From an uncultured Pelagibacteraceae bacterium (lineage in GTDB: Bacteria > Pseudomonadota > Alphaproteobacteria > Pelagibacterales > Pelagibacteraceae): a DNA stretch of 64,000 bases. Position numbers and translations under genes: made by a program. The stretch covers positions 54,859 through 118,858 of the forward strand of contig CACJSY010000003.1 of NCBI GenBank assembly GCA_902596205.1, written 5' to 3'. Shown piece by piece: positions 1 to 64,000 of this stretch; within the stretch, counting starts at the first letter, position 1; every line of letters starts with the position of its first letter. Under the pieces are notes generated by a model, which saw only the letters and a program-made list of their open reading frames with translations, was not told the origin of the DNA and made no database searches.

Positions 1-1818
1 TTTAGATGCTGCAGTGCCCTCAGGTATTTTATGGGCTTTAATCTTATAGACCAAACCTTGTGTAGAAAAGAATAAGACTGGCGTATGAGTATTAGCAGTA
101 AAAATTTGCACTACAAAATCCTCTGCCCTTGTGGATATTCCAGTTTTACCTTTACCACCTCTTTTTTGTGCTTTTAAAGAGCTTAGAGGGCTTCTTTTAA
201 TATAACCTTGGTTAGTTATACTTATAACTACTGACTCTTTTTGAATAGTTTCCTCGATATTATAATTAAGAACTGCATCAATAATCTTTGTTTTTCTAGG
301 TGAAGCAAACTTATCTTTTATTAACTCTAATTCACTAGTTATTAACTTGTATAATTCTTTCTTTGAATTAATAATTTTATTATATTTAACGATTAATATA
401 GCAAGTTTATTTATCTCATCTTCAATTTCACTTATCCCATATGCAGTGAGTTTTTGTAACCTGAGTTCTAAAATTGCTTCAACCTGTTTTAAGGAAAGAG
501 AATAATTTGTAATATTTTTTTTCTTTTCAATAAGTGAAATTAGTTTGATACTTTTTTTTACTTTCCATTTTTTTGATAATAGGTTTTTTTTTGCTGTTTC
601 TGTATCTTTAGAATTTTTTATAATTTTAACGATGTCATCAATGTTTTCTACAGCTGTAGCTAAACCAATTAATATATGTGCCCTTTCCTCTGCTTTTTTT
701 AAATCAAACTTAATTCTTTTTAAAACTGTATCTTCTCTAAACTTTAAAAATTCAGAAATAAATTCTTTCAAATTTAAAATTTTAGGTTTGTTGTTTACTA
801 TTGCTAAAGTGTTAAAACCAAATGAACTTTCAATATTCGTTAATTTGTATAATTGTCTTCGAATTGTCTCGGGCTCTACTGCTTTTCTTAATTCTATTAC
901 TACACGTATTCCCTCTCTATTAGACTCATCTCGAATATCTCTTATTCCTTCAATCTTCTTGTCTCTTACGAGTTGTGCAATCTTTTCTATTAAAATAGAT
1001 TTATTCACTTGATACGGGATAGACTTTATTATTAATGTTTCTCTTCCACCTTTTTTTTCCTCTAAATCTATTTCTCCTCTTATTTTAAAAGATCCTCTTC
1101 CTTTATTGTAACCTTGTTTAATAATATCTTTTCCAATAATAATTCCTCCTGTTGGAAAATCAGGTCCAGGAACATGCTTCATCAATTGTGCTATGGTAAT
1201 ATCTTTATTGTTAATAAATGCGATAGTAGCATCAATAATCTCACCTAAATTATGCGGAGGTATACTTGTTGCCATACCAACTGCAATCCCACCAGCTCCA
1301 TTAACAAGAATGTTAGGATATTGTGAAGGCAAAACTTCAGGTTCTTTTTCAGTCTCATCGTAATTGCTTCTATAAGTAACTGTATTTTTCTCTAAATCTT
1401 CAGTTAAAAATTGTGCAATTCTTCCAAGTTTTGTCTCGGTATATCTCATAGCTGCAGGTGGATCTCCGTCTATTGATCCAAAATTTCCTTGACCCGAAAT
1501 TAAAGGAACGCTCATTGAAAAATCTTGAACTAATCTTACTAGAGCATCATAAACAGATTGATCACCATGAGGATGGTATTTACCGATTACATCTCCCACA
1601 ATTCTTGCTGATTTCCGGAAAGGTTTAGACCAGTCATATCCACCTTTATACATTGCATATATAATTCTTCTATGCACAGGTTTTAATCCATCACGAACAT
1701 CAGGAAGAGCTCTACTAACTATTACACTCATCGCATAAGATAAGTAAGACGAGCTCATCTCATCTTGAACAAAAATAGGTTTAAAAGATTTGTTATTCTC
1801 TAGTGTATTTTTTTCCAT
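1..1818 (-). CDS. gyrA: DNA gyrase subunit A (3'-truncated by window edge)
   Basis: Not in the ORF track. Manual translation from ATG 1818 gives MEKNTLENNK...SYLSYAMSVIVSRALPDVRDGLKPVHRR, GKYHPHGDQSVYD and PAAMRYTE, with the GyrA-box QKRGGKG near the window start. Confidence 0.96.
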   Translation of the reverse strand, partial: MEKNTLENNKSFKPIFVQDEMSSSYLSYAMSVIVSRALPDVRDGLKPVHRRIIYAMYKGGYDWSKPFRKSARIVGDVIGKYHPHGDQSVYDALVRLVQDFSMSVPLISGQGNFGSIDGDPPAAMRYTETKLGRIAQFLTEDLEKNTVTYRSNYDETEKEPEVLPSQYPNILVNGAGGIAVGMATSIPPHNLGEIIDATIAFINNKDITIAQLMKHVPGPDFPTGGIIIGKDIIKQGYNKGRGSFKIRGEIDLEEKKGGRETLIIKSIPYQVNKSILIEKIAQLVRDKKIEGIRDIRDESNREGIRVVIELRKAVEPETIRRQLYKLTNIESSFGFNTLAIVNNKPKILNLKEFISEFLKFREDTVLKRIKFDLKKAEERAHILIGLATAVENIDDIVKIIKNSKDTETAKKNLLSKKWKVKKSIKLISLIEKKKNITNYSLSLKQVEAILELRLQKLTAYGISEIEDEINKLAILIVKYNKIINSKKELYKLITSELELIKDKFASPRKTKIIDAVLNYNIEETIQKESVVISITNQGYIKRSPLSSLKAQKRGGKGKTGISTRAEDFVVQIFTANTHTPVLFFSTQGLVYKIKAHKIPEGTAASK

Positions 1819-1823
1819 TAAAA

Positions 1824-2282
1824 TTAGAAAGGAATTTCATCATCTAAATCAGTGCTGTCTTGATTTAAATTTTCATTTGGCAAAGAACTTTTATTTTCGG
1901 AAACCAAGTTAGAATTGCTGTTATTTCCACGACTATCTAACATTGTTAAACTTGAGTTATATCCTTGAAGTACTATTTCGGTAGAATATTTGTCTTGACC
2001 AGTAGCCTCGTCTTTCCATTTTCTAGTGCTCAATTGACCTTCAATGTAAACATTAGCACCTTTTTTTACATACTGTTGTACAACATTTACAAGTCCCTCG
2101 TTAAAAATTACAACTCTGTGCCATTCAGTTTTTTCTTTTCTTTCTCCGCTAGATTTATCTTTCCAACTTTGGCTAGTTGCAACGCTAAGTCTAGCAACAC
2201 TTTTGCCATTAACCATTTGCTTGACTTCTGGGTCTGCGCCTAAACGACCTATTAATTGTACTTTATTTAAACTACCAGCCAT
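1824..2282 (-). CDS. ssb: Single-stranded DNA-binding protein
   Basis: [14 protein letters not shown] and TEWHRVV motifs; acidic C-terminal tail DDEIPF. Confidence 0.98.
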
Positions 2283-2285
2283 AAT

Positions 2286-2306
2286 ATTTTGAATAAATTT
2301 TGAATA
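2286..2306. promoter_or_regulatory. Candidate LexA-type direct repeat (ATTTTGAATA x2, 11-bp period) between divergent ssb and uvrA
   Basis: GAAT-N7-GAAT has the geometry of the alphaproteobacterial GAAC-N7-GAAC LexA box. It is degenerate and lies in AT-rich DNA. Confidence 0.35.
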
Positions 2307-2381
2307 TTTATTTATAAAAGTAATATTTTATATCATAATAAACTAATAAATATAAGGTGTATGTTATTTTGAGGAAAAAAA

Positions 2382-5261
2382 ATGTTGAAAAAAATCGTTG
2401 TAAAAGGCGCGAAAGAACACAACTTAAAAAATGTTTCTCTCGAAATCCCTAAAGAGAAATTAGTTGTAATAACCGGGCTTTCTGGATCAGGAAAATCATC
2501 CTTAGCATTTGACACGATATATGCTGAAGGGCAAAGAAGATATGTTGAAAGTTTATCTTCTTATGCAAGACAATTCTTGGATAAGATGAAAAAACCTAAA
2601 GTGGATATGATTGAAGGTTTAAGCCCAGCTATATCTATCGAACAAAAAAATACATCAAAAAATCCAAGATCAACAGTAGCAACAGTAACTGAAATTTATG
2701 ATTATATGCGTGTATTGTTTGCTAGAGTTGGAATTCCATATTCTCCATTTACTGGAAAACCTATCGTGTCACAGCCTATAAGCGAAATGGTTGATAAAAT
2801 AAAAAAATTACCTAAAGATAGCACAATTCATCTTCTTGCTCCGATAGTAAGAGGTAGAAAAGGTGAGTACAAAAAAGAAATCTTAAATTACAAAAAAAGA
2901 GGTTTTACTAAAATTAAAGTTAATGGAAAATATCTAAATATTGATGAATTTCCAGATTTAAATAAAAAACTTAAACACGAAATATCTATAATTGTTGACA
3001 GAGTAATTCTTAACTCTAGCCTAGGTAATAGATTAGCTGATAGTGTTGAAACTGCAGTAAATCTCTCGAATGGATTATTAGTCGTAGAATATGAAAATGA
3101 AACATTACCAAAAAAATTCAGAAAGCGTGAAACCATAACTTTTTCTTCAAAATTTTCTTGTCCTGAGAGCGGCTTCACTATTGAAGAAATTGAACCAAGA
3201 CTTTTTTCGTTTAACTCCCCTTATGGTGCTTGTGAGGAGTGTGAGGGTATAGGACACAATTTAAATATTGATCCAAATTTGGTAGTTTCTGACCCGAAAA
3301 AAACTCTTCAAGAAGGTGCTATAGAACCTTGGGCAAAATCTACTTCATTATATTATGCTCAAACATTAGCCTCAATAGCTAAACATTTTAAGATTTCAAT
3401 GACTGATCCCTGGAGAAAAATTCCGAAAAAAGTTCAAGACGTTATTTTATATGGATCAGATGAAGAAGAAATAAAGTTTTCATATGATGATGGTTATGAT
3501 TCTTACTCAACTAAAAAAACTTTTGAGGGTGTCGTTAACAATTTAGAGAGACGTTATTTAGAAACCGATAGTGAGTGGAAAAGAGAAGAAATTTCTCAAT
3601 ATCAAAGTGAAACAAATTGCGAAAAATGTAAAGGTATGAGATTAAAAGATGAAGCCTTATGTATAAAAATAGACTCATTAAATATTAGCGAAGTCACTGA
3701 AAAATCTATTGATCAAGCTCAAAAATGGTTTGAAAATTTACAAAATGTATTATCTGAAAGAGAAAATAAAATAGCTCAACATATACTAAAAGAAATTAAT
3801 GAAAGATTAAATTTTTTATTAAATGTGGGTTTAAATTATCTTACGCTCTCAAGAGAATCAGGGACACTATCAGGTGGTGAAGCACAAAGAATTAGATTGG
3901 CATCTCAAATTGGTTCTGGTCTTACAGGTGTATTGTATGTTTTAGATGAACCATCAATTGGTTTACACCAAAGAGATAATAAAAAGTTAATAAAAGCTCT
4001 TAAAAAATTAAGAGATCTTGGTAATACTGTTATTGTTGTCGAGCATGACATTGAAACAATGGAAAATTCAGATCATATTATTGATATTGGTCCGGAAGCT
4101 GGTTTGAATGGAGGTCAGATAGTAGCTCACGGTAGTGTAAAAGAAATTATTTCAAATCAAAAAAGTATAACTGGTGATTATTTATCTGGAAAAAAATATA
4201 TAGCAATTCCAAAAAAAAGAAGATCTGCGAAAAATGGAAGATTTATAGAAATTAACGGGGCAAGCGGAAATAATTTAAAAAAAGTAAACTTAAAAATACC
4301 GGTTGGAACCTTTACTTGTGTGACTGGAGTTTCTGGAAGTGGAAAATCAACTTTAATTCTCCATACATTATATAATGCTTTTAATTTAATATTGAATAAA
4401 AACAAAAGTCGTAAAGTTCCAAAAGCATTCACTGGGTTTAAAGGAACTGAATTGATTGATAAAATTATAGATATAGATCAATCTCCTATTGGAAGAACTC
4501 CAAGGTCAAATCCTGCTACATATACAGGTGCATTTGGGCCGATTAGAGAATGGTTTGCAGGATTACCAGAATCAAAAGCTAGAGGATATAAAGTCGGTAG
4601 ATATTCTTTTAACGTAAAAGGAGGAAGGTGTGAAACTTGTGAAGGTGATGGCGTAATAACTTATGAAATGCATTTTTTGCCTGATGTATTTATTCCCTGT
4701 GATACATGCAAAGGGGCAAGATATAATAGGGAAACATTAGAAATAAGATTTAAAAATAAAAATATTGCAAATGTGCTTGATATGACTGTAGATGAGGGAT
4801 GTGAATTTTTTGAAAATATTCAATCTATAAAGTCAAAATTGATCACCCTTAAACATGTTGGGCTCGGGTACATGAAAATCGGACAACAAGCTACTACTTT
4901 GTCAGGAGGTGAAGCGCAAAGAATAAAATTAGCTAAAGAATTGTCCAAAAGACCTACCGGGAGAACTTTGTATATACTTGATGAACCAACAACGGGACTA
5001 CACTCACATGATATTAAAAAATTGCTTGAAATTTTGCAGGCATTCGCAAACACAGGTAATACTGTTGTGGTAATAGAACATAATTTAGATGTAATAAAAA
5101 CAGCTGATCATATCATTGATATGGGTCCTGAAGGAGGTGTAAATGGTGGAAAAATTATTGCTGAAGGTACACCTGAAAAAGTTTCTACTGTTAAAGATAG
5201 CTATACAGGCAAGTTCATCAAAGAAATTATGGGTGATAATTCGATGAAAAAAACTGCTTAA
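2382..5261 (+). CDS. uvrA: Excinuclease ABC subunit A
   Basis: Two ABC ATPase domains ([24 protein letters not shown] x2) and zinc-finger CxxC motifs; 959 aa. Confidence 0.99.
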
Positions 5262-5288
5262 TATGTTAATCTATGATAGTATAGAATC

Positions 5289-5891
5289 ATGACTAGTATA
5301 CTTCAATCTTTGTCTAAAACCGTCCATATCTCTTTTGGATTGGCAGTATTATTATTTTTAGGATTATACTTTTTTGGCGATGGTTTTGCTTTTGATACTC
5401 TTTTTTGGAGTTGGTTATTTAGATTTATTCATGTTGTTGTAGCTATAATGTGGATAGGATTATTGTGGTATTTCAATTTCGTTCAAATTCCAAACATGCC
5501 GAAGATCCCAGATGAACAAAAACCTGCAATAGGAAAAGTTATTGCGCCTGCTGCACTGTTCTACTTTAGATGGGCGGCAGCAATTACTGTGCTCTCCGGT
5601 TTAATTTTGGCTTGGATTAACGGATACGTTCACAGTGCGATGATTTTAGGATTAGATGGTTCTGGTGGCAAAAATACTGCAATTGGAATAGGAATGTGGT
5701 TAGGATTAATTATGGCATACAATGTTTGGTTTGTAATTTGGCCCAATCAGAAAAAAGCTTTAGGTATTGTTGAGTGTAATCCTGAAGAAAAGGCTACTTC
5801 TGCTAAAACAGCAATGTTATTTTCTAGAACAAATACCCTTCTCTCTCTGCCAATGTTATTGACAATGGTGGCGGCGCAAAACCTTTATTAA
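5289..5891 (+). CDS. PuuD/COG3748-like membrane protein (urate hydroxylase N-terminal domain family), no cytochrome c domain
   Basis: FRFIHVVVAIMWIGLLWYFNF, YFRWAA, NVWFVIWPNQK and SRTNT motifs; multiple TM helices; no CxxCH. Confidence 0.7.
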   Translation: MTSILQSLSKTVHISFGLAVLLFLGLYFFGDGFAFDTLFWSWLFRFIHVVVAIMWIGLLWYFNFVQIPNMPKIPDEQKPAIGKVIAPAALFYFRWAAAITVLSGLILAWINGYVHSAMILGLDGSGGKNTAIGIGMWLGLIMAYNVWFVIWPNQKKALGIVECNPEEKATSAKTAMLFSRTNTLLSLPMLLTMVAAQNLY

Positions 5892-5892
5892 T

Positions 5893-6789
5893 TTAAGGGA
5901 CTATTTTTTCTTCTTCTTTTTCAAGAGTTTTGTAACTAACTTTTAAGAATTTTAAAATGGGAGAAGCAACGAATATTGAAGAATATGTTCCAATAAGCAC
6001 ACCCAAAATCATAGCAAAGGAAAAACCTCTTAAAATTTCACCGCCTAAAATAAATATCGAAAATAATGCAAGTAAAGTTGTGACAGATGTAATAATTGTA
6101 CGTGTAAGAGTTTCATTAATTGATAGATTGGCGATTTCACTAATACTTAATTTGTGAAATTTGCCAAGATTTTCTCTTATCCTATCGTATATTACCACTG
6201 TATCGTTCATTGAATAACCAACTATTGTTAAAACAGCTGCAATTATTGAGAGATTAATTTCTAATGAGAGTAATGAAAATATTCCTATCGTAATTATAAC
6301 GTCATGAAATAAAGCGATGATTGAACCTATACTAAACTGCCATTCAAATCTTACCCATATATAAAAAAGCATTGCCGCTAAGGATAACGATATAGCGATT
6401 ATTCCAGATTGTAAGAGTTCAGCACTTACTTTTGGTCCTACATTTTCCACCCTTCTAAAGTTGACTTCTGTATTTAGATTTTCTGATAGCTTTTGTTTTA
6501 TTTCTGGGATTAGTTTATTGTTATCACCCTTCTGCTCGACTTTGATTAAGAAATCCCCTTCTTTTCCAAATTTTTTAACATTTACATCCCCTAAATCCAT
6601 ATTCTTTAAAATATCTCTTATTGAGGAAGCTTCTATGTTGTTAGATCTTAACTCAATTAACGTCCCTCCTTTAAAATCTATTCCATAATTTAAGCCTTTA
6701 AATAATATAAATATGATGCTCAAAAGAAATAAAAATATAGAAAAAATATTTGCCTTCTTAAATTTTGATGAAAAATTATAATTAGTCAT
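5893..6789 (-). CDS. secF: Protein translocase subunit SecF
   Basis: GIDFKGG, ALFHD and GYSMNDTVVIYDRIRE motifs. Confidence 0.97.
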   Translation of the reverse strand: MTNYNFSSKFKKANIFSIFLFLLSIIFILFKGLNYGIDFKGGTLIELRSNNIEASSIRDILKNMDLGDVNVKKFGKEGDFLIKVEQKGDNNKLIPEIKQKLSENLNTEVNFRRVENVGPKVSAELLQSGIIAISLSLAAMLFYIWVRFEWQFSIGSIIALFHDVIITIGIFSLLSLEINLSIIAAVLTIVGYSMNDTVVIYDRIRENLGKFHKLSISEIANLSINETLTRTIITSVTTLLALFSIFILGGEILRGFSFAMILGVLIGTYSSIFVASPILKFLKVSYKTLEKEEEKIVP

Positions 6790-8330
6790 TAAATTTTGAC
6801 CTCATTTTTAGCATTTAAAACAACTATTGAAGTAATATGCCTCGCTAAAAAGTAAGCTGTAAAAAGAGTTGTAATAATTCCTATACCTAATGTAATTGCA
6901 AAACCTTTCACTGGACCTGAACCAAAAGCAAACAAAATGACAGCAGCAATTAAAGTGGTTATGTTTGCATCGAGTACAGTAATTTTAGCTCTTGTATATC
7001 CTGCGTCAAATGCATGAATAATTGATTTTTCGGTCCTTAGCTCTTCTCTTATTCTCTCAAAAATTAAAACATTCGCATCTACAGCCATACCAACTGTTAA
7101 GATTATTCCAGCAATACCTGGTAAGGTTAATGTTGCTTCTAAAATTGTAAGAACTCCAATCAACATAAGTAAATTGGCGATTAAAGCTGTGTTAGCTATT
7201 AATCCAAAAATTTTATACTTATATATCATAAATAAAATAACTAGGACAAAACCAACTATCAAAGAGGTTAATCCTGATTTTATTGAGTCTTCGCCTAAGT
7301 CTGGACCAACTGTTCTTTCTTCGACTACTACCAACGGAGTAGGTAAAGCTCCTGATCTAAGTAGTAAAGCTAAATCAGTCGCTTCTTGAAAAGAAAAATT
7401 ACCTGAAATCATTCCATTCCCAGATGTGATAGGTTCGTTTATATTGGGTGCACTTACAATATCACCATCTAAAACTATAGCTAACCTTTTTCCAACATTG
7501 TCTGTAGTCGCTCTGCCAAATTTTTGTGCTCCTATTCTGTCCAAAGTAAAAGAAACTGTGGGTTCATTATTTTGATTTTGAATACTTGGTTGAGCATCAA
7601 TTAAATTTTCTCCGCTCATAATTATTCTTTTGCTGATGTTAAGCTTTTCACCATTCTCAGAGATTAGCTCCTCTGTGCCGAACTCATTATTATCAGAAAC
7701 AAGTCTAAAATTTAATTTAGCGGTTTTACCTAGTAAGGCTTTAATTCTTTCGGGATCTTTTAATCCCGGTAGTTCTACAAGTATTCTTTTTTCACCTCTT
7801 TGAAGAATTGTCGGTTCTTTAGTTCCAACATCATCAATTCTACGCCTTACTATTTCAATTGATTGCTTCAAGGCTGCATTATTAATTGTTAATAAACCAA
7901 ATTTTGAAAAAGATATTTCGATTTTATTGTTATTAGATTTTTTATACTCTAATTCATATGCTCTATATTTATCTATATATGGATTTACTAAATTATCTTT
8001 TCTTAAATTAAATAGTAAATCAAATTTATCAATATTATCAATGGATAAAGTCAAATTATTATCATTAATTTTAAAATTATTATAATTAATATTATTTTCT
8101 TTAAGCAATTTTTTTAGAGGAATTACTTTAGACTGAATTTTATCTTTAACTAAACTATCTGAGTTGATTTCTAATAATAGATAAGACCCACCTTGAAGAT
8201 CTAAACCTAAATTAATTTTTTTTTTTATAAATTGATTATTTTCATTCTGAAAATTTAGAATTGAAAAAGCAGCTATAACTAAAAACAGAAGATAAATTAT
8301 TAAAACATTTATTTTAGAAAAATTTAACAC
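6789..8330 (-). CDS. secD: Protein translocase subunit SecD
   Basis: LGLDLQGG, LRSGALP and GMAVDANVLIFERIREE motifs; GTG start. Confidence 0.97.
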   Translation of the reverse strand: MLNFSKINVLIIYLLFLVIAAFSILNFQNENNQFIKKKINLGLDLQGGSYLLLEINSDSLVKDKIQSKVIPLKKLLKENNINYNNFKINDNNLTLSIDNIDKFDLLFNLRKDNLVNPYIDKYRAYELEYKKSNNNKIEISFSKFGLLTINNAALKQSIEIVRRRIDDVGTKEPTILQRGEKRILVELPGLKDPERIKALLGKTAKLNFRLVSDNNEFGTEELISENGEKLNISKRIIMSGENLIDAQPSIQNQNNEPTVSFTLDRIGAQKFGRATTDNVGKRLAIVLDGDIVSAPNINEPITSGNGMISGNFSFQEATDLALLLRSGALPTPLVVVEERTVGPDLGEDSIKSGLTSLIVGFVLVILFMIYKYKIFGLIANTALIANLLMLIGVLTILEATLTLPGIAGIILTVGMAVDANVLIFERIREELRTEKSIIHAFDAGYTRAKITVLDANITTLIAAVILFAFGSGPVKGFAITLGIGIITTLFTAYFLARHITSIVVLNAKNEVKI

Positions 8331-8339
8331 GAAAAAGAA

Positions 8340-8624
8340 TTATTTTTTAATTTCTTCTTTTTTTAATAGACTTGTAATTGTGGATCTTATTATTTGAACT
8401 TTAGTATTCTCACCAATAGTAACTTCAATTCGATCATCTTCCATAACTCTGTCAACAATACCTATAATACCACCAGATGTGATTACTTCATCACCTCTTT
8501 TTAATGACTCTACCATTGCTTTATGATCTTTAACTCTTTTTTGTTGAGGTCTTATTAAAAAAAAGTAAAAAATTACAAAAATTAATATTAATGGTATAAA
8601 TTGTGCTATTCCTTGCCCACTCAT
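8340..8624 (-). CDS. yajC: Preprotein translocase subunit YajC
   Basis: YFFLIRPQQKR and GDEVITSGGIIG motifs; directly upstream of secD. Confidence 0.97.
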   Translation of the reverse strand: MSGQGIAQFIPLILIFVIFYFFLIRPQQKRVKDHKAMVESLKRGDEVITSGGIIGIVDRVMEDDRIEVTIGENTKVQIIRSTITSLLKKEEIKK

Positions 8625-8671
8625 GATTGAACAATTATATGAAAAACTTTAGATAAACAAGTAAATTATAA

Positions 8672-9919
8672 TTAAATTTTTTCTAGATTATTCATGTATT
8701 TTTTTAATACATTAGGAACATTAATTGAACCATCTTCATTTTGATTGTTTTCTAATAAAGCTATCATTAATCTTCCTACAGCTAAACCTGACCCGTTAAG
8801 CGTCCCAACAAATTCATTTCCGTTTTCAGATTTATATTTGGCACCCATCCGTCTTGCTTGAAAAATACCGCAAGAGGAACAACTTGATATTTCTCTGTAC
8901 TTTTTTTCTGATGGTATCCATGCTTCAATATCATAGGTTTTTTCTGAGCTAAAACCCATATCCCCTGATGAAAGTAGAACCACCTGGTAAGGAATTTCGA
9001 GTTTAGCAAGAATACTCTCTGCACATCTTAACATTCGTTGTAATTCATCTGAACACTTGCTAGGTTCAACAATGCTGACCAGCTCAACTTTATAAAATTG
9101 ATGTTGTCTAATCATTCCTTTAGTGTCCTTACCATAATTACCTGCTTCTTTTCTAAAACAAGGTGTTGAAGCAACAAATCTCATAGGAAGTAGTTTTAAA
9201 TCTATTATAGACTTTCTTACTAGATTAGTAAGAACTACCTCAGCGGTGGGTATAAGAAATTTTCTTTGATCAGTATCATCAAATTTTATTTCAAACTGGT
9301 CTTCCTCAAATTTTGGAAGTTGTCCTGTGCCAAACATCACATCTTCATTTACAATCAAAGGAGGAGAAATTTCAGTGTATTCAAACTCTCTTACATGGGT
9401 ATCCAACATAAAATTTATTAACGCTCTTTCAAGTAAAGCAATTTTATCTTTTAATATTACAAATCTTGATCCTGATAATTTTATTGATGTTTCAAAATCA
9501 ATGTTATTATTTTTAGATCCAAGCTCAACATGAGATTTAACTTTAAAAGAAAACTTTTTTAGATTTCCCTCTTGTTTAATTAATATATTTGATTTTTCAT
9601 CATTTCCGACTGGCACATCATCTTGTGCTAAATTTGGAAGAGAAAAAATAATTTTATTCAATTCCTCTTGTGTCTTAGATTGTTTTTTTATCAAAGATGA
9701 AATTTCTTCAGAAATTTTTTTTGATTTAGAGAAATTAGATTTATCTTTAGACTTAGATAATATTTTTTTTTCTTGTTCTAATTTTTCTTTTTTACTTATT
9801 AATTCTCTATTAAGTGTGTCTATTTTCTTAAAATTATTTACATCAAATTGTACATTTCGATTTTGAAATTTTTTTTTTAATATGTCTAGATTTTTTCTTA
9901 AATCTTTTAAACTATGCAT
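8672..9919 (-). CDS. serS: Serine--tRNA ligase
   Basis: LIPTAEV, FRKEAG, RQHQFYKVE, EISSCS and TLNGSGLAVGR motifs. Confidence 0.98.
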   Translation of the reverse strand: MHSLKDLRKNLDILKKKFQNRNVQFDVNNFKKIDTLNRELISKKEKLEQEKKILSKSKDKSNFSKSKKISEEISSLIKKQSKTQEELNKIIFSLPNLAQDDVPVGNDEKSNILIKQEGNLKKFSFKVKSHVELGSKNNNIDFETSIKLSGSRFVILKDKIALLERALINFMLDTHVREFEYTEISPPLIVNEDVMFGTGQLPKFEEDQFEIKFDDTDQRKFLIPTAEVVLTNLVRKSIIDLKLLPMRFVASTPCFRKEAGNYGKDTKGMIRQHQFYKVELVSIVEPSKCSDELQRMLRCAESILAKLEIPYQVVLLSSGDMGFSSEKTYDIEAWIPSEKKYREISSCSSCGIFQARRMGAKYKSENGNEFVGTLNGSGLAVGRLMIALLENNQNEDGSINVPNVLKKYMNNLEKI

Positions 9920-10679
9920 CTTCTATATTCTCATTTTTATTTTTTTTTTCAGTGAATCGAACCGTTATAATAGATAATTCATAAAGTAATAATAGAGGTA
10001 TTGCTAGACCTACTTGCGTAATAGGATCAGGTGGTGTTAAAATTGCTGCTAAAGTAAAAATAATAACTATTACGTATCGTCTAGTTTTTTTTAAATATTC
10101 TGAGTTTACAACACCTATTCTTGCAAGAAGATTAAGTAATATTGGTAATTGAAAACTAATTCCAAATGCAAAAATTAATCTCATAATTAAAGACAAATAC
10201 TCATTGACTTTGGCTTCTAATTGAATTGGCAGATTTGTATTTGAGCCCATTGACTCAAACGATAAAAAAAATTTAATAGCTAATGGCATAACTAAATAAT
10301 AAACAAGCATGCCTCCAAATAAAAAAAGTAATGGAGTAGAAATCAAATAAGGTAATAAAGCCTTTTTTTCATTTTTATATAGTCCTGGTGCAATAAACTT
10401 ATAAATTTGAATTAATAAAAATGGGCTACCAATAAAAATTGCTGCAAAAAATGCAACTTTCAAATAAGTAATAAAAGTTTCGTGTAATGCAGTAAAAATC
10501 AAACGCCTAGAACCTGGATCATCTTTTACAGCCTCAGCATAAGGGCTAACCAAAAAAGAATAAATATGTTCAGCAAAAGTATATGAGATGACAAATATCA
10601 CAAAAATAAAAATTAGAGATTTTATAAGTCTAGAACGAAGCTCTACAAAGTGGCTTGTAAATGAACTATTATCACTCAT
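9912..10679 (-). CDS. tatC: Tat translocase subunit TatC
   Basis: HFVELRSRL, FIAPGLY and LTPPDPITQ motifs. Confidence 0.97.
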   Translation of the reverse strand: MSDNSSFTSHFVELRSRLIKSLIFIFVIFVISYTFAEHIYSFLVSPYAEAVKDDPGSRRLIFTALHETFITYLKVAFFAAIFIGSPFLLIQIYKFIAPGLYKNEKKALLPYLISTPLLFLFGGMLVYYLVMPLAIKFFLSFESMGSNTNLPIQLEAKVNEYLSLIMRLIFAFGISFQLPILLNLLARIGVVNSEYLKKTRRYVIVIIFTLAAILTPPDPITQVGLAIPLLLLYELSIITVRFTEKKNKNENIEDA

Positions 10680-10908
10680 CTTTTTTATTATTGTCTTTTT
10701 TTATATCTTTTTTATTTACTATATCTTTTTCGATATCAATATTCTCTGTTACTGAGTTAACTTCTCTTTGAAAGCTACTAAGGGTGTTTTTTAATTTTCC
10801 AAAGTAAGTTCCTATTTTTTTTAAAGCTACAGGAAATTCCTTTGGTCCTAAAACTAAAATTGCAATTATGACTATTGATAAAATCTCTAACCAACCTATT
10901 TGAGGCAT
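10672..10908 (-). CDS. tatB: Tat translocase subunit TatB
   Basis: IGWLE...LVLGPKEFP; lies between tatA and tatC. Confidence 0.9.
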   Translation of the reverse strand: MPQIGWLEILSIVIIAILVLGPKEFPVALKKIGTYFGKLKNTLSSFQREVNSVTENIDIEKDIVNKKDIKKDNNKKDE

Positions 10909-10914
10909 ATTAGA

Positions 10915-11115
10915 TTACTTATTTTCAGAATTAGAGTTATCTGAGTTATTATTGGAATTATCGTCACCTGAGGTATTTTCATCTGACATACCCTTTTTGA
11001 AACTTTTAATACCTTTTGCTAGATCACCCATTATACTAGAAATTTTTCCTTTACCAAAAAGGATTACTATCAAAATAGCTATTATAATTATACCTGTCCA
11101 ACCGATATTTCCCAT
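10915..11115 (-). CDS. tatA: Tat translocase subunit TatA
   Basis: TM helix, ILFG hinge, amphipathic DLAKGIKSFKKGM. Confidence 0.95.
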   Translation of the reverse strand: MGNIGWTGIIIIAILIVILFGKGKISSIMGDLAKGIKSFKKGMSDENTSGDDNSNNNSDNSNSENK

Positions 11116-11121
11116 AAGTAA

Positions 11122-11150
11122 ATTTTATACAATAATTTAGATTAAATCAA
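11122..11150 (-). promoter_or_regulatory. Sigma70-type promoter of tatA (TTGATT-N17-TAAAAT), probably leaderless
   Basis: -35 at 11150-11145 and -10 at 11127-11122, only 6 nt before the ATG at 11115; no Shine-Dalgarno sequence. Confidence 0.55.
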
Positions 11151-11155
11151 AACGT

Positions 11156-11842
11156 TTATTTTTCTTCCTCAGGTGCTTTTTTAATAGCTTCTTCAATATC
11201 TTCATAAATATCATTTTGGTTTTCAATAATAGATTGCTCCTTAAAAAACTTACCTGTTCCAAAAATCGATTTATCAATTGATGAAGTATCAATTAGCCCT
11301 GCAGTACCGAGCTCATCAATGGTAGGTAGATCTGATAATTTTTGAATATTAAAATGATTTAAAAAATTTTCAGTTGTGGCGTAGAGAATCGGTTTTCCTG
11401 GAACATCTTTTCTACCTGCAGGTCTTACCCAATCAAGCTCAAGTAAGATTTCTAAAGTATTTGATGCAAATGAAACACCTCGAATTTCTTCAATTTCAGA
11501 TCTTGTTACAGGCTGATGATAAACTATGATCGCTAATGTTTCTATTGTAGCTTTAGATAATTTTTTTTGAGTAGATTTTTGTAGAGACATTAATTTGGAT
11601 AAATCATCAGCAGTTCTGAAAGACCATCTATTTTTTATACAAACTAAATTAATACCTCTATTTTTATAAATTTCTTTAATATTTTCTAATATTTTTTTTA
11701 TATTTGTATTTGTTTGAACTCTCTTTTCAATCGTTTCAATGTCTAAGGGCTCTGAGGCAGCAAATAAAATTGCCTCAACTTGTCTTTCTAACTTTGATGG
11801 TGCCGCAGGAAATTTTATTATGTTAGTTTTTTTATTAGGCAT
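11156..11842 (-). CDS. scpB: SMC-ScpAB complex subunit ScpB
   Basis: EAILFA, ETLAIIVYHQPVTRSEIEEIRGV, PGKPILYATT and LSDLP motifs. Confidence 0.96.
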   Translation of the reverse strand: MPNKKTNIIKFPAAPSKLERQVEAILFAASEPLDIETIEKRVQTNTNIKKILENIKEIYKNRGINLVCIKNRWSFRTADDLSKLMSLQKSTQKKLSKATIETLAIIVYHQPVTRSEIEEIRGVSFASNTLEILLELDWVRPAGRKDVPGKPILYATTENFLNHFNIQKLSDLPTIDELGTAGLIDTSSIDKSIFGTGKFFKEQSIIENQNDIYEDIEEAIKKAPEEEK

Positions 11843-11843
11843 A

Positions 11844-12578
11844 TTAAGTTTTTTTAATCATTAATTTATCAAACATTTTTTTTTGAGAAACTTGAACTAT
11901 CCCTTCTTTTGTAAGTTCTAAACTTGCTGCAAAAATTCCAGCAAAACCTGTTCGTTTCATTTTATTTTTTATGTAAAAATTTGGAATTAATTTTAAAATA
12001 TTTTCCCAATTATTTATTTTATCTAAATTATTTTTTATCTGTTTTATCCCCTCTTCAGTTGTTAGAACAGGTAATTTTGGTATACTTACATTTTGAAAAG
12101 TTTTTTGCATTTGAATGCCTGCGTAACATTTAAGCAATTCATAAAGTGAAACATCATAAACTGGTGTATTTATCGATCTTATTCCACCCTTCATGCCTCT
12201 TGTGAAAATATGAACACCTAACCTTTTTTTTTGAAGCATTTGATCTGATAAAATTCTTATTAACTCTAGCTTTTTGAGTTGTAATTTAAGTTTCTCAGCA
12301 ACTTCTAAAGCTTTGAAGTCGTCATCATTATCTTCTGGTAATAATAATTTAGATTTCAAGTATGCTAACCATGTAGCCATAAGCAAGTACTCTGATGCAG
12401 ACTCTAAATTTAAGTTTTTACTATTTTTGATAAATTCAAGGAATTGATCTGCTAGTTTAGTAATTGAAATTTCAGCCAGATCGACTTTTTGTGATTTGGC
12501 TAAATCTAACAATATTTCAAGAGGTCCACTATAATTAGGTATATTTATGGACATTTGATTAGTGCTATTTGATTCCAT
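11844..12578 (-). CDS. scpA: Segregation/condensation protein ScpA
   Basis: YSGPLEILLDL, YLLMATWLAYLKSKLLLP and FAASLEL motifs. ATG at 12578; an alternative TTG lies at 12584. Confidence 0.94.
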   Translation of the reverse strand: MESNSTNQMSINIPNYSGPLEILLDLAKSQKVDLAEISITKLADQFLEFIKNSKNLNLESASEYLLMATWLAYLKSKLLLPEDNDDDFKALEVAEKLKLQLKKLELIRILSDQMLQKKRLGVHIFTRGMKGGIRSINTPVYDVSLYELLKCYAGIQMQKTFQNVSIPKLPVLTTEEGIKQIKNNLDKINNWENILKLIPNFYIKNKMKRTGFAGIFAASLELTKEGIVQVSQKKMFDKLMIKKT

Positions 12579-12586
12579 TAACAATT

Positions 12587-13531
12587 TTACCTTAAAATTT
12601 TATAAATTTCTGATGTTTTTTTTGATGTAAAATTATCAATATATGGAACCGATTTTATCAATTTTAAGTTGTCTTTTATATTTCCAGAACAATATAAAAC
12701 CAAATTGCAACCAGCGTCTAATGATTTTTTGGCATTAGTTACTAAATCATATTTTAATGCCTTCATAGAAATATCATCTGACATCAAGATACCTTTGAAA
12801 CCTATTTTTTTTCTAATAATTTTTTTAATAATTTTCTTCGAAAAAGTTGCAACATTTTTTTTATCAATTTTGGAATAGAGTATGTGTGCTGTCATAGCTA
12901 GTTTAGCAGAAGTAAATTTAAAAGGGTAAAAGTCAATCCTATCAAGTGAGCTTTCGCTTAATTTTATTTTAGGCATTATTAAGTGACTGTCTTGAGTGGT
13001 ACCCCCATGACCTGGAATATGTTTTATTACAGAAATAATTTTGTTTTTATGACATGAATTAATGGTAACTTCACCTAATTTTTTTACAATTTCTTTTCTT
13101 TTAGAGAAACTTCTGTTTCCTATTATTTTATTTGTATTATTTCTTAGGACATCTAACACTGGAATAGTGTTTACATTAACGCCGATTTTTTTTAATTTAT
13201 TACAAAGTGAATTCAAATAAGTTTTATATAATTCAATTGCAATTTTTTGGTCTGTTAAGTAAAGATTTCCAAAAAAAGTCGCATTTAAATCATGTTGAAT
13301 AATACTTTCCATTCTTGATACTTTTGCACCTTCTTCATCAATCAAAATAGGAAATTTATCATCCTGGGCGTATTTCCTTATTTTTTTGGTTAAATTTACA
13401 ATTTGATTAAATGATTTAATATTCCTTTTAAATAAGATTAAACCCCAAGGTTTTTCATTAGATAAAAGTACTTTTTCTTTATTACTTAAGTTAGTTCCTT
13501 TAATACTAACTATAATAGCTTTTTTTTTCAT
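12587..13531 (-). CDS. nagZ: Beta-N-acetylhexosaminidase (GH3)
   Basis: IDEEG, KHIPGHG, DSH and SDDISM motifs. Confidence 0.93.
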   Translation of the reverse strand: MKKKAIIVSIKGTNLSNKEKVLLSNEKPWGLILFKRNIKSFNQIVNLTKKIRKYAQDDKFPILIDEEGAKVSRMESIIQHDLNATFFGNLYLTDQKIAIELYKTYLNSLCNKLKKIGVNVNTIPVLDVLRNNTNKIIGNRSFSKRKEIVKKLGEVTINSCHKNKIISVIKHIPGHGGTTQDSHLIMPKIKLSESSLDRIDFYPFKFTSAKLAMTAHILYSKIDKKNVATFSKKIIKKIIRKKIGFKGILMSDDISMKALKYDLVTNAKKSLDAGCNLVLYCSGNIKDNLKLIKSVPYIDNFTSKKTSEIYKILR

Positions 13532-13794
13532 TGAGTTTTAAGTAAATCCCAAAAGCGTCTTTGTTTTTCTTTTTTTTTGATATTTGAATAACCATCATTA
13601 AATTCTATGACATTATTGGTATCATCATTTAATATTGGCAAATTTGATATTTTAGTGTTTATAATTTCATTTATATTATCTCTATTGTAACTCTTCAATT
13701 CTGCATTTTTATTTGAAGAATAATATTGAAAAATACTTAAGAAAAATAATATAACTAAAATAATCATGAAGATATTTAATAATTTCATCATCAC
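13528..13794 (-). CDS. Small bitopic membrane protein in the ftsN syntenic position
   Basis: 88 aa with an N-terminal hydrophobic helix. It overlaps the argS stop and the nagZ start by 4 bp each. Confidence 0.75.
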   Translation of the reverse strand: MMMKLLNIFMIILVILFFLSIFQYYSSNKNAELKSYNRDNINEIINTKISNLPILNDDTNNVIEFNDGYSNIKKKEKQRRFWDLLKTQ

Positions 13795-15515
13795 ATTTTG
13801 TCTGGCAAAGACACACCAAGTATCCCCATTCCATTTTGAATTACCACAGCGACAAGGTTAACTACTGCAATAATTTCCTTTCTTTTAATTCTTTTATTTT
13901 CAATAAACTTATAATTTTGATCATCATTTCCTTTGCTCCAATAAGCATGGAATAATGTTGAAAGGTCATATAAAAAATAAGGAATTTTATGTAAGTCAAA
14001 TTTTCTTGAGGCTGACTCTATTATTTTGGGCCATTCGAAAACTTTTCTAATTATTTTTTTTTCTACGTCATTTGGATTAAAATTTTTTTCATCTAAATCA
14101 ACTTTTTTGATGAAATTTGTATTTAATGTTCTTAAAAGAGAATTTATCCTTGCATAAGCGTACTGAACATAAAAAACAGGATTTTCTTTTGTTTTTTCCT
14201 TAACTTTATCAAAATCAAAATCTAATTCGACATCGTTGCTTCTGTTTAACATCATAAATCTAATTGGATCCTTATTAACCTCTTTTAAAAGATCTTGGGC
14301 AGAAATAAAATCTCCAGCCCTTTTCGACATTTTGAAAGGTTCACCATTTTTAAAAAGCTTTACTAATTGGCAAACTTTACAGTTAAGTGTTGTTTTATTT
14401 TCTGACAAAGCGGAAACAGCGGCGGTTATCCTTTTTATATAGCCTGTATGATCTGCCCCTAATATATTTATTAAATGGTCATATTTTCTATTTACTTTAT
14501 CCATGTGATAAGCAACATCATTAGCAAAATAAGTCCATGATCCATCATTTTTTTGTAGAGATCTATCAGTATCATCACCAAATAAAGTTGATTTAAAAAT
14601 TAACCTTTTTATCTTTTTCCAATTTTCGTCTGTCTCACCTTTAGGAGGCTCAAGATAACCTTCTTTTACATAATTTTTGCTTTTAAGTTTTTTGACCGCA
14701 ATGTTAACTAAATCCTTGTTTACTATTTCTGTTTCAGAAAAAAAATTATCATGAGATATTCCTAATTTTTTTAAATCTTGTTTGATTAAATCCATTGATA
14801 TCTTTAAAGACTCTTTTTTTATCAAATCAAAATTTATGTCTAGTTTTTTAAAATCGATTTTATTATTCTCCTTAAGTATTTTTGCTGCGATATCTTTGAT
14901 ATATAATCCTGGATATAGATTTTTATTTTGAGGATATTTTTCTTTAAACTTAATCTCTCTTATTCTTAAGAAAACAGATTCTACAAAATTTTTAATTTGA
15001 TTGCCGTAATCATTAATATAATATTCTTTAGTAACTTCATTTCCATTGAATTTTAATAAATTAGCTAAAACATCTCCAAAAACTGCTCCTCTGCAATGAC
15101 CAACATGCATCGGCCCAGTAGGGTTAGCAGAGACAAATTCAATATTATAGGTTTCATTTGTTTCGAAAGATCCGTAGGCTTTTTTGTTTTTTAAAATTAA
15201 ATTAATATTATTAATTATCGCCTTATTAGAGAGATTGATGTTTAAAAAACCAGGTCCTGCTATTTCTATTTCTGAAAAATTACTTATTTTTTCTAAAAAT
15301 ACTTTTTTAAATTTTTCTGCTAGTATTTTTGGGTCTTGATTGTTTTCTTTAGCAAGAACCAAAGCTATGTTACAAGATAAATCATAATTAAATTTTTCAG
15401 GAGGAATTTCTAAATTTATACTATCCAGGTTCCCAACTTTATCTAATTTAAGAATACTCTTTTTTTTTACAGTTAGGTTTTTAATTTCTAATAAGTGATG
15501 TTCAAAAATATTCAT
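13791..15515 (-). CDS. argS: Arginine--tRNA ligase
   Basis: EFVSANPTGPMHVGH, GADHTGY, KMSKR and YVQYAYARI motifs. Confidence 0.98.
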   Translation of the reverse strand: MNIFEHHLLEIKNLTVKKKSILKLDKVGNLDSINLEIPPEKFNYDLSCNIALVLAKENNQDPKILAEKFKKVFLEKISNFSEIEIAGPGFLNINLSNKAIINNINLILKNKKAYGSFETNETYNIEFVSANPTGPMHVGHCRGAVFGDVLANLLKFNGNEVTKEYYINDYGNQIKNFVESVFLRIREIKFKEKYPQNKNLYPGLYIKDIAAKILKENNKIDFKKLDINFDLIKKESLKISMDLIKQDLKKLGISHDNFFSETEIVNKDLVNIAVKKLKSKNYVKEGYLEPPKGETDENWKKIKRLIFKSTLFGDDTDRSLQKNDGSWTYFANDVAYHMDKVNRKYDHLINILGADHTGYIKRITAAVSALSENKTTLNCKVCQLVKLFKNGEPFKMSKRAGDFISAQDLLKEVNKDPIRFMMLNRSNDVELDFDFDKVKEKTKENPVFYVQYAYARINSLLRTLNTNFIKKVDLDEKNFNPNDVEKKIIRKVFEWPKIIESASRKFDLHKIPYFLYDLSTLFHAYWSKGNDDQNYKFIENKRIKRKEIIAVVNLVAVVIQNGMGILGVSLPDKM

Positions 15516-16651
15516 TTTATTTGATTATATAGATTTATTGCATATCTATCAGTCATACCAGCAATATAATCACATATAATACGCATTATATTTGAATTAC
15601 TGTATTTTTTTACATTTATATATTTTTTGGGATTCTTTTTTATTTCAGTGAACAATTTATAAATAACTTTTTTGCCAAATTTGGTTTTTGAATTTACGTC
15701 TTTATGAAAGTACATTTTTTTTTGTAAAAAATTTTTAATTTTTTTATCAAATATCATCATCTTTTGTGAAAAAGAAACTAGTGGAATTTTAGATTTGTAA
15801 ACGTCATTTAAATTTTTTATTTTATTTTTTTTAATATTTTTTTGAGTTGTAATTATTACATCTCTTACCATTTCGTTTATAACTTCTCTTATAATTTGTC
15901 TAATTACTAAATCGATAGAGTGTTTTTTTAATTTTTTTGAATGTTTAGAAATTATTGAATTTAGAATAGGTATATCTTTTAAATTTTTTAATTCAAATAA
16001 ATTAGATTTCAACCCGTCTTCAAGATCGTGACTATTATATGCTATATCGTCTGAAATAGATGCTATTTGAGCCTCTAAAGAGGAATATAAAGAAAAATTA
16101 ATTTTTTTTTTAAAAAAATTTCTACCAAGAATTTGATCAAGTTTTTTTACATTATTCAAAGGTCCATTATGCTTAATTAAGCCATCTAATGTTTCAATAG
16201 AAAGGTTCAGTCCCTTAAAATTATAATATCTATTTTCTAAAATAGTAATAATTCTTAATGTTTGTATATTATGATCAAAACCACCAAAATTTTTCATACA
16301 ATTATTTAATACTTCTTCTCCAGCGTGACCAAATGGAGTATGACCTAAATCATGTGCCAGACTGAGAGATTCAGATAAATCTTCATTTAAACGAAAGAAT
16401 TTTGATAAAGTTCTAGCTATTTGTGATACTTCAAGTGAGTGTGTTATACGGGTTCTAAAATGATCACCAGTGGTATTAACGAAAACTTGAGTTTTGTGTT
16501 TTAATCTTCTAAATGCTGTAGAGTGAATAATTCTGTCTCTGTCTCGTTGAAAATCGTTTCTTAAATTAGTTTTTTTCTCTTTAAAAAAACGACCTTTTGA
16601 CAATTTTGGTACAGCTAAATTAGACAATTTATCAATTGATTTTTTTTGCAT
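15512..16651 (-). CDS. dgt: dGTP triphosphohydrolase (HD domain)
   Basis: FQRDRDRIIHS, RTRITHSLEV, HDLGHTPFGH and DYIAGMTD motifs. Confidence 0.95.
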   Translation of the reverse strand: MQKKSIDKLSNLAVPKLSKGRFFKEKKTNLRNDFQRDRDRIIHSTAFRRLKHKTQVFVNTTGDHFRTRITHSLEVSQIARTLSKFFRLNEDLSESLSLAHDLGHTPFGHAGEEVLNNCMKNFGGFDHNIQTLRIITILENRYYNFKGLNLSIETLDGLIKHNGPLNNVKKLDQILGRNFFKKKINFSLYSSLEAQIASISDDIAYNSHDLEDGLKSNLFELKNLKDIPILNSIISKHSKKLKKHSIDLVIRQIIREVINEMVRDVIITTQKNIKKNKIKNLNDVYKSKIPLVSFSQKMMIFDKKIKNFLQKKMYFHKDVNSKTKFGKKVIYKLFTEIKKNPKKYINVKKYSNSNIMRIICDYIAGMTDRYAINLYNQIK

Positions 16652-16689
16652 GGTAACTACATAGAATATATACTAGATATACTACCTTT

Positions 16690-17004
16690 ATGGAAAAAAA
16701 ATTAAGTTTTACAGATCAAGCATTAAATCAAATTAACAAAATAACTGTGGGTGAAGATAAAAAATATTTTAGAATCACAGTACAAGGTGGTGGGTGCTCT
16801 GGATTTAAATATAGTTTTGGTTTTGATAAAAAACCAAATTCTGATGATATAATATTTAATAAAGCGATAATTGATAAATCTTCTTTAGAAATTATTGCGG
16901 GTTCTTCAATTGACTTTAAAAAAGAGATGATTGGAGAATCTTTTGTTATTAAAAATCCAAAAGCTACTGCTTCCTGTGGATGTGGATTATCATTTTCTAT
17001 TTAA
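16690..17004 (+). CDS. erpA: A-type Fe-S cluster carrier (HesB/IscA/ErpA family)
   Basis: GGGCSGF and NP-x5-CGCGLSF motifs; dgt/xth synteny. Confidence 0.88.
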   Translation: MEKKLSFTDQALNQINKITVGEDKKYFRITVQGGGCSGFKYSFGFDKKPNSDDIIFNKAIIDKSSLEIIAGSSIDFKKEMIGESFVIKNPKATASCGCGLSFSI

Positions 17005-17780
17005 TGAAAATTTCATCTTGGAATGTCAATTCCGTTAGAGCAAGAATAAAAAATATTAATGATTACATTAAAGACTCTTCTCCTGATGTTCTCTTGCTTC
17101 AAGAAATTAAAACACAAAACGAAAATTTTCCAAATGATGAGTTTAAAAAATTAGGATATCTATCATATGTATTTGGTCAAAAAAGTTACAATGGGGTTGC
17201 AATTATTTCTAAAAATGAATTAAATAATATAAATAAAAGTTTTATTAAAGATAATTTAAATCAAGCACGAATAATCACTGCTGAATTAAAATTAAAAAGT
17301 AAAAAGTTAGAACTAATAAATATTTATGTTCCCAATGGAAATCCTGTAGATACAGAAAAATATGAATATAAAAAGGAATGGTTAAAAAAATTTATTACAA
17401 ATATTGAAAAAAAAATTCAGAAAAACTCAAATATTCTTATCGCTGGAGATTTTAATATTATACCTGAGGAAATAGACGTTCATGATTTTAAAAGATATGA
17501 AAATGACGCTTTAGGTCGATTAGAAATTAGAAAAAAATATAGAGAACTTATTAATTTGGGTTTTAAAGATGTTTATCGATTTAAAAACAAAGCAAAACAA
17601 GAATATACTTTTTGGGACTATTTTGCTGGATCATGGCAGAAAAACTATGGTATGAGAATAGACCATTTTTTACTTTCAAATAGTTTAATTGAAAATGTAA
17701 AATCAATTAAGATAAATAAAAAACCAAGATCTAAAGAAAAACCATCTGATCACACACCAATTGAGCTAGTAATTATTTAA
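17004..17780 (+). CDS. xth: Exodeoxyribonuclease III
   Basis: SWNVNS, LQEIK, YNGVA, GDFN, RIDH and SDH motifs. The true start is ATG 17004, overlapping the erpA stop (TAATG). Confidence 0.96.
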   Translation: MKISSWNVNSVRARIKNINDYIKDSSPDVLLLQEIKTQNENFPNDEFKKLGYLSYVFGQKSYNGVAIISKNELNNINKSFIKDNLNQARIITAELKLKSKKLELINIYVPNGNPVDTEKYEYKKEWLKKFITNIEKKIQKNSNILIAGDFNIIPEEIDVHDFKRYENDALGRLEIRKKYRELINLGFKDVYRFKNKAKQEYTFWDYFAGSWQKNYGMRIDHFLLSNSLIENVKSIKINKKPRSKEKPSDHTPIELVII

Positions 17781-18975
17781 CTCTACCGTATATATCTTGA
17801 TATCTAACAATATCTGTTTCTTTTAAAATTGAACCTAGTTGAGCTTCAATTATCTTAACAGGTTTTTTATAGGGATTTTCAATTCTGTGTTTAGATTTTA
17901 CAGGAATAAAAATAGTTTCATTAGGTTTTAAAGTAAATTTTTGTTTATTTAATGTAATTTTTGGAGTTCCTTGAGTTATGAGCCAATGTTCAGAACGATG
18001 AAAATGTTTTTGAAGACTTAAAACTCCTTTAGGTTTTACATAAATTTCTTTAATTAAAAAATTTTTACCATTATACAGGTTTATATACCTACCCCAAGGT
18101 CTGTAAAAAATATTTTTCTTTTTTTGATATTTACCCTTCAATTTTTCATAGACTTTACAAATTTCTTTCCAACTACCTAAATCAGACCAAGGTATATTTA
18201 AGTTTATAGCATTTATGTCTTTTGATTTTTCTAAAATTGCGTAATCAAAAGAAATTGCTTTGCATTTTAAAAAGTCAATTTTATTGAGATAATAAATATT
18301 ATTTTTAAATTTTGATTTATCTACAGAATTGAAACAATGATTAAAGTTTTTGTTTTGATACTTCTTAAAATTATTAATTATTGATTTTTTTGTTAGAAAA
18401 AACATTCCTGAATTCCAGTAAGCATTTTTTTTAATGATTTTTTTTGCTTTTTTTAAATTTGGTTTTTCAATAAATTTTGTAACTTTATATTTATTGCTAA
18501 CTCTTTTTGATAAAAAGTAACCAAACTCAGATGACGGATTTGAGGGTTTAATACCAAATATAAAAATATTTTTATCTGTTAAGTATTTTTTGTGTTGTTT
18601 AATAGATTTATATAACAGATTTGTTTTCTCAATTAAATGATCTGAAGTTAAAAAAATTAAAGGTTGATTCTCAGGTATTTCTTCTATTAATGCTGAACTG
18701 AGTATAGCAGGAGCAGTATTTCTTTTTGCTGGTTCAACGATAATTTTATATTTCTTTAAACCTTTTAATTTTAAACTTTTTTTAATTTCCCTTATATATT
18801 TTTTATTAGTACTTATTATTGGATAATCAAATATAGAATTTTTTATCCTCTCTAGAGTTTTTCCGAATAACGTCCAATTTCCAAAATCAATAAACTGCTT
18901 AGGTTGATGATGTTTTTGATCGGGCCATAGTCTCGTACCAGAACCGCCACATAAAATTACTGGACGTATTTTCAT
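17773..18975 (-). CDS. manC: Mannose-1-phosphate guanylyltransferase/mannose-6-phosphate isomerase
   Basis: GGSGTRLWP, PKQF, RNTAPA, FIEKP, WNSGMF and WSDLGSW motifs; cupin domain RPWG...SLQKHFHRSEHW. Confidence 0.9.
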   Translation of the reverse strand: MKIRPVILCGGSGTRLWPDQKHHQPKQFIDFGNWTLFGKTLERIKNSIFDYPIISTNKKYIREIKKSLKLKGLKKYKIIVEPAKRNTAPAILSSALIEEIPENQPLIFLTSDHLIEKTNLLYKSIKQHKKYLTDKNIFIFGIKPSNPSSEFGYFLSKRVSNKYKVTKFIEKPNLKKAKKIIKKNAYWNSGMFFLTKKSIINNFKKYQNKNFNHCFNSVDKSKFKNNIYYLNKIDFLKCKAISFDYAILEKSKDINAINLNIPWSDLGSWKEICKVYEKLKGKYQKKKNIFYRPWGRYINLYNGKNFLIKEIYVKPKGVLSLQKHFHRSEHWLITQGTPKITLNKQKFTLKPNETIFIPVKSKHRIENPYKKPVKIIEAQLGSILKETDIVRYQDIYGRVK

Positions 18976-20693
18976 TAAATTTTTGAATATTCTTTAACTT
19001 CTTTTTTCTTACCTGGATGTGTTGGAGCGCCGAGATAAGCAGGTCCTACCGTTTGAGCATATTTCCAAATCGTTCCCGATCCAAAACTTGATTTTTTTTC
19101 TTTCCATTTTTTTCTTCTAGCTTTTAATTGTGCACTAGTAAGCCTTACATTAATTGATCCTTTTTTTGCGTCTATATCTATTACATCTCCATTTTTAAGA
19201 AGTGCAATTGGACCACCCATTGCAGCCTCTGGGCCAACGTGACCAACACAGAAACCTCTAGTAGCTCCCGAAAACCTTCCATCAGTTATAAGTGCAACTT
19301 TTTCACCTTTGCCTTGTCCATAAATAGCTCCAGTTGTTGAAAGCATTTCCCTCATTCCTGGTCCACCTTTTGGGCCTTCGTATCTGATTATTATTACATC
19401 ACCGTCCTTATATTTTTTTGTCTGTACTGCTTTCATTGCATCTTCTTCATTATCAAAACATCTAGCTTTACCTGTGAATTGTAATTTTTTTAGTCCTGCA
19501 ATTTTTACGATCGCTCCGTCTGGAGCTAAATTACCTTTTAATCCAACAACTCCACCATCTGGAGAAAGGGGATTATTATATTCTCTTAAAACTTTTTGGT
19601 TAGCATTAAACTTAATATTCGCTAAATTGTCTTTCATGGTTTTACCTGTAACTGTCATACACTCGCCATGAATATATCCGCCGTCATATAAAGTTTTTAA
19701 TAACATAGGAACGCCGCCAGCTTCCCACATGTCTTTTGCAACGTATTTTCCTCCAGGTTTTAAATCTGCAAGATAAGGGGTTTTTTTAAATATTTTTGCA
19801 ACGTCCATTAAGTCAAATTTAACTCCTATCTCATTAGCAAGTGCAGGTAAATGAAGGGCTGCATTAGTAGAGCCTCCAGTTGCGGCCACAATTGTTGCTG
19901 CATTTTCTAAAGATTTTTTAGTAACTATTTCTCTTGGTTTAATTTTTTTTTCTAATAAATTCATTACTGCTTGACCACTTTCATAAGCATATTTATCTCT
20001 TTCCTCATAAGGGGCTGGCGTCCCAGCTGAATAAGGTAAGGCCAATCCTATCGCTTCAGATACACACGCCATTGTGTTAGCTGTAAATTGACCTCCGCAA
20101 GCCCCAGCACTTGGACAAGCTACCAATTCTAATTCTCTTAATTCTTCAGAGGACATTTTACCTGAGGAATGTTTGCCTACTGCTTCAAACACATCTACAA
20201 CTGTAACATCTTTTCCTTTAAATTTTCCTGGCAAAATTGATCCACCATAAATGAACACACTAGGTACATTCAATCTCAACATGGACATCATCAAGCCTGG
20301 AAGAGATTTATCACATCCAGCGATACCAACTAATGCATCATAACAATGTCCTCTCACTGTCAGTTCAGCTGAGTCTGCTATGACTTCTCTGGAAATTAAA
20401 GATGATTTCATTCCCTCATGACCCATGGCAATACCATCTGTCACGGTTATAGTACAAAACTCTCTTGGCGTTCCACCAGATTGTTTTACTCCTTTTTTTA
20501 CAGACTGTGCCTGTCGCATTAAAGCTGTATTGCAAGGTGCAGCTTCGTTCCACGTGGATACTACACCTACAAACGGCTTCGCTACATCCTGTTCGGTTTC
20601 TCCCATTGCATAGTAAAAAGATCTATGTGGAGCTCTATCTGGGCCTAAAGAAGTATGACGACTTGGTAGTTTTTTTTTATCAATTTTAGACAT
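18975..20693 (-). CDS. ilvD: Dihydroxy-acid dehydratase
   Basis: [38 protein letters not shown] and TDGRFSG motifs. Confidence 0.96.
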
Positions 20694-23342
20694 TTAATTT
20701 ATACTAGATACAATACTTCTTAATTTTCCATCTTCAATAGTTAATTCCTTAACTAAATTTTTATCATTTTGTACTATTTCTTTAGGTGCATTTGTCACGT
20801 AAGCCTTATTTTTAAGCTTATTATTTAAACTAGTGATCTGTTTATTAATTCTCTCAATTTTTTCTAAAATTCTCTCTTTTTGAGATCCCAAGTTTACGTC
20901 CTCATTAAAATTTAATGAAAGTTTTTCTTTAAGAACTAAGATATCTATTGAATTTTTATCTCTTATCTTTGTATTAAGGACATTATTTACTCTACCAACC
21001 TGTTTTATCAAATTAATATTTTTATTTACCAATTTCTTTAATTTCCCTGATTTATCATCAAAAAATATGTCACAATATAGTTTTGGAGTAATTTTTAACT
21101 CTGCTTTAGTAGATCTAATGTTAGAAATTATTTCAATTAAATCATTTATATTGTTTTGATTTTTACTAAATTTATTAATTACCTTAAAATTTGGCCAACT
21201 GGAACTAATTAAATAATTTTTGAAAATCTTTTTATAAGCATTTAAAAACCACAATTTCTCAGTAAAAAAAGGGATAAAAGGATGAAGAATTCTAAGAATA
21301 TTTGCCATCATAAATGATGAGAAAGCTTTAGCTTCTTTAATTTCACTTTTATCTTTTGAATTAAAAATAGGTTTTAAGAACTCTAAATACCAATCGCAAT
21401 AAGAATGCCAAACAAATTGATATGCATACTTAGCAGCCTCGTCGAACCTGAATATTTCAATATTTTTCGTGATTAAATTTTGTGTTTTTATAAATTCGTT
21501 ATAAATCCAATGGTTTATTGGAAGTTTAATTGATGTCAAATTTATCTTTTTATCTAATTTACAATTATTAAGTTTTAAAAAATTATTTGCGCTCCAAATT
21601 TTTGTAATAAAGTTTCTGTTTCCAGTAACCCTATCTTTTGATAACTTTACATCTCGTCCTGGAGAGGCCATCGAAATTAAAGTAAACCTTAAACTATCTG
21701 CTCCATATTGATTTATTAAATCTAATGGATCAATCACATTGCCTTTTGACTTTGACATTTTCTGCCCCTTTTCATCTCTTACCAAAGCATGAACATATAC
21801 TTTATGAAAAGGCGTATTTTTTCTAAAATAATTTCCCATCATCAACATCCTTGCTACCCAAAAGAAAATTATATCAAAACCAGTAACAAGAACTGAAGTT
21901 GGATAAAATTTATTAAGTTCTTCAGTTTTGTTTGGCCATCCAAGAGTCGCAAAAGGCCATAGAGCTGATGAAAACCAAGTATCTAAAACATCTGTTTCCT
22001 GTCTCAACGTAAATTGTTTATTTTTATTTTTTTTCTTTGCTAATTTTAATGCATCTTTTTTACTCTCAGCTACAAAAATATTTCCAGTTTCATCATACCA
22101 AGCAGGTATTCTATGGCCCCACCAAATCTGCCGAGATATGCACCAAGGCTCAATATCATTCATCCATTGAAAAAATGTTTTTGACCAGTTGCTTGGAAAA
22201 AAAGTAGTTTTACCCTCTTTAACTATCTTAATTGGTTTTTTGGATAATTTTTTGGCATCAACAAACCATTGCTCTGTTAAGAGAGGTTCGATTATTGTGT
22301 TTGATCTATCTCCATATGGAACTTTATTTTTAATATTTTCAATTTTTACAAGAGAACCATTGTCCTTTAATTTTTTAATTATAAGTTTTCTTGCTTCAAA
22401 TCTGTCTAAACCATGAAACTCTTTAATTCCATTTTTGTTTATTTTACCATTCTCTTCAAAAATATTTATTATTTCTAATTTATTTCTCTTGCCTACCTCA
22501 TAGTCATTAAAATCATGTGCTGGTGTAATTTTTACTGCTCCTGAGCCTTGTTCCGGATCAGCATAATTGTCAGAAATAATTTTGACAGTCCTATTAACAA
22601 TTGGAATAAGAACATTTTTTCCAACTAAATTAACATATCTTTCATCCTTTGGATTTACAGCAACCGCGGTATCTCCCATCATTGTTTCTGGTCTGGTAGT
22701 AGCGATAGTGATTTTTTGATCTGAGTTCTCTATCGTATAATCAATATAGTACAATTGAGATTGAACATCTTTTTGGTTTACTTCCAAGTCAGAAATTGCA
22801 GTTTGAAGTTTAGTATCCCAATTAACTAATTTTTTATCCTTGTAAATTAGCTTATTTTTATAAAGATCAACAAAAACTTTAATTACAGCTTTAGAAAGAT
22901 CCTTATCCATAGTGAACCTCGTTCTTGACCAATCACACGAACAACCTAATTTCTTAAGTTGATCTAAAATTATTCCACCAGACTCCTCTTTCCAATCCCA
23001 TATTTTTTTGGTGAATTTTTCTCTTCCTAAATCATTTTTTTTAATTCCTTCTTTCAAAAGGTTATTTTCAACAACAGCTTGTGTCGCAATTCCAGCATGG
23101 TCTGTACCTGGCTGCCACAGAGTTTCGAGGCCTTTCATTCTATTAAATCTAACTAAAACATCTTGTAGACTATTGTTTAGAGCATGTCCCATATGTAATC
23201 TGCCCGTTACATTAGGTGGAGGAATTACTATAGAAAATTTTTTATTTGATTTGTTCTTTTTTGGTTTGAATAGGTTTTTTTTAATCCAAAAATCCGAGAT
23301 TTTTTTTTCTTCTTCACTATGATTGTATTTTTTAAATTCCAT
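20694..23342 (-). CDS. valS: Valine--tRNA ligase
   Basis: PPPNVTGRLHMGH, WCISRQIWWGH and KMSKS motifs; C-terminal coiled coil. Confidence 0.99.
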   Translation of the reverse strand: MEFKKYNHSEEEKKISDFWIKKNLFKPKKNKSNKKFSIVIPPPNVTGRLHMGHALNNSLQDVLVRFNRMKGLETLWQPGTDHAGIATQAVVENNLLKEGIKKNDLGREKFTKKIWDWKEESGGIILDQLKKLGCSCDWSRTRFTMDKDLSKAVIKVFVDLYKNKLIYKDKKLVNWDTKLQTAISDLEVNQKDVQSQLYYIDYTIENSDQKITIATTRPETMMGDTAVAVNPKDERYVNLVGKNVLIPIVNRTVKIISDNYADPEQGSGAVKITPAHDFNDYEVGKRNKLEIINIFEENGKINKNGIKEFHGLDRFEARKLIIKKLKDNGSLVKIENIKNKVPYGDRSNTIIEPLLTEQWFVDAKKLSKKPIKIVKEGKTTFFPSNWSKTFFQWMNDIEPWCISRQIWWGHRIPAWYDETGNIFVAESKKDALKLAKKKNKNKQFTLRQETDVLDTWFSSALWPFATLGWPNKTEELNKFYPTSVLVTGFDIIFFWVARMLMMGNYFRKNTPFHKVYVHALVRDEKGQKMSKSKGNVIDPLDLINQYGADSLRFTLISMASPGRDVKLSKDRVTGNRNFITKIWSANNFLKLNNCKLDKKINLTSIKLPINHWIYNEFIKTQNLITKNIEIFRFDEAAKYAYQFVWHSYCDWYLEFLKPIFNSKDKSEIKEAKAFSSFMMANILRILHPFIPFFTEKLWFLNAYKKIFKNYLISSSWPNFKVINKFSKNQNNINDLIEIISNIRSTKAELKITPKLYCDIFFDDKSGKLKKLVNKNINLIKQVGRVNNVLNTKIRDKNSIDILVLKEKLSLNFNEDVNLGSQKERILEKIERINKQITSLNNKLKNKAYVTNAPKEIVQNDKNLVKELTIEDGKLRSIVSSIN

Positions 23343-23373
23343 TTTTTTGATATCTAGAGATATATATCAGATT

Positions 23374-24636
23374 TCAATAACTATTAAGTTTAAAATCTAG
23401 GTATAAGGCAGCAGTCCAAGAAAAATTTTTAGCACCCATTCCTAAACCCGACTTACAACTGTAATATTCTCGAAATTTTTTTTTTTCGACTAAATTCAAG
23501 GTCTTTTTTCTTATTAATTCTGCGAACTTCTTATCTTTATTTTTTAAACCTTGATATATGATCCAATTGCAATTAACCCATACCGGCCCTCTCCAGTAAC
23601 GTTTTTCTTCGAATGATGTGTGTTTAGAATTTATTGAAGGAAAAAGATATTTATTATTTTTATTATATTTTTTTAAACTTTTTATTAATGATCTATTAAT
23701 TGAATTGTTATTTAAATCAGCAAATAGCATAAAAAAATTGGTTATTGAAGGTATAGCTACTAAACTATTATTTCTTATATCTTTATTCTTAAATGTCATT
23801 TTTTTTGAATTAAATAATTTTGTAAGTTTACTCTCATTTAAAAGAATATATTTTCTTATGGAAGAATTTTTTTTATCTATACATCTAAGTAAAAAATCAA
23901 TATCTTTTAAAGCTTTAAGAAAAAGTGAATTAAATCCAACATCTACAACATTAAATTTTGATTTGAAGTAAAGTTTTTTTGGATCATAATTCATTTCCTT
24001 TAAATGATTTTTAATAGTTACATATCTATCATAATCAATTTTCAAAGGTCTTTGGCTTTGGTCGACAATTTTATTATCCGTTCTCATGTAATTAAGATTT
24101 AATTCAGTTTTGATCATGCTCATCGGTTTGTCCCATAAAGGAGAATTATCATAACCACTTTCCCATGGGTGAAGTATAGAAATTAGACCAGTACGTTTTG
24201 GATCTCTGTATCTAATAAACCATTCTAAACATTTTTTAATCTTTAAAATTAAAGGCTGATATTTTTTTATTTCTTTTTTTGAAAATTTTTGTCTCTCAAT
24301 AATTATCCTTAAAATACTTGCCAAGATCGGTGGTTGAGTTATTCCAGATGAGGAAACTTTTTTACCACAATCCCAAGCTTTATAGTTAGGAGTATAATTT
24401 AAATCTTTAATATGGAAAAGAATGTGTGGTATCATTCCGTCATCCCATTGTCCTGAAATCAGAGTTTCAAGTTCTTTAAATGAATAATCTAAATTGAAAT
24501 TAGAATATCCTAATGCAATAAAAGCTGAGTCCCAATTCCATTGGGCTGGATAAAGTTTAGTATTAGTGGGTAAAGTGTAATTTAATCTTCTGTTGTTTAT
24601 TAAGGTTCTCTTTGCTTCTTTAATTGAGTTATTCAT
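23374..24636 (-). CDS. GH63-family glycoside hydrolase (glucosylglycerate/mannosylglycerate hydrolase-like)
   Basis: LYPAQWNWDSAF, GMIPH, SGITQPP, HPWESGYDNSP, YWRGPVW, FREYY and FSWTAAL motifs. Confidence 0.88.
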   Translation of the reverse strand: MNNSIKEAKRTLINNRRLNYTLPTNTKLYPAQWNWDSAFIALGYSNFNLDYSFKELETLISGQWDDGMIPHILFHIKDLNYTPNYKAWDCGKKVSSSGITQPPILASILRIIIERQKFSKKEIKKYQPLILKIKKCLEWFIRYRDPKRTGLISILHPWESGYDNSPLWDKPMSMIKTELNLNYMRTDNKIVDQSQRPLKIDYDRYVTIKNHLKEMNYDPKKLYFKSKFNVVDVGFNSLFLKALKDIDFLLRCIDKKNSSIRKYILLNESKLTKLFNSKKMTFKNKDIRNNSLVAIPSITNFFMLFADLNNNSINRSLIKSLKKYNKNNKYLFPSINSKHTSFEEKRYWRGPVWVNCNWIIYQGLKNKDKKFAELIRKKTLNLVEKKKFREYYSCKSGLGMGAKNFSWTAALYLDFKLNSY

Positions 24637-25829
24637 TATCCTTTAACACTTCCAGCTGTTAAGCCGCTTACTAAATATTTTTCAAAATATATGAAAATTA
24701 AAAGTATTGGTAAAGTAACTACCACAGATCCAGCCATTAGATATTGCCGTGGTGTTTCGGCATCACCAGTTAAATGATTTATTGCTCTAGATAATGTGAA
24801 TGTTTTGGGATTATCCAAAAACATAAGAGAAAATAAAAATTCATTCCAAGCTATCATAAATACATATAACGATACTGAAGCGATAGCAGGTAAACTAAGA
24901 GGAATTATTATTTTAATAATTATCCCAAACCAATTTTGTCCATCTATGAGTCCCGCCTCTTCAATTTCTTTAGGTATGCTTTTAAAGTATCCCTGAAGCA
25001 TATAGATGGCTACAGGTAAAGTGGTTGCTGTATAAACTATTAGTAAGCCTTCCACAGAATTCCTCAAACCTAGTTGACTAAAAACAGTGTATAAAGGAAT
25101 TACTAATACTATTGCTGGAAACATATAAATTATTAATATTGATGTTGAAAGAAAAGTCTTACCAAAGAAATTTAATCTTGCAACAGCGTACGCTGCGGGG
25201 ATAGCAAATAATAGGGTTATTAAAACAGTTCCAACCGATACATACGAACTTGTAAGAATATATCTTCCAAAATCATATGTTTTGAAAATGACAAAGTAAG
25301 ATTTGAATATCTCAAAAATATTTTTTGAAAAATCAATACTTAGATCAATCGGGTTAATTAATAAAGCGGTTTGCGTTTTAAAGCTAGTTACAAACATTAT
25401 GTAAAATGGAAACAATATAACTAATGCAAAAAATACTATTGCAAATAAAGATAAAAACTCGAACACAATTTTTTCAGATATAAAATCCTGATTTAAATAT
25501 TTTAAATCATATTTTTTCAATTTATTTGTAAAAAATAAAATTAGTAAAAAAATACCTGCTGAAAACCACATAGGGGAGTCTTCATTTAAAAATGTATATA
25601 AAATTGTAAATGATAAGGATAATATAAAAATTTTTAAGTTATGATTAAATTTTTTTCCAATAAATACACAAGTTATAACTAATCCGAGTGATAATAATAG
25701 ATTTAGATTAAAGTTAAGATTTGTAAAACTTAAGCCTTGCAAAGTTGCCAATATTTTCCATATACAAATTATTATTGTAAGAAAAATTGATGATGCAAAT
25801 AATGTAATTATCAAAGATTTAAATTTCAT
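24636..25829 (-). CDS. Carbohydrate ABC transporter permease (MalG-like) with N-terminal extra TM segments
   Basis: EAA loop IPKEIEEAGLIDG, AWNEFL and GLTAGSVKG motifs. The ATG at 25829 is preferred. Confidence 0.92.
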   Translation of the reverse strand: MKFKSLIITLFASSIFLTIIICIWKILATLQGLSFTNLNFNLNLLLSLGLVITCVFIGKKFNHNLKIFILSLSFTILYTFLNEDSPMWFSAGIFLLILFFTNKLKKYDLKYLNQDFISEKIVFEFLSLFAIVFFALVILFPFYIMFVTSFKTQTALLINPIDLSIDFSKNIFEIFKSYFVIFKTYDFGRYILTSSYVSVGTVLITLLFAIPAAYAVARLNFFGKTFLSTSILIIYMFPAIVLVIPLYTVFSQLGLRNSVEGLLIVYTATTLPVAIYMLQGYFKSIPKEIEEAGLIDGQNWFGIIIKIIIPLSLPAIASVSLYVFMIAWNEFLFSLMFLDNPKTFTLSRAINHLTGDAETPRQYLMAGSVVVTLPILLIFIYFEKYLVSGLTAGSVKG

Positions 25830-27078
25830 TTGCCTTTTTTCCAATTAATTTAAAATAAATAATCATAAAAATTATTAATAATAATACAATTACTATTGAA
25901 ACTGCTGAGCCCATGCCAATATTTGATATTGCAAATCCTTGTTGATACACGCTTATTGGTAACGTTAAAGTACCCGAAGCACCGCCTGTTAATAAAAAAA
26001 TATCTTCAAACTTATTAAAGTTCCAAATAAATCTGATCATAAATAATATTGATAAAATCGCTGTGATTTGCGGAAGAGTAATATAAAAGAATTTTCTAAA
26101 CGGCCCAGCGCCATCTACATCCGCTGCCTCATAAAGATCCTTCGGAATGGCTTGTAGTCTAGCTAATATAAATAAAAAGGCTAAAGGGAAATATCGCCAA
26201 ATCTCAAAAAATATAACCGTAGTTAATGCTAATCTAAGTTTTAGCTCAAATCCTAAAATATTAATAATTAAATACTTTTGTCCAAGTAAATTTATAGGTT
26301 TTTCGATTACTCCATAATTTACTAGAAGAGAATTTATTGTACCGCTATTAGGATCTAAGAGTAAAGTCCAAGTATAAGCCAAAGCTACCACAGGACCTAC
26401 ATAAGGAAAAAGCAGTATACTTCGCATAAAAGTTCTTCCATAAAATTTTTGATTTACAAGTTGGGCAGCAAATATGCCAAGTAAAATAGCTCCAAGTGTA
26501 CCAAAAAAAGTAAAGTAAAAAGTCGTCATTAAAAGCTCAAAAAAATTGTTATTCATGAAAACTTTTTTAAAATTTTTAAGAGTAAAATCTGTAGTCAATA
26601 AGATATTATTTGATTTCCCATTTAAATCTGGATTATAAGATTTTATATCATTATTATTGATAGCATTGTTATTTACGTCTTTTACAAAAATTTCAAAATT
26701 TTCACGATAACCTGCTTCCCAATTTCCAAAGAAACATTTAATTTTTTGTGACTTAAATTTACATCTTTTATCCAAATTCACTGGTTCAATATTTTTGGGT
26801 AATTTATCTGAAAATCTAACTTCTCTAATATCTTGGATTAAAGAACTATTTCTTAATTTATAGATAATTTTTAACTCAAAATTACTATCTTGTATATTTT
26901 TTACAATTTTTTTTGCCCTAGGCTCGGGAATTCTTATATCTTTAAGTCCAACTTCTTTAAAACTAATCCATACATTTGCAAAAATTGGAAATAAAATTAT
27001 CGCAAAAACCAAGAATACAGCAGGTAAAAGAAGTGTATATGCTGTCCTTTTTTCTATTTTAGATAGTGAGGTGCTCAT
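25819..27078 (-). CDS. Carbohydrate ABC transporter permease (MalF-like) with inserted periplasmic domain
   Basis: LQAIPKDLYEAADVDGA, ITLP and LTGG motifs; a ~110-aa hydrophilic insert follows TM1. Confidence 0.92.
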   Translation of the reverse strand: MSTSLSKIEKRTAYTLLLPAVFLVFAIILFPIFANVWISFKEVGLKDIRIPEPRAKKIVKNIQDSNFELKIIYKLRNSSLIQDIREVRFSDKLPKNIEPVNLDKRCKFKSQKIKCFFGNWEAGYRENFEIFVKDVNNNAINNNDIKSYNPDLNGKSNNILLTTDFTLKNFKKVFMNNNFFELLMTTFYFTFFGTLGAILLGIFAAQLVNQKFYGRTFMRSILLFPYVGPVVALAYTWTLLLDPNSGTINSLLVNYGVIEKPINLLGQKYLIINILGFELKLRLALTTVIFFEIWRYFPLAFLFILARLQAIPKDLYEAADVDGAGPFRKFFYITLPQITAILSILFMIRFIWNFNKFEDIFLLTGGASGTLTLPISVYQQGFAISNIGMGSAVSIVIVLLLIIFMIIYFKLIGKKANEI

Positions 27079-27113
27079 TTAAAAGCGGATAATATCTTAT
27101 TATCCGCTTTTAA
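27079..27113 (-). terminator. Perfect 16-bp hairpin between SBP and permease (terminator or mRNA stabiliser)
   Basis: TTAAAAGCGGATAATA-TCT-TATTATCCGCTTTTAA. Confidence 0.75.
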
Positions 27114-27125
27114 GAAATATATTTG

Positions 27126-28448
27126 CTAGAATTTTGCTAATTCTGCGTTAATTTTTTTAACTGCTTCATCAACTGATATCTGATCATCAATGTATTCCCT
27201 TGTAATTCTATTTAAGAATTGAGCATTAATGATTTTTGATGCTCTAGAAAGTTCACCTTCTTTTACTCCCCATCTGTTTGCAGTGTCTAATCCTGCAACA
27301 ATGTTATTAATTACATCTGGTGAATAAAGTTCAGTTAACGGTTTTTTTCTATCTACACCAACTGGTAGCTTACTCCAAGCTTTTGTAAATGCAGCAGGAT
27401 CTGAAGAATTTCCTCTTCTAACAGGGAATTTTCCTTCAGGCGCAATCGCCAAAGTGCTTGTGTATCCTTCATCCATAGAGTACTCAACAAACTTTTTTGC
27501 TTCGTCAGTATCTGCATCAGCAGTAATACCAAAATATCTTACGTCTGCCCAAGCAGCACCCTTCTTATTGTTTGGCCCACTAAAATTAGTGATGAACCCT
27601 GTTTTGGATGCAAGTTCTGGTGATGTAGGATCACTATTGATTGTTGGAGGAGCTGAGTCTCTTAGTCCAGCTAATTCATCCATAATAAACGGTGACCAAA
27701 TTATCATTGGAGTTTTTCCTGCGAAATAAAGTTCTCTAGATTGTTTCCAGAATAATTCTCCTGGAGGACTAGCTTTAGCTATAACTTTATAAAATTCCAA
27801 AGAGTTTTTTAAAGCTTTACCTTGTTTTTTTGTTCCGCCCTTTTTAACAAAGTTTACTCCATTAGCTAAAAGAACATGCTCAAGAACTTGGCTCATAAAG
27901 TTCTCATCAGTTTTGGTTGCAGCTACAAACCCAAACATTTCTCCGCCTGAGAGAGCTTTCACAGCTTTTACAATATTCTCGTAACTTGTTGGTGGTTCAA
28001 GACCTGCATTTTTGAATAAGTCTTTCCTATAAACTACCATTTGCGTCCATCCATCAACTGGCACAGCAGCAATTTTTCCACCTTTTTTTGCCATGTTTAA
28101 TGCACCTGGAGCAAAAGTTTTTTTTCCTAAACTTTTAACTACGTCATTGTTCGCATTTACATCAAGTATCCCTGCTTCGGCCCAAGGTAAAACATATTGA
28201 AGAGTGTGATAAATTACGTCAGGTAGATTCCCTGCTGCAGCAGCTGCAGTGGCTCTAGACCCTAAATCTTTTTCCTCAACTGGAATAACTTCAACTTTTA
28301 TACCAGTTTTGGACTCAAATGACTTTGCCATCTCCATTTGTTTTTCCATTCTTGCTGGCTGAACTTCAGTAGTCCAAAAAGTAATATCCGCAAAACTATT
28401 AGACGTTAATAAAGTTAAAGCAAAAATGAATCCTGAAATTTTTCTCAT
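27126..28448 (-). CDS. Carbohydrate ABC transporter substrate-binding protein (CUT1)
   Basis: Signal peptide (NSFA/D), FESKTGIKVEV, GNLPDV, VYRKDLF and GLEPP motifs; strong RBS AGGAGG. Confidence 0.93.
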   Translation of the reverse strand: MRKISGFIFALTLLTSNSFADITFWTTEVQPARMEKQMEMAKSFESKTGIKVEVIPVEEKDLGSRATAAAAAGNLPDVIYHTLQYVLPWAEAGILDVNANNDVVKSLGKKTFAPGALNMAKKGGKIAAVPVDGWTQMVVYRKDLFKNAGLEPPTSYENIVKAVKALSGGEMFGFVAATKTDENFMSQVLEHVLLANGVNFVKKGGTKKQGKALKNSLEFYKVIAKASPPGELFWKQSRELYFAGKTPMIIWSPFIMDELAGLRDSAPPTINSDPTSPELASKTGFITNFSGPNNKKGAAWADVRYFGITADADTDEAKKFVEYSMDEGYTSTLAIAPEGKFPVRRGNSSDPAAFTKAWSKLPVGVDRKKPLTELYSPDVINNIVAGLDTANRWGVKEGELSRASKIINAQFLNRITREYIDDQISVDEAVKKINAELAKF

Positions 28449-28557
28449 TTTTCCTCCTATTAATTAATTAAATAATGTTTTAAGTTTAACAATAAGGTTA
28501 AAAATTCATCTATGATTAAAATGCATATGAGGTTTGAATTAATTAAATTTATTGAAA

Positions 28558-29613
28558 ATGCCTTTTTTAGAATTTGAAAATATAGACAAATCCTTTGGTG
28601 AAAACCATGTAATTAGTAAATTTAACCTAGAAGTTGAAAAAGGTAAATTTATTGTTTTGCTAGGACCATCTGGATGCGGAAAATCTACACTACTAAGGAT
28701 GATAGCTGGATTAGAAAAAATAGATAAAGGGAAAATCTTTTTAGAAAATAATCTTCTTAATGATTTGTTACCTTCTAAAAGGCAAATTGCAATGGTTTTC
28801 CAATCATATGCTTTGTATCCGCACATGAATGTTTTTCAAAATATCTCTTTTGGCCTTAAATCTGAAAAAATTTCAAAAAATGAAATTAAAGATAAAGTAA
28901 TTGAAGCAGCAAAAATTTTAAAAATTGAAGAACTTTTGGATAGAAGACCAAAGGAACTTTCAGGAGGACAGAGGCAGCGAGTTGCTATTGGAAGGGCTAT
29001 AACTAGAAATCCTAAATTATTTTTATTTGATGAACCTCTTTCTAATTTAGACGCAGCCCTAAGGTCAGAGATGAGAGTTGAAATTTCAAAATTACATAAG
29101 AAACTTAAAAGTAATATTGTATACGTAACTCATGATCAAATTGAGGCTATGACTTTAGCTGATAAAATTGTGATAATGAATAAAGGAAAAATTGAACAAT
29201 TTGGAACTCCCGATGAAATTTATGATAACCCAAACAATATTTTTGTAGCTGAATTTATTGGAAATCCTAAAATGAATATCTTTAAGGTCAAAACTGATGA
29301 TATTATTAATAAAAATACATTTAAATTATTCAATAAAGAAATTAAATTTGAAAATTCAAAATTTGAAAATGATTTTTATGTAGGTATTAGACCAGAACAT
29401 ATATCTTTAGAAAATATAAGTGAAATTGCAGTTGAAATTAAAATTGATCTTATTGAAAATTTAGGTTCCGAAAAAATTATCTATACGCATATAAATGGTA
29501 CTGAAATAAGAATAAAAAGTACTAAAAATATTAAAGATAAAAATATTACAATTTACTTACCTAAAAATAAGTTATATTTATTCGATAATAATAAAAATAG
29601 ATTAAAAATGTGA
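28558..29613 (+). CDS. Carbohydrate ABC transporter ATP-binding protein (MalK/UgpC-like)
   Basis: GPSGCGKS, VFQSYALYPHM, LSGGQRQR, DEPLSNLD and VTHDQ motifs; C-terminal TOBE; divergent from the SBP gene. Confidence 0.95.
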   Translation: MPFLEFENIDKSFGENHVISKFNLEVEKGKFIVLLGPSGCGKSTLLRMIAGLEKIDKGKIFLENNLLNDLLPSKRQIAMVFQSYALYPHMNVFQNISFGLKSEKISKNEIKDKVIEAAKILKIEELLDRRPKELSGGQRQRVAIGRAITRNPKLFLFDEPLSNLDAALRSEMRVEISKLHKKLKSNIVYVTHDQIEAMTLADKIVIMNKGKIEQFGTPDEIYDNPNNIFVAEFIGNPKMNIFKVKTDDIINKNTFKLFNKEIKFENSKFENDFYVGIRPEHISLENISEIAVEIKIDLIENLGSEKIIYTHINGTEIRIKSTKNIKDKNITIYLPKNKLYLFDNNKNRLKM

Positions 29614-29640
29614 TTCTAATCATGATTAAATCTATAGGGT

Positions 29641-29714
29641 GGCCACGTGGCGGAATGGTTACGCAGAGGATTGCAAATCCTTTTATCCCAGTTCGATTCT
29701 GGGCGTGGCCTCCA
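29641..29714 (+). tRNA. tRNA-Cys (GCA)
   Basis: Acceptor stem GGCCACG/CGTGGCC, anticodon arm GAGGA-TTGCAAA-TCCTT, GTTCGAT T-loop, encoded CCA. Confidence 0.97.
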
Positions 29715-29725
29715 AAAAATTTAAG

Positions 29726-29754
29726 TTGTTTTATTTAGCTAAAAAAAGTATGTT
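29726..29754 (+). promoter_or_regulatory. Sigma70-like promoter for tRNA-Asn (TTGTTT-N17-TATGTT)
   Basis: Correct 17-nt spacer; the -10 ends 9 nt before the tRNA 5' end. Confidence 0.4.
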
Positions 29755-29763
29755 GCGATTTAT

Positions 29764-29839
29764 TCCTCGGTAGCTCAGTTGGTAGAGCAGTTGACTGTTA
29801 ATCAATTGGTCGCAGGTTCGAGTCCTGCCCGAGGAGCCA
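29764..29839 (+). tRNA. tRNA-Asn (GTT)
   Basis: Acceptor stem TCCTCGG/CCGAGGA, anticodon arm GTTGA-CTGTTAA-TCAAT, GTTCGAG T-loop, CCA end. Confidence 0.97.
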
Positions 29840-29840
29840 A

Positions 29841-30206
29841 TTAGCCAACTTTTTCAAATTTTGAAGAATTATTTAAAATTTGTAAAATTTTCTCTTTTTG
29901 TGTTCTTGATAATGATGAAAATGTTCTGCTTAGAAAAGAGTAGTTTAAATCATCGTTAAATTCTTCGCTAGAATTTATATCTTTAAATTCTTTAAAATCT
30001 TCAAAAAAATAAATAATCGGTACTTTTAAAAATTGAGATAATTGCATTAATCTGTTTGAGCTTACTCCGTTCGTACCTTTTTCATATTTTTGAATTTGTT
30101 GGAAAGTGACATTAATAGCTTGGGCGACTTTTGTTTGGGTTAGACCTAAAGATAATCTTCTCATTCTTAGCTTTTTACCTAAATGAATATTGAAATTTTC
30201 TTCCAT
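29841..30206 (-). CDS. XRE-family HTH transcriptional regulator
   Basis: LRMRRLSLGLTQ...VTFQQIQKYEKGTN, typical of a conserved alphaproteobacterial XRE group; RBS GGGAG. Confidence 0.92.
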   Translation of the reverse strand: MEENFNIHLGKKLRMRRLSLGLTQTKVAQAINVTFQQIQKYEKGTNGVSSNRLMQLSQFLKVPIIYFFEDFKEFKDINSSEEFNDDLNYSFLSRTFSSLSRTQKEKILQILNNSSKFEKVG

Positions 30207-30348
30207 TAGAACTCCCTATTTTTTAAAATAAAACCTCAAAATGAACATTTTAGCAATACATAAAAAAAAATATTTTAGTTCAAAAAAACCTCTAAAAAGG
30301 TAATTTTTTATGTTGACTTTAGCATAAAATTCTAAGCCAAATTTTAAA

Positions 30349-31032
30349 TTAATTTACTTTTTTAATTCGATACTCCCAATAACCCCTTTTATCAAATGCT
30401 GCTTTTACCCATAGATATGTATCTTCTTCATACCAAATATCTGTATTCAGTTTCTTATTATCTGGTAGAGTTTCGTCAGAAGATTTAAAATTAAAACGCA
30501 TGGTATTGTAAATTTTATCTCCAATTTTAATTTCTTCTTTGCCTATAAAAGTTACTTTTTGCTCAATAATCCTTCCTGAAATACCGCTAATTTGTGCTTC
30601 TGCCTTAATAATCTCATGGTTCCACCAAGTTCCCACTATGAAATCCTTATTAGCTTTCCCTTTAAAAGAAGATCCATCAATAATAAGATTTTTGCCATCT
30701 AGATCTACTTTGATATTAACGTATCTATCTTTTTTGTTTTGTTTTGTTTTGGATGAATAACTCTTAAAAACTCCATTTTCATAATTTTCTTCACTTTTTG
30801 CAAAATATTTATACAGATCAACACCTAATTTAGTTATTTTAAAACTCACTTCGCTTGAAATGGATAATTTTTGACCATCTCTATTAAAATCATATTTGTG
30901 GTAACCGATAGATGTATTATTTCTAAATAGTTCATACTCTAAATAATTATATTTTTTATAGTGCTCTACATGACTAAATGTACTCATGTTTAATGCAAAA
31001 AAAATTGCAATTGAAAGTATAATTTTTTTCAT
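30349..31032 (-). CDS. Exported beta-rich protein (DUF6134-like)
   Basis: Signal peptide, YELFRNNTSIGYH motif and a beta-strand pattern. The family assignment is from recall. Confidence 0.65.
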   Translation of the reverse strand: MKKIILSIAIFFALNMSTFSHVEHYKKYNYLEYELFRNNTSIGYHKYDFNRDGQKLSISSEVSFKITKLGVDLYKYFAKSEENYENGVFKSYSSKTKQNKKDRYVNIKVDLDGKNLIIDGSSFKGKANKDFIVGTWWNHEIIKAEAQISGISGRIIEQKVTFIGKEEIKIGDKIYNTMRFNFKSSDETLPDNKKLNTDIWYEEDTYLWVKAAFDKRGYWEYRIKKVN

Positions 31033-31044
31033 ATATTTAATGAT

Positions 31045-32040
31045 ATGGAAACAAACACAATCTTAAATCAAATTGGAAATACACCATTAGTAAAGTTAAA
31101 ACAAGCCTCAGAATTGACAGGTTGCCATATTTACGGAAAAGCTGAATATTTTAATCCTGGTGAATCTGTCAAAGATAGAGCAGCCTTGTTTATAGTTAAA
31201 GACGCACTAAGAAAAAAACTTATTTCTAAAGGAGGCACTATAGTTGAGGGTACTGCGGGTAATACTGGAATTGGGCTGGCTATTGTTTGCAAAGAATACG
31301 ATTTAAAACTTAAAATTGTGATACCTAAAACTCAATCAATCGAAAAAAAAGAAACTTTAAGGCAATTGGGAGCAGAACTTATAGAAGTAGACGCTGTTCC
31401 GTATTCTGACCCTAAAAATTATATCAAACAATCAAAAAAAATTGCTGAAGATTTAAATAAAATAGACTCTAATGGTGTTTATTGGGCTAACCAATTTGAC
31501 AATATCGTTAATACTGAAGCTCATATTCAAACTACGGCTGAAGAAATTTGGAGTCAAACCGCTGGTATGATAGACGGATTTACATGTGCAGTGGGAACTG
31601 GAGGAACATTGGCTGGTGTTTCAATTGGATTAAAGGAAAAAAATAAAGCTATTAAAATTGCTTTATCAGACCCGATGGGATCTTCTCTTTACTCCTATTT
31701 AAAAAATAATAAATTAGAAAGTTCCGGCAACTCGATTACCGAGGGCATTGGAACTGGTAGGATAACAAAAAACTTTGACAGAGCATTAGTGGATGATGCT
31801 TTTCAAACTGATGATACTGAAGCTTTAAATATAGTTTACGATTTAATAGAAAAACAAAAAATAGTTTTAGGTGGATCTTCAGGAATTAATATCGCTGGAG
31901 CAATTAAACTTGCAAAAAAAATGGGTCCTGGAAAGACAATTGTTACGATTCTTTGCGATCATGGCAAAAGATATGCAAGTAAAATATTTAATAAAGAATT
32001 TTTAAAAAGTAAGAAATTGCCAGTACCGAAATGGCTATAA
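31045..32040 (+). CDS. cysK: Cysteine synthase A-like PLP enzyme
   Basis: [15 protein letters not shown] (PLP Lys), TAGNTG, NQFDN, GTGGT and EGIG motifs. Confidence 0.88.
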
Positions 32041-32766
32041 AATCTGGCTCAAGAAAAGTTTAGTTCTATCCGACTTTGGATTTTCAAAAAATTCTTTAGT
32101 CTTAGCACGTTCAACAATTTTTCCCTCATCCATGAAAATCATATAATCCGCAACCTCTTTAGCAAATCCCATTTCATGAGTTACTACTATCATTGTCATT
32201 CCGCCTTTAGCTAAATCAACCATTACATCTAAAACTTCTTTAATCATTTCAGGGTCAAGAGCAGATGTTGGTTCATCAAATAACATAATCTTTGGTTCCA
32301 TGCAGAGCGCTCTTGCTATTGCCGCTCTCTGCTGTTGCCCTCCTGAAAGTTGACCGGGAAATTTTAAAGCTTGGTCATCAATTTGAACTCTCTTTAAGTT
32401 ATTCATTGCAATTTCTTCAGCTTGTTTTTTAGGAAGTTTTTTTACCCAAATAGGTGCTAATGAACAATTATCTAAAACAGATAAGTGAGGGAATAAGTTA
32501 AACTGCTGAAATACCATTCCAACTTCAGCTCTTATTTTTTCAATATTTTTTGTGTTCTCAGAAAGTTCAGTTCCATCTACAACAATATTACCTTCTTGAT
32601 GTTCCTCAAGTCGATTTATGCAACGTATCAACGTAGATTTGCCTGAGCCTGAAGGTCCGCAAATTACTATTTTTTCCTGAGATGATACATCTAAATCAAT
32701 GTCTTTTAGAACTTGAAATTTATCAAACCATTTATTTACTTTTTTTAATTCTATAATTTTTGCCAT
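32035..32766 (-). CDS. aapP: General L-amino acid ABC transporter ATP-binding protein
   Basis: [16 protein letters not shown] and [11 protein letters not shown] motifs. Confidence 0.93.
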
Positions 32767-32768
32767 TT

Positions 32769-34040
32769 TTATCTTTCAGAACTCAATTTTTTTTCTAAGC
32801 TTTGGCTGTATTTACTCATAACATAACAGATTAAAAAGAAAATTAAACCTGCAAAAATATATCCTTCCATTGCCAAGCCAAGCCATTTTGGATTAGTTTT
32901 TGCTAGATTGGTCATTCCTACTATCTCGAGGAGACCTACTACGAAAATTAAAGGGGTGTCTTTTACTAAAGCTAAAAAAGTATTAGCTATTCCTGGAATT
33001 ACTATTTTTAATGCTTGAGGTAATATTATTAAATAATTAGATTTCCAATATCCCATCCCTAGAGATCTAGCAGCTTCATACTGCCCTTTTGGCAATGCTT
33101 GTAAACCACCTCTTATAACCTCAGCTATATATGCGGCTTCAAATAATGCAATGGCAAATATCGCTCTCACTAAAGTATCAATATAAACTCCAGATGGAAG
33201 AAATAGAGGAAATATGACCGCTGACATAAACAAAACAGTGATTAAGGGCACTCCTCTCCAAAATTCTATAAATCCAATAGATACATACCTCACTGCGATA
33301 AGCTTAGATCTTCTTCCAAGAGCTAAAAATAGGCCAATGGGAAAACAAAAAATTAACGCAAAAAACGCAACAATAAAAGTGAGCGAGAGTCCGCCCCAAG
33401 CATTAGTTTGAACCCATTCCAAATTGAATACACCCCCAGAAACTAGAAAATAAATTATTATAAACGCTAAAATAGGATATACGACAGCATAATATAATAT
33501 TAAGTATCTTTTTATTTTTTCATTCGAAAACAAACCAAATAAACCAAAAACAATTATCAAGATAAATGAAATATTTATTCTCCATATTTCTGAAGCCGGG
33601 TACATTCCATAAATAAATCTCTCAAACCATACTTTTATATAAACCCAACATGCACCTGAACCAGTACAAGCATCCTTATTATCTCCAACAAAATTAGCGT
33701 CTATTATAAACCAGCTAAGAAATATAGGCATTATCTTGATGATTGAAAAAGAAATTATTAACGTACAAAGCGCGTTAAAATTATTTAAATTTATTTTTTT
33801 GTTAAATATATCCAAATATTTTTTTCCTGAGTATTCTATCCTGATTAGGTAGAAACCAATCATTCCTAGAAGCAAAGGTAGCACCTTATTTACTGGGCCA
33901 ATTATAAAAAAAGATGGATTTAAATTATAGAATGTATTTAAAAAAATATCTAAAAAACTCAAAAGTATTAAAAAGCTCCCTACTGGTAAACATATATTTA
34001 AATTACTAATATTAGGTTTTATAAAAAAAATTTTTCTCAT
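32769..34040 (-). CDS. aapM: General L-amino acid ABC transporter permease
   Basis: GACW, WGGL, RGVPLI and [19 protein letters not shown] motifs. Confidence 0.92.
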
Positions 34041-35188
34041 TTTTCTGTGATTTGCTGTTTCTTATTGTACCAATTCATTAAAACTGAAGTAAGAATACTT
34101 AATAATAAATAAGTAAACATTACCATTGAGACTATTTCTATCGCTTTACCTGTTTGCATTAAAGCAGTACCAGCAAATACAAGAGCCAAATCTGGATAAG
34201 CAATAGCAGAAGCTAAAGATGAATTTTTTGTTAAATTTAAATATTGATTAGTGGTTGGAGGAATAATCACTCTTAAAGCCTGAGGCATAACTATTAATTT
34301 TAAAACTAAATTAGGGTTTAAACCCAAAGAAGCTGCGGCTTCTTTCTGACCTTTTCCGATAGCTTCTATACCCGCTCTAACACACTCTGCTATAAACGTA
34401 GCTGTGTACAATGACAAAGCAAAAAGCAAGGCTATAAACTCTGGTGGTATTTCTAAGCCACCTTCAAAAGTATAAGTTGTTTCTGATAATTTCAACAGTT
34501 CAGGTTTTTCTATTGAGAAACTCGAAAAACCAAAAATTAGAGATAGAGATGGTAAAATTAACAATATTGCAACGGATATTAAAAAAATTGGAAATTGTGT
34601 TCCGTCTTTTTCTTGAATTTTTTTAGTATAGAACTTAGTAACAATTATTAAAAAAATTGAAATAATAAATAGCGTTAAAAATACATAAAAATTTTCCCAT
34701 CTTAACGCTGGTAGATAAAGTGCTTTTATTGTTAAATAACTTGAAAAGAAAAACTCTCCTGCATCCTGGGGTAAAGGCAAGACTCTTAATGCAGCATAAT
34801 ACCAAAAAAATAATTGTAAAAGTAAAGGTAAATTTCTAAAAAACTCTACATATGCTGACGCCAAATTATTAATCAAATAATTTTTTGACAATCTTGCGAT
34901 ACCTACTATCACACCTAATATTGTTGCAAAAATAATTCCAAAAAAAGCTACAAGTATAGTATTTAGCAATCCTACTAAATATGCTCTTAGATATGTCGAG
35001 GATCTACTGTATTCAATTAACGTGAATTGAATATCAAAAGATGCTTCTCTGTTTAAAAAACCAAATCCAAATTGCAAACCTCTATTCGACATATTTATTT
35101 GAGCGTTGGTAGCAAAAAATATGAACAGCGAAACAATTGATAAAATGAGTGCTGACTGTAAAAGGTATTTTTTATTTTTGTTGTTCAT
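34037..35188 (-). CDS. aapQ: General L-amino acid ABC transporter permease
   Basis: GFGFL, GLLNT, RNLPLLLQLFFWY, GQKEAA and KNSSLA motifs. Confidence 0.92.
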   Translation of the reverse strand: MNNKNKKYLLQSALILSIVSLFIFFATNAQINMSNRGLQFGFGFLNREASFDIQFTLIEYSRSSTYLRAYLVGLLNTILVAFFGIIFATILGVIVGIARLSKNYLINNLASAYVEFFRNLPLLLQLFFWYYAALRVLPLPQDAGEFFFSSYLTIKALYLPALRWENFYVFLTLFIISIFLIIVTKFYTKKIQEKDGTQFPIFLISVAILLILPSLSLIFGFSSFSIEKPELLKLSETTYTFEGGLEIPPEFIALLFALSLYTATFIAECVRAGIEAIGKGQKEAAASLGLNPNLVLKLIVMPQALRVIIPPTTNQYLNLTKNSSLASAIAYPDLALVFAGTALMQTGKAIEIVSMVMFTYLLLSILTSVLMNWYNKKQQITEK

Positions 35189-35198
35189 AAACAGTTAT

Positions 35199-35230
35199 AA
35201 AAAAAAGGGCTAGATTAATCTAGCCCTTTT
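35199..35230 (-). terminator. Intrinsic terminator-like palindrome after aapJ
   Basis: AAAAGGGCTAGATTAATCTAGCCCTTTT (35203-35230), with a U-tract on the minus strand. Confidence 0.8.
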
Positions 35231-35249
35231 AGTTTCAATTATGAATAAA

Positions 35250-36296
35250 TTACCTTAATGGTGGTACATATATAATTCCACCGTTAGTCCAGAGTTCATT
35301 TGCTCCTCTGTTACCAGGTAAAATTCCAGAATCTTGAAGATGTTTTTTATAAACTTCACCATAATTTCCAACTTGAGTTATTATTCTATAACCCCAATCG
35401 TTATCTAGTCCAAGTTTTATTCCCATGTCATCTTCAACGCCGAGAATTTTTTTATGAGCTGGATTATCTGACGACTTTAATGAATCAGCATTACCAGAGT
35501 TAATTCCATATTCTTCAGCTTCTATCATAACATTTAGAGACCATCTTACAATGTCTTCCCAAATCGGGTCACCTTGTCTTACTACAGGGCCTAAAGGTTC
35601 TTTAGATATAGTTTCAGGTAACACGATATGTGCATCTGGATTTGGAAGAACTGTTCTTTGTGCAGCAAGACCTGATTTATCAGTCGTGTAAGCATCACAT
35701 CTTCCAGCTCCATAAGTGTCTCTAGCCTCGTCTGCTTTCTCGAAACCAACAAGTTTATATTCTAAACCTTTTCTTGCCATAAAATCTGCAAGGTTAAGTT
35801 CAGTTGTTGTTCCGATATTCGTACACACAGACATTCCAGCTCTAAAATCATCAGTTGATTTCATTCCAGAGGCTTTTGGAACCATGAAGCCTTGACCATC
35901 ATAAAAATTAACACCTACGAAAGTTAATCCTAATTCTGCATCTCTAGTTAAAGTCCAAGTAGTATTTCTCGCTAATACATCAACTTGTTTTGCCTTTAAC
36001 GCTTCAAATCTTTCTTTTGCACTAAGTGGAAAGTATTTTACTTTTTCAGCGTCTTCCAGCACGGCAGCTGCGACAGCTCTACATACGTCTACGTCAATAC
36101 CAGACCAGTTTCCTGATTCATCTGCATTAGAAAAACCGGCTAATCCTTGTGAAACTCCGCATTTCACAAAACCAGCTTTCTTAGTATCGTCTAAAGTTTT
36201 AGATTTTTTTGAACCTCCTCCTCCACCTTGGCCGCAAGCGACTAAAAGCAGAGACGCAAATCCAACTAAAATCCAAGTTTTGATTGATTTGATCAT
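35250..36296 (-). CDS. aapJ: General L-amino acid ABC substrate-binding protein (AapJ/BztA/YhdW), predicted lipoprotein
   Basis: CGVS, GIDVDVCRAVAAA, RNTTWT, YDGQGF, ISKEPLGP and GNYGE motifs. Start ATG 36296 follows RBS AGAGGA; lipobox LLVAC. Confidence 0.93.
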   Translation of the reverse strand: MIKSIKTWILVGFASLLLVACGQGGGGGSKKSKTLDDTKKAGFVKCGVSQGLAGFSNADESGNWSGIDVDVCRAVAAAVLEDAEKVKYFPLSAKERFEALKAKQVDVLARNTTWTLTRDAELGLTFVGVNFYDGQGFMVPKASGMKSTDDFRAGMSVCTNIGTTTELNLADFMARKGLEYKLVGFEKADEARDTYGAGRCDAYTTDKSGLAAQRTVLPNPDAHIVLPETISKEPLGPVVRQGDPIWEDIVRWSLNVMIEAEEYGINSGNADSLKSSDNPAHKKILGVEDDMGIKLGLDNDWGYRIITQVGNYGEVYKKHLQDSGILPGNRGANELWTNGGIIYVPPLR

Positions 36297-36335
36297 ATTA
36301 ATGATATCCTCTTTAGTTATTATTGTTAACAATAT

Positions 36336-36356
36336 TTTTGAAACGAAGTTTCAAAA
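36336..36356. promoter_or_regulatory. Inverted repeat upstream of aapJ (operator or leader hairpin)
   Basis: TTTTGAAAC-GAA-GTTTCAAAA, 40 bp upstream of the start codon. Confidence 0.4.
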
Positions 36357-36473
36357 CATGTTTTAGTATGATCTTTTTTAGATTGAAATACAATTGTACA
36401 AAATTTGAGGATAAATAAATATAGGGATCAAGATTAACTTTTATCTATATATATAAAAATACAACTACATTCT

Positions 36474-37511
36474 CTAAGTTTTTTTGGTCAACTCTATTAA
36501 CCTACTAGTAGTTCTTTTAAAAGTTTGTAAATGTTTTTTAGATGAACCTAAATTATTAAGATCATTTGCTAATGATAAGGATAGTGTTATTTTTTTTTCA
36601 TAAAGAATGTCTACTAAAGTAATAAATCTTAGTTGTTGATTAGAATTATCATCATTAAAAGTGGGAATTTCTTCAATAAAAATGTGATCACTAATTTTTG
36701 AAATATCAATATAATCTTCGGCTCCTAAATTTTTGTCGCATAAATCACTAAATTTTAATCTAAGAATACCATTATAAAAATCATTAATTATAAACTCTCT
36801 TCCTTTAGTGGTTATCTTCTTTATTTCCTTTTTTTTATTTTTAGTAAATTCTCGAAAACTCTTATTAATCATGAATAAGGTACTTTCATTTAATGGATAA
36901 AATAATCTTTGATCCGTGTTTAAGCCTTTTAGTCTATAATCGTCTTTTAATAATAATTCCTTTTGAATTGAATATTTTTTTATAATTGAAATAAACGGTA
37001 AAAATTGTTCTCGCTGCAATCCATCCATATAAAGATCATTTAATTTTGTATTTGTAGTTATTATAATCATAATTTTTTCAGAAAAAATTACTTCAAATAA
37101 TTTTCCTAAAATCATGGCATCAACAATATTAGTCACTTGAAATTCATCTAAATATATTAGCTTGTAATTTTTTTTGAGGTTTTTAACAAAAGAAATTATT
37201 GAATTATCTCCTTCTTTATCATGTCTAAAATCGTGAAAACTAATCATAAATTCATTAAAATGTAATCTAAGTTTTTTCATTTTTAATTGATCATAAACGA
37301 AATTAAGTAACATGGTTTTCCCCACACCAATGTTTCCGTGTAAATAAAAACAAAGTTTATTATTTGATTTAAAAAAAAAATTTGAGAAATTTTTTTTAGG
37401 ATTTAAAAATTCATTAAAAAGTTTAATTATTTCTATTTGTTGTACATTTATTTCAAATTTATTTTTCTTACAGAATTCTTTAAATAAATTTATATATTGA
37501 TCATTCTGCAT
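36474..37511 (-). CDS. zapE: AFG1/ZapE-family ATPase
   Basis: GNIGVGKTML, RLHF, DEFQV, GLQR, DYR, RFITLVDILYE and RTTSRL motifs. Confidence 0.92.
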   Translation of the reverse strand: MQNDQYINLFKEFCKKNKFEINVQQIEIIKLFNEFLNPKKNFSNFFFKSNNKLCFYLHGNIGVGKTMLLNFVYDQLKMKKLRLHFNEFMISFHDFRHDKEGDNSIISFVKNLKKNYKLIYLDEFQVTNIVDAMILGKLFEVIFSEKIMIIITTNTKLNDLYMDGLQREQFLPFISIIKKYSIQKELLLKDDYRLKGLNTDQRLFYPLNESTLFMINKSFREFTKNKKKEIKKITTKGREFIINDFYNGILRLKFSDLCDKNLGAEDYIDISKISDHIFIEEIPTFNDDNSNQQLRFITLVDILYEKKITLSLSLANDLNNLGSSKKHLQTFKRTTSRLIELTKKT

Positions 37512-38486
37512 TTATTGAAAAGTTTTTTCCCATTTTATGCAGCTTTTAACTATAAAACTTAGTTTATTATACTTAGGTCTCCATTTTATAAATTTTTTAA
37601 GTTTTTGCGTGTTAGCAATAATCATTGCCATATCGCCTTTTCTTTTTGACAATTTTTGTATGATTATTTTTTTTCTTATATTTTTTTTAAATTCATTTAT
37701 TACGTCTTTAACTGATTTTCCTTTTGAGTATCCACAATTAAATATGCCCGATTTATTTAACTTATGTATTTTTGCTAACACCTTTGAGTGAATCTCCGCA
37801 ATATCACTCACGTGAATATAATCACGGATACAGGTACCATCTAGAGTCTTGTAATTACTCCCATAAATTCTGAACTTTGGTTTTTTTTTGTAAACTTCTA
37901 CAGATAAGTTTTTAAATAATTGGTCACCCTTGTTAATTTGACCAATTTTACCACTTGAGCTAGCTCCAGCAACGTTAAAAAATCTCAGTATTCCATAATT
38001 AATTTTATTTTTTTTACAAAATTTAATTATCAATTTTTCACCCATAAGTTTTGTTTTACCATAAATACTCGTTGGTTTGAGTTTGGATGTTTCGCTAACT
38101 CTAGACAAACCATCTTTGTAGACTGCACATGTAGAAGAAAAAATAATATTTTTAATTTTTGATCCTTTAATTGCATTCAATAGTTTTTGGGTTCCTTTAA
38201 CGTTTATCCTAAAATATTTTTTTGGTTTTTTTTGGCTTTCACCAACCGATAAAGCTGCTGCAAGATGTATTACTGAGTCTATCTTGTTTTCTTTTATAAT
38301 CTTCTTAATTTTATTTTCGTTAAGAATATCACAATGAAAAAATTTTGATTTTTTATTTATTAGCTTTTTATAACCAGTAGATAAATCGTCTGCTATAAAA
38401 ACTTGTTTTTTTTGTTTAATTAACAATTCAGAAACATGCGCACCTATATAACCAGCTCCCCCGGTCACGAGAATTTTTTTAATCAT
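37512..38486 (-). CDS. galE: UDP-glucose 4-epimerase
   Basis: GGAGYIG, SVGES, FSST, YGKTK and DGTCIRDYIHV motifs. Confidence 0.93.
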   Translation of the reverse strand: MIKKILVTGGAGYIGAHVSELLIKQKKQVFIADDLSTGYKKLINKKSKFFHCDILNENKIKKIIKENKIDSVIHLAAALSVGESQKKPKKYFRINVKGTQKLLNAIKGSKIKNIIFSSTCAVYKDGLSRVSETSKLKPTSIYGKTKLMGEKLIIKFCKKNKINYGILRFFNVAGASSSGKIGQINKGDQLFKNLSVEVYKKKPKFRIYGSNYKTLDGTCIRDYIHVSDIAEIHSKVLAKIHKLNKSGIFNCGYSKGKSVKDVINEFKKNIRKKIIIQKLSKRKGDMAMIIANTQKLKKFIKWRPKYNKLSFIVKSCIKWEKTFQ

Positions 38487-38515
38487 TTTTAATTTTAAAC
38501 AAAATTTAAATTTTA

Positions 38516-38592
38516 TGGCGCGCCCTGAAGGATTCGAACCTACGACCCTCGGTTTAGAAAACCGATGCTCTATCCAGCTGAGCTAAGGGCGC
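38516..38592 (-). tRNA. tRNA-Arg (TCT)
   Basis: The minus strand reads GCGCCCTTAGCTCAGCTGGATAGAGC-A-TCGGT-TTTCTAA-ACCGA...GTTCGAATCC...GGGCGCGCCA. There is one T-stem mismatch. Confidence 0.95.
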
Positions 38593-38612
38593 CAAACAAT
38601 TATTATATTTAC

Positions 38613-39683
38613 TTAAAAACATACTAAGTGGTCAATATAAATCGGTGATTGAATTCCAAATTTTTCGTTCCTCTCATGTTGGTGTATATGATGAGAGTGG
38701 ACAAATACCGGTAAATGTTCACCTTTATTAGTTTTTAAAGTGTAAACAAAATTTGTACCTCTAAATTTTCTATCTACTACCTCTAATTTTAATTTGCTTT
38801 GATCATCATGAATTAAATCTTCAGGTTGTAAAAGTAATTTTACTTTTGATCCTGATGGAAAATTACTTGAAAGTTTACCTCTAATTTCACCTAATTCAGG
38901 ATGCTCCAGTCTGTGTACAGCGCACTCGCTATCAATAACTTTAACATTTATAAATACTCCCTTGTTTAAAAAATTTGCTACCTCAATAGAATTCGGTTCG
39001 TGATGAACATTATAAGGAACATCATATTGTTTTAATTCTTGATCTAAAATGATTCCACACTTATCAGCCATTGAAAATGCTTCGTAAGAATCATGAGTAA
39101 CTATTATAGTGGTTAGATTAATTCTTTTTAAAAGTTTTTTTACTGAAACCTGAATTTCGTCTTTTAAACTTTGATCAATATTTGAAAAAGGCTCATCTAA
39201 AAGAAGCAGATCTGGTTTTGACATTAACGATCTTGCCAGTGAAACTCTTTGAGCTTCACCTGCACTTATTTGGTGAGGAAATTTTTCTAATATTGGCTCT
39301 ATCCTTAACAATTTTATGATTTCATTAGATTTTAATGATGAGCCGTTACCATTTAACCTCTTTTTTCCGAAATTAATATTGTCTATTACTTTGTAATTTG
39401 GGAAAAGAGAATTGTCCTGAAATGATAAAGCTATATTTCTCTCCTCCGGTTCAACATGCACTGAATTAGAAGATAAGGTTTTGCCTTTTAATATTATCTT
39501 ACCGTTAGTAAGTTTTTGAAGACCGGCGATGGTTCTTAAAATAGTTGTTTTTCCTATTCCAGATGGACCCAAAAGAGAAATGATTTCTCCTTGGTTTTTA
39601 ATTACAAGATTAACATTATTTACTTTATTTTTTTCACTTGCGGAAAAACTTCCGTTTTGAATTTCTAAAAAATTCTTATCCAT
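38613..39683 (-). CDS. fbpC: Fe3+ ABC transporter ATP-binding protein
   Basis: GPSGIGKT, ISAGEAQR and LDEPFS motifs; His-rich C-terminus; operon context. Confidence 0.88.
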   Translation of the reverse strand: MDKNFLEIQNGSFSASEKNKVNNVNLVIKNQGEIISLLGPSGIGKTTILRTIAGLQKLTNGKIILKGKTLSSNSVHVEPEERNIALSFQDNSLFPNYKVIDNINFGKKRLNGNGSSLKSNEIIKLLRIEPILEKFPHQISAGEAQRVSLARSLMSKPDLLLLDEPFSNIDQSLKDEIQVSVKKLLKRINLTTIIVTHDSYEAFSMADKCGIILDQELKQYDVPYNVHHEPNSIEVANFLNKGVFINVKVIDSECAVHRLEHPELGEIRGKLSSNFPSGSKVKLLLQPEDLIHDDQSKLKLEVVDRKFRGTNFVYTLKTNKGEHLPVFVHSHHIHQHERNEKFGIQSPIYIDHLVCF

Positions 39684-39695
39684 TTAAGGATTATA

Positions 39696-41312
39696 TTAGT
39701 TTTTTTTTGAAAGTATATATCTAGATGAAATAACTATGAGAATTGTAGACCAAAATATCAGAAAAAGAGATGGCAAAGCTGCTGCCTCCAAGAGGTCTTG
39801 GGACGCATAAATATAAGCTTGTGTGGCAAATGTTTCAAAATTAAATGGCCTTAATATTAAAGTTATTGGTAATTCTTTTATTACTTCTAAAGAAATTAAA
39901 AGCATAATTAAAATTATATTTGTCCTTAGGTAAGGTATATGAATAGTTAAAAATGTTTTAATTTTTGAATAACCAAGAAGATACGCGCTCTCATCGATAG
40001 AATTATTGATTTTTTCATAACTAGATTTAATTCCATTGAATGATAGAGAAAAAAATCTAATAAAATAGGCTAAGATTAATCCTAAAACAGAACCTATAAA
40101 AATACTTTTAGTGCTATTTAAGTTTAAATTTTCAGAGAAAAAATCGCTTAAATTTGAAAAAAAAGTTATAAATGCTACTGCTAAAATTACCCCTGGTATC
40201 GCATAGCCTGAAACAGAAAAATTTGTAATATAGTTTAAGATTTTACTTTTGGAAATTCTACTACCGTAATTAATAAATAGAGAAATAATAACTATACTTA
40301 AGCTAGCTATTAATACTAAAATTAAGGTATTAAGATTTATATTAATTATATCTATATCTTGAAAATATTTAGGAAACTTAATAGTCCAATAAATCATTTG
40401 CGAAAGTGGAAATAAAAAACTTAAAAATAGAATTAAAAAGCATACAACAAATGCCAATAAAGCTTTTTTTCCAGAAAGTTTAATTTTTGTTATAGGTTTA
40501 AATCCTCTACCTGGCTGGTGATATCTAGCCTCTCTTCTTGAGTAAATTTCTATGGAGAATAAAAAAAGTATAAATAAAAGCAATATGAAAGAGATTTGGT
40601 TGGCTGTATTTAGGTCGTCGAAAGATAACCATGAATTATAAATACCTGTGGTTAATGTATTAACGCTAAAAAAAGAAACTGTTCCAAAATCAGATAAACA
40701 TTCCATAGATACTAAGGCTAATCCAGCAATTATTGCAGGTCTCGCTGATGGTAAAATTATTTTAAAGAATGTTTCTTTCTCTGAAAGACCTAAATTTTTT
40801 CCTACCTCGATATAGTTGTTAGATTGATAATGAAAAGAGGCACGTGTCAAAACATACACATAGGGAAAAAGAGAAAAAGATATTGCCAATATTGCACCTA
40901 CAATTCCATCAATTTTAGGAATGAACGTATTGTAGTTATTTTCTCCAAAAAAATAAGTTAAAATTGAGAAAGCAGTTCCGTAATTTTCAAAAAAAGCAAT
41001 AATTGAAAAAGCGTATATATAACCTGGTACTGCAAATGCTAAAATTAAAGTCCAGCTAAAAAAATTTGAAAAAGGAAATTCATAAAATGCAACAAAATAA
41101 GCTGATAAAACACCTAAAAGGAAAGTAATTAATATTACAAAAACTAATATGAACAGAGAATTAAAAATATAATCAAAAAGAAATGTTTCTTTGAGTACAT
41201 TGTAATAATTACTAGTTTCATAAAAAAAACTTGAGAATACAGTAATTATCGGCAAAGCAACTATTATTGCAATAAAGAAAGAGCTAAAAAACCAAATATT
41301 ATATTTTGTCAT
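39696..41312 (-). CDS. fbpB: Fe3+ ABC transporter permease
   Basis: Two permease repeats: LPSARPA, DFGTV, GYAIPG and KELP...LRPFNFETFA. Confidence 0.92.
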   Translation of the reverse strand: MTKYNIWFFSSFFIAIIVALPIITVFSSFFYETSNYYNVLKETFLFDYIFNSLFILVFVILITFLLGVLSAYFVAFYEFPFSNFFSWTLILAFAVPGYIYAFSIIAFFENYGTAFSILTYFFGENNYNTFIPKIDGIVGAILAISFSLFPYVYVLTRASFHYQSNNYIEVGKNLGLSEKETFFKIILPSARPAIIAGLALVSMECLSDFGTVSFFSVNTLTTGIYNSWLSFDDLNTANQISFILLLFILFLFSIEIYSRREARYHQPGRGFKPITKIKLSGKKALLAFVVCFLILFLSFLFPLSQMIYWTIKFPKYFQDIDIININLNTLILVLIASLSIVIISLFINYGSRISKSKILNYITNFSVSGYAIPGVILAVAFITFFSNLSDFFSENLNLNSTKSIFIGSVLGLILAYFIRFFSLSFNGIKSSYEKINNSIDESAYLLGYSKIKTFLTIHIPYLRTNIILIMLLISLEVIKELPITLILRPFNFETFATQAYIYASQDLLEAAALPSLFLIFWSTILIVISSRYILSKKN

Positions 41313-41318
41313 GATAGC

Positions 41319-41489
41319 TTAATCTTTTTTAAACATTGAGGATACAATTGTTTTAACTTCCTCAATTTTAATCTCAGAAACTTTTCTATTTGATATCTTT
41401 TGCTCCATTTTTTTAGCCTCTGAAATACAAGGCGAACAACCTGATTTTAACTTATTCAAATTAATTTCTTTTTTTATTGTTCGCCTCAT
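41319..41489 (-). CDS. Small basic CxxC protein (hypothetical) inside the Fe3+ ABC operon
   Basis: 56 aa (MRRTIKKEINLNKLKSGCSPCISEAKK...). It fills the fbpA-fbpB gap with 11-bp and 6-bp spacers. Confidence 0.6.
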   Translation of the reverse strand: MRRTIKKEINLNKLKSGCSPCISEAKKMEQKISNRKVSEIKIEEVKTIVSSMFKKD

Positions 41490-41500
41490 ATAATTAACAA

Positions 41501-42520
41501 CTACTTCCAACCTGCTGCTGTCATTACTTCTAAAGCATCTGCTTGTCTTTTTCCGTAATTAACAACTTTTGTTTTTAGATCTTGTTTAAAATCTAATCCC
41601 ATATTTACAACAAGTGGATGTGGAGACACACCTTTTATCATTGGATACTCAAAAGTATTATTTACAATATGATTTTGAGCTTCCTCACTTAATAAGAACT
41701 CAACTAATTTTATCGCATTAGCTTTATTCGGTGCTCCTTTTACTAGTCCTGCACCACTAATGTTCATATGAGTTCCTCTTCCATCTTGATTTGGAAAGAA
41801 TGGTTTTACTTTTTTGGCAGCTGCTTGCTGTTCTGGTCCTTTTTTTCCAGACAACATAAGAGCTAAATAGTAAGTATTTGCTACTGCTATATCAGCTTCT
41901 CCAGCAGCTACAGCAAGTATTTGAGCTCTGTCATTCCCCTTAGGAGATCTTGCCATATTTGAAACCATACCTTTTGACCAATCAGCTACTTTTCCTTTTC
42001 CATTATTTTTAATTAATGAAGCCACTAGTGATTGATTATAGATATTATTTGAGGCTCTAATTACTAATCTGCCTTTCCATTTTGGATCAGCTAAACTTTC
42101 ATAAGTTAACCCAGCTAACTCTGAACCACTTACTCTTTCTGGAGCAAAATATACAATCCTAGCTCTCTTAGCTATACCAGTCCATTTTGATGTTCTGAAG
42201 TTACTAGGAACGGCAGATTTAATTGCTGCACTTGTAAGTCCACCTTGAAGGTAAGCTTCAAAAGCACCTAGTCTTCCAGCATCTGCTGTGATGTAAAGAT
42301 CAGCTTGGCTATCAGCTCCCTCTTCTATTATTCTTTTTTCTAATGCACCAGATTTTCCAGATACAACATTTACTTTTATTCCAGTTTTGGCAGTGAATTT
42401 TTCATAAAGTTGTACGTCAGAATCATAATGCCTTGCGCTAAATATATTAACTTCATTAGCAAACAAGCTGCCTGCGAATGAGATTAATAATAAATAGCCT
42501 ATTATTATTGTTTTTTTCAT
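41501..42520 (-). CDS. fbpA: Fe3+ ABC transporter periplasmic binding protein (FutA/FbpA-like)
   Basis: FSARHY, TGIKV, NIYNQSL, ANTYY (Tyr ligands) and HMNISG motifs. The real start is ATG 42520 after RBS GAGGGA, followed by a signal peptide. Confidence 0.95.
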   Translation of the reverse strand: MKKTIIIGYLLLISFAGSLFANEVNIFSARHYDSDVQLYEKFTAKTGIKVNVVSGKSGALEKRIIEEGADSQADLYITADAGRLGAFEAYLQGGLTSAAIKSAVPSNFRTSKWTGIAKRARIVYFAPERVSGSELAGLTYESLADPKWKGRLVIRASNNIYNQSLVASLIKNNGKGKVADWSKGMVSNMARSPKGNDRAQILAVAAGEADIAVANTYYLALMLSGKKGPEQQAAAKKVKPFFPNQDGRGTHMNISGAGLVKGAPNKANAIKLVEFLLSEEAQNHIVNNTFEYPMIKGVSPHPLVVNMGLDFKQDLKTKVVNYGKRQADALEVMTAAGWK

Positions 42521-42534
42521 TATTTCCCTCGTTA

Positions 42535-42587
42535 ATTGATAATGATTATCATTTACAATATATTGATAATGATTATCATTTGCAATA
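42535..42587 (-). promoter_or_regulatory. Two tandem Fur boxes overlapping a sigma70 promoter
   Basis: ATTGATAATGATTATCATTT[A/G]CAATA is repeated at 42535 and 42562. The minus strand reads TTGCAA-N17-TATATT, with one box filling the spacer. Confidence 0.88.
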
Positions 42588-42660
42588 ATGACGCACCCAA
42601 TTTTCATCGAGTTATACGTCTACAGGTTGCTTAGTTAAATAAAATAGAGTTAAATTAGTC

Positions 42661-42876
42661 ATGCTTCAAATAAATCCAAAAAAATTTAAGCCAATTAAAA
42701 ACAAAACTATTCCTAATCCAATGAGGCCAAAATTTAGAAATAAAGCTCAAGCCAACATTTATTTTCTTTCACAAAGAAAATTTAATGGAGAAAAAAAAAT
42801 TAAATTCATTAGAAATATTAAATTTATTATCTCTCTAACTGCAATTATTATCGGTGGATATTTATTATCTAATTAA
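42661..42876 (+). CDS. Hypothetical small basic protein with C-terminal hydrophobic anchor
   Basis: 71-aa ATG ORF filling the gap; C-terminal FIISLTAIIIGGYLL. Confidence 0.6.
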   Translation: MLQINPKKFKPIKNKTIPNPMRPKFRNKAQANIYFLSQRKFNGEKKIKFIRNIKFIISLTAIIIGGYLLSN

Positions 42877-43645
42877 TCCTAGCTGACACTTTACCAAGCT
42901 TATTAATCTTACCTACATATAAACCTTTTCCTAATATTGGTACAACACCAACAGAAGAGCCGGTAAATACGTAAAAATTTTTACTGTGTTTGATTTTATC
43001 TTTTTGTAATTTATTTAAAACAAATTTCAAAGAATTAAGTGGGTCTATATAAACTGTATTTGTATTTCCATTAACTGATTGATTTATTTTTTTATTAGAA
43101 ATATTTGTATATAAATTTTTGACGTTTTGATTTTTATATTTTTGAAGTGGTCCAACAACAAATTTTACATTAGCTCCAAAATCAGAACATAAATCACCTA
43201 AGCTTTTTATTCCTTTTTTTCTTTGTCTATATCCAACAACTTCAATACATGGAGCAATATGGGTAATGTATTTTTTTATATTTTTTTTCGAAATTTTTTG
43301 CTTTAAATCAAAAAAATTTTTCTTAACAATAAAACAGACTTCTAGTTCGATACCCATTGTGAATTTATTTATTTTTACTGATTTATTATTTTTTAAAACA
43401 TTATGTTTAAATACTGCAGCGTAAAATGGTTCTTTCTCTTTTAATTTTTTTAAAACAGGAATTCCGGTCCCTGCAGCCTTAAATCCAATTATAGGTTTTT
43501 TAATTTTACTTTCACATAATTTTCTAAATTTTTCTGCTTTAGAAAGCTTTTTAGTATATCTTGTTGGCAGTGGTGAAATAATTTTATTTTTAAGAAAAGC
43601 CTTTACAAGTTGATTGCTAAGTTTTTCCATCGATTTGCTAATCAT
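42869..43645 (-). CDS. FAH-superfamily hydratase/decarboxylase (MhpD-like), divergent
   Basis: GFK, GIELEVCF, PCIEVV, DFGAN and FTGS motifs; coupled to the pfkA stop (TAATG). Confidence 0.75.
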   Translation of the reverse strand: MISKSMEKLSNQLVKAFLKNKIISPLPTRYTKKLSKAEKFRKLCESKIKKPIIGFKAAGTGIPVLKKLKEKEPFYAAVFKHNVLKNNKSVKINKFTMGIELEVCFIVKKNFFDLKQKISKKNIKKYITHIAPCIEVVGYRQRKKGIKSLGDLCSDFGANVKFVVGPLQKYKNQNVKNLYTNISNKKINQSVNGNTNTVYIDPLNSLKFVLNKLQKDKIKHSKNFYVFTGSSVGVVPILGKGLYVGKINKLGKVSARIN

Positions 43646-44733
43646 TATATTTCATCTCCAATATATATTCCTAAAGATAATGCAGTTTCTACCAAAGAGT
43701 CTTTTCTTTCAACATTTTTATACGTTTTTATTCCTTCATCTATTGGTACGTCAATTACCCTTCTATTTTTCCAAGCTACCATACGATCAAATTTCTTTTG
43801 GTTTAATAAGTCAACAGCATAAACTCCAAATGCACTTGCCAAAATTCTATCACTAGCAGTTGGAGGTGCGCCTCTTTGAACATGACCTAATGATGTTACT
43901 CTGCATTCTACATCTGTTTTTTTCATTAATTCTTGGGCAATATAATCACCTATGCCGCCTAAACGTTGTTCTCCGTCCATATACTTATGTAAAACTCTTG
44001 ATCCGTCCTCTTTTTTTACTGCTTCAGCTACAATAATTAAAGAATGTTGAATGTCATGTTTTTTCATTGAATTTAATTTTTTTATAATGCCACTAATCGA
44101 ATATTTTATTTCAGGTATCAAAATTATATCAGCACCTCCAGCGATCCCTGCGTTTAAAGCGATATGGCCAGCATCTCTACCCATTACTTCTAATATCATA
44201 GATCTTCTGTGACTTGCTGCAGTTGATTGCAAATTATCTAATGCTTGAGTGGCTACATCTACAGCTGTATGAAATCCAATTGAACTCTCGGTAGCTCCAA
44301 CATCATTATCTATGGTCTTTGGAATCGCAACGATTCTCATATCTCCATTTTTAGCTAGTTTTCTTAATATTTGCATACTACCGTCACCACCAATTATTAT
44401 TAAACCATCCAGTTTCATTTCATGATAACCCTCAATAATTTCTTTTGATTTATCAATGTATTTTCCGTTAGATGTGGGTATTTTAAATGGATTTCCTTTG
44501 TTGGTGGAACCCAAAAAGGTCCCGCCTTGTCTGAGTAAATAACCCTCAAAAGTTTTATGTGTCAATTGAATCGCCGCAACAGGTCTTTTCATCAAACCTG
44601 CAGTTCCATCTTTAATTCCAAATACATCCATATTGTATTTATTTTTTGCCCTGTAAAAAATTGATCTGATTGCTGCGTTTAATCCACCACAATCACCGCC
44701 ACTTGTTAAGATTCCGATTTTTTTGTTTTTCAT
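43645..44733 (-). CDS. pfkA: 6-phosphofructokinase (PfkA family, probably ATP-dependent)
   Basis: TSGGDCGGLN, GGTFLGS, GGDGS, PKTIDND, EVMGRDAG and LGHVQRG motifs. Confidence 0.95.
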   Translation of the reverse strand: MKNKKIGILTSGGDCGGLNAAIRSIFYRAKNKYNMDVFGIKDGTAGLMKRPVAAIQLTHKTFEGYLLRQGGTFLGSTNKGNPFKIPTSNGKYIDKSKEIIEGYHEMKLDGLIIIGGDGSMQILRKLAKNGDMRIVAIPKTIDNDVGATESSIGFHTAVDVATQALDNLQSTAASHRRSMILEVMGRDAGHIALNAGIAGGADIILIPEIKYSISGIIKKLNSMKKHDIQHSLIIVAEAVKKEDGSRVLHKYMDGEQRLGGIGDYIAQELMKKTDVECRVTSLGHVQRGAPPTASDRILASAFGVYAVDLLNQKKFDRMVAWKNRRVIDVPIDEGIKTYKNVERKDSLVETALSLGIYIGDEI

Positions 44734-44774
44734 TAAATTTACTATTCTTTAATATTTTTTTTTAAGGAAAGTGG

Positions 44775-44784
44775 TGTTATAACA
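44775..44784. promoter_or_regulatory. Palindrome TGTTATAACA between divergent pfkA and pyk
   Basis: Perfect 10-bp palindrome. It reads as an extended -10 (TGn-TATAAC) on both strands and fits the GntR/HutC-type GT-N-TA-N-AC pattern. Confidence 0.45.
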
Positions 44785-44797
44785 TAAAAATCTCTTA

Positions 44798-46210
44798 ATG
44801 GAAAAAAAAGCAAAAATTATAGCTACTTTAGGACCATCTATTTATAGTGAATCTAAGTTAAAAAGCCTTGTTAACCTAGGAGTTGATGCATTTAGGATAA
44901 ATTTTAGTCATAACACGCAAGGAATAAGCAAAATAATTTCTAAAATTAGAAAAGTGGAAAGAAAAGTAGGTAAAAAAATCTCTCTAATTGCAGATTTGCA
45001 AGGTGTTAAGCTAAGAATTGGAATAATTAAAAAAACATATCAAAAAATAAAATTAAATCAGACATTAATTTTTGATCTTAATAAAAAACCAGGAGATCAT
45101 AAAAGAGTAAACTTTCCTTATCCAAAAATTTTAAAAAAATTAAAAAAAGGAAATAAAATCTTATTAGATGATGGTAAATTTTTGTTCACTGTAATAGGGA
45201 AAAAGAAGAGCTCAATTATAACAAAATGTAAAAGTCAGAATTGTGAAATTAAAAGTAATAAGAGTGTTCATATACCTAAAATCGATATAGCGTTTAATAA
45301 ACTAACATCAAAAGATAAAAAAGATATAAGAACAGCTACTAAATTAGGTTGTAATTGGATTGCTTTGTCGTATTTGCAAAATGAAAAATTAATTACAGAG
45401 GCAAGAAAATTAATAAAAAAGGATATGGGTATTATATCAAAGATTGAAAACAAACATGCTCTAAAAAATATAACAAAAATTATTCAAGCAACCGACTCAG
45501 TTATGATAGCAAGAGGAGATCTTGCTATAGATATAGGACATAGTGAGGTTCCAAAAGTTCAATTAAGTTTAATTAAAAAGTGCTCTCAATATTCTAAATC
45601 TGTTATTGTTGCTACCCAAATGCTTGAGAGTATGATTGAAAATAATACAGCAACTCGTGCTGAAATTAATGATATTGCAACAGCTATATTTCAAGGCGCA
45701 GATACTGTTATGCTATCTGCTGAAGCAGCTATTGGAAAATTTCCTACGCAAGCAGTTTCAACAATGTCAAAAACAATACTTTCAACTGAAAAATACAAAA
45801 GAGAGCATATAGAAGATTTTAAAAATTCTATAGTAACTAATAAGGACCCTGTGAAATCAATTCTTTTGTCTGTAAAAGATATTGCTTACAATCCTAATGT
45901 CAAAGCAATTATAGTTTTTTCAAATTCTGGTAAATCAGCAAAATTAGTTTCCTCAATGCGGCCAGCAGCTAAAATTGTAACTATTTCACCTAATATAAAT
46001 ATATCAAGACAAGTTTCTTTGCTTTGGGGTGTTCAATCTATTAATAGTCGTGATGCTAATGGCTGGAAAGATATGATGTCCATTTCAAAAGAAATTATAA
46101 AAAAGTTAAAATTTATTAAAAAGAATGATTTTGTTGTAATTACAGCTGGTTTGCCTTTTGGTAAAGCTGGTATGACTAATATGGTTAGGCTTTATAAAGT
46201 GGGTACTTAA
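44798..46210 (+). CDS. pyk: Pyruvate kinase
   Basis: KIIATLGP, RINFSH, DLQG, SKIE, MIARGDL, ATQMLESM and TRAE motifs. Confidence 0.97.
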   Translation: MEKKAKIIATLGPSIYSESKLKSLVNLGVDAFRINFSHNTQGISKIISKIRKVERKVGKKISLIADLQGVKLRIGIIKKTYQKIKLNQTLIFDLNKKPGDHKRVNFPYPKILKKLKKGNKILLDDGKFLFTVIGKKKSSIITKCKSQNCEIKSNKSVHIPKIDIAFNKLTSKDKKDIRTATKLGCNWIALSYLQNEKLITEARKLIKKDMGIISKIENKHALKNITKIIQATDSVMIARGDLAIDIGHSEVPKVQLSLIKKCSQYSKSVIVATQMLESMIENNTATRAEINDIATAIFQGADTVMLSAEAAIGKFPTQAVSTMSKTILSTEKYKREHIEDFKNSIVTNKDPVKSILLSVKDIAYNPNVKAIIVFSNSGKSAKLVSSMRPAAKIVTISPNINISRQVSLLWGVQSINSRDANGWKDMMSISKEIIKKLKFIKKNDFVVITAGLPFGKAGMTNMVRLYKVGT

Positions 46211-46383
46211 TGGAAGATAATTATAGTATCGATGAAATTTTATCAGCAGTTAACGATCTTCAAAATATAAGCAAAGACAAAAATAAAAAAATTTCAAAAG
46301 AATTATCAAATAAATCTGATACTTCAAATATTCCAAAAAATACACTCAGATTGATTGAAGAAGCTGAGAAATCTAAAAATTAA
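46210..46383 (+). CDS. Unannotated 57-aa hypothetical protein
   Basis: Below the ORF track cutoff. The ATG overlaps the pyk stop (TAATG). Sequence: MEDNYSIDEILSAVNDLQNISKDKNKKISKELSNKSDTSNIPKNTLRLIEEAEKSKN. Confidence 0.7.
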   Translation: MEDNYSIDEILSAVNDLQNISKDKNKKISKELSNKSDTSNIPKNTLRLIEEAEKSKN

Positions 46384-47384
46384 ATTAACCCAGATATCTG
46401 AATAGCTGTATCACACATCCTATTAGAAAATCCCCATTCATTATCATACCACGAGAGAACTCTACTAAATTTTCCTTTTATAACTTGAGTTTGTGTTAAA
46501 TCAAAAATCGAGCTATGGGGGTTATGATTAAAATCTTTTGAAACCAATGGAGCTGAATTAGTTGCTAATATTCCTTTTAAATGTCCATTAGCTGCTTTAC
46601 TCATAGCATCATTTATACTTTCAGATGTAACTTCTTTATTAGGTACGAATGTAAGATCAATTAAAGAAACATTGGGTGTTGGTACTCTTATAGCAGTGCC
46701 ATCAAGTTTTCCCTTTAAACTTGGTAATACTAAACTCATAGCTTTGGCTGCTCCAGTAGAAGTTGGTATCATGGCATCCCCGGACGCTCTTGCTCTTCTC
46801 AAGTCTTTATGAAGTGTATCTAAAAGTTTTTGATCTCCTGTGTAACTATGAATAGTAGTCATATATCCATATTCAATACCAAAAGTATTTTCTAAAACCA
46901 TGGCAACTGGTGCTAAGCAGTTTGTAGTGCAAGAGCCATTAGAAATTACATTATGTTCTTTTCTCAAATCTTTGCTGTTTACTCCTTGAACAACAGTAAA
47001 ATCTACTTCCTTTGCTGGGGCGGAAATTATTACTTTTTTCGCGCCAGCCTCTATGTGTTTGCTAGCTGATTTTTTATCTAAAAAAAAGCCAGTACACTCT
47101 AAAACAACATCAGCTCCAATTTTTCCCCAAGGCAATTTAGACGGATCTCTCTCAGCAAAAACTTTAATATTTTGATCTCCTATTTGAAAACCTTCTTTAG
47201 TTGTCTTTACATCATGATTTAATGTACCATGTGTACTATCAAATTTGATCAGGTGGGCGTTGGCTTCTATAGAACCAAGATCATTAATACCTACTACTTG
47301 AATTTTACTTTTATAGTTTTCTAATAAAGCTCTTAAGATAAGCCGCCCTATCCTACCAAAACCATTAATTCCTACTTTGACCAT
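46380..47384 (-). CDS. gap: Glyceraldehyde-3-phosphate dehydrogenase (type I)
   Basis: GINGFGRIGR, SCTTNCLAP, PTSTGAAKA and WYDNEWG motifs. Confidence 0.97.
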   Translation of the reverse strand: MVKVGINGFGRIGRLILRALLENYKSKIQVVGINDLGSIEANAHLIKFDSTHGTLNHDVKTTKEGFQIGDQNIKVFAERDPSKLPWGKIGADVVLECTGFFLDKKSASKHIEAGAKKVIISAPAKEVDFTVVQGVNSKDLRKEHNVISNGSCTTNCLAPVAMVLENTFGIEYGYMTTIHSYTGDQKLLDTLHKDLRRARASGDAMIPTSTGAAKAMSLVLPSLKGKLDGTAIRVPTPNVSLIDLTFVPNKEVTSESINDAMSKAANGHLKGILATNSAPLVSKDFNHNPHSSIFDLTQTQVIKGKFSRVLSWYDNEWGFSNRMCDTAIQISGLI

Positions 47385-47387
47385 TTG

Positions 47388-47741
47388 TTATACGTATTTA
47401 AATACAACAATAAAATAAGCAACACAAATAATTGATGCTATCCACAAGAGACTACCAACGAGACCTAACCATGCTAAATGAATAAACGCACTACCCAATA
47501 AAGAAACAAATAATCTATCACCTCTAGTTGTATCTAAACCTAAAATACCTTTTCTTGGAGAACCTCCTGGTACTTTCTTTTCCCAAATAAGCATTACCGT
47601 TATGCATAAAGCTATAAAAATAAAAAAAGCAGCTGTTTGCCATGTCCAAGCCATCCATGAAAATAAATCAAAATCAAAAAAACCTTTTTCTTTTGCTTTA
47701 CCAACTTCACCCCATGTGGCTGCATACAATTTCGTAAACAT
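47388..47741 (-). CDS. glpU: Small membrane subunit of glycerol ABC transporter (DUF2160; rhizobial GlpU)
   Basis: WMAWTW...RKGILGLDTTRGDRLFVSLLGSAFI. Confidence 0.85.
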   Translation of the reverse strand: MFTKLYAATWGEVGKAKEKGFFDFDLFSWMAWTWQTAAFFIFIALCITVMLIWEKKVPGGSPRKGILGLDTTRGDRLFVSLLGSAFIHLAWLGLVGSLLWIASIICVAYFIVVFKYV

Positions 47742-48541
47742 TAAACCCTTCCCATCGCAAATCCTTTAGCAATATAATTTTTAACAAAGTAAATTACAAT
47801 TGCTCCTGGTATGATTGTTAAAGTTCCTGCTGCAGCTAATAAACCAAGTTCGTATCCCGAGGTACTTGCAGTTCTAGTCATAGTAGCTGCTATTGGTTTT
47901 GCAGCAGTGGCTGTTAGTGTTTTCGCTAATAAAAGCTCAACCCAGGAGAACATAAAGCAGAAAAACATAGTAATACCTATACCAGCTGCAATAGTTGGCA
48001 CAAATATTTTAAAGAAAAATCTACCGAAAGAATACCCATCCACATAAGCTGTTTCGTCTAATTCTTTTGGAACTGCGGACATAAATCCTTCTAAAATCCA
48101 TACTGCTAAAGGGATATTGAATAAACAATGTGATAAAGCAACAGCAATATGAGTATCAAATAAGTTTACAGATGAGTAAAACTGGAAAAATGGCAAAGCA
48201 AAAACTGCTGGTGGAGCCATTCTATTTGTTAATAACCAAAAAAATAAATGCTTATCACCTAAAAATTTATATCTGGAAAACGCGTAAGCTGCAGGTAAAG
48301 CAGCTGCTACTGAAATAACAGTATTAAATACTGTGTATGTAATTGAATTTATATAACCCATGTACCAAGTGCTGTCTGTAAATATTTTTACATAATTCTC
48401 TGTTGTAAATTTTTGTGGCCATAAAGAGTATGTATTAATAATTTCAGTAGTTGTCTTGAATGACATATTAATTAACCAATAGATCGGTAGCATTAAAAAA
48501 ATTATATATAATGTAGGTACTAACCATTTATATTTTTTCAT
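47741..48541 (-). CDS. Glycerol ABC transporter permease (rhizobial GlpQ nomenclature; not a phosphodiesterase)
   Basis: LTNRMAP, ELDETAYVDG, SWVELL and IAKGFAMGRV motifs. Confidence 0.88.
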   Translation of the reverse strand: MKKYKWLVPTLYIIFLMLPIYWLINMSFKTTTEIINTYSLWPQKFTTENYVKIFTDSTWYMGYINSITYTVFNTVISVAAALPAAYAFSRYKFLGDKHLFFWLLTNRMAPPAVFALPFFQFYSSVNLFDTHIAVALSHCLFNIPLAVWILEGFMSAVPKELDETAYVDGYSFGRFFFKIFVPTIAAGIGITMFFCFMFSWVELLLAKTLTATAAKPIAATMTRTASTSGYELGLLAAAGTLTIIPGAIVIYFVKNYIAKGFAMGRV

Positions 48542-49404
48542 GACTGTGCCTCATTTTTCATCATTAAATTGTAAAAAACCCAACAAACTAAAAGTACAAT
48601 AAAGAAATATATTAACGACATCGCAGCCGCTGGACCTAGATCAAATTGACCCAAAGCCATTTTAACTAAGTCAATGGATAAAAATGCTGTAGTATTACCT
48701 GGACCACCTCCTGTTAAAACAAATGGCTCAGTGTAAATCATAAAACTATCCATAAATCTTAATAAAATTGCTAAAGTTAAAACCTTTTTCATTTTTGGTA
48801 ATTCAATATATCTAAAAGTTGCCCACCTACTAGCGCCATCAATTTCTGCAGCTTGATAGTACGCAGGCTGAATTGAGTTAAGACCTGCGTAAGATAAAAG
48901 AACAACTAAAGATGTCCAGTGCCAAACATCCATTAAAATAGTTGTGAACCATGCATCACCAGGTTGTTGGGTAAAGTTATAATCAAAACCCATAGCATTT
49001 AATGAATGACCAAGAAAACCAATATCTGGGAGCGCAAAGATATTCCACATAGCGCCAACAACATTCCAAGGAATTAGAAGCGGCATAGACATTAGAATTA
49101 AACAAACTGGTACACCCCATCCTTTTTTTGGCATTGTAAGTGCAATAGCAATTCCTAGAGGTATTTGGATTAGAAGTATTATAAAAGTAAAAGCAAATTG
49201 TCTTCCTAATGAAGCATGAAATCTTTCAGATAATAGAATTTGTTTAAACCATCTTGTGCCTTCCCAGGCGAATACGTTGTTTCCAAAAGTTTCTTGAAAT
49301 GAATAATTAACTACTGTCATTAAAGGAATAGCTGCATTAAATGCAACAAGAACAAATACGGGAATTACAAAATACCAAGCTTTTTGATTAATAGTTTTAT
49401 TCAT
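48538..49404 (-). CDS. Glycerol ABC transporter permease (rhizobial GlpP nomenclature)
   Basis: PLMTVVNYS, IPWNVVG, MDVWHWT, YYQAAEIDGA and GQFDLGPAAA motifs. Confidence 0.88.
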   Translation of the reverse strand: MNKTINQKAWYFVIPVFVLVAFNAAIPLMTVVNYSFQETFGNNVFAWEGTRWFKQILLSERFHASLGRQFAFTFIILLIQIPLGIAIALTMPKKGWGVPVCLILMSMPLLIPWNVVGAMWNIFALPDIGFLGHSLNAMGFDYNFTQQPGDAWFTTILMDVWHWTSLVVLLSYAGLNSIQPAYYQAAEIDGASRWATFRYIELPKMKKVLTLAILLRFMDSFMIYTEPFVLTGGGPGNTTAFLSIDLVKMALGQFDLGPAAAMSLIYFFIVLLVCWVFYNLMMKNEAQS

Positions 49405-50468
49405 TATTCAATAATCCAGTTGTCTCCATAAACATAAGTATATTTTTGATTGAAAGTTATATGGGCGCTTTCACTTGGAATTTCAGTAGAAGCGTTAGAT
49501 AATATTTTGATGTTTCCTCCATTACATTCTGTATCAACAATTTTATGTCTTCCAGTATTACTTACTCTTTTAATTTTAACTGGAATTCCATCTTTTGAAA
49601 AATTTATAAATTCAGGTCTTATGCCTATTTGAGTTTTACTAAAATTTGATTTTTTTATAGCTTTATGACTTTGTATTTTTTGACCGCTGAAATTTATTTC
49701 ACCATTTTTAATTTCACACGGAAGTATATTCATTCCAGGTGAACCAATAAAATGTCCAACAAAAGTATGTTTAGGTTTCTCAAATAATTCAACGGGTGTT
49801 CCAGTTTGGACGATTTGACCTTCATGCATGACTACAACTTGATCTGCAAAAGTTAAAGCTTCTGTTTGATCATGTGTCACATAAATCATGGTACGATTTA
49901 TTTTTTGATGTAGTTCTTTTAATTTAGATCTTAAAATCCATTTTAAATGTGGATCTATAACAGTTAGTGGTTCATCAAACATAATTACATTTACATCTGA
50001 TCTAACAAGTCCTCTACCTAAGGAAATTTTTTGTTTACCATCAGCTGTTAACCCGGATGCTCTATTGTTTAGTGTAGTTGTTAACTCAAGCATCTCAGCT
50101 ATTTCTTTAACTTTAGATGCAATTTGTGTATCAGAGAGACCTCTATTTTTTAAAGGGAAAGCTAAATTATCATAAACTGACATGGTGTCATAAATAACTG
50201 GAAATTGAAATATTTGAGCAATATCTCTTTCAACAGGATTAAGTGATGTCATATCTTTATCATCAAATAAAACACTACCTTTTGTTGGTTTTAATAAGCC
50301 TGAAATAATATTTAATAAAGTTGTTTTTCCACAACCAGATGGTCCTAAAAGAGCATAAGCTCCACCGTCTTTCCAGTCAATATTAACATCTCTTAAAGCC
50401 CAGTCAGAATTATTAATCTGTTGTTCTAAATAGCTGTGACTTAAATCTTTTAAAGTTATTTTAGCCAT
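49404..50468 (-). CDS. Glycerol ABC transporter ATP-binding protein (rhizobial GlpT nomenclature)
   Basis: GPSGCGKT, degenerate signature LTADGKQ, FDEPLTVIDP and VTHDQ motifs. Confidence 0.88.
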   Translation of the reverse strand: MAKITLKDLSHSYLEQQINNSDWALRDVNIDWKDGGAYALLGPSGCGKTTLLNIISGLLKPTKGSVLFDDKDMTSLNPVERDIAQIFQFPVIYDTMSVYDNLAFPLKNRGLSDTQIASKVKEIAEMLELTTTLNNRASGLTADGKQKISLGRGLVRSDVNVIMFDEPLTVIDPHLKWILRSKLKELHQKINRTMIYVTHDQTEALTFADQVVVMHEGQIVQTGTPVELFEKPKHTFVGHFIGSPGMNILPCEIKNGEINFSGQKIQSHKAIKKSNFSKTQIGIRPEFINFSKDGIPVKIKRVSNTGRHKIVDTECNGGNIKILSNASTEIPSESAHITFNQKYTYVYGDNWIIE

Positions 50469-51525
50469 TGTTTACCAATCTGTTATTTTGATCAAAATAT
50501 AAAAACTCATCCGTGTTCATGTACAGTTTAGTATCTTCTCCAACATTTTTTTGTTGAGTTCCATTAGATAATGAAACCCAGTTTAAACTTCCATTAGTAA
50601 AGTGTATTAAGCTTTCTGACCCACTGAGTTCAGAAATTTGAACCTTGCCATTAATTTCAACTGAATTATTTCCCTCTTTATAAGTTGTAATATTATGAGG
50701 TCTTATACCTATTTTATAAGTACCATCCTTAATTTTTGCTGATGATTTCCATTGAACATCATTATTAGTAAATTTACAATTATCTCCACTTTTTGTAATT
50801 TCAGCTATATTCATCGGTGGATCGCTAAAAACTTTAGCTGAAATTAAATTTTCAGGCCTATTATAAACCTCTAACGTTTTGCCGTATTGAATAACTTTGC
50901 CTTCTAATAATGTTGCTGTATTTCCCCCGATCATTAGAGCATCAGATGGCTCTGTTGTGGCATAAACAACTATACAGTCTCTATCTTCAAATAATTTTGG
51001 TAATTCCTCTCTCAATTCCTCTCTTAGTTTAAAATCTAGATTTGCTAAAGGTTCATCTAATAAGATTAAATCTGAATCCTTTACTAAAGCTCTTGCTAAT
51101 GCAGTTCTTTGTTGTTGACCGCCTGATAATTCGTCAGGTTTTTTATTTAACATTGCTGATAATTTTAAAAGTTCAGCCACCTTTCCTACTCTTTGTTTAA
51201 TCTCATCATTTTTAACTCCCGTTATTGCTAGGGGAGAAGCAATATTTTCATAAACCGTATAATTTGGATAATTAATAAATTGCTGATAAACCATAGAACA
51301 ATTTCTTTTTTGTACTTTCATGCCTGTAACATTTTTTCCGTCAAACCATATCTCACCTGAGGTTGGTTTATCTAACCCTGCCATTATTTGCATTAATGTT
51401 GTTTTGCCAGCTAGTGTGGAACCGAGCAGTACATTTATGGTATTTTTTTCTAATTTAAGACTTGTAGGATGAATATGAGTATCTATTCCAACTTTTTTTT
51501 CTACATTTTTTAGTTCTAGACTCAT
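50461..51525 (-). CDS. glpS: Glycerol ABC transporter ATP-binding protein (rhizobial GlpS nomenclature)
   Basis: [34 protein letters not shown] and YATTEP motifs. Confidence 0.88.
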   Translation of the reverse strand: MSLELKNVEKKVGIDTHIHPTSLKLEKNTINVLLGSTLAGKTTLMQIMAGLDKPTSGEIWFDGKNVTGMKVQKRNCSMVYQQFINYPNYTVYENIASPLAITGVKNDEIKQRVGKVAELLKLSAMLNKKPDELSGGQQQRTALARALVKDSDLILLDEPLANLDFKLREELREELPKLFEDRDCIVVYATTEPSDALMIGGNTATLLEGKVIQYGKTLEVYNRPENLISAKVFSDPPMNIAEITKSGDNCKFTNNDVQWKSSAKIKDGTYKIGIRPHNITTYKEGNNSVEINGKVQISELSGSESLIHFTNGSLNWVSLSNGTQQKNVGEDTKLYMNTDEFLYFDQNNRLVNNG

Positions 51526-51543
51526 AATTTAAAATTTAGTTTT

Positions 51544-51573
51544 AAAAAAAGGGGGCAGCTAGTGCCCCCTTTT
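51544..51573 (-). terminator. Intrinsic terminator-like hairpin after the glycerol SBP gene
   Basis: AAAAGGGGGCA-GCTAG-TGCCCCCTTTT, with a U7 tract on the minus strand. Confidence 0.82.
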
Positions 51574-51593
51574 CAATTTAGATTAACCTCTTA

Positions 51594-53324
51594 CTATTTC
51601 CAAGCTTTCGCGTATGGAACAGTTTTTCCTTGAGGTTTCTCATCACGTTTAGCTTTCGGTGAACCTTTCTTATTTAACCAATAAGAAGCTTCTCTTGGTT
51701 TGTTAAGTCTTGGTCCACATCCACCGTATGCGTTGCTACCTTTATCAGCAGCTTCCATACGAGACATAACTAAATCCATCTCTTCTGCAAGACGATCCAT
51801 AGCTTGTTGTGGAGTAAACGCACCTGAGTTTACATCTCCAATTTGTTGCCACCAGATTTGTGCTAGTTTCGGATAATCCGGAACGTTTACACCTGTTGGT
51901 GACCAAATATTTCTGTTGTTTGATCTGTAGAACTCAACAAGTCCGCCAAGTGCTGGTGCTCTTTCTGTGAAAGATTTGTGGTCTATCGAACTATCTCTGA
52001 TGATAGTTAAACCTACGTGACTTTTCTTAAGGTCTACTGTTTTTGATACAACGAATTGAGCGTATAACCATGCAGCTTTTCTATTTTTTACTGGTGTAGA
52101 CTTAAATAAAGTCCATGATCCAGCATCTTGATATCCAAGCTTCATGCCTTCTTCCCAATAAGGTCCTTTTGGTGATGGACCCATTCTCCATAACGGCATT
52201 CCTTTATCATCAACAACTTTGTTGTTAGGATTTTTTCCTACTAAAGAAGCTGTGAACGCTGTGTACCAGAAAATTTGCTGAGCAACGTTTCCAGAAGATA
52301 GTGACGGTAGAGACTGATAGAAGTCCATAGCCGCAGCACCTGGAGGAGCGTAATTTCTTAACCACTCATCCCATTTTCTGATTGCGTATACAGCAGCAGG
52401 ACCGTTAGCAGCTCCACCTCTTGTTACTGAAGCTCCAACAGGGTTACAAGAACCTTTTTCCATTCTTATTCCCCACTCGTCCACTGGTATTCCATTAGGT
52501 TTTCCAACATCACCTGCTCCAGCCATTGATAACCACGCGTCAGTCATTCTCCAACCTAAGTCAGGAGCTCTTTTACCGTAGTCCATGTGACCGTAAATTC
52601 TAACACCGTCAATATTTTTCACATCTTCTGAGAAATATTTAGCGATGTCTTCATATGCAGACCAATTTAATGGTACACCTAAATCGTATCCGTATTTGGC
52701 TTTAAAACCTTTTTTGATTTCAGGTCTGTCAAACCAATCTTTTCTAAACCAGTAAAGGTTAGCGAATTGTTGGTCAGGCATTTGGTATAAGTCGCCATCT
52801 GGACCTGTAGTAAACTGTTTACCAATGAAATCATCTAAGTCTAAAGTTGGTAAAGTAACGTCTTTACCCTCTCCAGCCATCCATTTCGTTAAGTTAACAG
52901 CTTGTTGCATTCTAGCGTGAGTACCAATCAAATCAGAATCATTGATGTACGCATCATAAATACTAACGTTAGTTTGCATTTGTGTTTGAACAGCCATTAC
53001 AACATCACCTTCACCGAGTAACTGGTGATTTACTTTAATCCCAGTGATTTCTTCAAAAGCTTTAGTTAAAACTTTTGATTCATACTCGTGCGTTGGAATA
53101 GTTTCAGACAATACTTTGATAGACATTCCTTTGAATGGCTTAGCAGCATTGTGGAACCACTCTAGTTCTTTCTCTCTCTCTTTTGCAGATAAAGTTGAAA
53201 GACTAAATTCTCCATTAGACCATTTCTTGATTGCAGCCATATGACCGTCTGCAAATGCATTAGAAATAGTTACGATTGAAAATGATACAGCAACAGCTAA
53301 GAAAGTTTTTAATGTTTTAAACAT
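51594..53324 (-). CDS. glpV: Glycerol ABC transporter substrate-binding protein (rhizobial GlpV)
   Basis: SETIPTHEYES, DSDLIGTH, PDQQFANLYWFR, RMTDAW, GYQDAGSWT and NVPDYPKLAQ motifs. Start ATG 53324 follows RBS GGGAG; adjacent to glpK. Confidence 0.88.
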   Translation of the reverse strand: MFKTLKTFLAVAVSFSIVTISNAFADGHMAAIKKWSNGEFSLSTLSAKEREKELEWFHNAAKPFKGMSIKVLSETIPTHEYESKVLTKAFEEITGIKVNHQLLGEGDVVMAVQTQMQTNVSIYDAYINDSDLIGTHARMQQAVNLTKWMAGEGKDVTLPTLDLDDFIGKQFTTGPDGDLYQMPDQQFANLYWFRKDWFDRPEIKKGFKAKYGYDLGVPLNWSAYEDIAKYFSEDVKNIDGVRIYGHMDYGKRAPDLGWRMTDAWLSMAGAGDVGKPNGIPVDEWGIRMEKGSCNPVGASVTRGGAANGPAAVYAIRKWDEWLRNYAPPGAAAMDFYQSLPSLSSGNVAQQIFWYTAFTASLVGKNPNNKVVDDKGMPLWRMGPSPKGPYWEEGMKLGYQDAGSWTLFKSTPVKNRKAAWLYAQFVVSKTVDLKKSHVGLTIIRDSSIDHKSFTERAPALGGLVEFYRSNNRNIWSPTGVNVPDYPKLAQIWWQQIGDVNSGAFTPQQAMDRLAEEMDLVMSRMEAADKGSNAYGGCGPRLNKPREASYWLNKKGSPKAKRDEKPQGKTVPYAKAWK

Positions 53325-53428
53325 TTTGTTATTTCTCCCATTGTTGTTTTTAATGAAATAATATTGAACCAAAATTAACCCAAAGTGTACAGGACTTAAT
53401 TAAATTAAATTTTCAACTATAGGGTGTG

Positions 53429-54910
53429 TTATTTACTCAAAGTTTTTTTAATTGCTGCGGACCATCCTTTTAAAAGTTTATTTCTTGATGGATTTTGCAT
53501 TTTCGGTGAAAATTTTTTATCTAAATGCCAATTTTTAGAAATATCTTTTAAAGATTTATAAACTCCAATTTGTAAACCTGCCATAAATGCAGCGCCTAAT
53601 GCAGTGGTTTCTTGAACTTTTGGTCTCAAAACTTTCACATTAACTATGTCAGATAAAAATTGTGAAAACCAATTATTCATAACCATTCCACCGTCAACTT
53701 TTACAATTTTAGGTCTTAAACCATCGTGTTTCATTGCTTCAAATAAATCATAAGTTTGATAGGCAACAGCTTCTATTGTGGCTCTTACAATTTCCTTTGG
53801 ACTTGTATCTCTAGTAATTCCGCTTAAAACTCCTCTAGCGTTTGCATCCCAGTAAGGAGCTCCTAGTCCTGTAAAAGCTGGTACTAGATAAATATTATTA
53901 TTATCTTTTAAAGATTTCACAATTTTTTCTGTCTCTGGGGCTTTCTTAAAAAATTTCATTCTATCTCTGAGCCATTGAACACCTGCACCTGCTATAAAAA
54001 TTGATCCTTCCATAGCATATGTTGTCTTACCGTTAATTCTATATGCAATTGTTGTTAACAATCTATTTTTTGAATAAATCTTTTTGCTGCCTGTATTAAG
54101 TAAAACAAAAGCTCCAGTGCCGTACGTACTTTTTAGAGATCCTGGTTCAAAACAACATTGTCCAATAGTAGCAGATTGCTGATCCCCTACAACGCCGTTT
54201 ATTGGTATAGACTTACCTGTAATCGATGAATGAGTTTGACCGTAATCATCGGCACAATCTTTTACTTCAGGAAGAATATGTTTTTTGATCTTTAATAAAT
54301 TTAAAATCGTATCATCCCATTTGTTTGAACTAATATTATAAATCATTGTTCGACTAGCATTTGAAGCATCAGTTGCGTGTATTTTTCCACGGGTTAATCT
54401 CCAAATTAAAAAACTATCGATGGTTCCAAACAATAATTGTTTTTTGTTCATTAGTTGTTTTGCTTTAGAAACATTATCTAGTATCCATTTAATTTTTGTT
54501 CCTGAAAAGTAAGAGTCAATTAAAAGACCTGTTTTGTTAAAGATCATAGTATCTTTATTCTGTTTTCTTAATTTTTTACAAAACTCTTCTTGTCTACGAT
54601 CTTGCCAAACTATTGCATTGTAAACTGGCTTCCCTGTTTTTTTGTCCCACAAAACAGTAGTTTCTCTTTGATTGGTTATACCTATACTTAAAATTTCACC
54701 TTTTAGTTTTTTTGTTTTTTGAATAACATCTTTTAAAGTTTTTAAAGTTGTTCTCCAAATTTCTTCTGGATTATGTTCAACCCACCCACTTTTCGGAAAA
54801 TACTGTGTAAATTCTTTTTGTGACGAATAGACTGGCTTTCCTTTCAAATCAAATAGGATTGATCTGTTCGATGTAGTCCCAGCATCAATCGAGATAATAA
54901 ATTTTTTCAC
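53429..54910 (-). CDS. glpK: Glycerol kinase
   Basis: DAGTTS, GWVEH, TNQRET, VWQDRR, YFSGTK, GDQQ, KSTYGTG and VPAFTGLGAPYW motifs; GTG start. Confidence 0.97.
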   Translation of the reverse strand: MKKFIISIDAGTTSNRSILFDLKGKPVYSSQKEFTQYFPKSGWVEHNPEEIWRTTLKTLKDVIQKTKKLKGEILSIGITNQRETTVLWDKKTGKPVYNAIVWQDRRQEEFCKKLRKQNKDTMIFNKTGLLIDSYFSGTKIKWILDNVSKAKQLMNKKQLLFGTIDSFLIWRLTRGKIHATDASNASRTMIYNISSNKWDDTILNLLKIKKHILPEVKDCADDYGQTHSSITGKSIPINGVVGDQQSATIGQCCFEPGSLKSTYGTGAFVLLNTGSKKIYSKNRLLTTIAYRINGKTTYAMEGSIFIAGAGVQWLRDRMKFFKKAPETEKIVKSLKDNNNIYLVPAFTGLGAPYWDANARGVLSGITRDTSPKEIVRATIEAVAYQTYDLFEAMKHDGLRPKIVKVDGGMVMNNWFSQFLSDIVNVKVLRPKVQETTALGAAFMAGLQIGVYKSLKDISKNWHLDKKFSPKMQNPSRNKLLKGWSAAIKKTLSK

Positions 54911-55953
54911 CTAAATGACTCCCAGTCTAATTCTAATTTTTTATCATCAACAATAGCATTGATCATGCCAAGCATTAAAGGTAATTTTTTTTGATCAAAA
55001 TCTTCGTTTACTTTTTTTGCGATTTCTCTTGCTAGATCTGCTCCCTCAACTGTTACTTTTTCCATCTTTGTTTTTTTGGCTTCTGAAAAAGTTAGCCCTT
55101 CCCCAATATAAGATCCCATTTTTGCATTTCTACCACCACCAGAACTTACATAAAGATCTCCTAAACCTGCTAGACCTTTGACAGTTTCTTTTTTACCTTT
55201 TAAATGTTCAACAAATATTTCCATTTCATGAATGGATTGTTTGATTAAAGCAGATGCTGTATTCAAATAATTTTTTTCTCTTACTTCATTGGAAATATTT
55301 TTACTACATAGGCCTTTTGCCGCTCCAACAGCCATGGAATAAATATTTTTTATTGCAGCTGAAACTTCTACACCATTTAAATCATTTGAGTGTGACGTGT
55401 GGTAATAGTTTGTATTAAGCATATCTGCTATTTTTTTGGCAGTTTGAATATCCTTATTTGCAATTACAACACTAGAATGAACTCTGTTAGCCAATCCAGC
55501 AGCTAAACAAGGTCCACCAACGGCTGAAATATCTACTTTTTTAATTCCTTTTTCCTCTAATAATCTCTCTAATTTATCTACTAGTAATTCATATTGATTA
55601 TTGTGAATACTTAAACCTTTTGTGAGCATCAATAATTTTGGAATATTGCCATCTTTATAAAGTCTACTTAATTGATCTGCTACCCACTCAATACCTTTGG
55701 AACTTATACCAAGGACAATTAAGTCCACGTTTGTTTTTAATAACTCATCAAATTTTTCAAATTTAAAAATCTTAATTTCTTGAGGAATCTTCGTTTTTAA
55801 TCCTGGATGTAAATTATTATTTTTTTTAAGCTGATCTATAAATTCATTCTCTAAATGAGTTCCAACAATATTAATATCATGATTATTGTCTAAGCAGGGT
55901 AAAGCAAAAGCTGAACCCATAGCACCTGCACCGATTATTACAATTTTTGACAT
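54907..55953 (-). CDS. gpsA: NAD(P)-dependent glycerol-3-phosphate dehydrogenase (GpsA family, atypical subgroup)
   Basis: GAGAMG, TKGL, GGP, catalytic AIKN, GLAGLGDL, GRN and VEG motifs; 4-bp overlap with glpK. Confidence 0.88.
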   Translation of the reverse strand: MSKIVIIGAGAMGSAFALPCLDNNHDINIVGTHLENEFIDQLKKNNNLHPGLKTKIPQEIKIFKFEKFDELLKTNVDLIVLGISSKGIEWVADQLSRLYKDGNIPKLLMLTKGLSIHNNQYELLVDKLERLLEEKGIKKVDISAVGGPCLAAGLANRVHSSVVIANKDIQTAKKIADMLNTNYYHTSHSNDLNGVEVSAAIKNIYSMAVGAAKGLCSKNISNEVREKNYLNTASALIKQSIHEMEIFVEHLKGKKETVKGLAGLGDLYVSSGGGRNAKMGSYIGEGLTFSEAKKTKMEKVTVEGADLAREIAKKVNEDFDQKKLPLMLGMINAIVDDKKLELDWESFR

Positions 55954-57365
55954 TAATCTTTAAATAAAATTTTTTTGAAAATTAAAAAAATCGATATTAG
56001 CTCAATTTTTCCAATTATCATAAATAAAATTAAACTAATTTTTGAAGATGTTAATAGATTTGTAAAATTTAAATTTTGCATATTAAACATTTCAGAATTA
56101 ACGGTATTCGTTAAAGTTAATATCGATAATTTAAATGATCTCTCAAAACCAATATTATCAACGACTAAAAGACTTGATAGAATAAAAAGACTTAAAAAAA
56201 ATGAAATAAATATCAAAAAAGATATTTTAACATGTTCATCTGAAATTTTTTTATCAGAATTAAAAATTGTTTTATTTATAATGCTGTTAGGACTTATAAG
56301 CTTTATGATCTCTAAAGATGTAATCTTTAATAAAATATAAAGCCTTGTAAGCTTTATTCCTGAAGAGTTTGATACAAGAGAACCACCTATAATTGTGATG
56401 AGTAGGAAATATAAACTCAGATTATTGTTTGACTCCATGAGCGTTAGCCCGGAATTGGCTAAACTACTTACTACGCTTATCATCAAATCTAAACCTTGGT
56501 AATTATTAAAATATATAAATAAACAAAAAATTATTGATAATATTAACAAATATAAATCCTCTTTATGTTCTTTTATTAAAGTATTTTTATTAAATATATT
56601 AAATAGTAAATAGAAATTAAGCATAGATATTATTAATGAAAAAATTAGGACAATCTTTTGAAAATTTGTTGATATAATTTTCTCGATACTTTCAGTTGGT
56701 AAAAAACCGCCCCCCGAGACTAATGTCATAGTAATATTTAATGAATTAAACAATCTAACTCCTGTTAAATTTAATAAACTTAGTATTATTATGCTTAAAA
56801 CTGAATAAATTATAAATATTCTTAACAAATTATCTTTAATATTTTCCTCAGATTTAAAATTGTTATCTCCAGAATAAGATAAATTTGTCATTTTATAATT
56901 AAATGATTTATTAGAAAAAATAATAATTAAAAAAAATAGAAAAAATAAACCACCAAACCATTGAGAAGATGATCTCCAAAGAATAAGTGTTGGATCCAAG
57001 TATTTGATATCTTTAAATATTGAAAAACCTGTTCCAGTTAATCCTGAAACTGACTCAAAAATTGAATTAATAAATGTAACCTGGTAATTACTTAGATAAA
57101 AAGGAATAGCAATTAATAAAGAAGTTAAAAAATACGAAATAATTACTAAAATTAATTGTTCTATAAAATCAATATTTTTTTTTGAATTTTTTCCATAGTA
57201 AAAAAATCCAACACTGATAATTAGCGAAATTACTAGCGTTGAAAAATAAGTATCAATACTTAGAAAATAATCAAAATATGAGGCATATAGTATATTAATA
57301 AAAGCAAGAATACTTATTGGAAAACAAATTAAACTTAAATAAAAACTTATACCTTTTAAATTCAT
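55953..57365 (-). CDS. trkH: Trk potassium uptake membrane subunit (divergent)
   Basis: FESVSGLTGTGFS, LWRSSSQWFGG, SGGGF and GGS..S.SSGIK motifs; downstream of trkA. Confidence 0.88.
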   Translation of the reverse strand: MNLKGISFYLSLICFPISILAFINILYASYFDYFLSIDTYFSTLVISLIISVGFFYYGKNSKKNIDFIEQLILVIISYFLTSLLIAIPFYLSNYQVTFINSIFESVSGLTGTGFSIFKDIKYLDPTLILWRSSSQWFGGLFFLFFLIIIFSNKSFNYKMTNLSYSGDNNFKSEENIKDNLLRIFIIYSVLSIIILSLLNLTGVRLFNSLNITMTLVSGGGFLPTESIEKIISTNFQKIVLIFSLIISMLNFYLLFNIFNKNTLIKEHKEDLYLLILSIIFCLFIYFNNYQGLDLMISVVSSLANSGLTLMESNNNLSLYFLLITIIGGSLVSNSSGIKLTRLYILLKITSLEIIKLISPNSIINKTIFNSDKKISDEHVKISFLIFISFFLSLFILSSLLVVDNIGFERSFKLSILTLTNTVNSEMFNMQNLNFTNLLTSSKISLILFMIIGKIELISIFLIFKKILFKD

Positions 57366-57370
57366 TAAAT

Positions 57371-58744
57371 CTAGATAGCGCCAACACTAAAAATATTTTC
57401 AACTGCCTTTAACTCTTCTCGTTTGGCTAAAAACACAACAGAGTCATTTTTTTCAAAAATAAAATTAGATCTTGGAATTATAACTTTATCTTTTCTTATA
57501 ATAGCGCCGATCCTTATATCTTCAGGCAAGTTTGAGTCACGTATCTTTTTATTAATTAATTCTGATTTTTCAGATATTTTTGCTTCAATACATTCGTATG
57601 CACCATCTAAAAGTGAATAAACATTGCCAATCGTACCTCTATGTACATGTTCCATAATTCTTGAAACCGTGGTCATACGTGGGTCAACCAAATCATCAAT
57701 GTTAAGTGAATCTTGTAAAAGATTGTAATTAGTTTTATTAACGATTGCAATTGTTCTCTTTTTTAGTCCTGTTTTTTCTGCCAATACGCATGCCATCATA
57801 TTATTTTCATCATCATTAGTTAAGGCTAAAACTGTTTCCGATCCCTCTAAGTTTGCTTCTTTAAGAATTTCTTCATCTAAAGCATCGCCATTTATTACAA
57901 TTGAAGAAGAAAGCTCATTAGCAATTTCCTCTGCTCTTTGTTTATTTATTTCAATTATTTTAACTCGCACGTCCTCAAAATTTTCCTCCAACATTTTAGC
58001 TAAATGTAAACCAATATTTCCACCTCCTATAATTAATACGTTTTTTGCAATTTTCTCTTCATGGCCAAATGCTTTTAATATTGGATTTAATTGATCACTA
58101 CTCACTACTACATAAACATTATCATCTTCTAGCATTTGATCATCTTTTTTAAGATAAATAAATTTATTTTTTCTAAGTGCGCCTAATATATTTGCTTTAA
58201 AATCTGGAAATTTTTCTGTTAGTTTTTTTAAAGGGATATTCTTAATTGGACAATTTTTTTCGATAGCAATTTCTAGCATCTTAACTTTATTTTTGCCAAA
58301 TGGAACGTTGTCAAGTGCACCAGGTGCTTCTAATCTTCTATACAATGATTTAGCTACTTCAAGTTCAGGGGATATGATGACATCTATAGGTATGTTAGAT
58401 TTATTGTATAACTTTCCCCATTTTCCTTCTAAAAAGTCCTTTGTTCTAATCCTGGCAATTTTTTTTGATACATTAAATAAAGAGCTAGCTAATTGACAAA
58501 CAATCATATTAGTTTCATCGTTTCTAGTTACCGCAATAATCATGTCTGCTTTTTCGGCGCCAGCATTCTCCAATACTGAAGGTAAACTTGCTCTACCAAC
58601 AACACCTTTCACGTCCTGGGTATCATTTATTTTTTTAATATCATCAGAAGATTGATCGATGACTGTCACTGAGTGACCTTGAGCGGATAATTGTTTACTT
58701 ATCGAAAAGCCAACCTTACCGGCTCCACATATGATTATATTCAT
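57371..58744 (-). CDS. trkA: Trk potassium uptake regulatory subunit
   Basis: Two RCK domains (GAGKVG, GGGNIG); ISPE and TNDDENN motifs. Confidence 0.96.
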   Translation of the reverse strand: MNIIICGAGKVGFSISKQLSAQGHSVTVIDQSSDDIKKINDTQDVKGVVGRASLPSVLENAGAEKADMIIAVTRNDETNMIVCQLASSLFNVSKKIARIRTKDFLEGKWGKLYNKSNIPIDVIISPELEVAKSLYRRLEAPGALDNVPFGKNKVKMLEIAIEKNCPIKNIPLKKLTEKFPDFKANILGALRKNKFIYLKKDDQMLEDDNVYVVVSSDQLNPILKAFGHEEKIAKNVLIIGGGNIGLHLAKMLEENFEDVRVKIIEINKQRAEEIANELSSSIVINGDALDEEILKEANLEGSETVLALTNDDENNMMACVLAEKTGLKKRTIAIVNKTNYNLLQDSLNIDDLVDPRMTTVSRIMEHVHRGTIGNVYSLLDGAYECIEAKISEKSELINKKIRDSNLPEDIRIGAIIRKDKVIIPRSNFIFEKNDSVVFLAKREELKAVENIFSVGAI

Positions 58745-58746
58745 TT

Positions 58747-60114
58747 TTAATTGAGGCCCTTAATTCCTAAAGATTTTAATTTTCTATGCAGAGCAGATCT
58801 CTCCATTCCTATAAAATCTGCAGTTTTAGAAATGTTCCCATGGTGCTTTTTTAACTGTGTGATTAAGTATTCCTTTTCAAAGTTTTCTCTAGCTTCTTTT
58901 AGTGGAGATTGAAATGATTGCTCTAAAATATTTTTATTATCCTCTACTTTTGACGATGGATTTAAAACATCATCAATTACTTGATTAATTTTTTGTTTGC
59001 TCTCGTTAGATGACAAAATGGTTATTCTCTCCACTAAATTTCTTAATTCTCTTACATTTCCTGGCCAATTGTATGTGTATAAGCTATCGTTTTTGATATC
59101 AATATCAGGTTTTTGTACACCGTTAATCTCTGAAAGTTTGGACTTAAAATATTCAATCAATAAAGGTATATCCTCTGTTCTTGATGAGAGAGACGCAAGC
59201 TCAACCGGCATTACATTTAAACGGTGATAAAGATCCTCCCTAAATTTACCTTCTTTAACCAAAGTATCCAAATTTTTAGAAGTTGATGAAATTAATCTAA
59301 TATTTACATTAATATCTTTTGATCCATTTACTCGTTTAAATTTTTGATCTATTAAAACTCTTAGGACATTTGCTTGAGTTTCAAAAGGTATCTCCGATAC
59401 TTCATCTATTAAGAGTGTTCCTCGATTAGCCCGCTCTAATGATCCAAAAGATATATTACCGTCTTCAAACTCTTCTCCAAATAATTCTTTTTCATAAGTT
59501 TTTTCTTTCAATAATGCAGCATTTATTATTACAAACGGTTCTTTAGTTCTCGAAGAATTTTTATGGATTTTTCTAGCTACTAATTCTTTTCCAGAGCCTG
59601 TAGGTCCAGAAATTAAAACTCTACTTTCAGAAGTTGACAGTTTATCAATAATTTTCTTAACTTTAAGGATGGCTGGACTCTTTCCAATAAGTTCGAATGA
59701 ATGAAACAATTTATTTTCAATAATATCTTTTTCCTTCTTGAGAGCAGCAGACTCCAGTCCTCTATTTACATAATTTATTATTTTTTCTTTTGAAAATGGC
59801 TTTTCAATAAATTCATAAGCTCCTAGCCTAATTGCCTCTACTGCTATTGCAACTGTTGCATGCCCAGAAATCATTATAACCGGTATAAGTCTATTTTTTT
59901 GGTTTACTAATTTTAATAAATCAATTCCATCTCTATCTGGTTTATCCAATTTAATATCTATAATTGCTAAATCAGGTAATCGCTTATTTATTTCTAGAAC
60001 AGCCTGATCATAATTAGCTGCAGAGCGCACTTTAAAGTTTTGCTCTTCTAAGATACTACAAATCAGAAATCTTATATCTGGATTATCGTCAATAACTAAA
60101 ACTTCTTTATACAT
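58747..60114 (-). CDS. ntrX: Response regulator NtrX (REC-AAA-Fis HTH)
   Basis: REC domain (DD, D, ISGH, KP), GPTGSGKE, FREDLYHRLNV, WPGNVREL and MERSALHRKL motifs. Confidence 0.95.
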   Translation of the reverse strand: MYKEVLVIDDNPDIRFLICSILEEQNFKVRSAANYDQAVLEINKRLPDLAIIDIKLDKPDRDGIDLLKLVNQKNRLIPVIMISGHATVAIAVEAIRLGAYEFIEKPFSKEKIINYVNRGLESAALKKEKDIIENKLFHSFELIGKSPAILKVKKIIDKLSTSESRVLISGPTGSGKELVARKIHKNSSRTKEPFVIINAALLKEKTYEKELFGEEFEDGNISFGSLERANRGTLLIDEVSEIPFETQANVLRVLIDQKFKRVNGSKDINVNIRLISSTSKNLDTLVKEGKFREDLYHRLNVMPVELASLSSRTEDIPLLIEYFKSKLSEINGVQKPDIDIKNDSLYTYNWPGNVRELRNLVERITILSSNESKQKINQVIDDVLNPSSKVEDNKNILEQSFQSPLKEARENFEKEYLITQLKKHHGNISKTADFIGMERSALHRKLKSLGIKGLN

Positions 60115-61885
60115 ATTTAGGTAATGATATTGTAACTATTGTACCACTTTTATTACTTTTATTTTTTATTGAAAACTTACCAGAATGTTCATTAATAATT
60201 TTTGTAACTATTGGCAGTCCTAAACCTGTTCCAGTTTTTTTTGTGGTAAAGTAAGGCGTCATTGCTTTTTTAGAGTCTGAAATACCTGTGCCATTATCTT
60301 TTATTCTAATGGATATATAGTCATTATTATCATCTATTTCTATGTCAATATTTCCTTTAAAATTGGGCTCTTTTTGCATTCTATCTAGAAAAGCCTCTTC
60401 TGAATTTTTAATTAAATTGATAAAAACTCTATTAAGTTGATCTTCATCTCCAGAAATAAATTTTTTCTTAGATTTATTTATTAAATTTATTGAATTTTTA
60501 GATGTTAGATTTATGAAATCTAAAGATTTATTGATTAATTTTTCAATATCTACCTTTTTTAAAATAGGTCTCGGCATCCTAGCAAAGTTTGAAAACTCAT
60601 TAACTAATTTTTCAATATCTTTAATCTGTCTATTAATAGTCTCTAAATATTTTTCAAAGTCTTTTCCTTCACGTGTAAGCTTATCTTTGTATTTTTCTCT
60701 AAGACTATCAATTGATAACTGAATTGGTGTCAAAGGATTTTTTATTTCATGCGCTAACTTTCTTGCAACACTTTCCCAAGCCTCATATCTTTCTGTGATA
60801 AGTAGTTTATCTTGTTGCTCTTTTAATCTTTCTATCATTTGATTAAAATTATGATTTAATTGTTTAAATTCTTCATCAGTTTCTAACTCAGGAACTTTTA
60901 CATCCAGAGCTCCTTTGCTTATTGAGTCTGATGCCCCAATTAAATTAATTATCGGTTTTGTTAGTCGTGAAGCAAAAGTGATAGCTATAGATGTTGATAA
61001 GAATAATAGCAAAGTAACAACAATTATATAAATAATTGCAAAAGTAACTTTTATACCTGTTTGGCTATTTTCTACCGAGTAATAAAAACTAACAGCTTGT
61101 TCGGTTTCATTTAAGTATCTTAAAATTTCAGGATCAATATTCCTTGAAATATATAAGTATGTATCAACCAAAGATGTAAGTTTAGTCATAACCGTAGTTT
61201 TATTTTCTAAATTATCAGTAATAAATACAGGTTTACCTTCTAAGGCTTGATTATAATCCTCGTCAGCAGGTATCACTAATTCCTCTGTAATATCCCTTAC
61301 GTCAGAAAGTAAAATATTACCAAGACTATCAATTAAATAAACATCGTCGACTCTTCTTAAAATTTTTTCTGATTTTACAATTTGTTTAAATCTATTAGGA
61401 TTTGAATAATAAAAACTTGAAGCTCGATTTAAACCAACACTCATTAAAATTACATCGGATAAAACATTTTCTTTACTCTCTTCTAAATAATTTTTTGCTA
61501 CATCAAACGAGTTATTTACTGCTTTAGTAATTTGTTTATCAAAGTAATTTTGAATTCCAAAATTAAAGATAAAAAGAGAAAAAATTGCAACAATTAGAGA
61601 AGGTATAACGGTAAATAAAGAAAAAATAGAAATATATTTTAGATTAGTTTGAGATCCTTTTTTATTTTTTTTTCCAGTGTAGTAAAATCTATAAAAATTT
61701 CTAAAAATTAAAGTAAAAAAAATTAATAATAGAAAAATATCAATTATTAATAGTGTTTGTAAATTTTGGTCAGTTAAGGCAACAAATCCTTCGTTTATAA
61801 AGGTTAAAAATGTTACGATCCCCATAAAAATACATAAAAATGAGGATAAAATAATCCAGTTGAAATTTTTTATAATCTTAAACAT
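60107..61885 (-). CDS. ntrY: Sensor histidine kinase NtrY
   Basis: TM segments and HAMP domain; AWESVARKLAHEIKNPLTPIQL, N/G1/F/G2 boxes; directly upstream of ntrX. Confidence 0.94.
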   Translation of the reverse strand: MFKIIKNFNWIILSSFLCIFMGIVTFLTFINEGFVALTDQNLQTLLIIDIFLLLIFFTLIFRNFYRFYYTGKKNKKGSQTNLKYISIFSLFTVIPSLIVAIFSLFIFNFGIQNYFDKQITKAVNNSFDVAKNYLEESKENVLSDVILMSVGLNRASSFYYSNPNRFKQIVKSEKILRRVDDVYLIDSLGNILLSDVRDITEELVIPADEDYNQALEGKPVFITDNLENKTTVMTKLTSLVDTYLYISRNIDPEILRYLNETEQAVSFYYSVENSQTGIKVTFAIIYIIVVTLLLFLSTSIAITFASRLTKPIINLIGASDSISKGALDVKVPELETDEEFKQLNHNFNQMIERLKEQQDKLLITERYEAWESVARKLAHEIKNPLTPIQLSIDSLREKYKDKLTREGKDFEKYLETINRQIKDIEKLVNEFSNFARMPRPILKKVDIEKLINKSLDFINLTSKNSINLINKSKKKFISGDEDQLNRVFINLIKNSEEAFLDRMQKEPNFKGNIDIEIDDNNDYISIRIKDNGTGISDSKKAMTPYFTTKKTGTGLGLPIVTKIINEHSGKFSIKNKSNKSGTIVTISLPKYV

Positions 61886-61932
61886 CTAAATAAGCATTAA
61901 ATATCTATATAAATATAATATAAGTTTATACC

Positions 61933-63078
61933 ATGAGTTTTAGTTTAATTATTCTTGCAGGAGGTAATAGCCATAGATTTAGGTCTAATATTGGCAAACC
62001 TTATCAAAAAATAGCAGGCAAATCATTAACTGAAATCAACATAAATAAAGCACGTAAATTTAAACAAATTAAAAAGATTGTTCTAGTTTACAATAAAAAA
62101 GACTCAAAACGAGTCAAATCACTTAATCTTAAAGATGTAAAATTAGTTCTTGGAGGAAAAAGTAGACAACAATCTACTTTCAACGCGTTAAAATATTTAG
62201 TTAATCAAAAAAAAATATCTAAAGTTTTAATACACGATGTTGCAAGACCTAATTTTTCGAAAAAACTATTAAGCTCAATTTTAAAAAATATGAACAAAGC
62301 TAGAGCTGTGGTCCCGATAATAAAAGTCGAAGATGCAATTAAACAAATAATAGACTCAAGCAAAGAGGAATATATAGTTGGGAAGAAAAGAGACAGTTTA
62401 TTTTTAACTCAAACGCCCCAAGCCTTCAATTTAAAAGAAATATATCATTTGCATAAAACTAACTTTGAAAAATATAAAGATGACGATATTTCTTTATATA
62501 TGAATCTTAACAAAGTTAAGTTTATTGAGGGTGAAAAAAATAATTTTAAAATTACAGAAAAGTCTGATTTTGAAAATTTAAAAAATATTTTTAAATCTAA
62601 ACAAACTGTCGGGATTGGATTTGATGTTCATAGACTAGTTCCTAATAGAAAACTTTTTTTAGCAGGTTTAAAAATAAAATCTAAGTTAGGAACATTAGGG
62701 CATTCAGATGGTGATCCAGTTCTTCATTCAATTACTGATGCAATTTTAGGTGCATGTATGATGGGTGATATTGGTCGAATGTTTTCAGACAAAAGTAAAA
62801 GATTTAAGAATGTAAGATCCACTATTTTACTTAAGGAAGTAATAAAACAAATCAATTCTAAAGGATATTTTATAAATAATATTGATATAAATATTATTGC
62901 TCAAACACCTAAAATCAAAAATTTAAAAAGAATAATGATAGATAACATTGCTCAACTTTGTGAAATTTCTAAAGATCAAATAAATATAAAGGGGAAAACA
63001 ACTGAAAAATTAGGTGTTATAGGAAAAGAAAAAGCAATAGCGTGTGAAGTTATATGCTCAGTAATTAAATATGATTAA
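61933..63078 (+). CDS. ispDF: Bifunctional IspD/IspF
   Basis: IspD: IHDVARP, QTPQAF, NFKIT. IspF: GIGFDVH, GHSDGD, GDIG, KGKTTE. Confidence 0.95.
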   Translation: MSFSLIILAGGNSHRFRSNIGKPYQKIAGKSLTEININKARKFKQIKKIVLVYNKKDSKRVKSLNLKDVKLVLGGKSRQQSTFNALKYLVNQKKISKVLIHDVARPNFSKKLLSSILKNMNKARAVVPIIKVEDAIKQIIDSSKEEYIVGKKRDSLFLTQTPQAFNLKEIYHLHKTNFEKYKDDDISLYMNLNKVKFIEGEKNNFKITEKSDFENLKNIFKSKQTVGIGFDVHRLVPNRKLFLAGLKIKSKLGTLGHSDGDPVLHSITDAILGACMMGDIGRMFSDKSKRFKNVRSTILLKEVIKQINSKGYFINNIDINIIAQTPKIKNLKRIMIDNIAQLCEISKDQINIKGKTTEKLGVIGKEKAIACEVICSVIKYD

Positions 63079-63574
63079 AACTATAAATTATTTATTTGTC
63101 ACATGTTTAGGCCTAGGGTCTTTTAGATTTGCCCCAGGCACTATAACTTCTTTAATTACAACTATTTTTTTATACAGCTTATTTCATATAATTAATCTAT
63201 CTAACACTATTATATTATTAATTTTATTTTTAGTTTTTATATATTCATTTTATGCAGTATCTGAATATATAAAACATAATAAAGACAAGGATCCTAAAGA
63301 AATTGTTGTAGATGAGTTTATTGGACAATCTATTCCAATTTATCTTTATGAAGTTGCACACGGAACTTCAAAAGGCCCACAAGAGTCAATGTTATTTTAT
63401 CTATATATTTTTATTTTATTTAGATATTTTGATATTAAAAAACCTTTTCCAGTCAGTTTTTTTGATAAAAAATTTAAAAATAGTTTTGGAGTAATAATAG
63501 ACGATGTAGTTGCAGGTCTATATGTTGTCCTTACATTGATAATCTTTATGGTAATTAAATCAAAGTTTTTCTAA
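63071..63574 (+). CDS. pgpA: Phosphatidylglycerophosphatase A
   Basis: APGT, DPKEIVVDEFIG, FRYFDIKKPFP and GVIIDDVVAG motifs. Confidence 0.94.
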   Translation: MIKTINYLFVTCLGLGSFRFAPGTITSLITTIFLYSLFHIINLSNTIILLILFLVFIYSFYAVSEYIKHNKDKDPKEIVVDEFIGQSIPIYLYEVAHGTSKGPQESMLFYLYIFILFRYFDIKKPFPVSFFDKKFKNSFGVIIDDVVAGLYVVLTLIIFMVIKSKFF

Positions 63575-64000
63575 TGAGTTTAAATAAAAAGTTAATTTTA
63601 CTAATTAAAAGAAAAAAGATGAAACTTGCAATTGCGGAGTCATGTACCGGAGGGATGCTGTCCAGCGCTATTACCTCTGTAAACGGGTCATCTAAAGTAT
63701 TTAATATGGGATTAATCACTTACTCAAATCTGGCCAAAATAAATATATTAAAAGTTCCTGAAAGAATAATAAAAAAATATGGAGCTGTTAGTGTTCAATG
63801 TTGTTTGGCTATGGTTAATAACCTAAGAAAAATTAGTAAATCAAAAGTCTGTATTTCAATAACGGGAATTGCTGGTCCTAAAGGAGGATCTAAACAAAAA
63901 CCAGTAGGTTTGGTTTATATTGGAATTAGGATTGGAAAAAAGGTTGTTATTAACAAATGTAATTTTAAGAATAAAGGAAGAATTTTTATTCAAAAACAAA
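63574..64000 (+). CDS. cinA: CinA/PncC-family NMN deamidase (3'-truncated)
   Basis: Manual translation from ATG 63574 gives AIAESCTGG, GSS, TYSN, YGAVS and ITGIAGP..G...KPVGLVYIG. Confidence 0.92.
   Translation, partial: MSLNKKLILLIKRKKMKLAIAESCTGGMLSSAITSVNGSSKVFNMGLITYSNLAKINILKVPERIIKKYGAVSVQCCLAMVNNLRKISKSKVCISITGIAGPKGGSKQKPVGLVYIGIRIGKKVVINKCNFKNKGRIFIQKQ

What the first reader, a model, noticed from the sequence alone, without database searches (positions are those of the whole stretch)
23374..29613. GH63 hydrolase with a dedicated sugar ABC importer: candidate uptake system for phytoplankton osmolytes (glucosylglycerate, mannosylglycerate or glucosylglycerol)
Seen: SBP, two permeases and a GH63 gene are co-oriented, and the last three overlap. 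A divergent MalK-like ATPase completes the unit, which lies between valS and tRNA-Cys with no regulator. The hydrolase has no signal peptide and keeps the YPxQWxWD, ESGxDNS, YWRGPVW and FxEYY motifs. Known: these motifs characterise GH63 glucosylglycerate/mannosylglycerate hydrolases. Marine picocyanobacteria make glucosylglycerate and glucosylglycerol, and red algae make mannosylglycerate. Inference: this cell imports intact heterosides and splits them in the cytoplasm, which is not a standard part of SAR11 carbon metabolism.
Basis: partly seen in the sequence, partly recalled or inferred. Interest (0 to 1): 0.8.

Follow-up and report, generated by a model that had tools for sequence, protein, structure and literature searches.

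The report
SAR11 glycosylglycerate uptake and hydrolysis cassette
This ocean bacterium (SAR11) carries a portable five-gene unit that most likely pumps in the small sugar-acid solute glucosylglycerate (perhaps also mannosylglycerate) and splits it into a sugar plus glycerate; this is a plausible, still untested food link to marine cyanobacteria.

Summary
Window 23374-29613 holds a cytoplasmic GH63 hydrolase, two permeases, a secreted binding protein and a divergent UgpC/MalK ATPase. The block is a clean 6.2-kb presence/absence insert between valS and tRNA-Cys.

- **Enzyme.** It keeps 17 of the 18 catalytic and substrate-contact residues of the crystallised glucosylglycerate hydrolase, including every contact to the glycerate moiety. 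Its best solved relative is Thermus mannosylglycerate hydrolase (E 1e-88).
- **Conservation.** The five genes travel together in all 80 Pelagibacteraceae loci fetched. About a quarter of the sampled species genomes carry the hydrolase.
- **Context in other bacteria.** Cultivable marine Alphaproteobacteria carry the same transporter (binding protein 61-66% identical). There it sits beside a glycerate kinase. In Paroceanicella the GH63 gene is missing and a YcjM-type glucosylglycerate phosphorylase sits beside the transporter.
- **Substrate.** This points to glycosylglycerates. Glucosylglycerol is not supported.
The same genome encodes a GpgS/GpgP-like synthesis pair on another contig, so the cassette may also recycle the cell's own solute.

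No ligand or activity has been measured. This scan had already reported the same cassette in other SAR11 genomes. I found no paper describing it.

Verdict: a sound annotation and a new member of a known kind, with moderate ecological interest.

The parts
23374..24636 (-). Cytoplasmic GH63 hydrolase of the mannosylglycerate/glucosylglycerate hydrolase subfamily (420 aa)
   Evidence: PF22422, 267 bits. PDB 2z07/4wva Thermus MgH, E 1.3e-88 over residues 9-413; M. hassiacum GgH, E 1e-49 to 1e-51. Seventeen of 18 MhGgH catalytic or substrate residues are conserved: D163 acid, E390 base, Y29, W33, Y81, R196 and Y347 at subsite +1. No signal peptide.
24636..25829 (-). MalG/YcjP-like permease (397 aa from the ATG; a TTG at 25844 gives 402 aa), with an N-terminal extension of about 125 aa and four extra hydrophobic segments
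   Evidence: PF00528. 37% identical to E. coli YcjP, E 1e-54, with the same C-terminus SGLTAG.VKG. Sequence read.
25819..27078 (-). MalF/UgpA/YcjO-like permease (419 aa), with a hydrophilic insert of about 110 aa after TM1
   Evidence: PF00528. 33% identical to YcjO over residues 167-407, E 1e-38. The insert is aligned full-length in the marine alphaproteobacterial orthologues.
27078..27114 (-). Perfect 16-bp stem-loop between the binding-protein stop and the permease start
   Evidence: -18.8 kcal/mol, z -5.4, 0 of 200 shuffles as stable. It is the only terminator-like site in the region. Its likely role is to set the binding-protein/permease ratio (inference).
27126..28448 (-). Periplasmic solute-binding protein (440 aa, Sec signal peptide) of the YcjN-like branch of CUT1 sugar binders
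   Evidence: PF13416/PF01547. Best PDB sequence hits: 7v09, 8ula and 8vqk (YcjN), E 1e-24 to 4e-19; the next hit is 9e-12. AF2 model pLDDT 94.9; Foldseek top four are YcjN, Lmo2839 and 7v09 at E about 1e-26, the next hit at 2e-19. 85-88% identical across SAR11 genera.
28449..28557 (.). Divergent control region between the binding-protein and ATPase genes
   Evidence: About 55 nt next to the binding-protein start, including an AGGAGG ribosome-binding site, are nearly invariant in six same-genus loci. No Rfam family matches. Promoter-like matches are not above shuffles.
28558..29613 (+). UgpC/MalK-type ABC ATPase with a C-terminal regulatory OB/TOBE domain
   Evidence: NF008653, 464 bits, above its cut-off of 432; PF00005, PF17912, PF08402. 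Always next to the binding-protein gene in relatives: divergent in this genus, co-oriented in most loci of the other SAR11 genera.
20694..23342 (-). valS, left boundary of the insertion site (not part of the cassette)
   Evidence: NF004349, 1171 bits. In same-genus genomes without the cassette, valS is followed after about 100 bp by tRNA-Cys.
29641..29714 (+). tRNA-Cys(GCA), right boundary of the insertion site (not part of the cassette)
   Evidence: ARAGORN, Rfam. Empty-site comparison.

Best explanation
The 6.2-kb block is a self-contained uptake-and-cleavage module for glycosylglycerates. The most likely substrate is alpha-glucosyl-(1->2)-D-glycerate (glucosylglycerate); mannosylglycerate is possibly taken as well.

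1. The secreted binding protein captures the intact anionic glycoside in the periplasm (inferred).
2. The two permeases and the UgpC/MalK ATPase import it (family membership shown, substrate inferred).
3. The leaderless GH63 enzyme hydrolyses it in the cytoplasm to a hexose plus D-glycerate by the inverting Asp/Glu mechanism of MgH/GgH (residues shown, activity inferred).
4. The hexose can enter glycolysis through a ROK-family kinase and the PfkA/Pyk genes of this genome (genes shown).
5. The route for glycerate in this genome was not identified.

The module has no regulator of its own in SAR11. It is a mobile part of the flexible genome.
For: **(1) Enzyme.**
- Full-length MGH1-like GH63.
- Nearest solved relatives are Thermus MgH (E 1.3e-88) and M. 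hassiacum GgH. YgjK (3e-5) and the Pfam trehalase model (26 bits) are far behind.
- Of the 18 residues that PMC6608630 names as catalytic or substrate-contacting, 17 are identical. These include all five that hold the glycerate moiety. The one change (Gln434 to Phe) is shared with Thermus MgH.

**(2) Coupling.**
- ATPase, binding protein, permF, permG and GH63 are adjacent in all 80 Pelagibacteraceae loci, and every GH63 reading frame is intact.
- In 400 other alphaproteobacterial genomes, binding-protein orthologues (E <= 1e-60) occur in 4. All 4 lie in the same cassette as the GH63 gene.

**(3) Context of orthologous cassettes** (binding protein 61-66% identical) on plasmids of cultivable marine bacteria.
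- Maritalea has a glycerate kinase directly after the ATPase gene.
- Limimaricola has a glycerate kinase directly upstream, plus a mannose-isomerase-like gene.
- Paroceanicella keeps the transporter but has no GH63. Instead it has a GH13_18 enzyme 43% identical (2e-164) to E. coli YcjM, with the TETN and loop-A Glu fingerprint of strict glucosylglycerate phosphorylases.
- A Deinococcus plasmid has importer, GH63, glycerate kinase and ROK kinase in one operon.

**(4) Solved relatives of the binding protein.**
- The nearest are YcjN-type. ycjN lies directly after ycjM, which encodes a glucosylglycerate phosphorylase, in E. coli.

**(5) Exogenous substrate.**
- 40 of 48 GH63-carrying SAR11 genomes have no match to the GpgS-like synthase. 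This includes all 22 carriers in genus g2.
Against: - No binding, transport or hydrolysis has been measured for any member of this cassette.
- YcjN itself has no known ligand and has not been tested with glucosylglycerate (PMC11543891).
- The enzyme scores 278 bits against the NCBIfam glucosylglycerate-hydrolase equivalog, whose cut-off is 550. It is therefore not an orthologue of the mycobacterial enzyme, and specificity within the subfamily is extrapolated.
- No glycerate kinase of Pfam families PF02595, PF05161 or PF00485 was found in this 83%-complete genome.
- Two orthologous loci carry a dihydroxyacetone-kinase-family gene nearby, which would suit a glycerol aglycone better.
- Glucose cannot be separated from mannose as the sugar moiety. 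The AGE/mannose-isomerase neighbours in two loci point to mannose.
Confidence: 0.7

Rival explanations
1. The main role is homeostasis of the cell's own osmolyte. The cell makes glucosylglycerate with a GpgS/GpgP-like pair. The importer recaptures leaked solute or takes up external solute as an osmoprotectant. The GH63 enzyme removes it when conditions change, as GgH does in mycobacteria recovering from nitrogen starvation. The biochemical steps are the same as in the best explanation; only the purpose differs.
For: - G000 contig C6 encodes a 406-aa protein that matches NF040724 (Methanococcoides-type GpgS) over its full length (367 bits, E 1e-109). Its only PDB hits are GT81 MpgS/GpgS.
- Next to it is a 269-aa HAD-IIB phosphatase of the MPGP family (TIGR01486, 161.5 bits; YedP, 7e-16).
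- In genus g8, all four genomes with the 62%-identity GH63 type also carry the synthase.
- Freel et al. 2025 state that offshore SAR11 genera have glucosylglycerate synthesis genes (PMC12636525).
- The mycobacterial precedent is PMC6608630.
Against: - 40 of 48 GH63 carriers have no synthase match, and 14 of 22 synthase carriers have no GH63 match. The two traits are largely independent.
- The two loci are on different contigs here. They are 14-80 kb apart in the three g8 genomes where both lie on one contig.
- A high-affinity binding-protein importer is not needed to turn over an internal pool.
- Both NCBIfam scores are below their cut-offs (367 against 700; 161.5 against 164.75).
Confidence: 0.2
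2. The physiological substrate is mannosylglycerate (digeneaside) from red algae, not glucosylglycerate.
For: - The closest solved relative is the Thermus mannosylglycerate hydrolase.
- Position 405 is Phe as in Thermus MgH, not Gln as in MhGgH.
- AGE/D-mannose-isomerase-like genes flank two orthologous cassettes.
- GH63-containing 'digeneaside PULs' have been predicted in marine flavobacteria (PMC6298971 supplement).
- The ROK kinase of G000 scores best against the NCBIfam fructokinase model NF007108. I know that model's E. coli member as the manno(fructo)kinase Mak.
Against: - The carriers are open-ocean, tropical and Red Sea single-cell genomes and offshore isolates, where red macroalgae are not a source. 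This is an inference from habitat.
- The Paroceanicella replacement enzyme belongs to a strictly glucose-specific phosphorylase clade.
- This genome's own synthase is GpgS-like. No match to the PF09488 MpgS family was found.
- From my own knowledge of Alarico et al. 2013, not checked here: characterised MgH enzymes also hydrolyse glucosylglycerate.
Confidence: 0.15
3. The cassette handles a neutral alpha-glucoside such as glucosylglycerol, sucrose, trehalose or kojibiose. The GH63 enzyme would then have a specificity not yet described for its subfamily.
For: - RefSeq names orthologues 'trehalase family glycosidase'.
- There is a weak Pfam trehalase match of 26 bits.
- Dihydroxyacetone-kinase-family genes lie near two orthologous cassettes.
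- Glucosylglycerol and sucrose are abundant osmolytes in the surface ocean (PMC8269247).
- The ycj cluster also contains a kojibiose phosphorylase.
Against: - Every contact to the glycerate moiety is conserved.
- MhGgH, which has the same residues, does not hydrolyse glucosylglycerol.
- Three GH63 loci (two orthologous cassettes and the Deinococcus locus) carry a glycerate kinase, and one orthologous transporter locus carries a glucosylglycerate phosphorylase in place of GH63.
- YcjN did not respond to kojibiose, maltose or glucose in nanoDSF.
Confidence: 0.08

Closest known systems
Thermus thermophilus mannosylglycerate hydrolase (TTHA0978; PDB 2Z07, 4WVA-C) and Mycolicibacterium hassiacum glucosylglycerate hydrolase (PDB 5OHC and others)
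   Same: - Same GH63 MGH1-like family and the same length (420 aa).
- Same catalytic Asp and Glu.
- Same residues at subsites -1 and +1.
- Cytoplasmic location.
   Different: - Neither of those papers, as far as I read them, links the enzyme to an importer. In mycobacteria the enzyme degrades an internally accumulated pool.
- The SAR11 enzyme scores below the NCBIfam GgH equivalog cut-off (278 against 550).
- It is translationally coupled to an ABC transporter.
E. coli ycjM-ycjNOP(-ycjV) segment of the ycj cluster
   Same: - The binding protein, both permeases and the ATPase type are the nearest E. coli and PDB relatives: YcjN 24%, YcjO 33% and YcjP 37% identity.
- An enzyme that cleaves glucosylglycerate is encoded next door.
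   Different: - E. coli uses a GH13_18 phosphorylase (YcjM) rather than a GH63 hydrolase.
- YcjN is a lipoprotein with no known ligand.
- The SAR11 permeases carry large extra segments that YcjO and YcjP lack.
- The rest of the ycj cluster is absent.
Predicted 'digeneaside PUL' of marine Flavobacteriia (Kappelmann et al. 2019, PMC6298971 supplement)
   Same: A marine heterotroph locus built around a GH63 mannosylglycerate-hydrolase-like enzyme and dedicated uptake genes. It is interpreted as scavenging of an algal glycosylglycerate.
   Different: - The flavobacterial locus uses a TonB-dependent receptor and an SSS symporter instead of an ABC system.
- It includes a LacI regulator and a glycerate kinase.
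- The SAR11 cassette has neither.
LacI-SBP-permF-permG-GH63-ATPase cassettes of Ruegeria conchae, Thalassospira marina, Maritalea myrionectae and Limimaricola variabilis (plasmids; annotated only generically)
   Same: Orthologous transporter (binding protein 64-66% identical, permeases 44-60%, ATPase 46-48%) and the same gene content, including the extended permeases.
   Different: - They carry a LacI-family repressor, and sometimes a glycerate kinase.
- The ATPase gene follows GH63.
- The GH63 protein is only 33-36% identical.
- As far as I could find, none has been studied experimentally.

Membership tests
GH63, MgH/GgH (MGH1-like) subfamily | Full-length match to the family profile above its curated threshold | tested here: met
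   PF22422, 267 bits against a cut-off of 27, profile positions 1-356 of 356.
GH63, MgH/GgH (MGH1-like) subfamily | Catalytic general acid Asp and general base Glu (MhGgH Asp182/Glu419) | tested here: met
   D163 in WESGYDNS and E390 in FREYY.
GH63, MgH/GgH (MGH1-like) subfamily | Glycerate-binding subsite +1 (MhGgH Tyr36, Trp40, Tyr88, Arg216, Tyr375) | tested here: met
   Y29, W33, Y81, R196 and Y347 are all identical.
GH63, MgH/GgH (MGH1-like) subfamily | Hydrolysis of mannosylglycerate and/or glucosylglycerate | not testable with these tools
   Needs an enzyme assay.
Glucosylglycerate hydrolase equivalog (NCBIfam NF047898, mycobacterial type) | Score at or above the curated equivalog cut-off | tested here: not met
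   278.5 bits against a cut-off of 550. It is a relative, not an orthologue, of the mycobacterial enzyme.
CUT1-type carbohydrate ABC importer | Secreted cluster-D binding protein, two BPD_transp_1 permeases, and a MalK/UgpC ATPase with a C-terminal regulatory domain | tested here: met
   Pfam and NCBIfam hits, signal peptide, AF2 model pLDDT 94.9 with sugar-binding-protein neighbours.
YcjN-like binding-protein branch | Nearest solved relatives are YcjN-type, by sequence and by fold, and clearly separated from other sugar binders | tested here: met
   Sequence E 1e-24 to 4e-19 against the next hit at 9e-12. Foldseek E about 1e-26 against the next hit at 2e-19. Identity is only 20-24%, so it is a distant member.
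YcjN-like binding-protein branch | Gene next to a GH13_18 glucosylglycerate phosphorylase | tested here: not met
   In the window the neighbour is GH63. The feature is met in the orthologous Paroceanicella cassette.
Glucosylglycerate-specific transporter (no characterised example known to me) | Measured binding or transport of glucosylglycerate | not testable with these tools
   No member has a measured ligand. YcjN was not tested with glucosylglycerate.

The most novel reading that the evidence does not exclude
Glucosylglycerate is an unrecognised major carbon currency of the oligotrophic ocean. Picocyanobacteria, and some SAR11 cells themselves, make it as a nitrogen-free osmolyte. A quarter of SAR11 species harvest it with this highly conserved binding protein, which would be the first identified glucosylglycerate receptor. 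The released glycerate may feed 3-phosphoglycerate or serine metabolism in cells known for glycine/serine dependence.
Probability: 0.3. Interest if true: 0.75.

Novelty: new member of a known kind. Interest (0 to 1): 0.55.

Why it matters
SAR11 is the most abundant heterotroph in the surface ocean, and its known diet is dominated by small nitrogen-, sulfur- and one-carbon compounds. Sugar use is patchy and poorly explained.

A dedicated importer and hydrolase for glucosylglycerate would add a concrete cross-feeding link. According to Thompson et al. 2013 (PMC3686209), most Prochlorococcus strains are thought to use that compound, together with sucrose, as a main osmolyte.

It would also give the first ligand assignment for the YcjN-like branch of sugar-binding proteins, whose E. 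coli member still has no known ligand.

The hypothesis is unusually testable:
- Carrier and non-carrier isolates exist.
- The same cassette is present in easily grown Ruegeria, Thalassospira and Maritalea strains.

Tried and rejected
- **Neighbour look-up closed.** I used whole-genome and plasmid searches instead.
- **Wrong first conclusion on synthesis genes.** I first concluded that there are none, because NF010496 (actinobacterial GpgS) and PF09488 (MpgS) gave nothing above their cut-offs in G000, in five near-complete carriers and in 201 family genomes. The weak 74-bit hit proved to be a full-length NF040724-type GpgS homologue next to an MPGP-family phosphatase.
- **No synthase beside the cassette.** None of the representative genes I scanned from the recurring upstream arrangements in the Pelagibacteraceae loci has a synthase next to the cassette. 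The flanks are SnoaL, LysE, thiolase, hydrolase and similar genes. I did not see the joined 'make-import-hydrolyse' locus reported earlier in this scan.
- **Long homologues are not fusions.** The long binding-protein homologues (879-1052 aa) are not GH63 fusions.
- **Glycerate kinase not found.** Pfam families PF02595, PF05161 and PF00485 gave no match in G000. Freel et al. list K15918 as core. I did not search with that sequence because it has no reference here.
- **No regulatory signal.** No riboswitch or other Rfam family lies in the locus. Promoter-like matches are not above shuffles.
- **Literature.** Searches for SAR11 together with these compounds or GH63 found no description of the cassette. 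Franceus et al. 2017 (PMC5601347) is not held. PDB entry 8ULA has no paper in the library.
- **No tree with characterised enzymes.** I built no phylogeny with the characterised MgH/GgH sequences, because they are available to me only as printed alignments.

Full report
**What is there.** The window is AT-rich (about 29% G+C). It lies on contig C3 of a 0.99-Mb, 83%-complete genome. The closest relatives of its genes are single-cell genomes and isolates labelled Pelagibacteraceae or Candidatus Pelagibacter.

On the minus strand between valS (20694-23342) and tRNA-Cys (29641-29714) lie four genes:
- a binding protein (27126-28448);
- a MalF/UgpA-like permease (25819-27078);
- a MalG-like permease (24636-25829/25844);
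- a GH63 protein (23374-24636).

A UgpC/MalK-type ATPase gene (28552/28558-29613) is transcribed divergently. The binding protein has a standard Sec leader. A perfect 16-bp hairpin (-18.8 kcal/mol, z -5.4) separates it from the permease genes.

**The block is one unit.** The same five genes are adjacent in all 80 related Pelagibacteraceae loci, and every hydrolase reading frame is intact at 418-420 aa.
- In this genus the block always sits between valS and tRNA-Cys, with the ATPase gene divergent.
- In most loci of other SAR11 genera the ATPase gene is co-oriented upstream, the flanks are different and variable, and hisD usually lies downstream.
- Three same-genus genomes that lack the block have valS, about 100 bp, tRNA-Cys, tRNA-Asn, the XRE-type HTH gene, DUF6134 and cysK.
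- Of 201 sampled species genomes of the family, 48 have the hydrolase: genus g1 11/37 plus this genome, g2 22/35, g8 13/36, g16 1/1, and none in 15 other genera.
- The binding protein is far more conserved across genera (85-88%) than the hydrolase or the ATPase (about 60-64%).

**The enzyme.**
- It is a full-length member of Pfam MGH1-like_GH (267 bits), with only marginal trehalase and classical GH63 matches.
- Its best solved relatives are Thermus thermophilus TTHA0978, the mannosylglycerate hydrolase (E 1.3e-88, residues 9-413), and the Mycolicibacterium hassiacum glucosylglycerate hydrolase (E about 1e-50). E. coli YgjK follows at 3e-5.
- Cereija et al. 2019 (PMC6608630) list the catalytic and substrate-contacting residues of MhGgH. 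Mapped through the printed alignment and checked on the translation, 17 of 18 are identical here: Y29, W33, W35, D36, H71, Y81, Q101, W158, G161, D163, R196, Y202, Y347, W348, W353, E390 and W407. Gln434 is replaced by Phe405, as in the Thermus enzyme.
- The conserved set includes all five residues that hold the glycerate moiety.
- The same paper shows that MhGgH does not hydrolyse glucosylglycerol or glucosylglycolate.
- The enzyme is not an orthologue of the mycobacterial one: it scores 278 bits against the NCBIfam equivalog cut-off of 550.

**The transporter.**
- The binding protein's nearest solved relatives, by sequence and by predicted fold (AF2 pLDDT 94.9), are E. coli YcjN, its Enterobacter homologue 7V09 and Listeria Lmo2839. 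They are clearly separated from maltose, sophorose and other sugar binders.
- Identity is low (24% to YcjN). However, the permeases also find YcjO (33%) and YcjP (37%).
- In E. coli, ycjN directly follows ycjM, which encodes a strict glucosylglycerate phosphorylase.
- YcjN has no known ligand and was never tested with that compound.

**Context outside SAR11.** This was the most informative evidence.
- Fourteen of 400 other alphaproteobacterial genomes have a GH63 homologue (32-36% identity). In all 11 loci I fetched it lies next to a CUT1 ABC transporter.
- Four of these share the SAR11-type transporter (binding protein 54-65% identical), preceded by a LacI repressor. One divergent SAR11-family genome (G016, fetched separately) also shares it; its binding protein is 64% identical.
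- Searched the other way round, binding-protein orthologues occur in exactly those four genomes.
- The same cassette is on plasmids of cultivable marine bacteria. There the GH63 gene is annotated 'hypothetical protein':
  - Ruegeria conchae and Thalassospira marina have the plain cassette.
  - Maritalea myrionectae has a glycerate kinase gene right after the ATPase gene.
  - Limimaricola variabilis has a glycerate kinase directly upstream, plus a D-mannose-isomerase-like AGE gene.
- In Paroceanicella profunda the orthologous transporter (binding protein 61%, permeases 46% and 53%, ATPase 46%) has no GH63 gene. Next to its LacI gene is a GH13_18 protein 43% identical over its full length to YcjM (E 2e-164). 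That protein carries the TETN motif and the loop-A glutamate, which Franceus and Desmet give as the fingerprint of strict glucosylglycerate phosphorylases.
- A Deinococcus plasmid has, in one operon, LacI, an unrelated ABC importer, a GH63 protein (38% identical), a DUF4147/MOFRL glycerate kinase and a ROK kinase.
- Two unrelated enzymes whose characterised relatives cleave glucosylglycerate, and glycerate kinases, thus recur beside this transporter and this hydrolase.

**Synthesis genes in the same genome.**
That made me re-examine a weak hit I had dismissed.
- On contig C6 of this genome, a 406-aa protein matches the Methanococcoides-type GpgS model NF040724 over its full length (367 bits, below the cut-off of 700). 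Its only PDB hits are GT81 MpgS/GpgS enzymes.
- The adjacent 269-aa protein is an MPGP-family HAD-IIB phosphatase.
- This fits the statement by Freel et al. 2025 that offshore SAR11 genera can synthesise glucosylglycerate.
- Across the 201 genomes the synthase is in 22 and the hydrolase in 48. Eight have both, 40 have only the hydrolase (including all 22 g2 carriers) and 14 have only the synthase.
- The two traits are therefore largely independent. Use of an external substrate is the general reading. In this particular cell, recapture and turnover of its own solute is a real alternative.

**Downstream metabolism.**
- The genome has a ROK-family kinase (best NCBIfam match fructokinase NF007108, below its cut-off), PfkA, pyruvate kinase and GAPDH.
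- I found no glycerate kinase of three Pfam families. The fate of glycerate is unresolved in this incomplete assembly.

**Comparison with what is known, and novelty.**
- The enzyme subfamily is characterised.
- GH63-based uptake loci for mannosylglycerate have been predicted in marine flavobacteria.
- The ycjM-ycjNOP link is known as gene order only.
- I found no paper that describes this cassette in SAR11.
- This scan had already reported it on other SAR11 genomes with the same reading.
- I class it as a new member of a known kind. It is well supported by sequence and context, untested at the bench, and of moderate ecological interest.

Noticed in passing
G000 contig C6:40340-42375 (outside the window; locus L093:1213-3251): A GpgS-like glycosyltransferase (406 aa; NF040724, 367 bits, full length) lies next to an MPGP-family HAD-IIB phosphatase (269 aa). 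This is a probable two-step synthesis route for glucosylglycerate in the same genome. Twenty-two of 201 family genomes have the synthase.
   Followed up: yes
window 24636-27078: Both permeases are about 120 aa longer than E. coli YcjO/YcjP. permF has a hydrophilic insert of about 110 aa after TM1. permG has an N-terminal extension with four hydrophobic segments. The long forms are kept in the marine alphaproteobacterial orthologues (genes of about 400-435 aa), although the permG extension has diverged in sequence.
   Followed up: partly
L141 (Paroceanicella profunda pD4M1C) 4977-12954: The orthologous transporter cassette lacks the GH63 gene. A GH13_18 enzyme with the glucosylglycerate-phosphorylase fingerprint sits beside its LacI gene. 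This is a non-orthologous replacement of the cleaving enzyme.
   Followed up: yes
window 27126-28448 against relatives (L040-L092): The binding protein is 85-88% identical between SAR11 genera, while the hydrolase and the ATPase in the same cassettes are only about 60-64% identical. This suggests much stronger constraint on the receptor, or separate histories for parts of the cassette.
   Followed up: partly
window 28449-28510: About 55 nt upstream of the binding-protein start are nearly invariant in six same-genus loci. They include a strong AGGAGG ribosome-binding site and a TTAAA-N6-TTTAA inverted repeat. No LacI-type regulator is present in SAR11.
   Followed up: partly
L076 (AG-422-A21) 9257-13057: In one SAR11 lineage the GH63 gene converges on a ROK kinase gene and a monosaccharide-type ABC transporter (Peripla_BP_4, BPD_transp_2 and an ATPase).
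   Followed up: no
window 29841-30206: An XRE-family HTH protein (121 aa) has weak similarity to phage-type repressors and antitoxins. It sits directly after tRNA-Asn and is conserved whether or not the cassette is present.
   Followed up: partly
window 43645-47384: ATP-dependent PfkA (NF002872, above its cut-off), pyruvate kinase and GAPDH are clustered, as another first-stage note said. So this SAR11 lineage has the committed EMP kinases.
   Followed up: partly
L136, L137, L139, L140 (RefSeq plasmids): RefSeq annotates the GH63 orthologues of cultivable marine Alphaproteobacteria as 'hypothetical protein'. The Deinococcus and Rhizobium ones are called 'trehalase family glycosidase'. Both names hide the likely function.
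   Followed up: no
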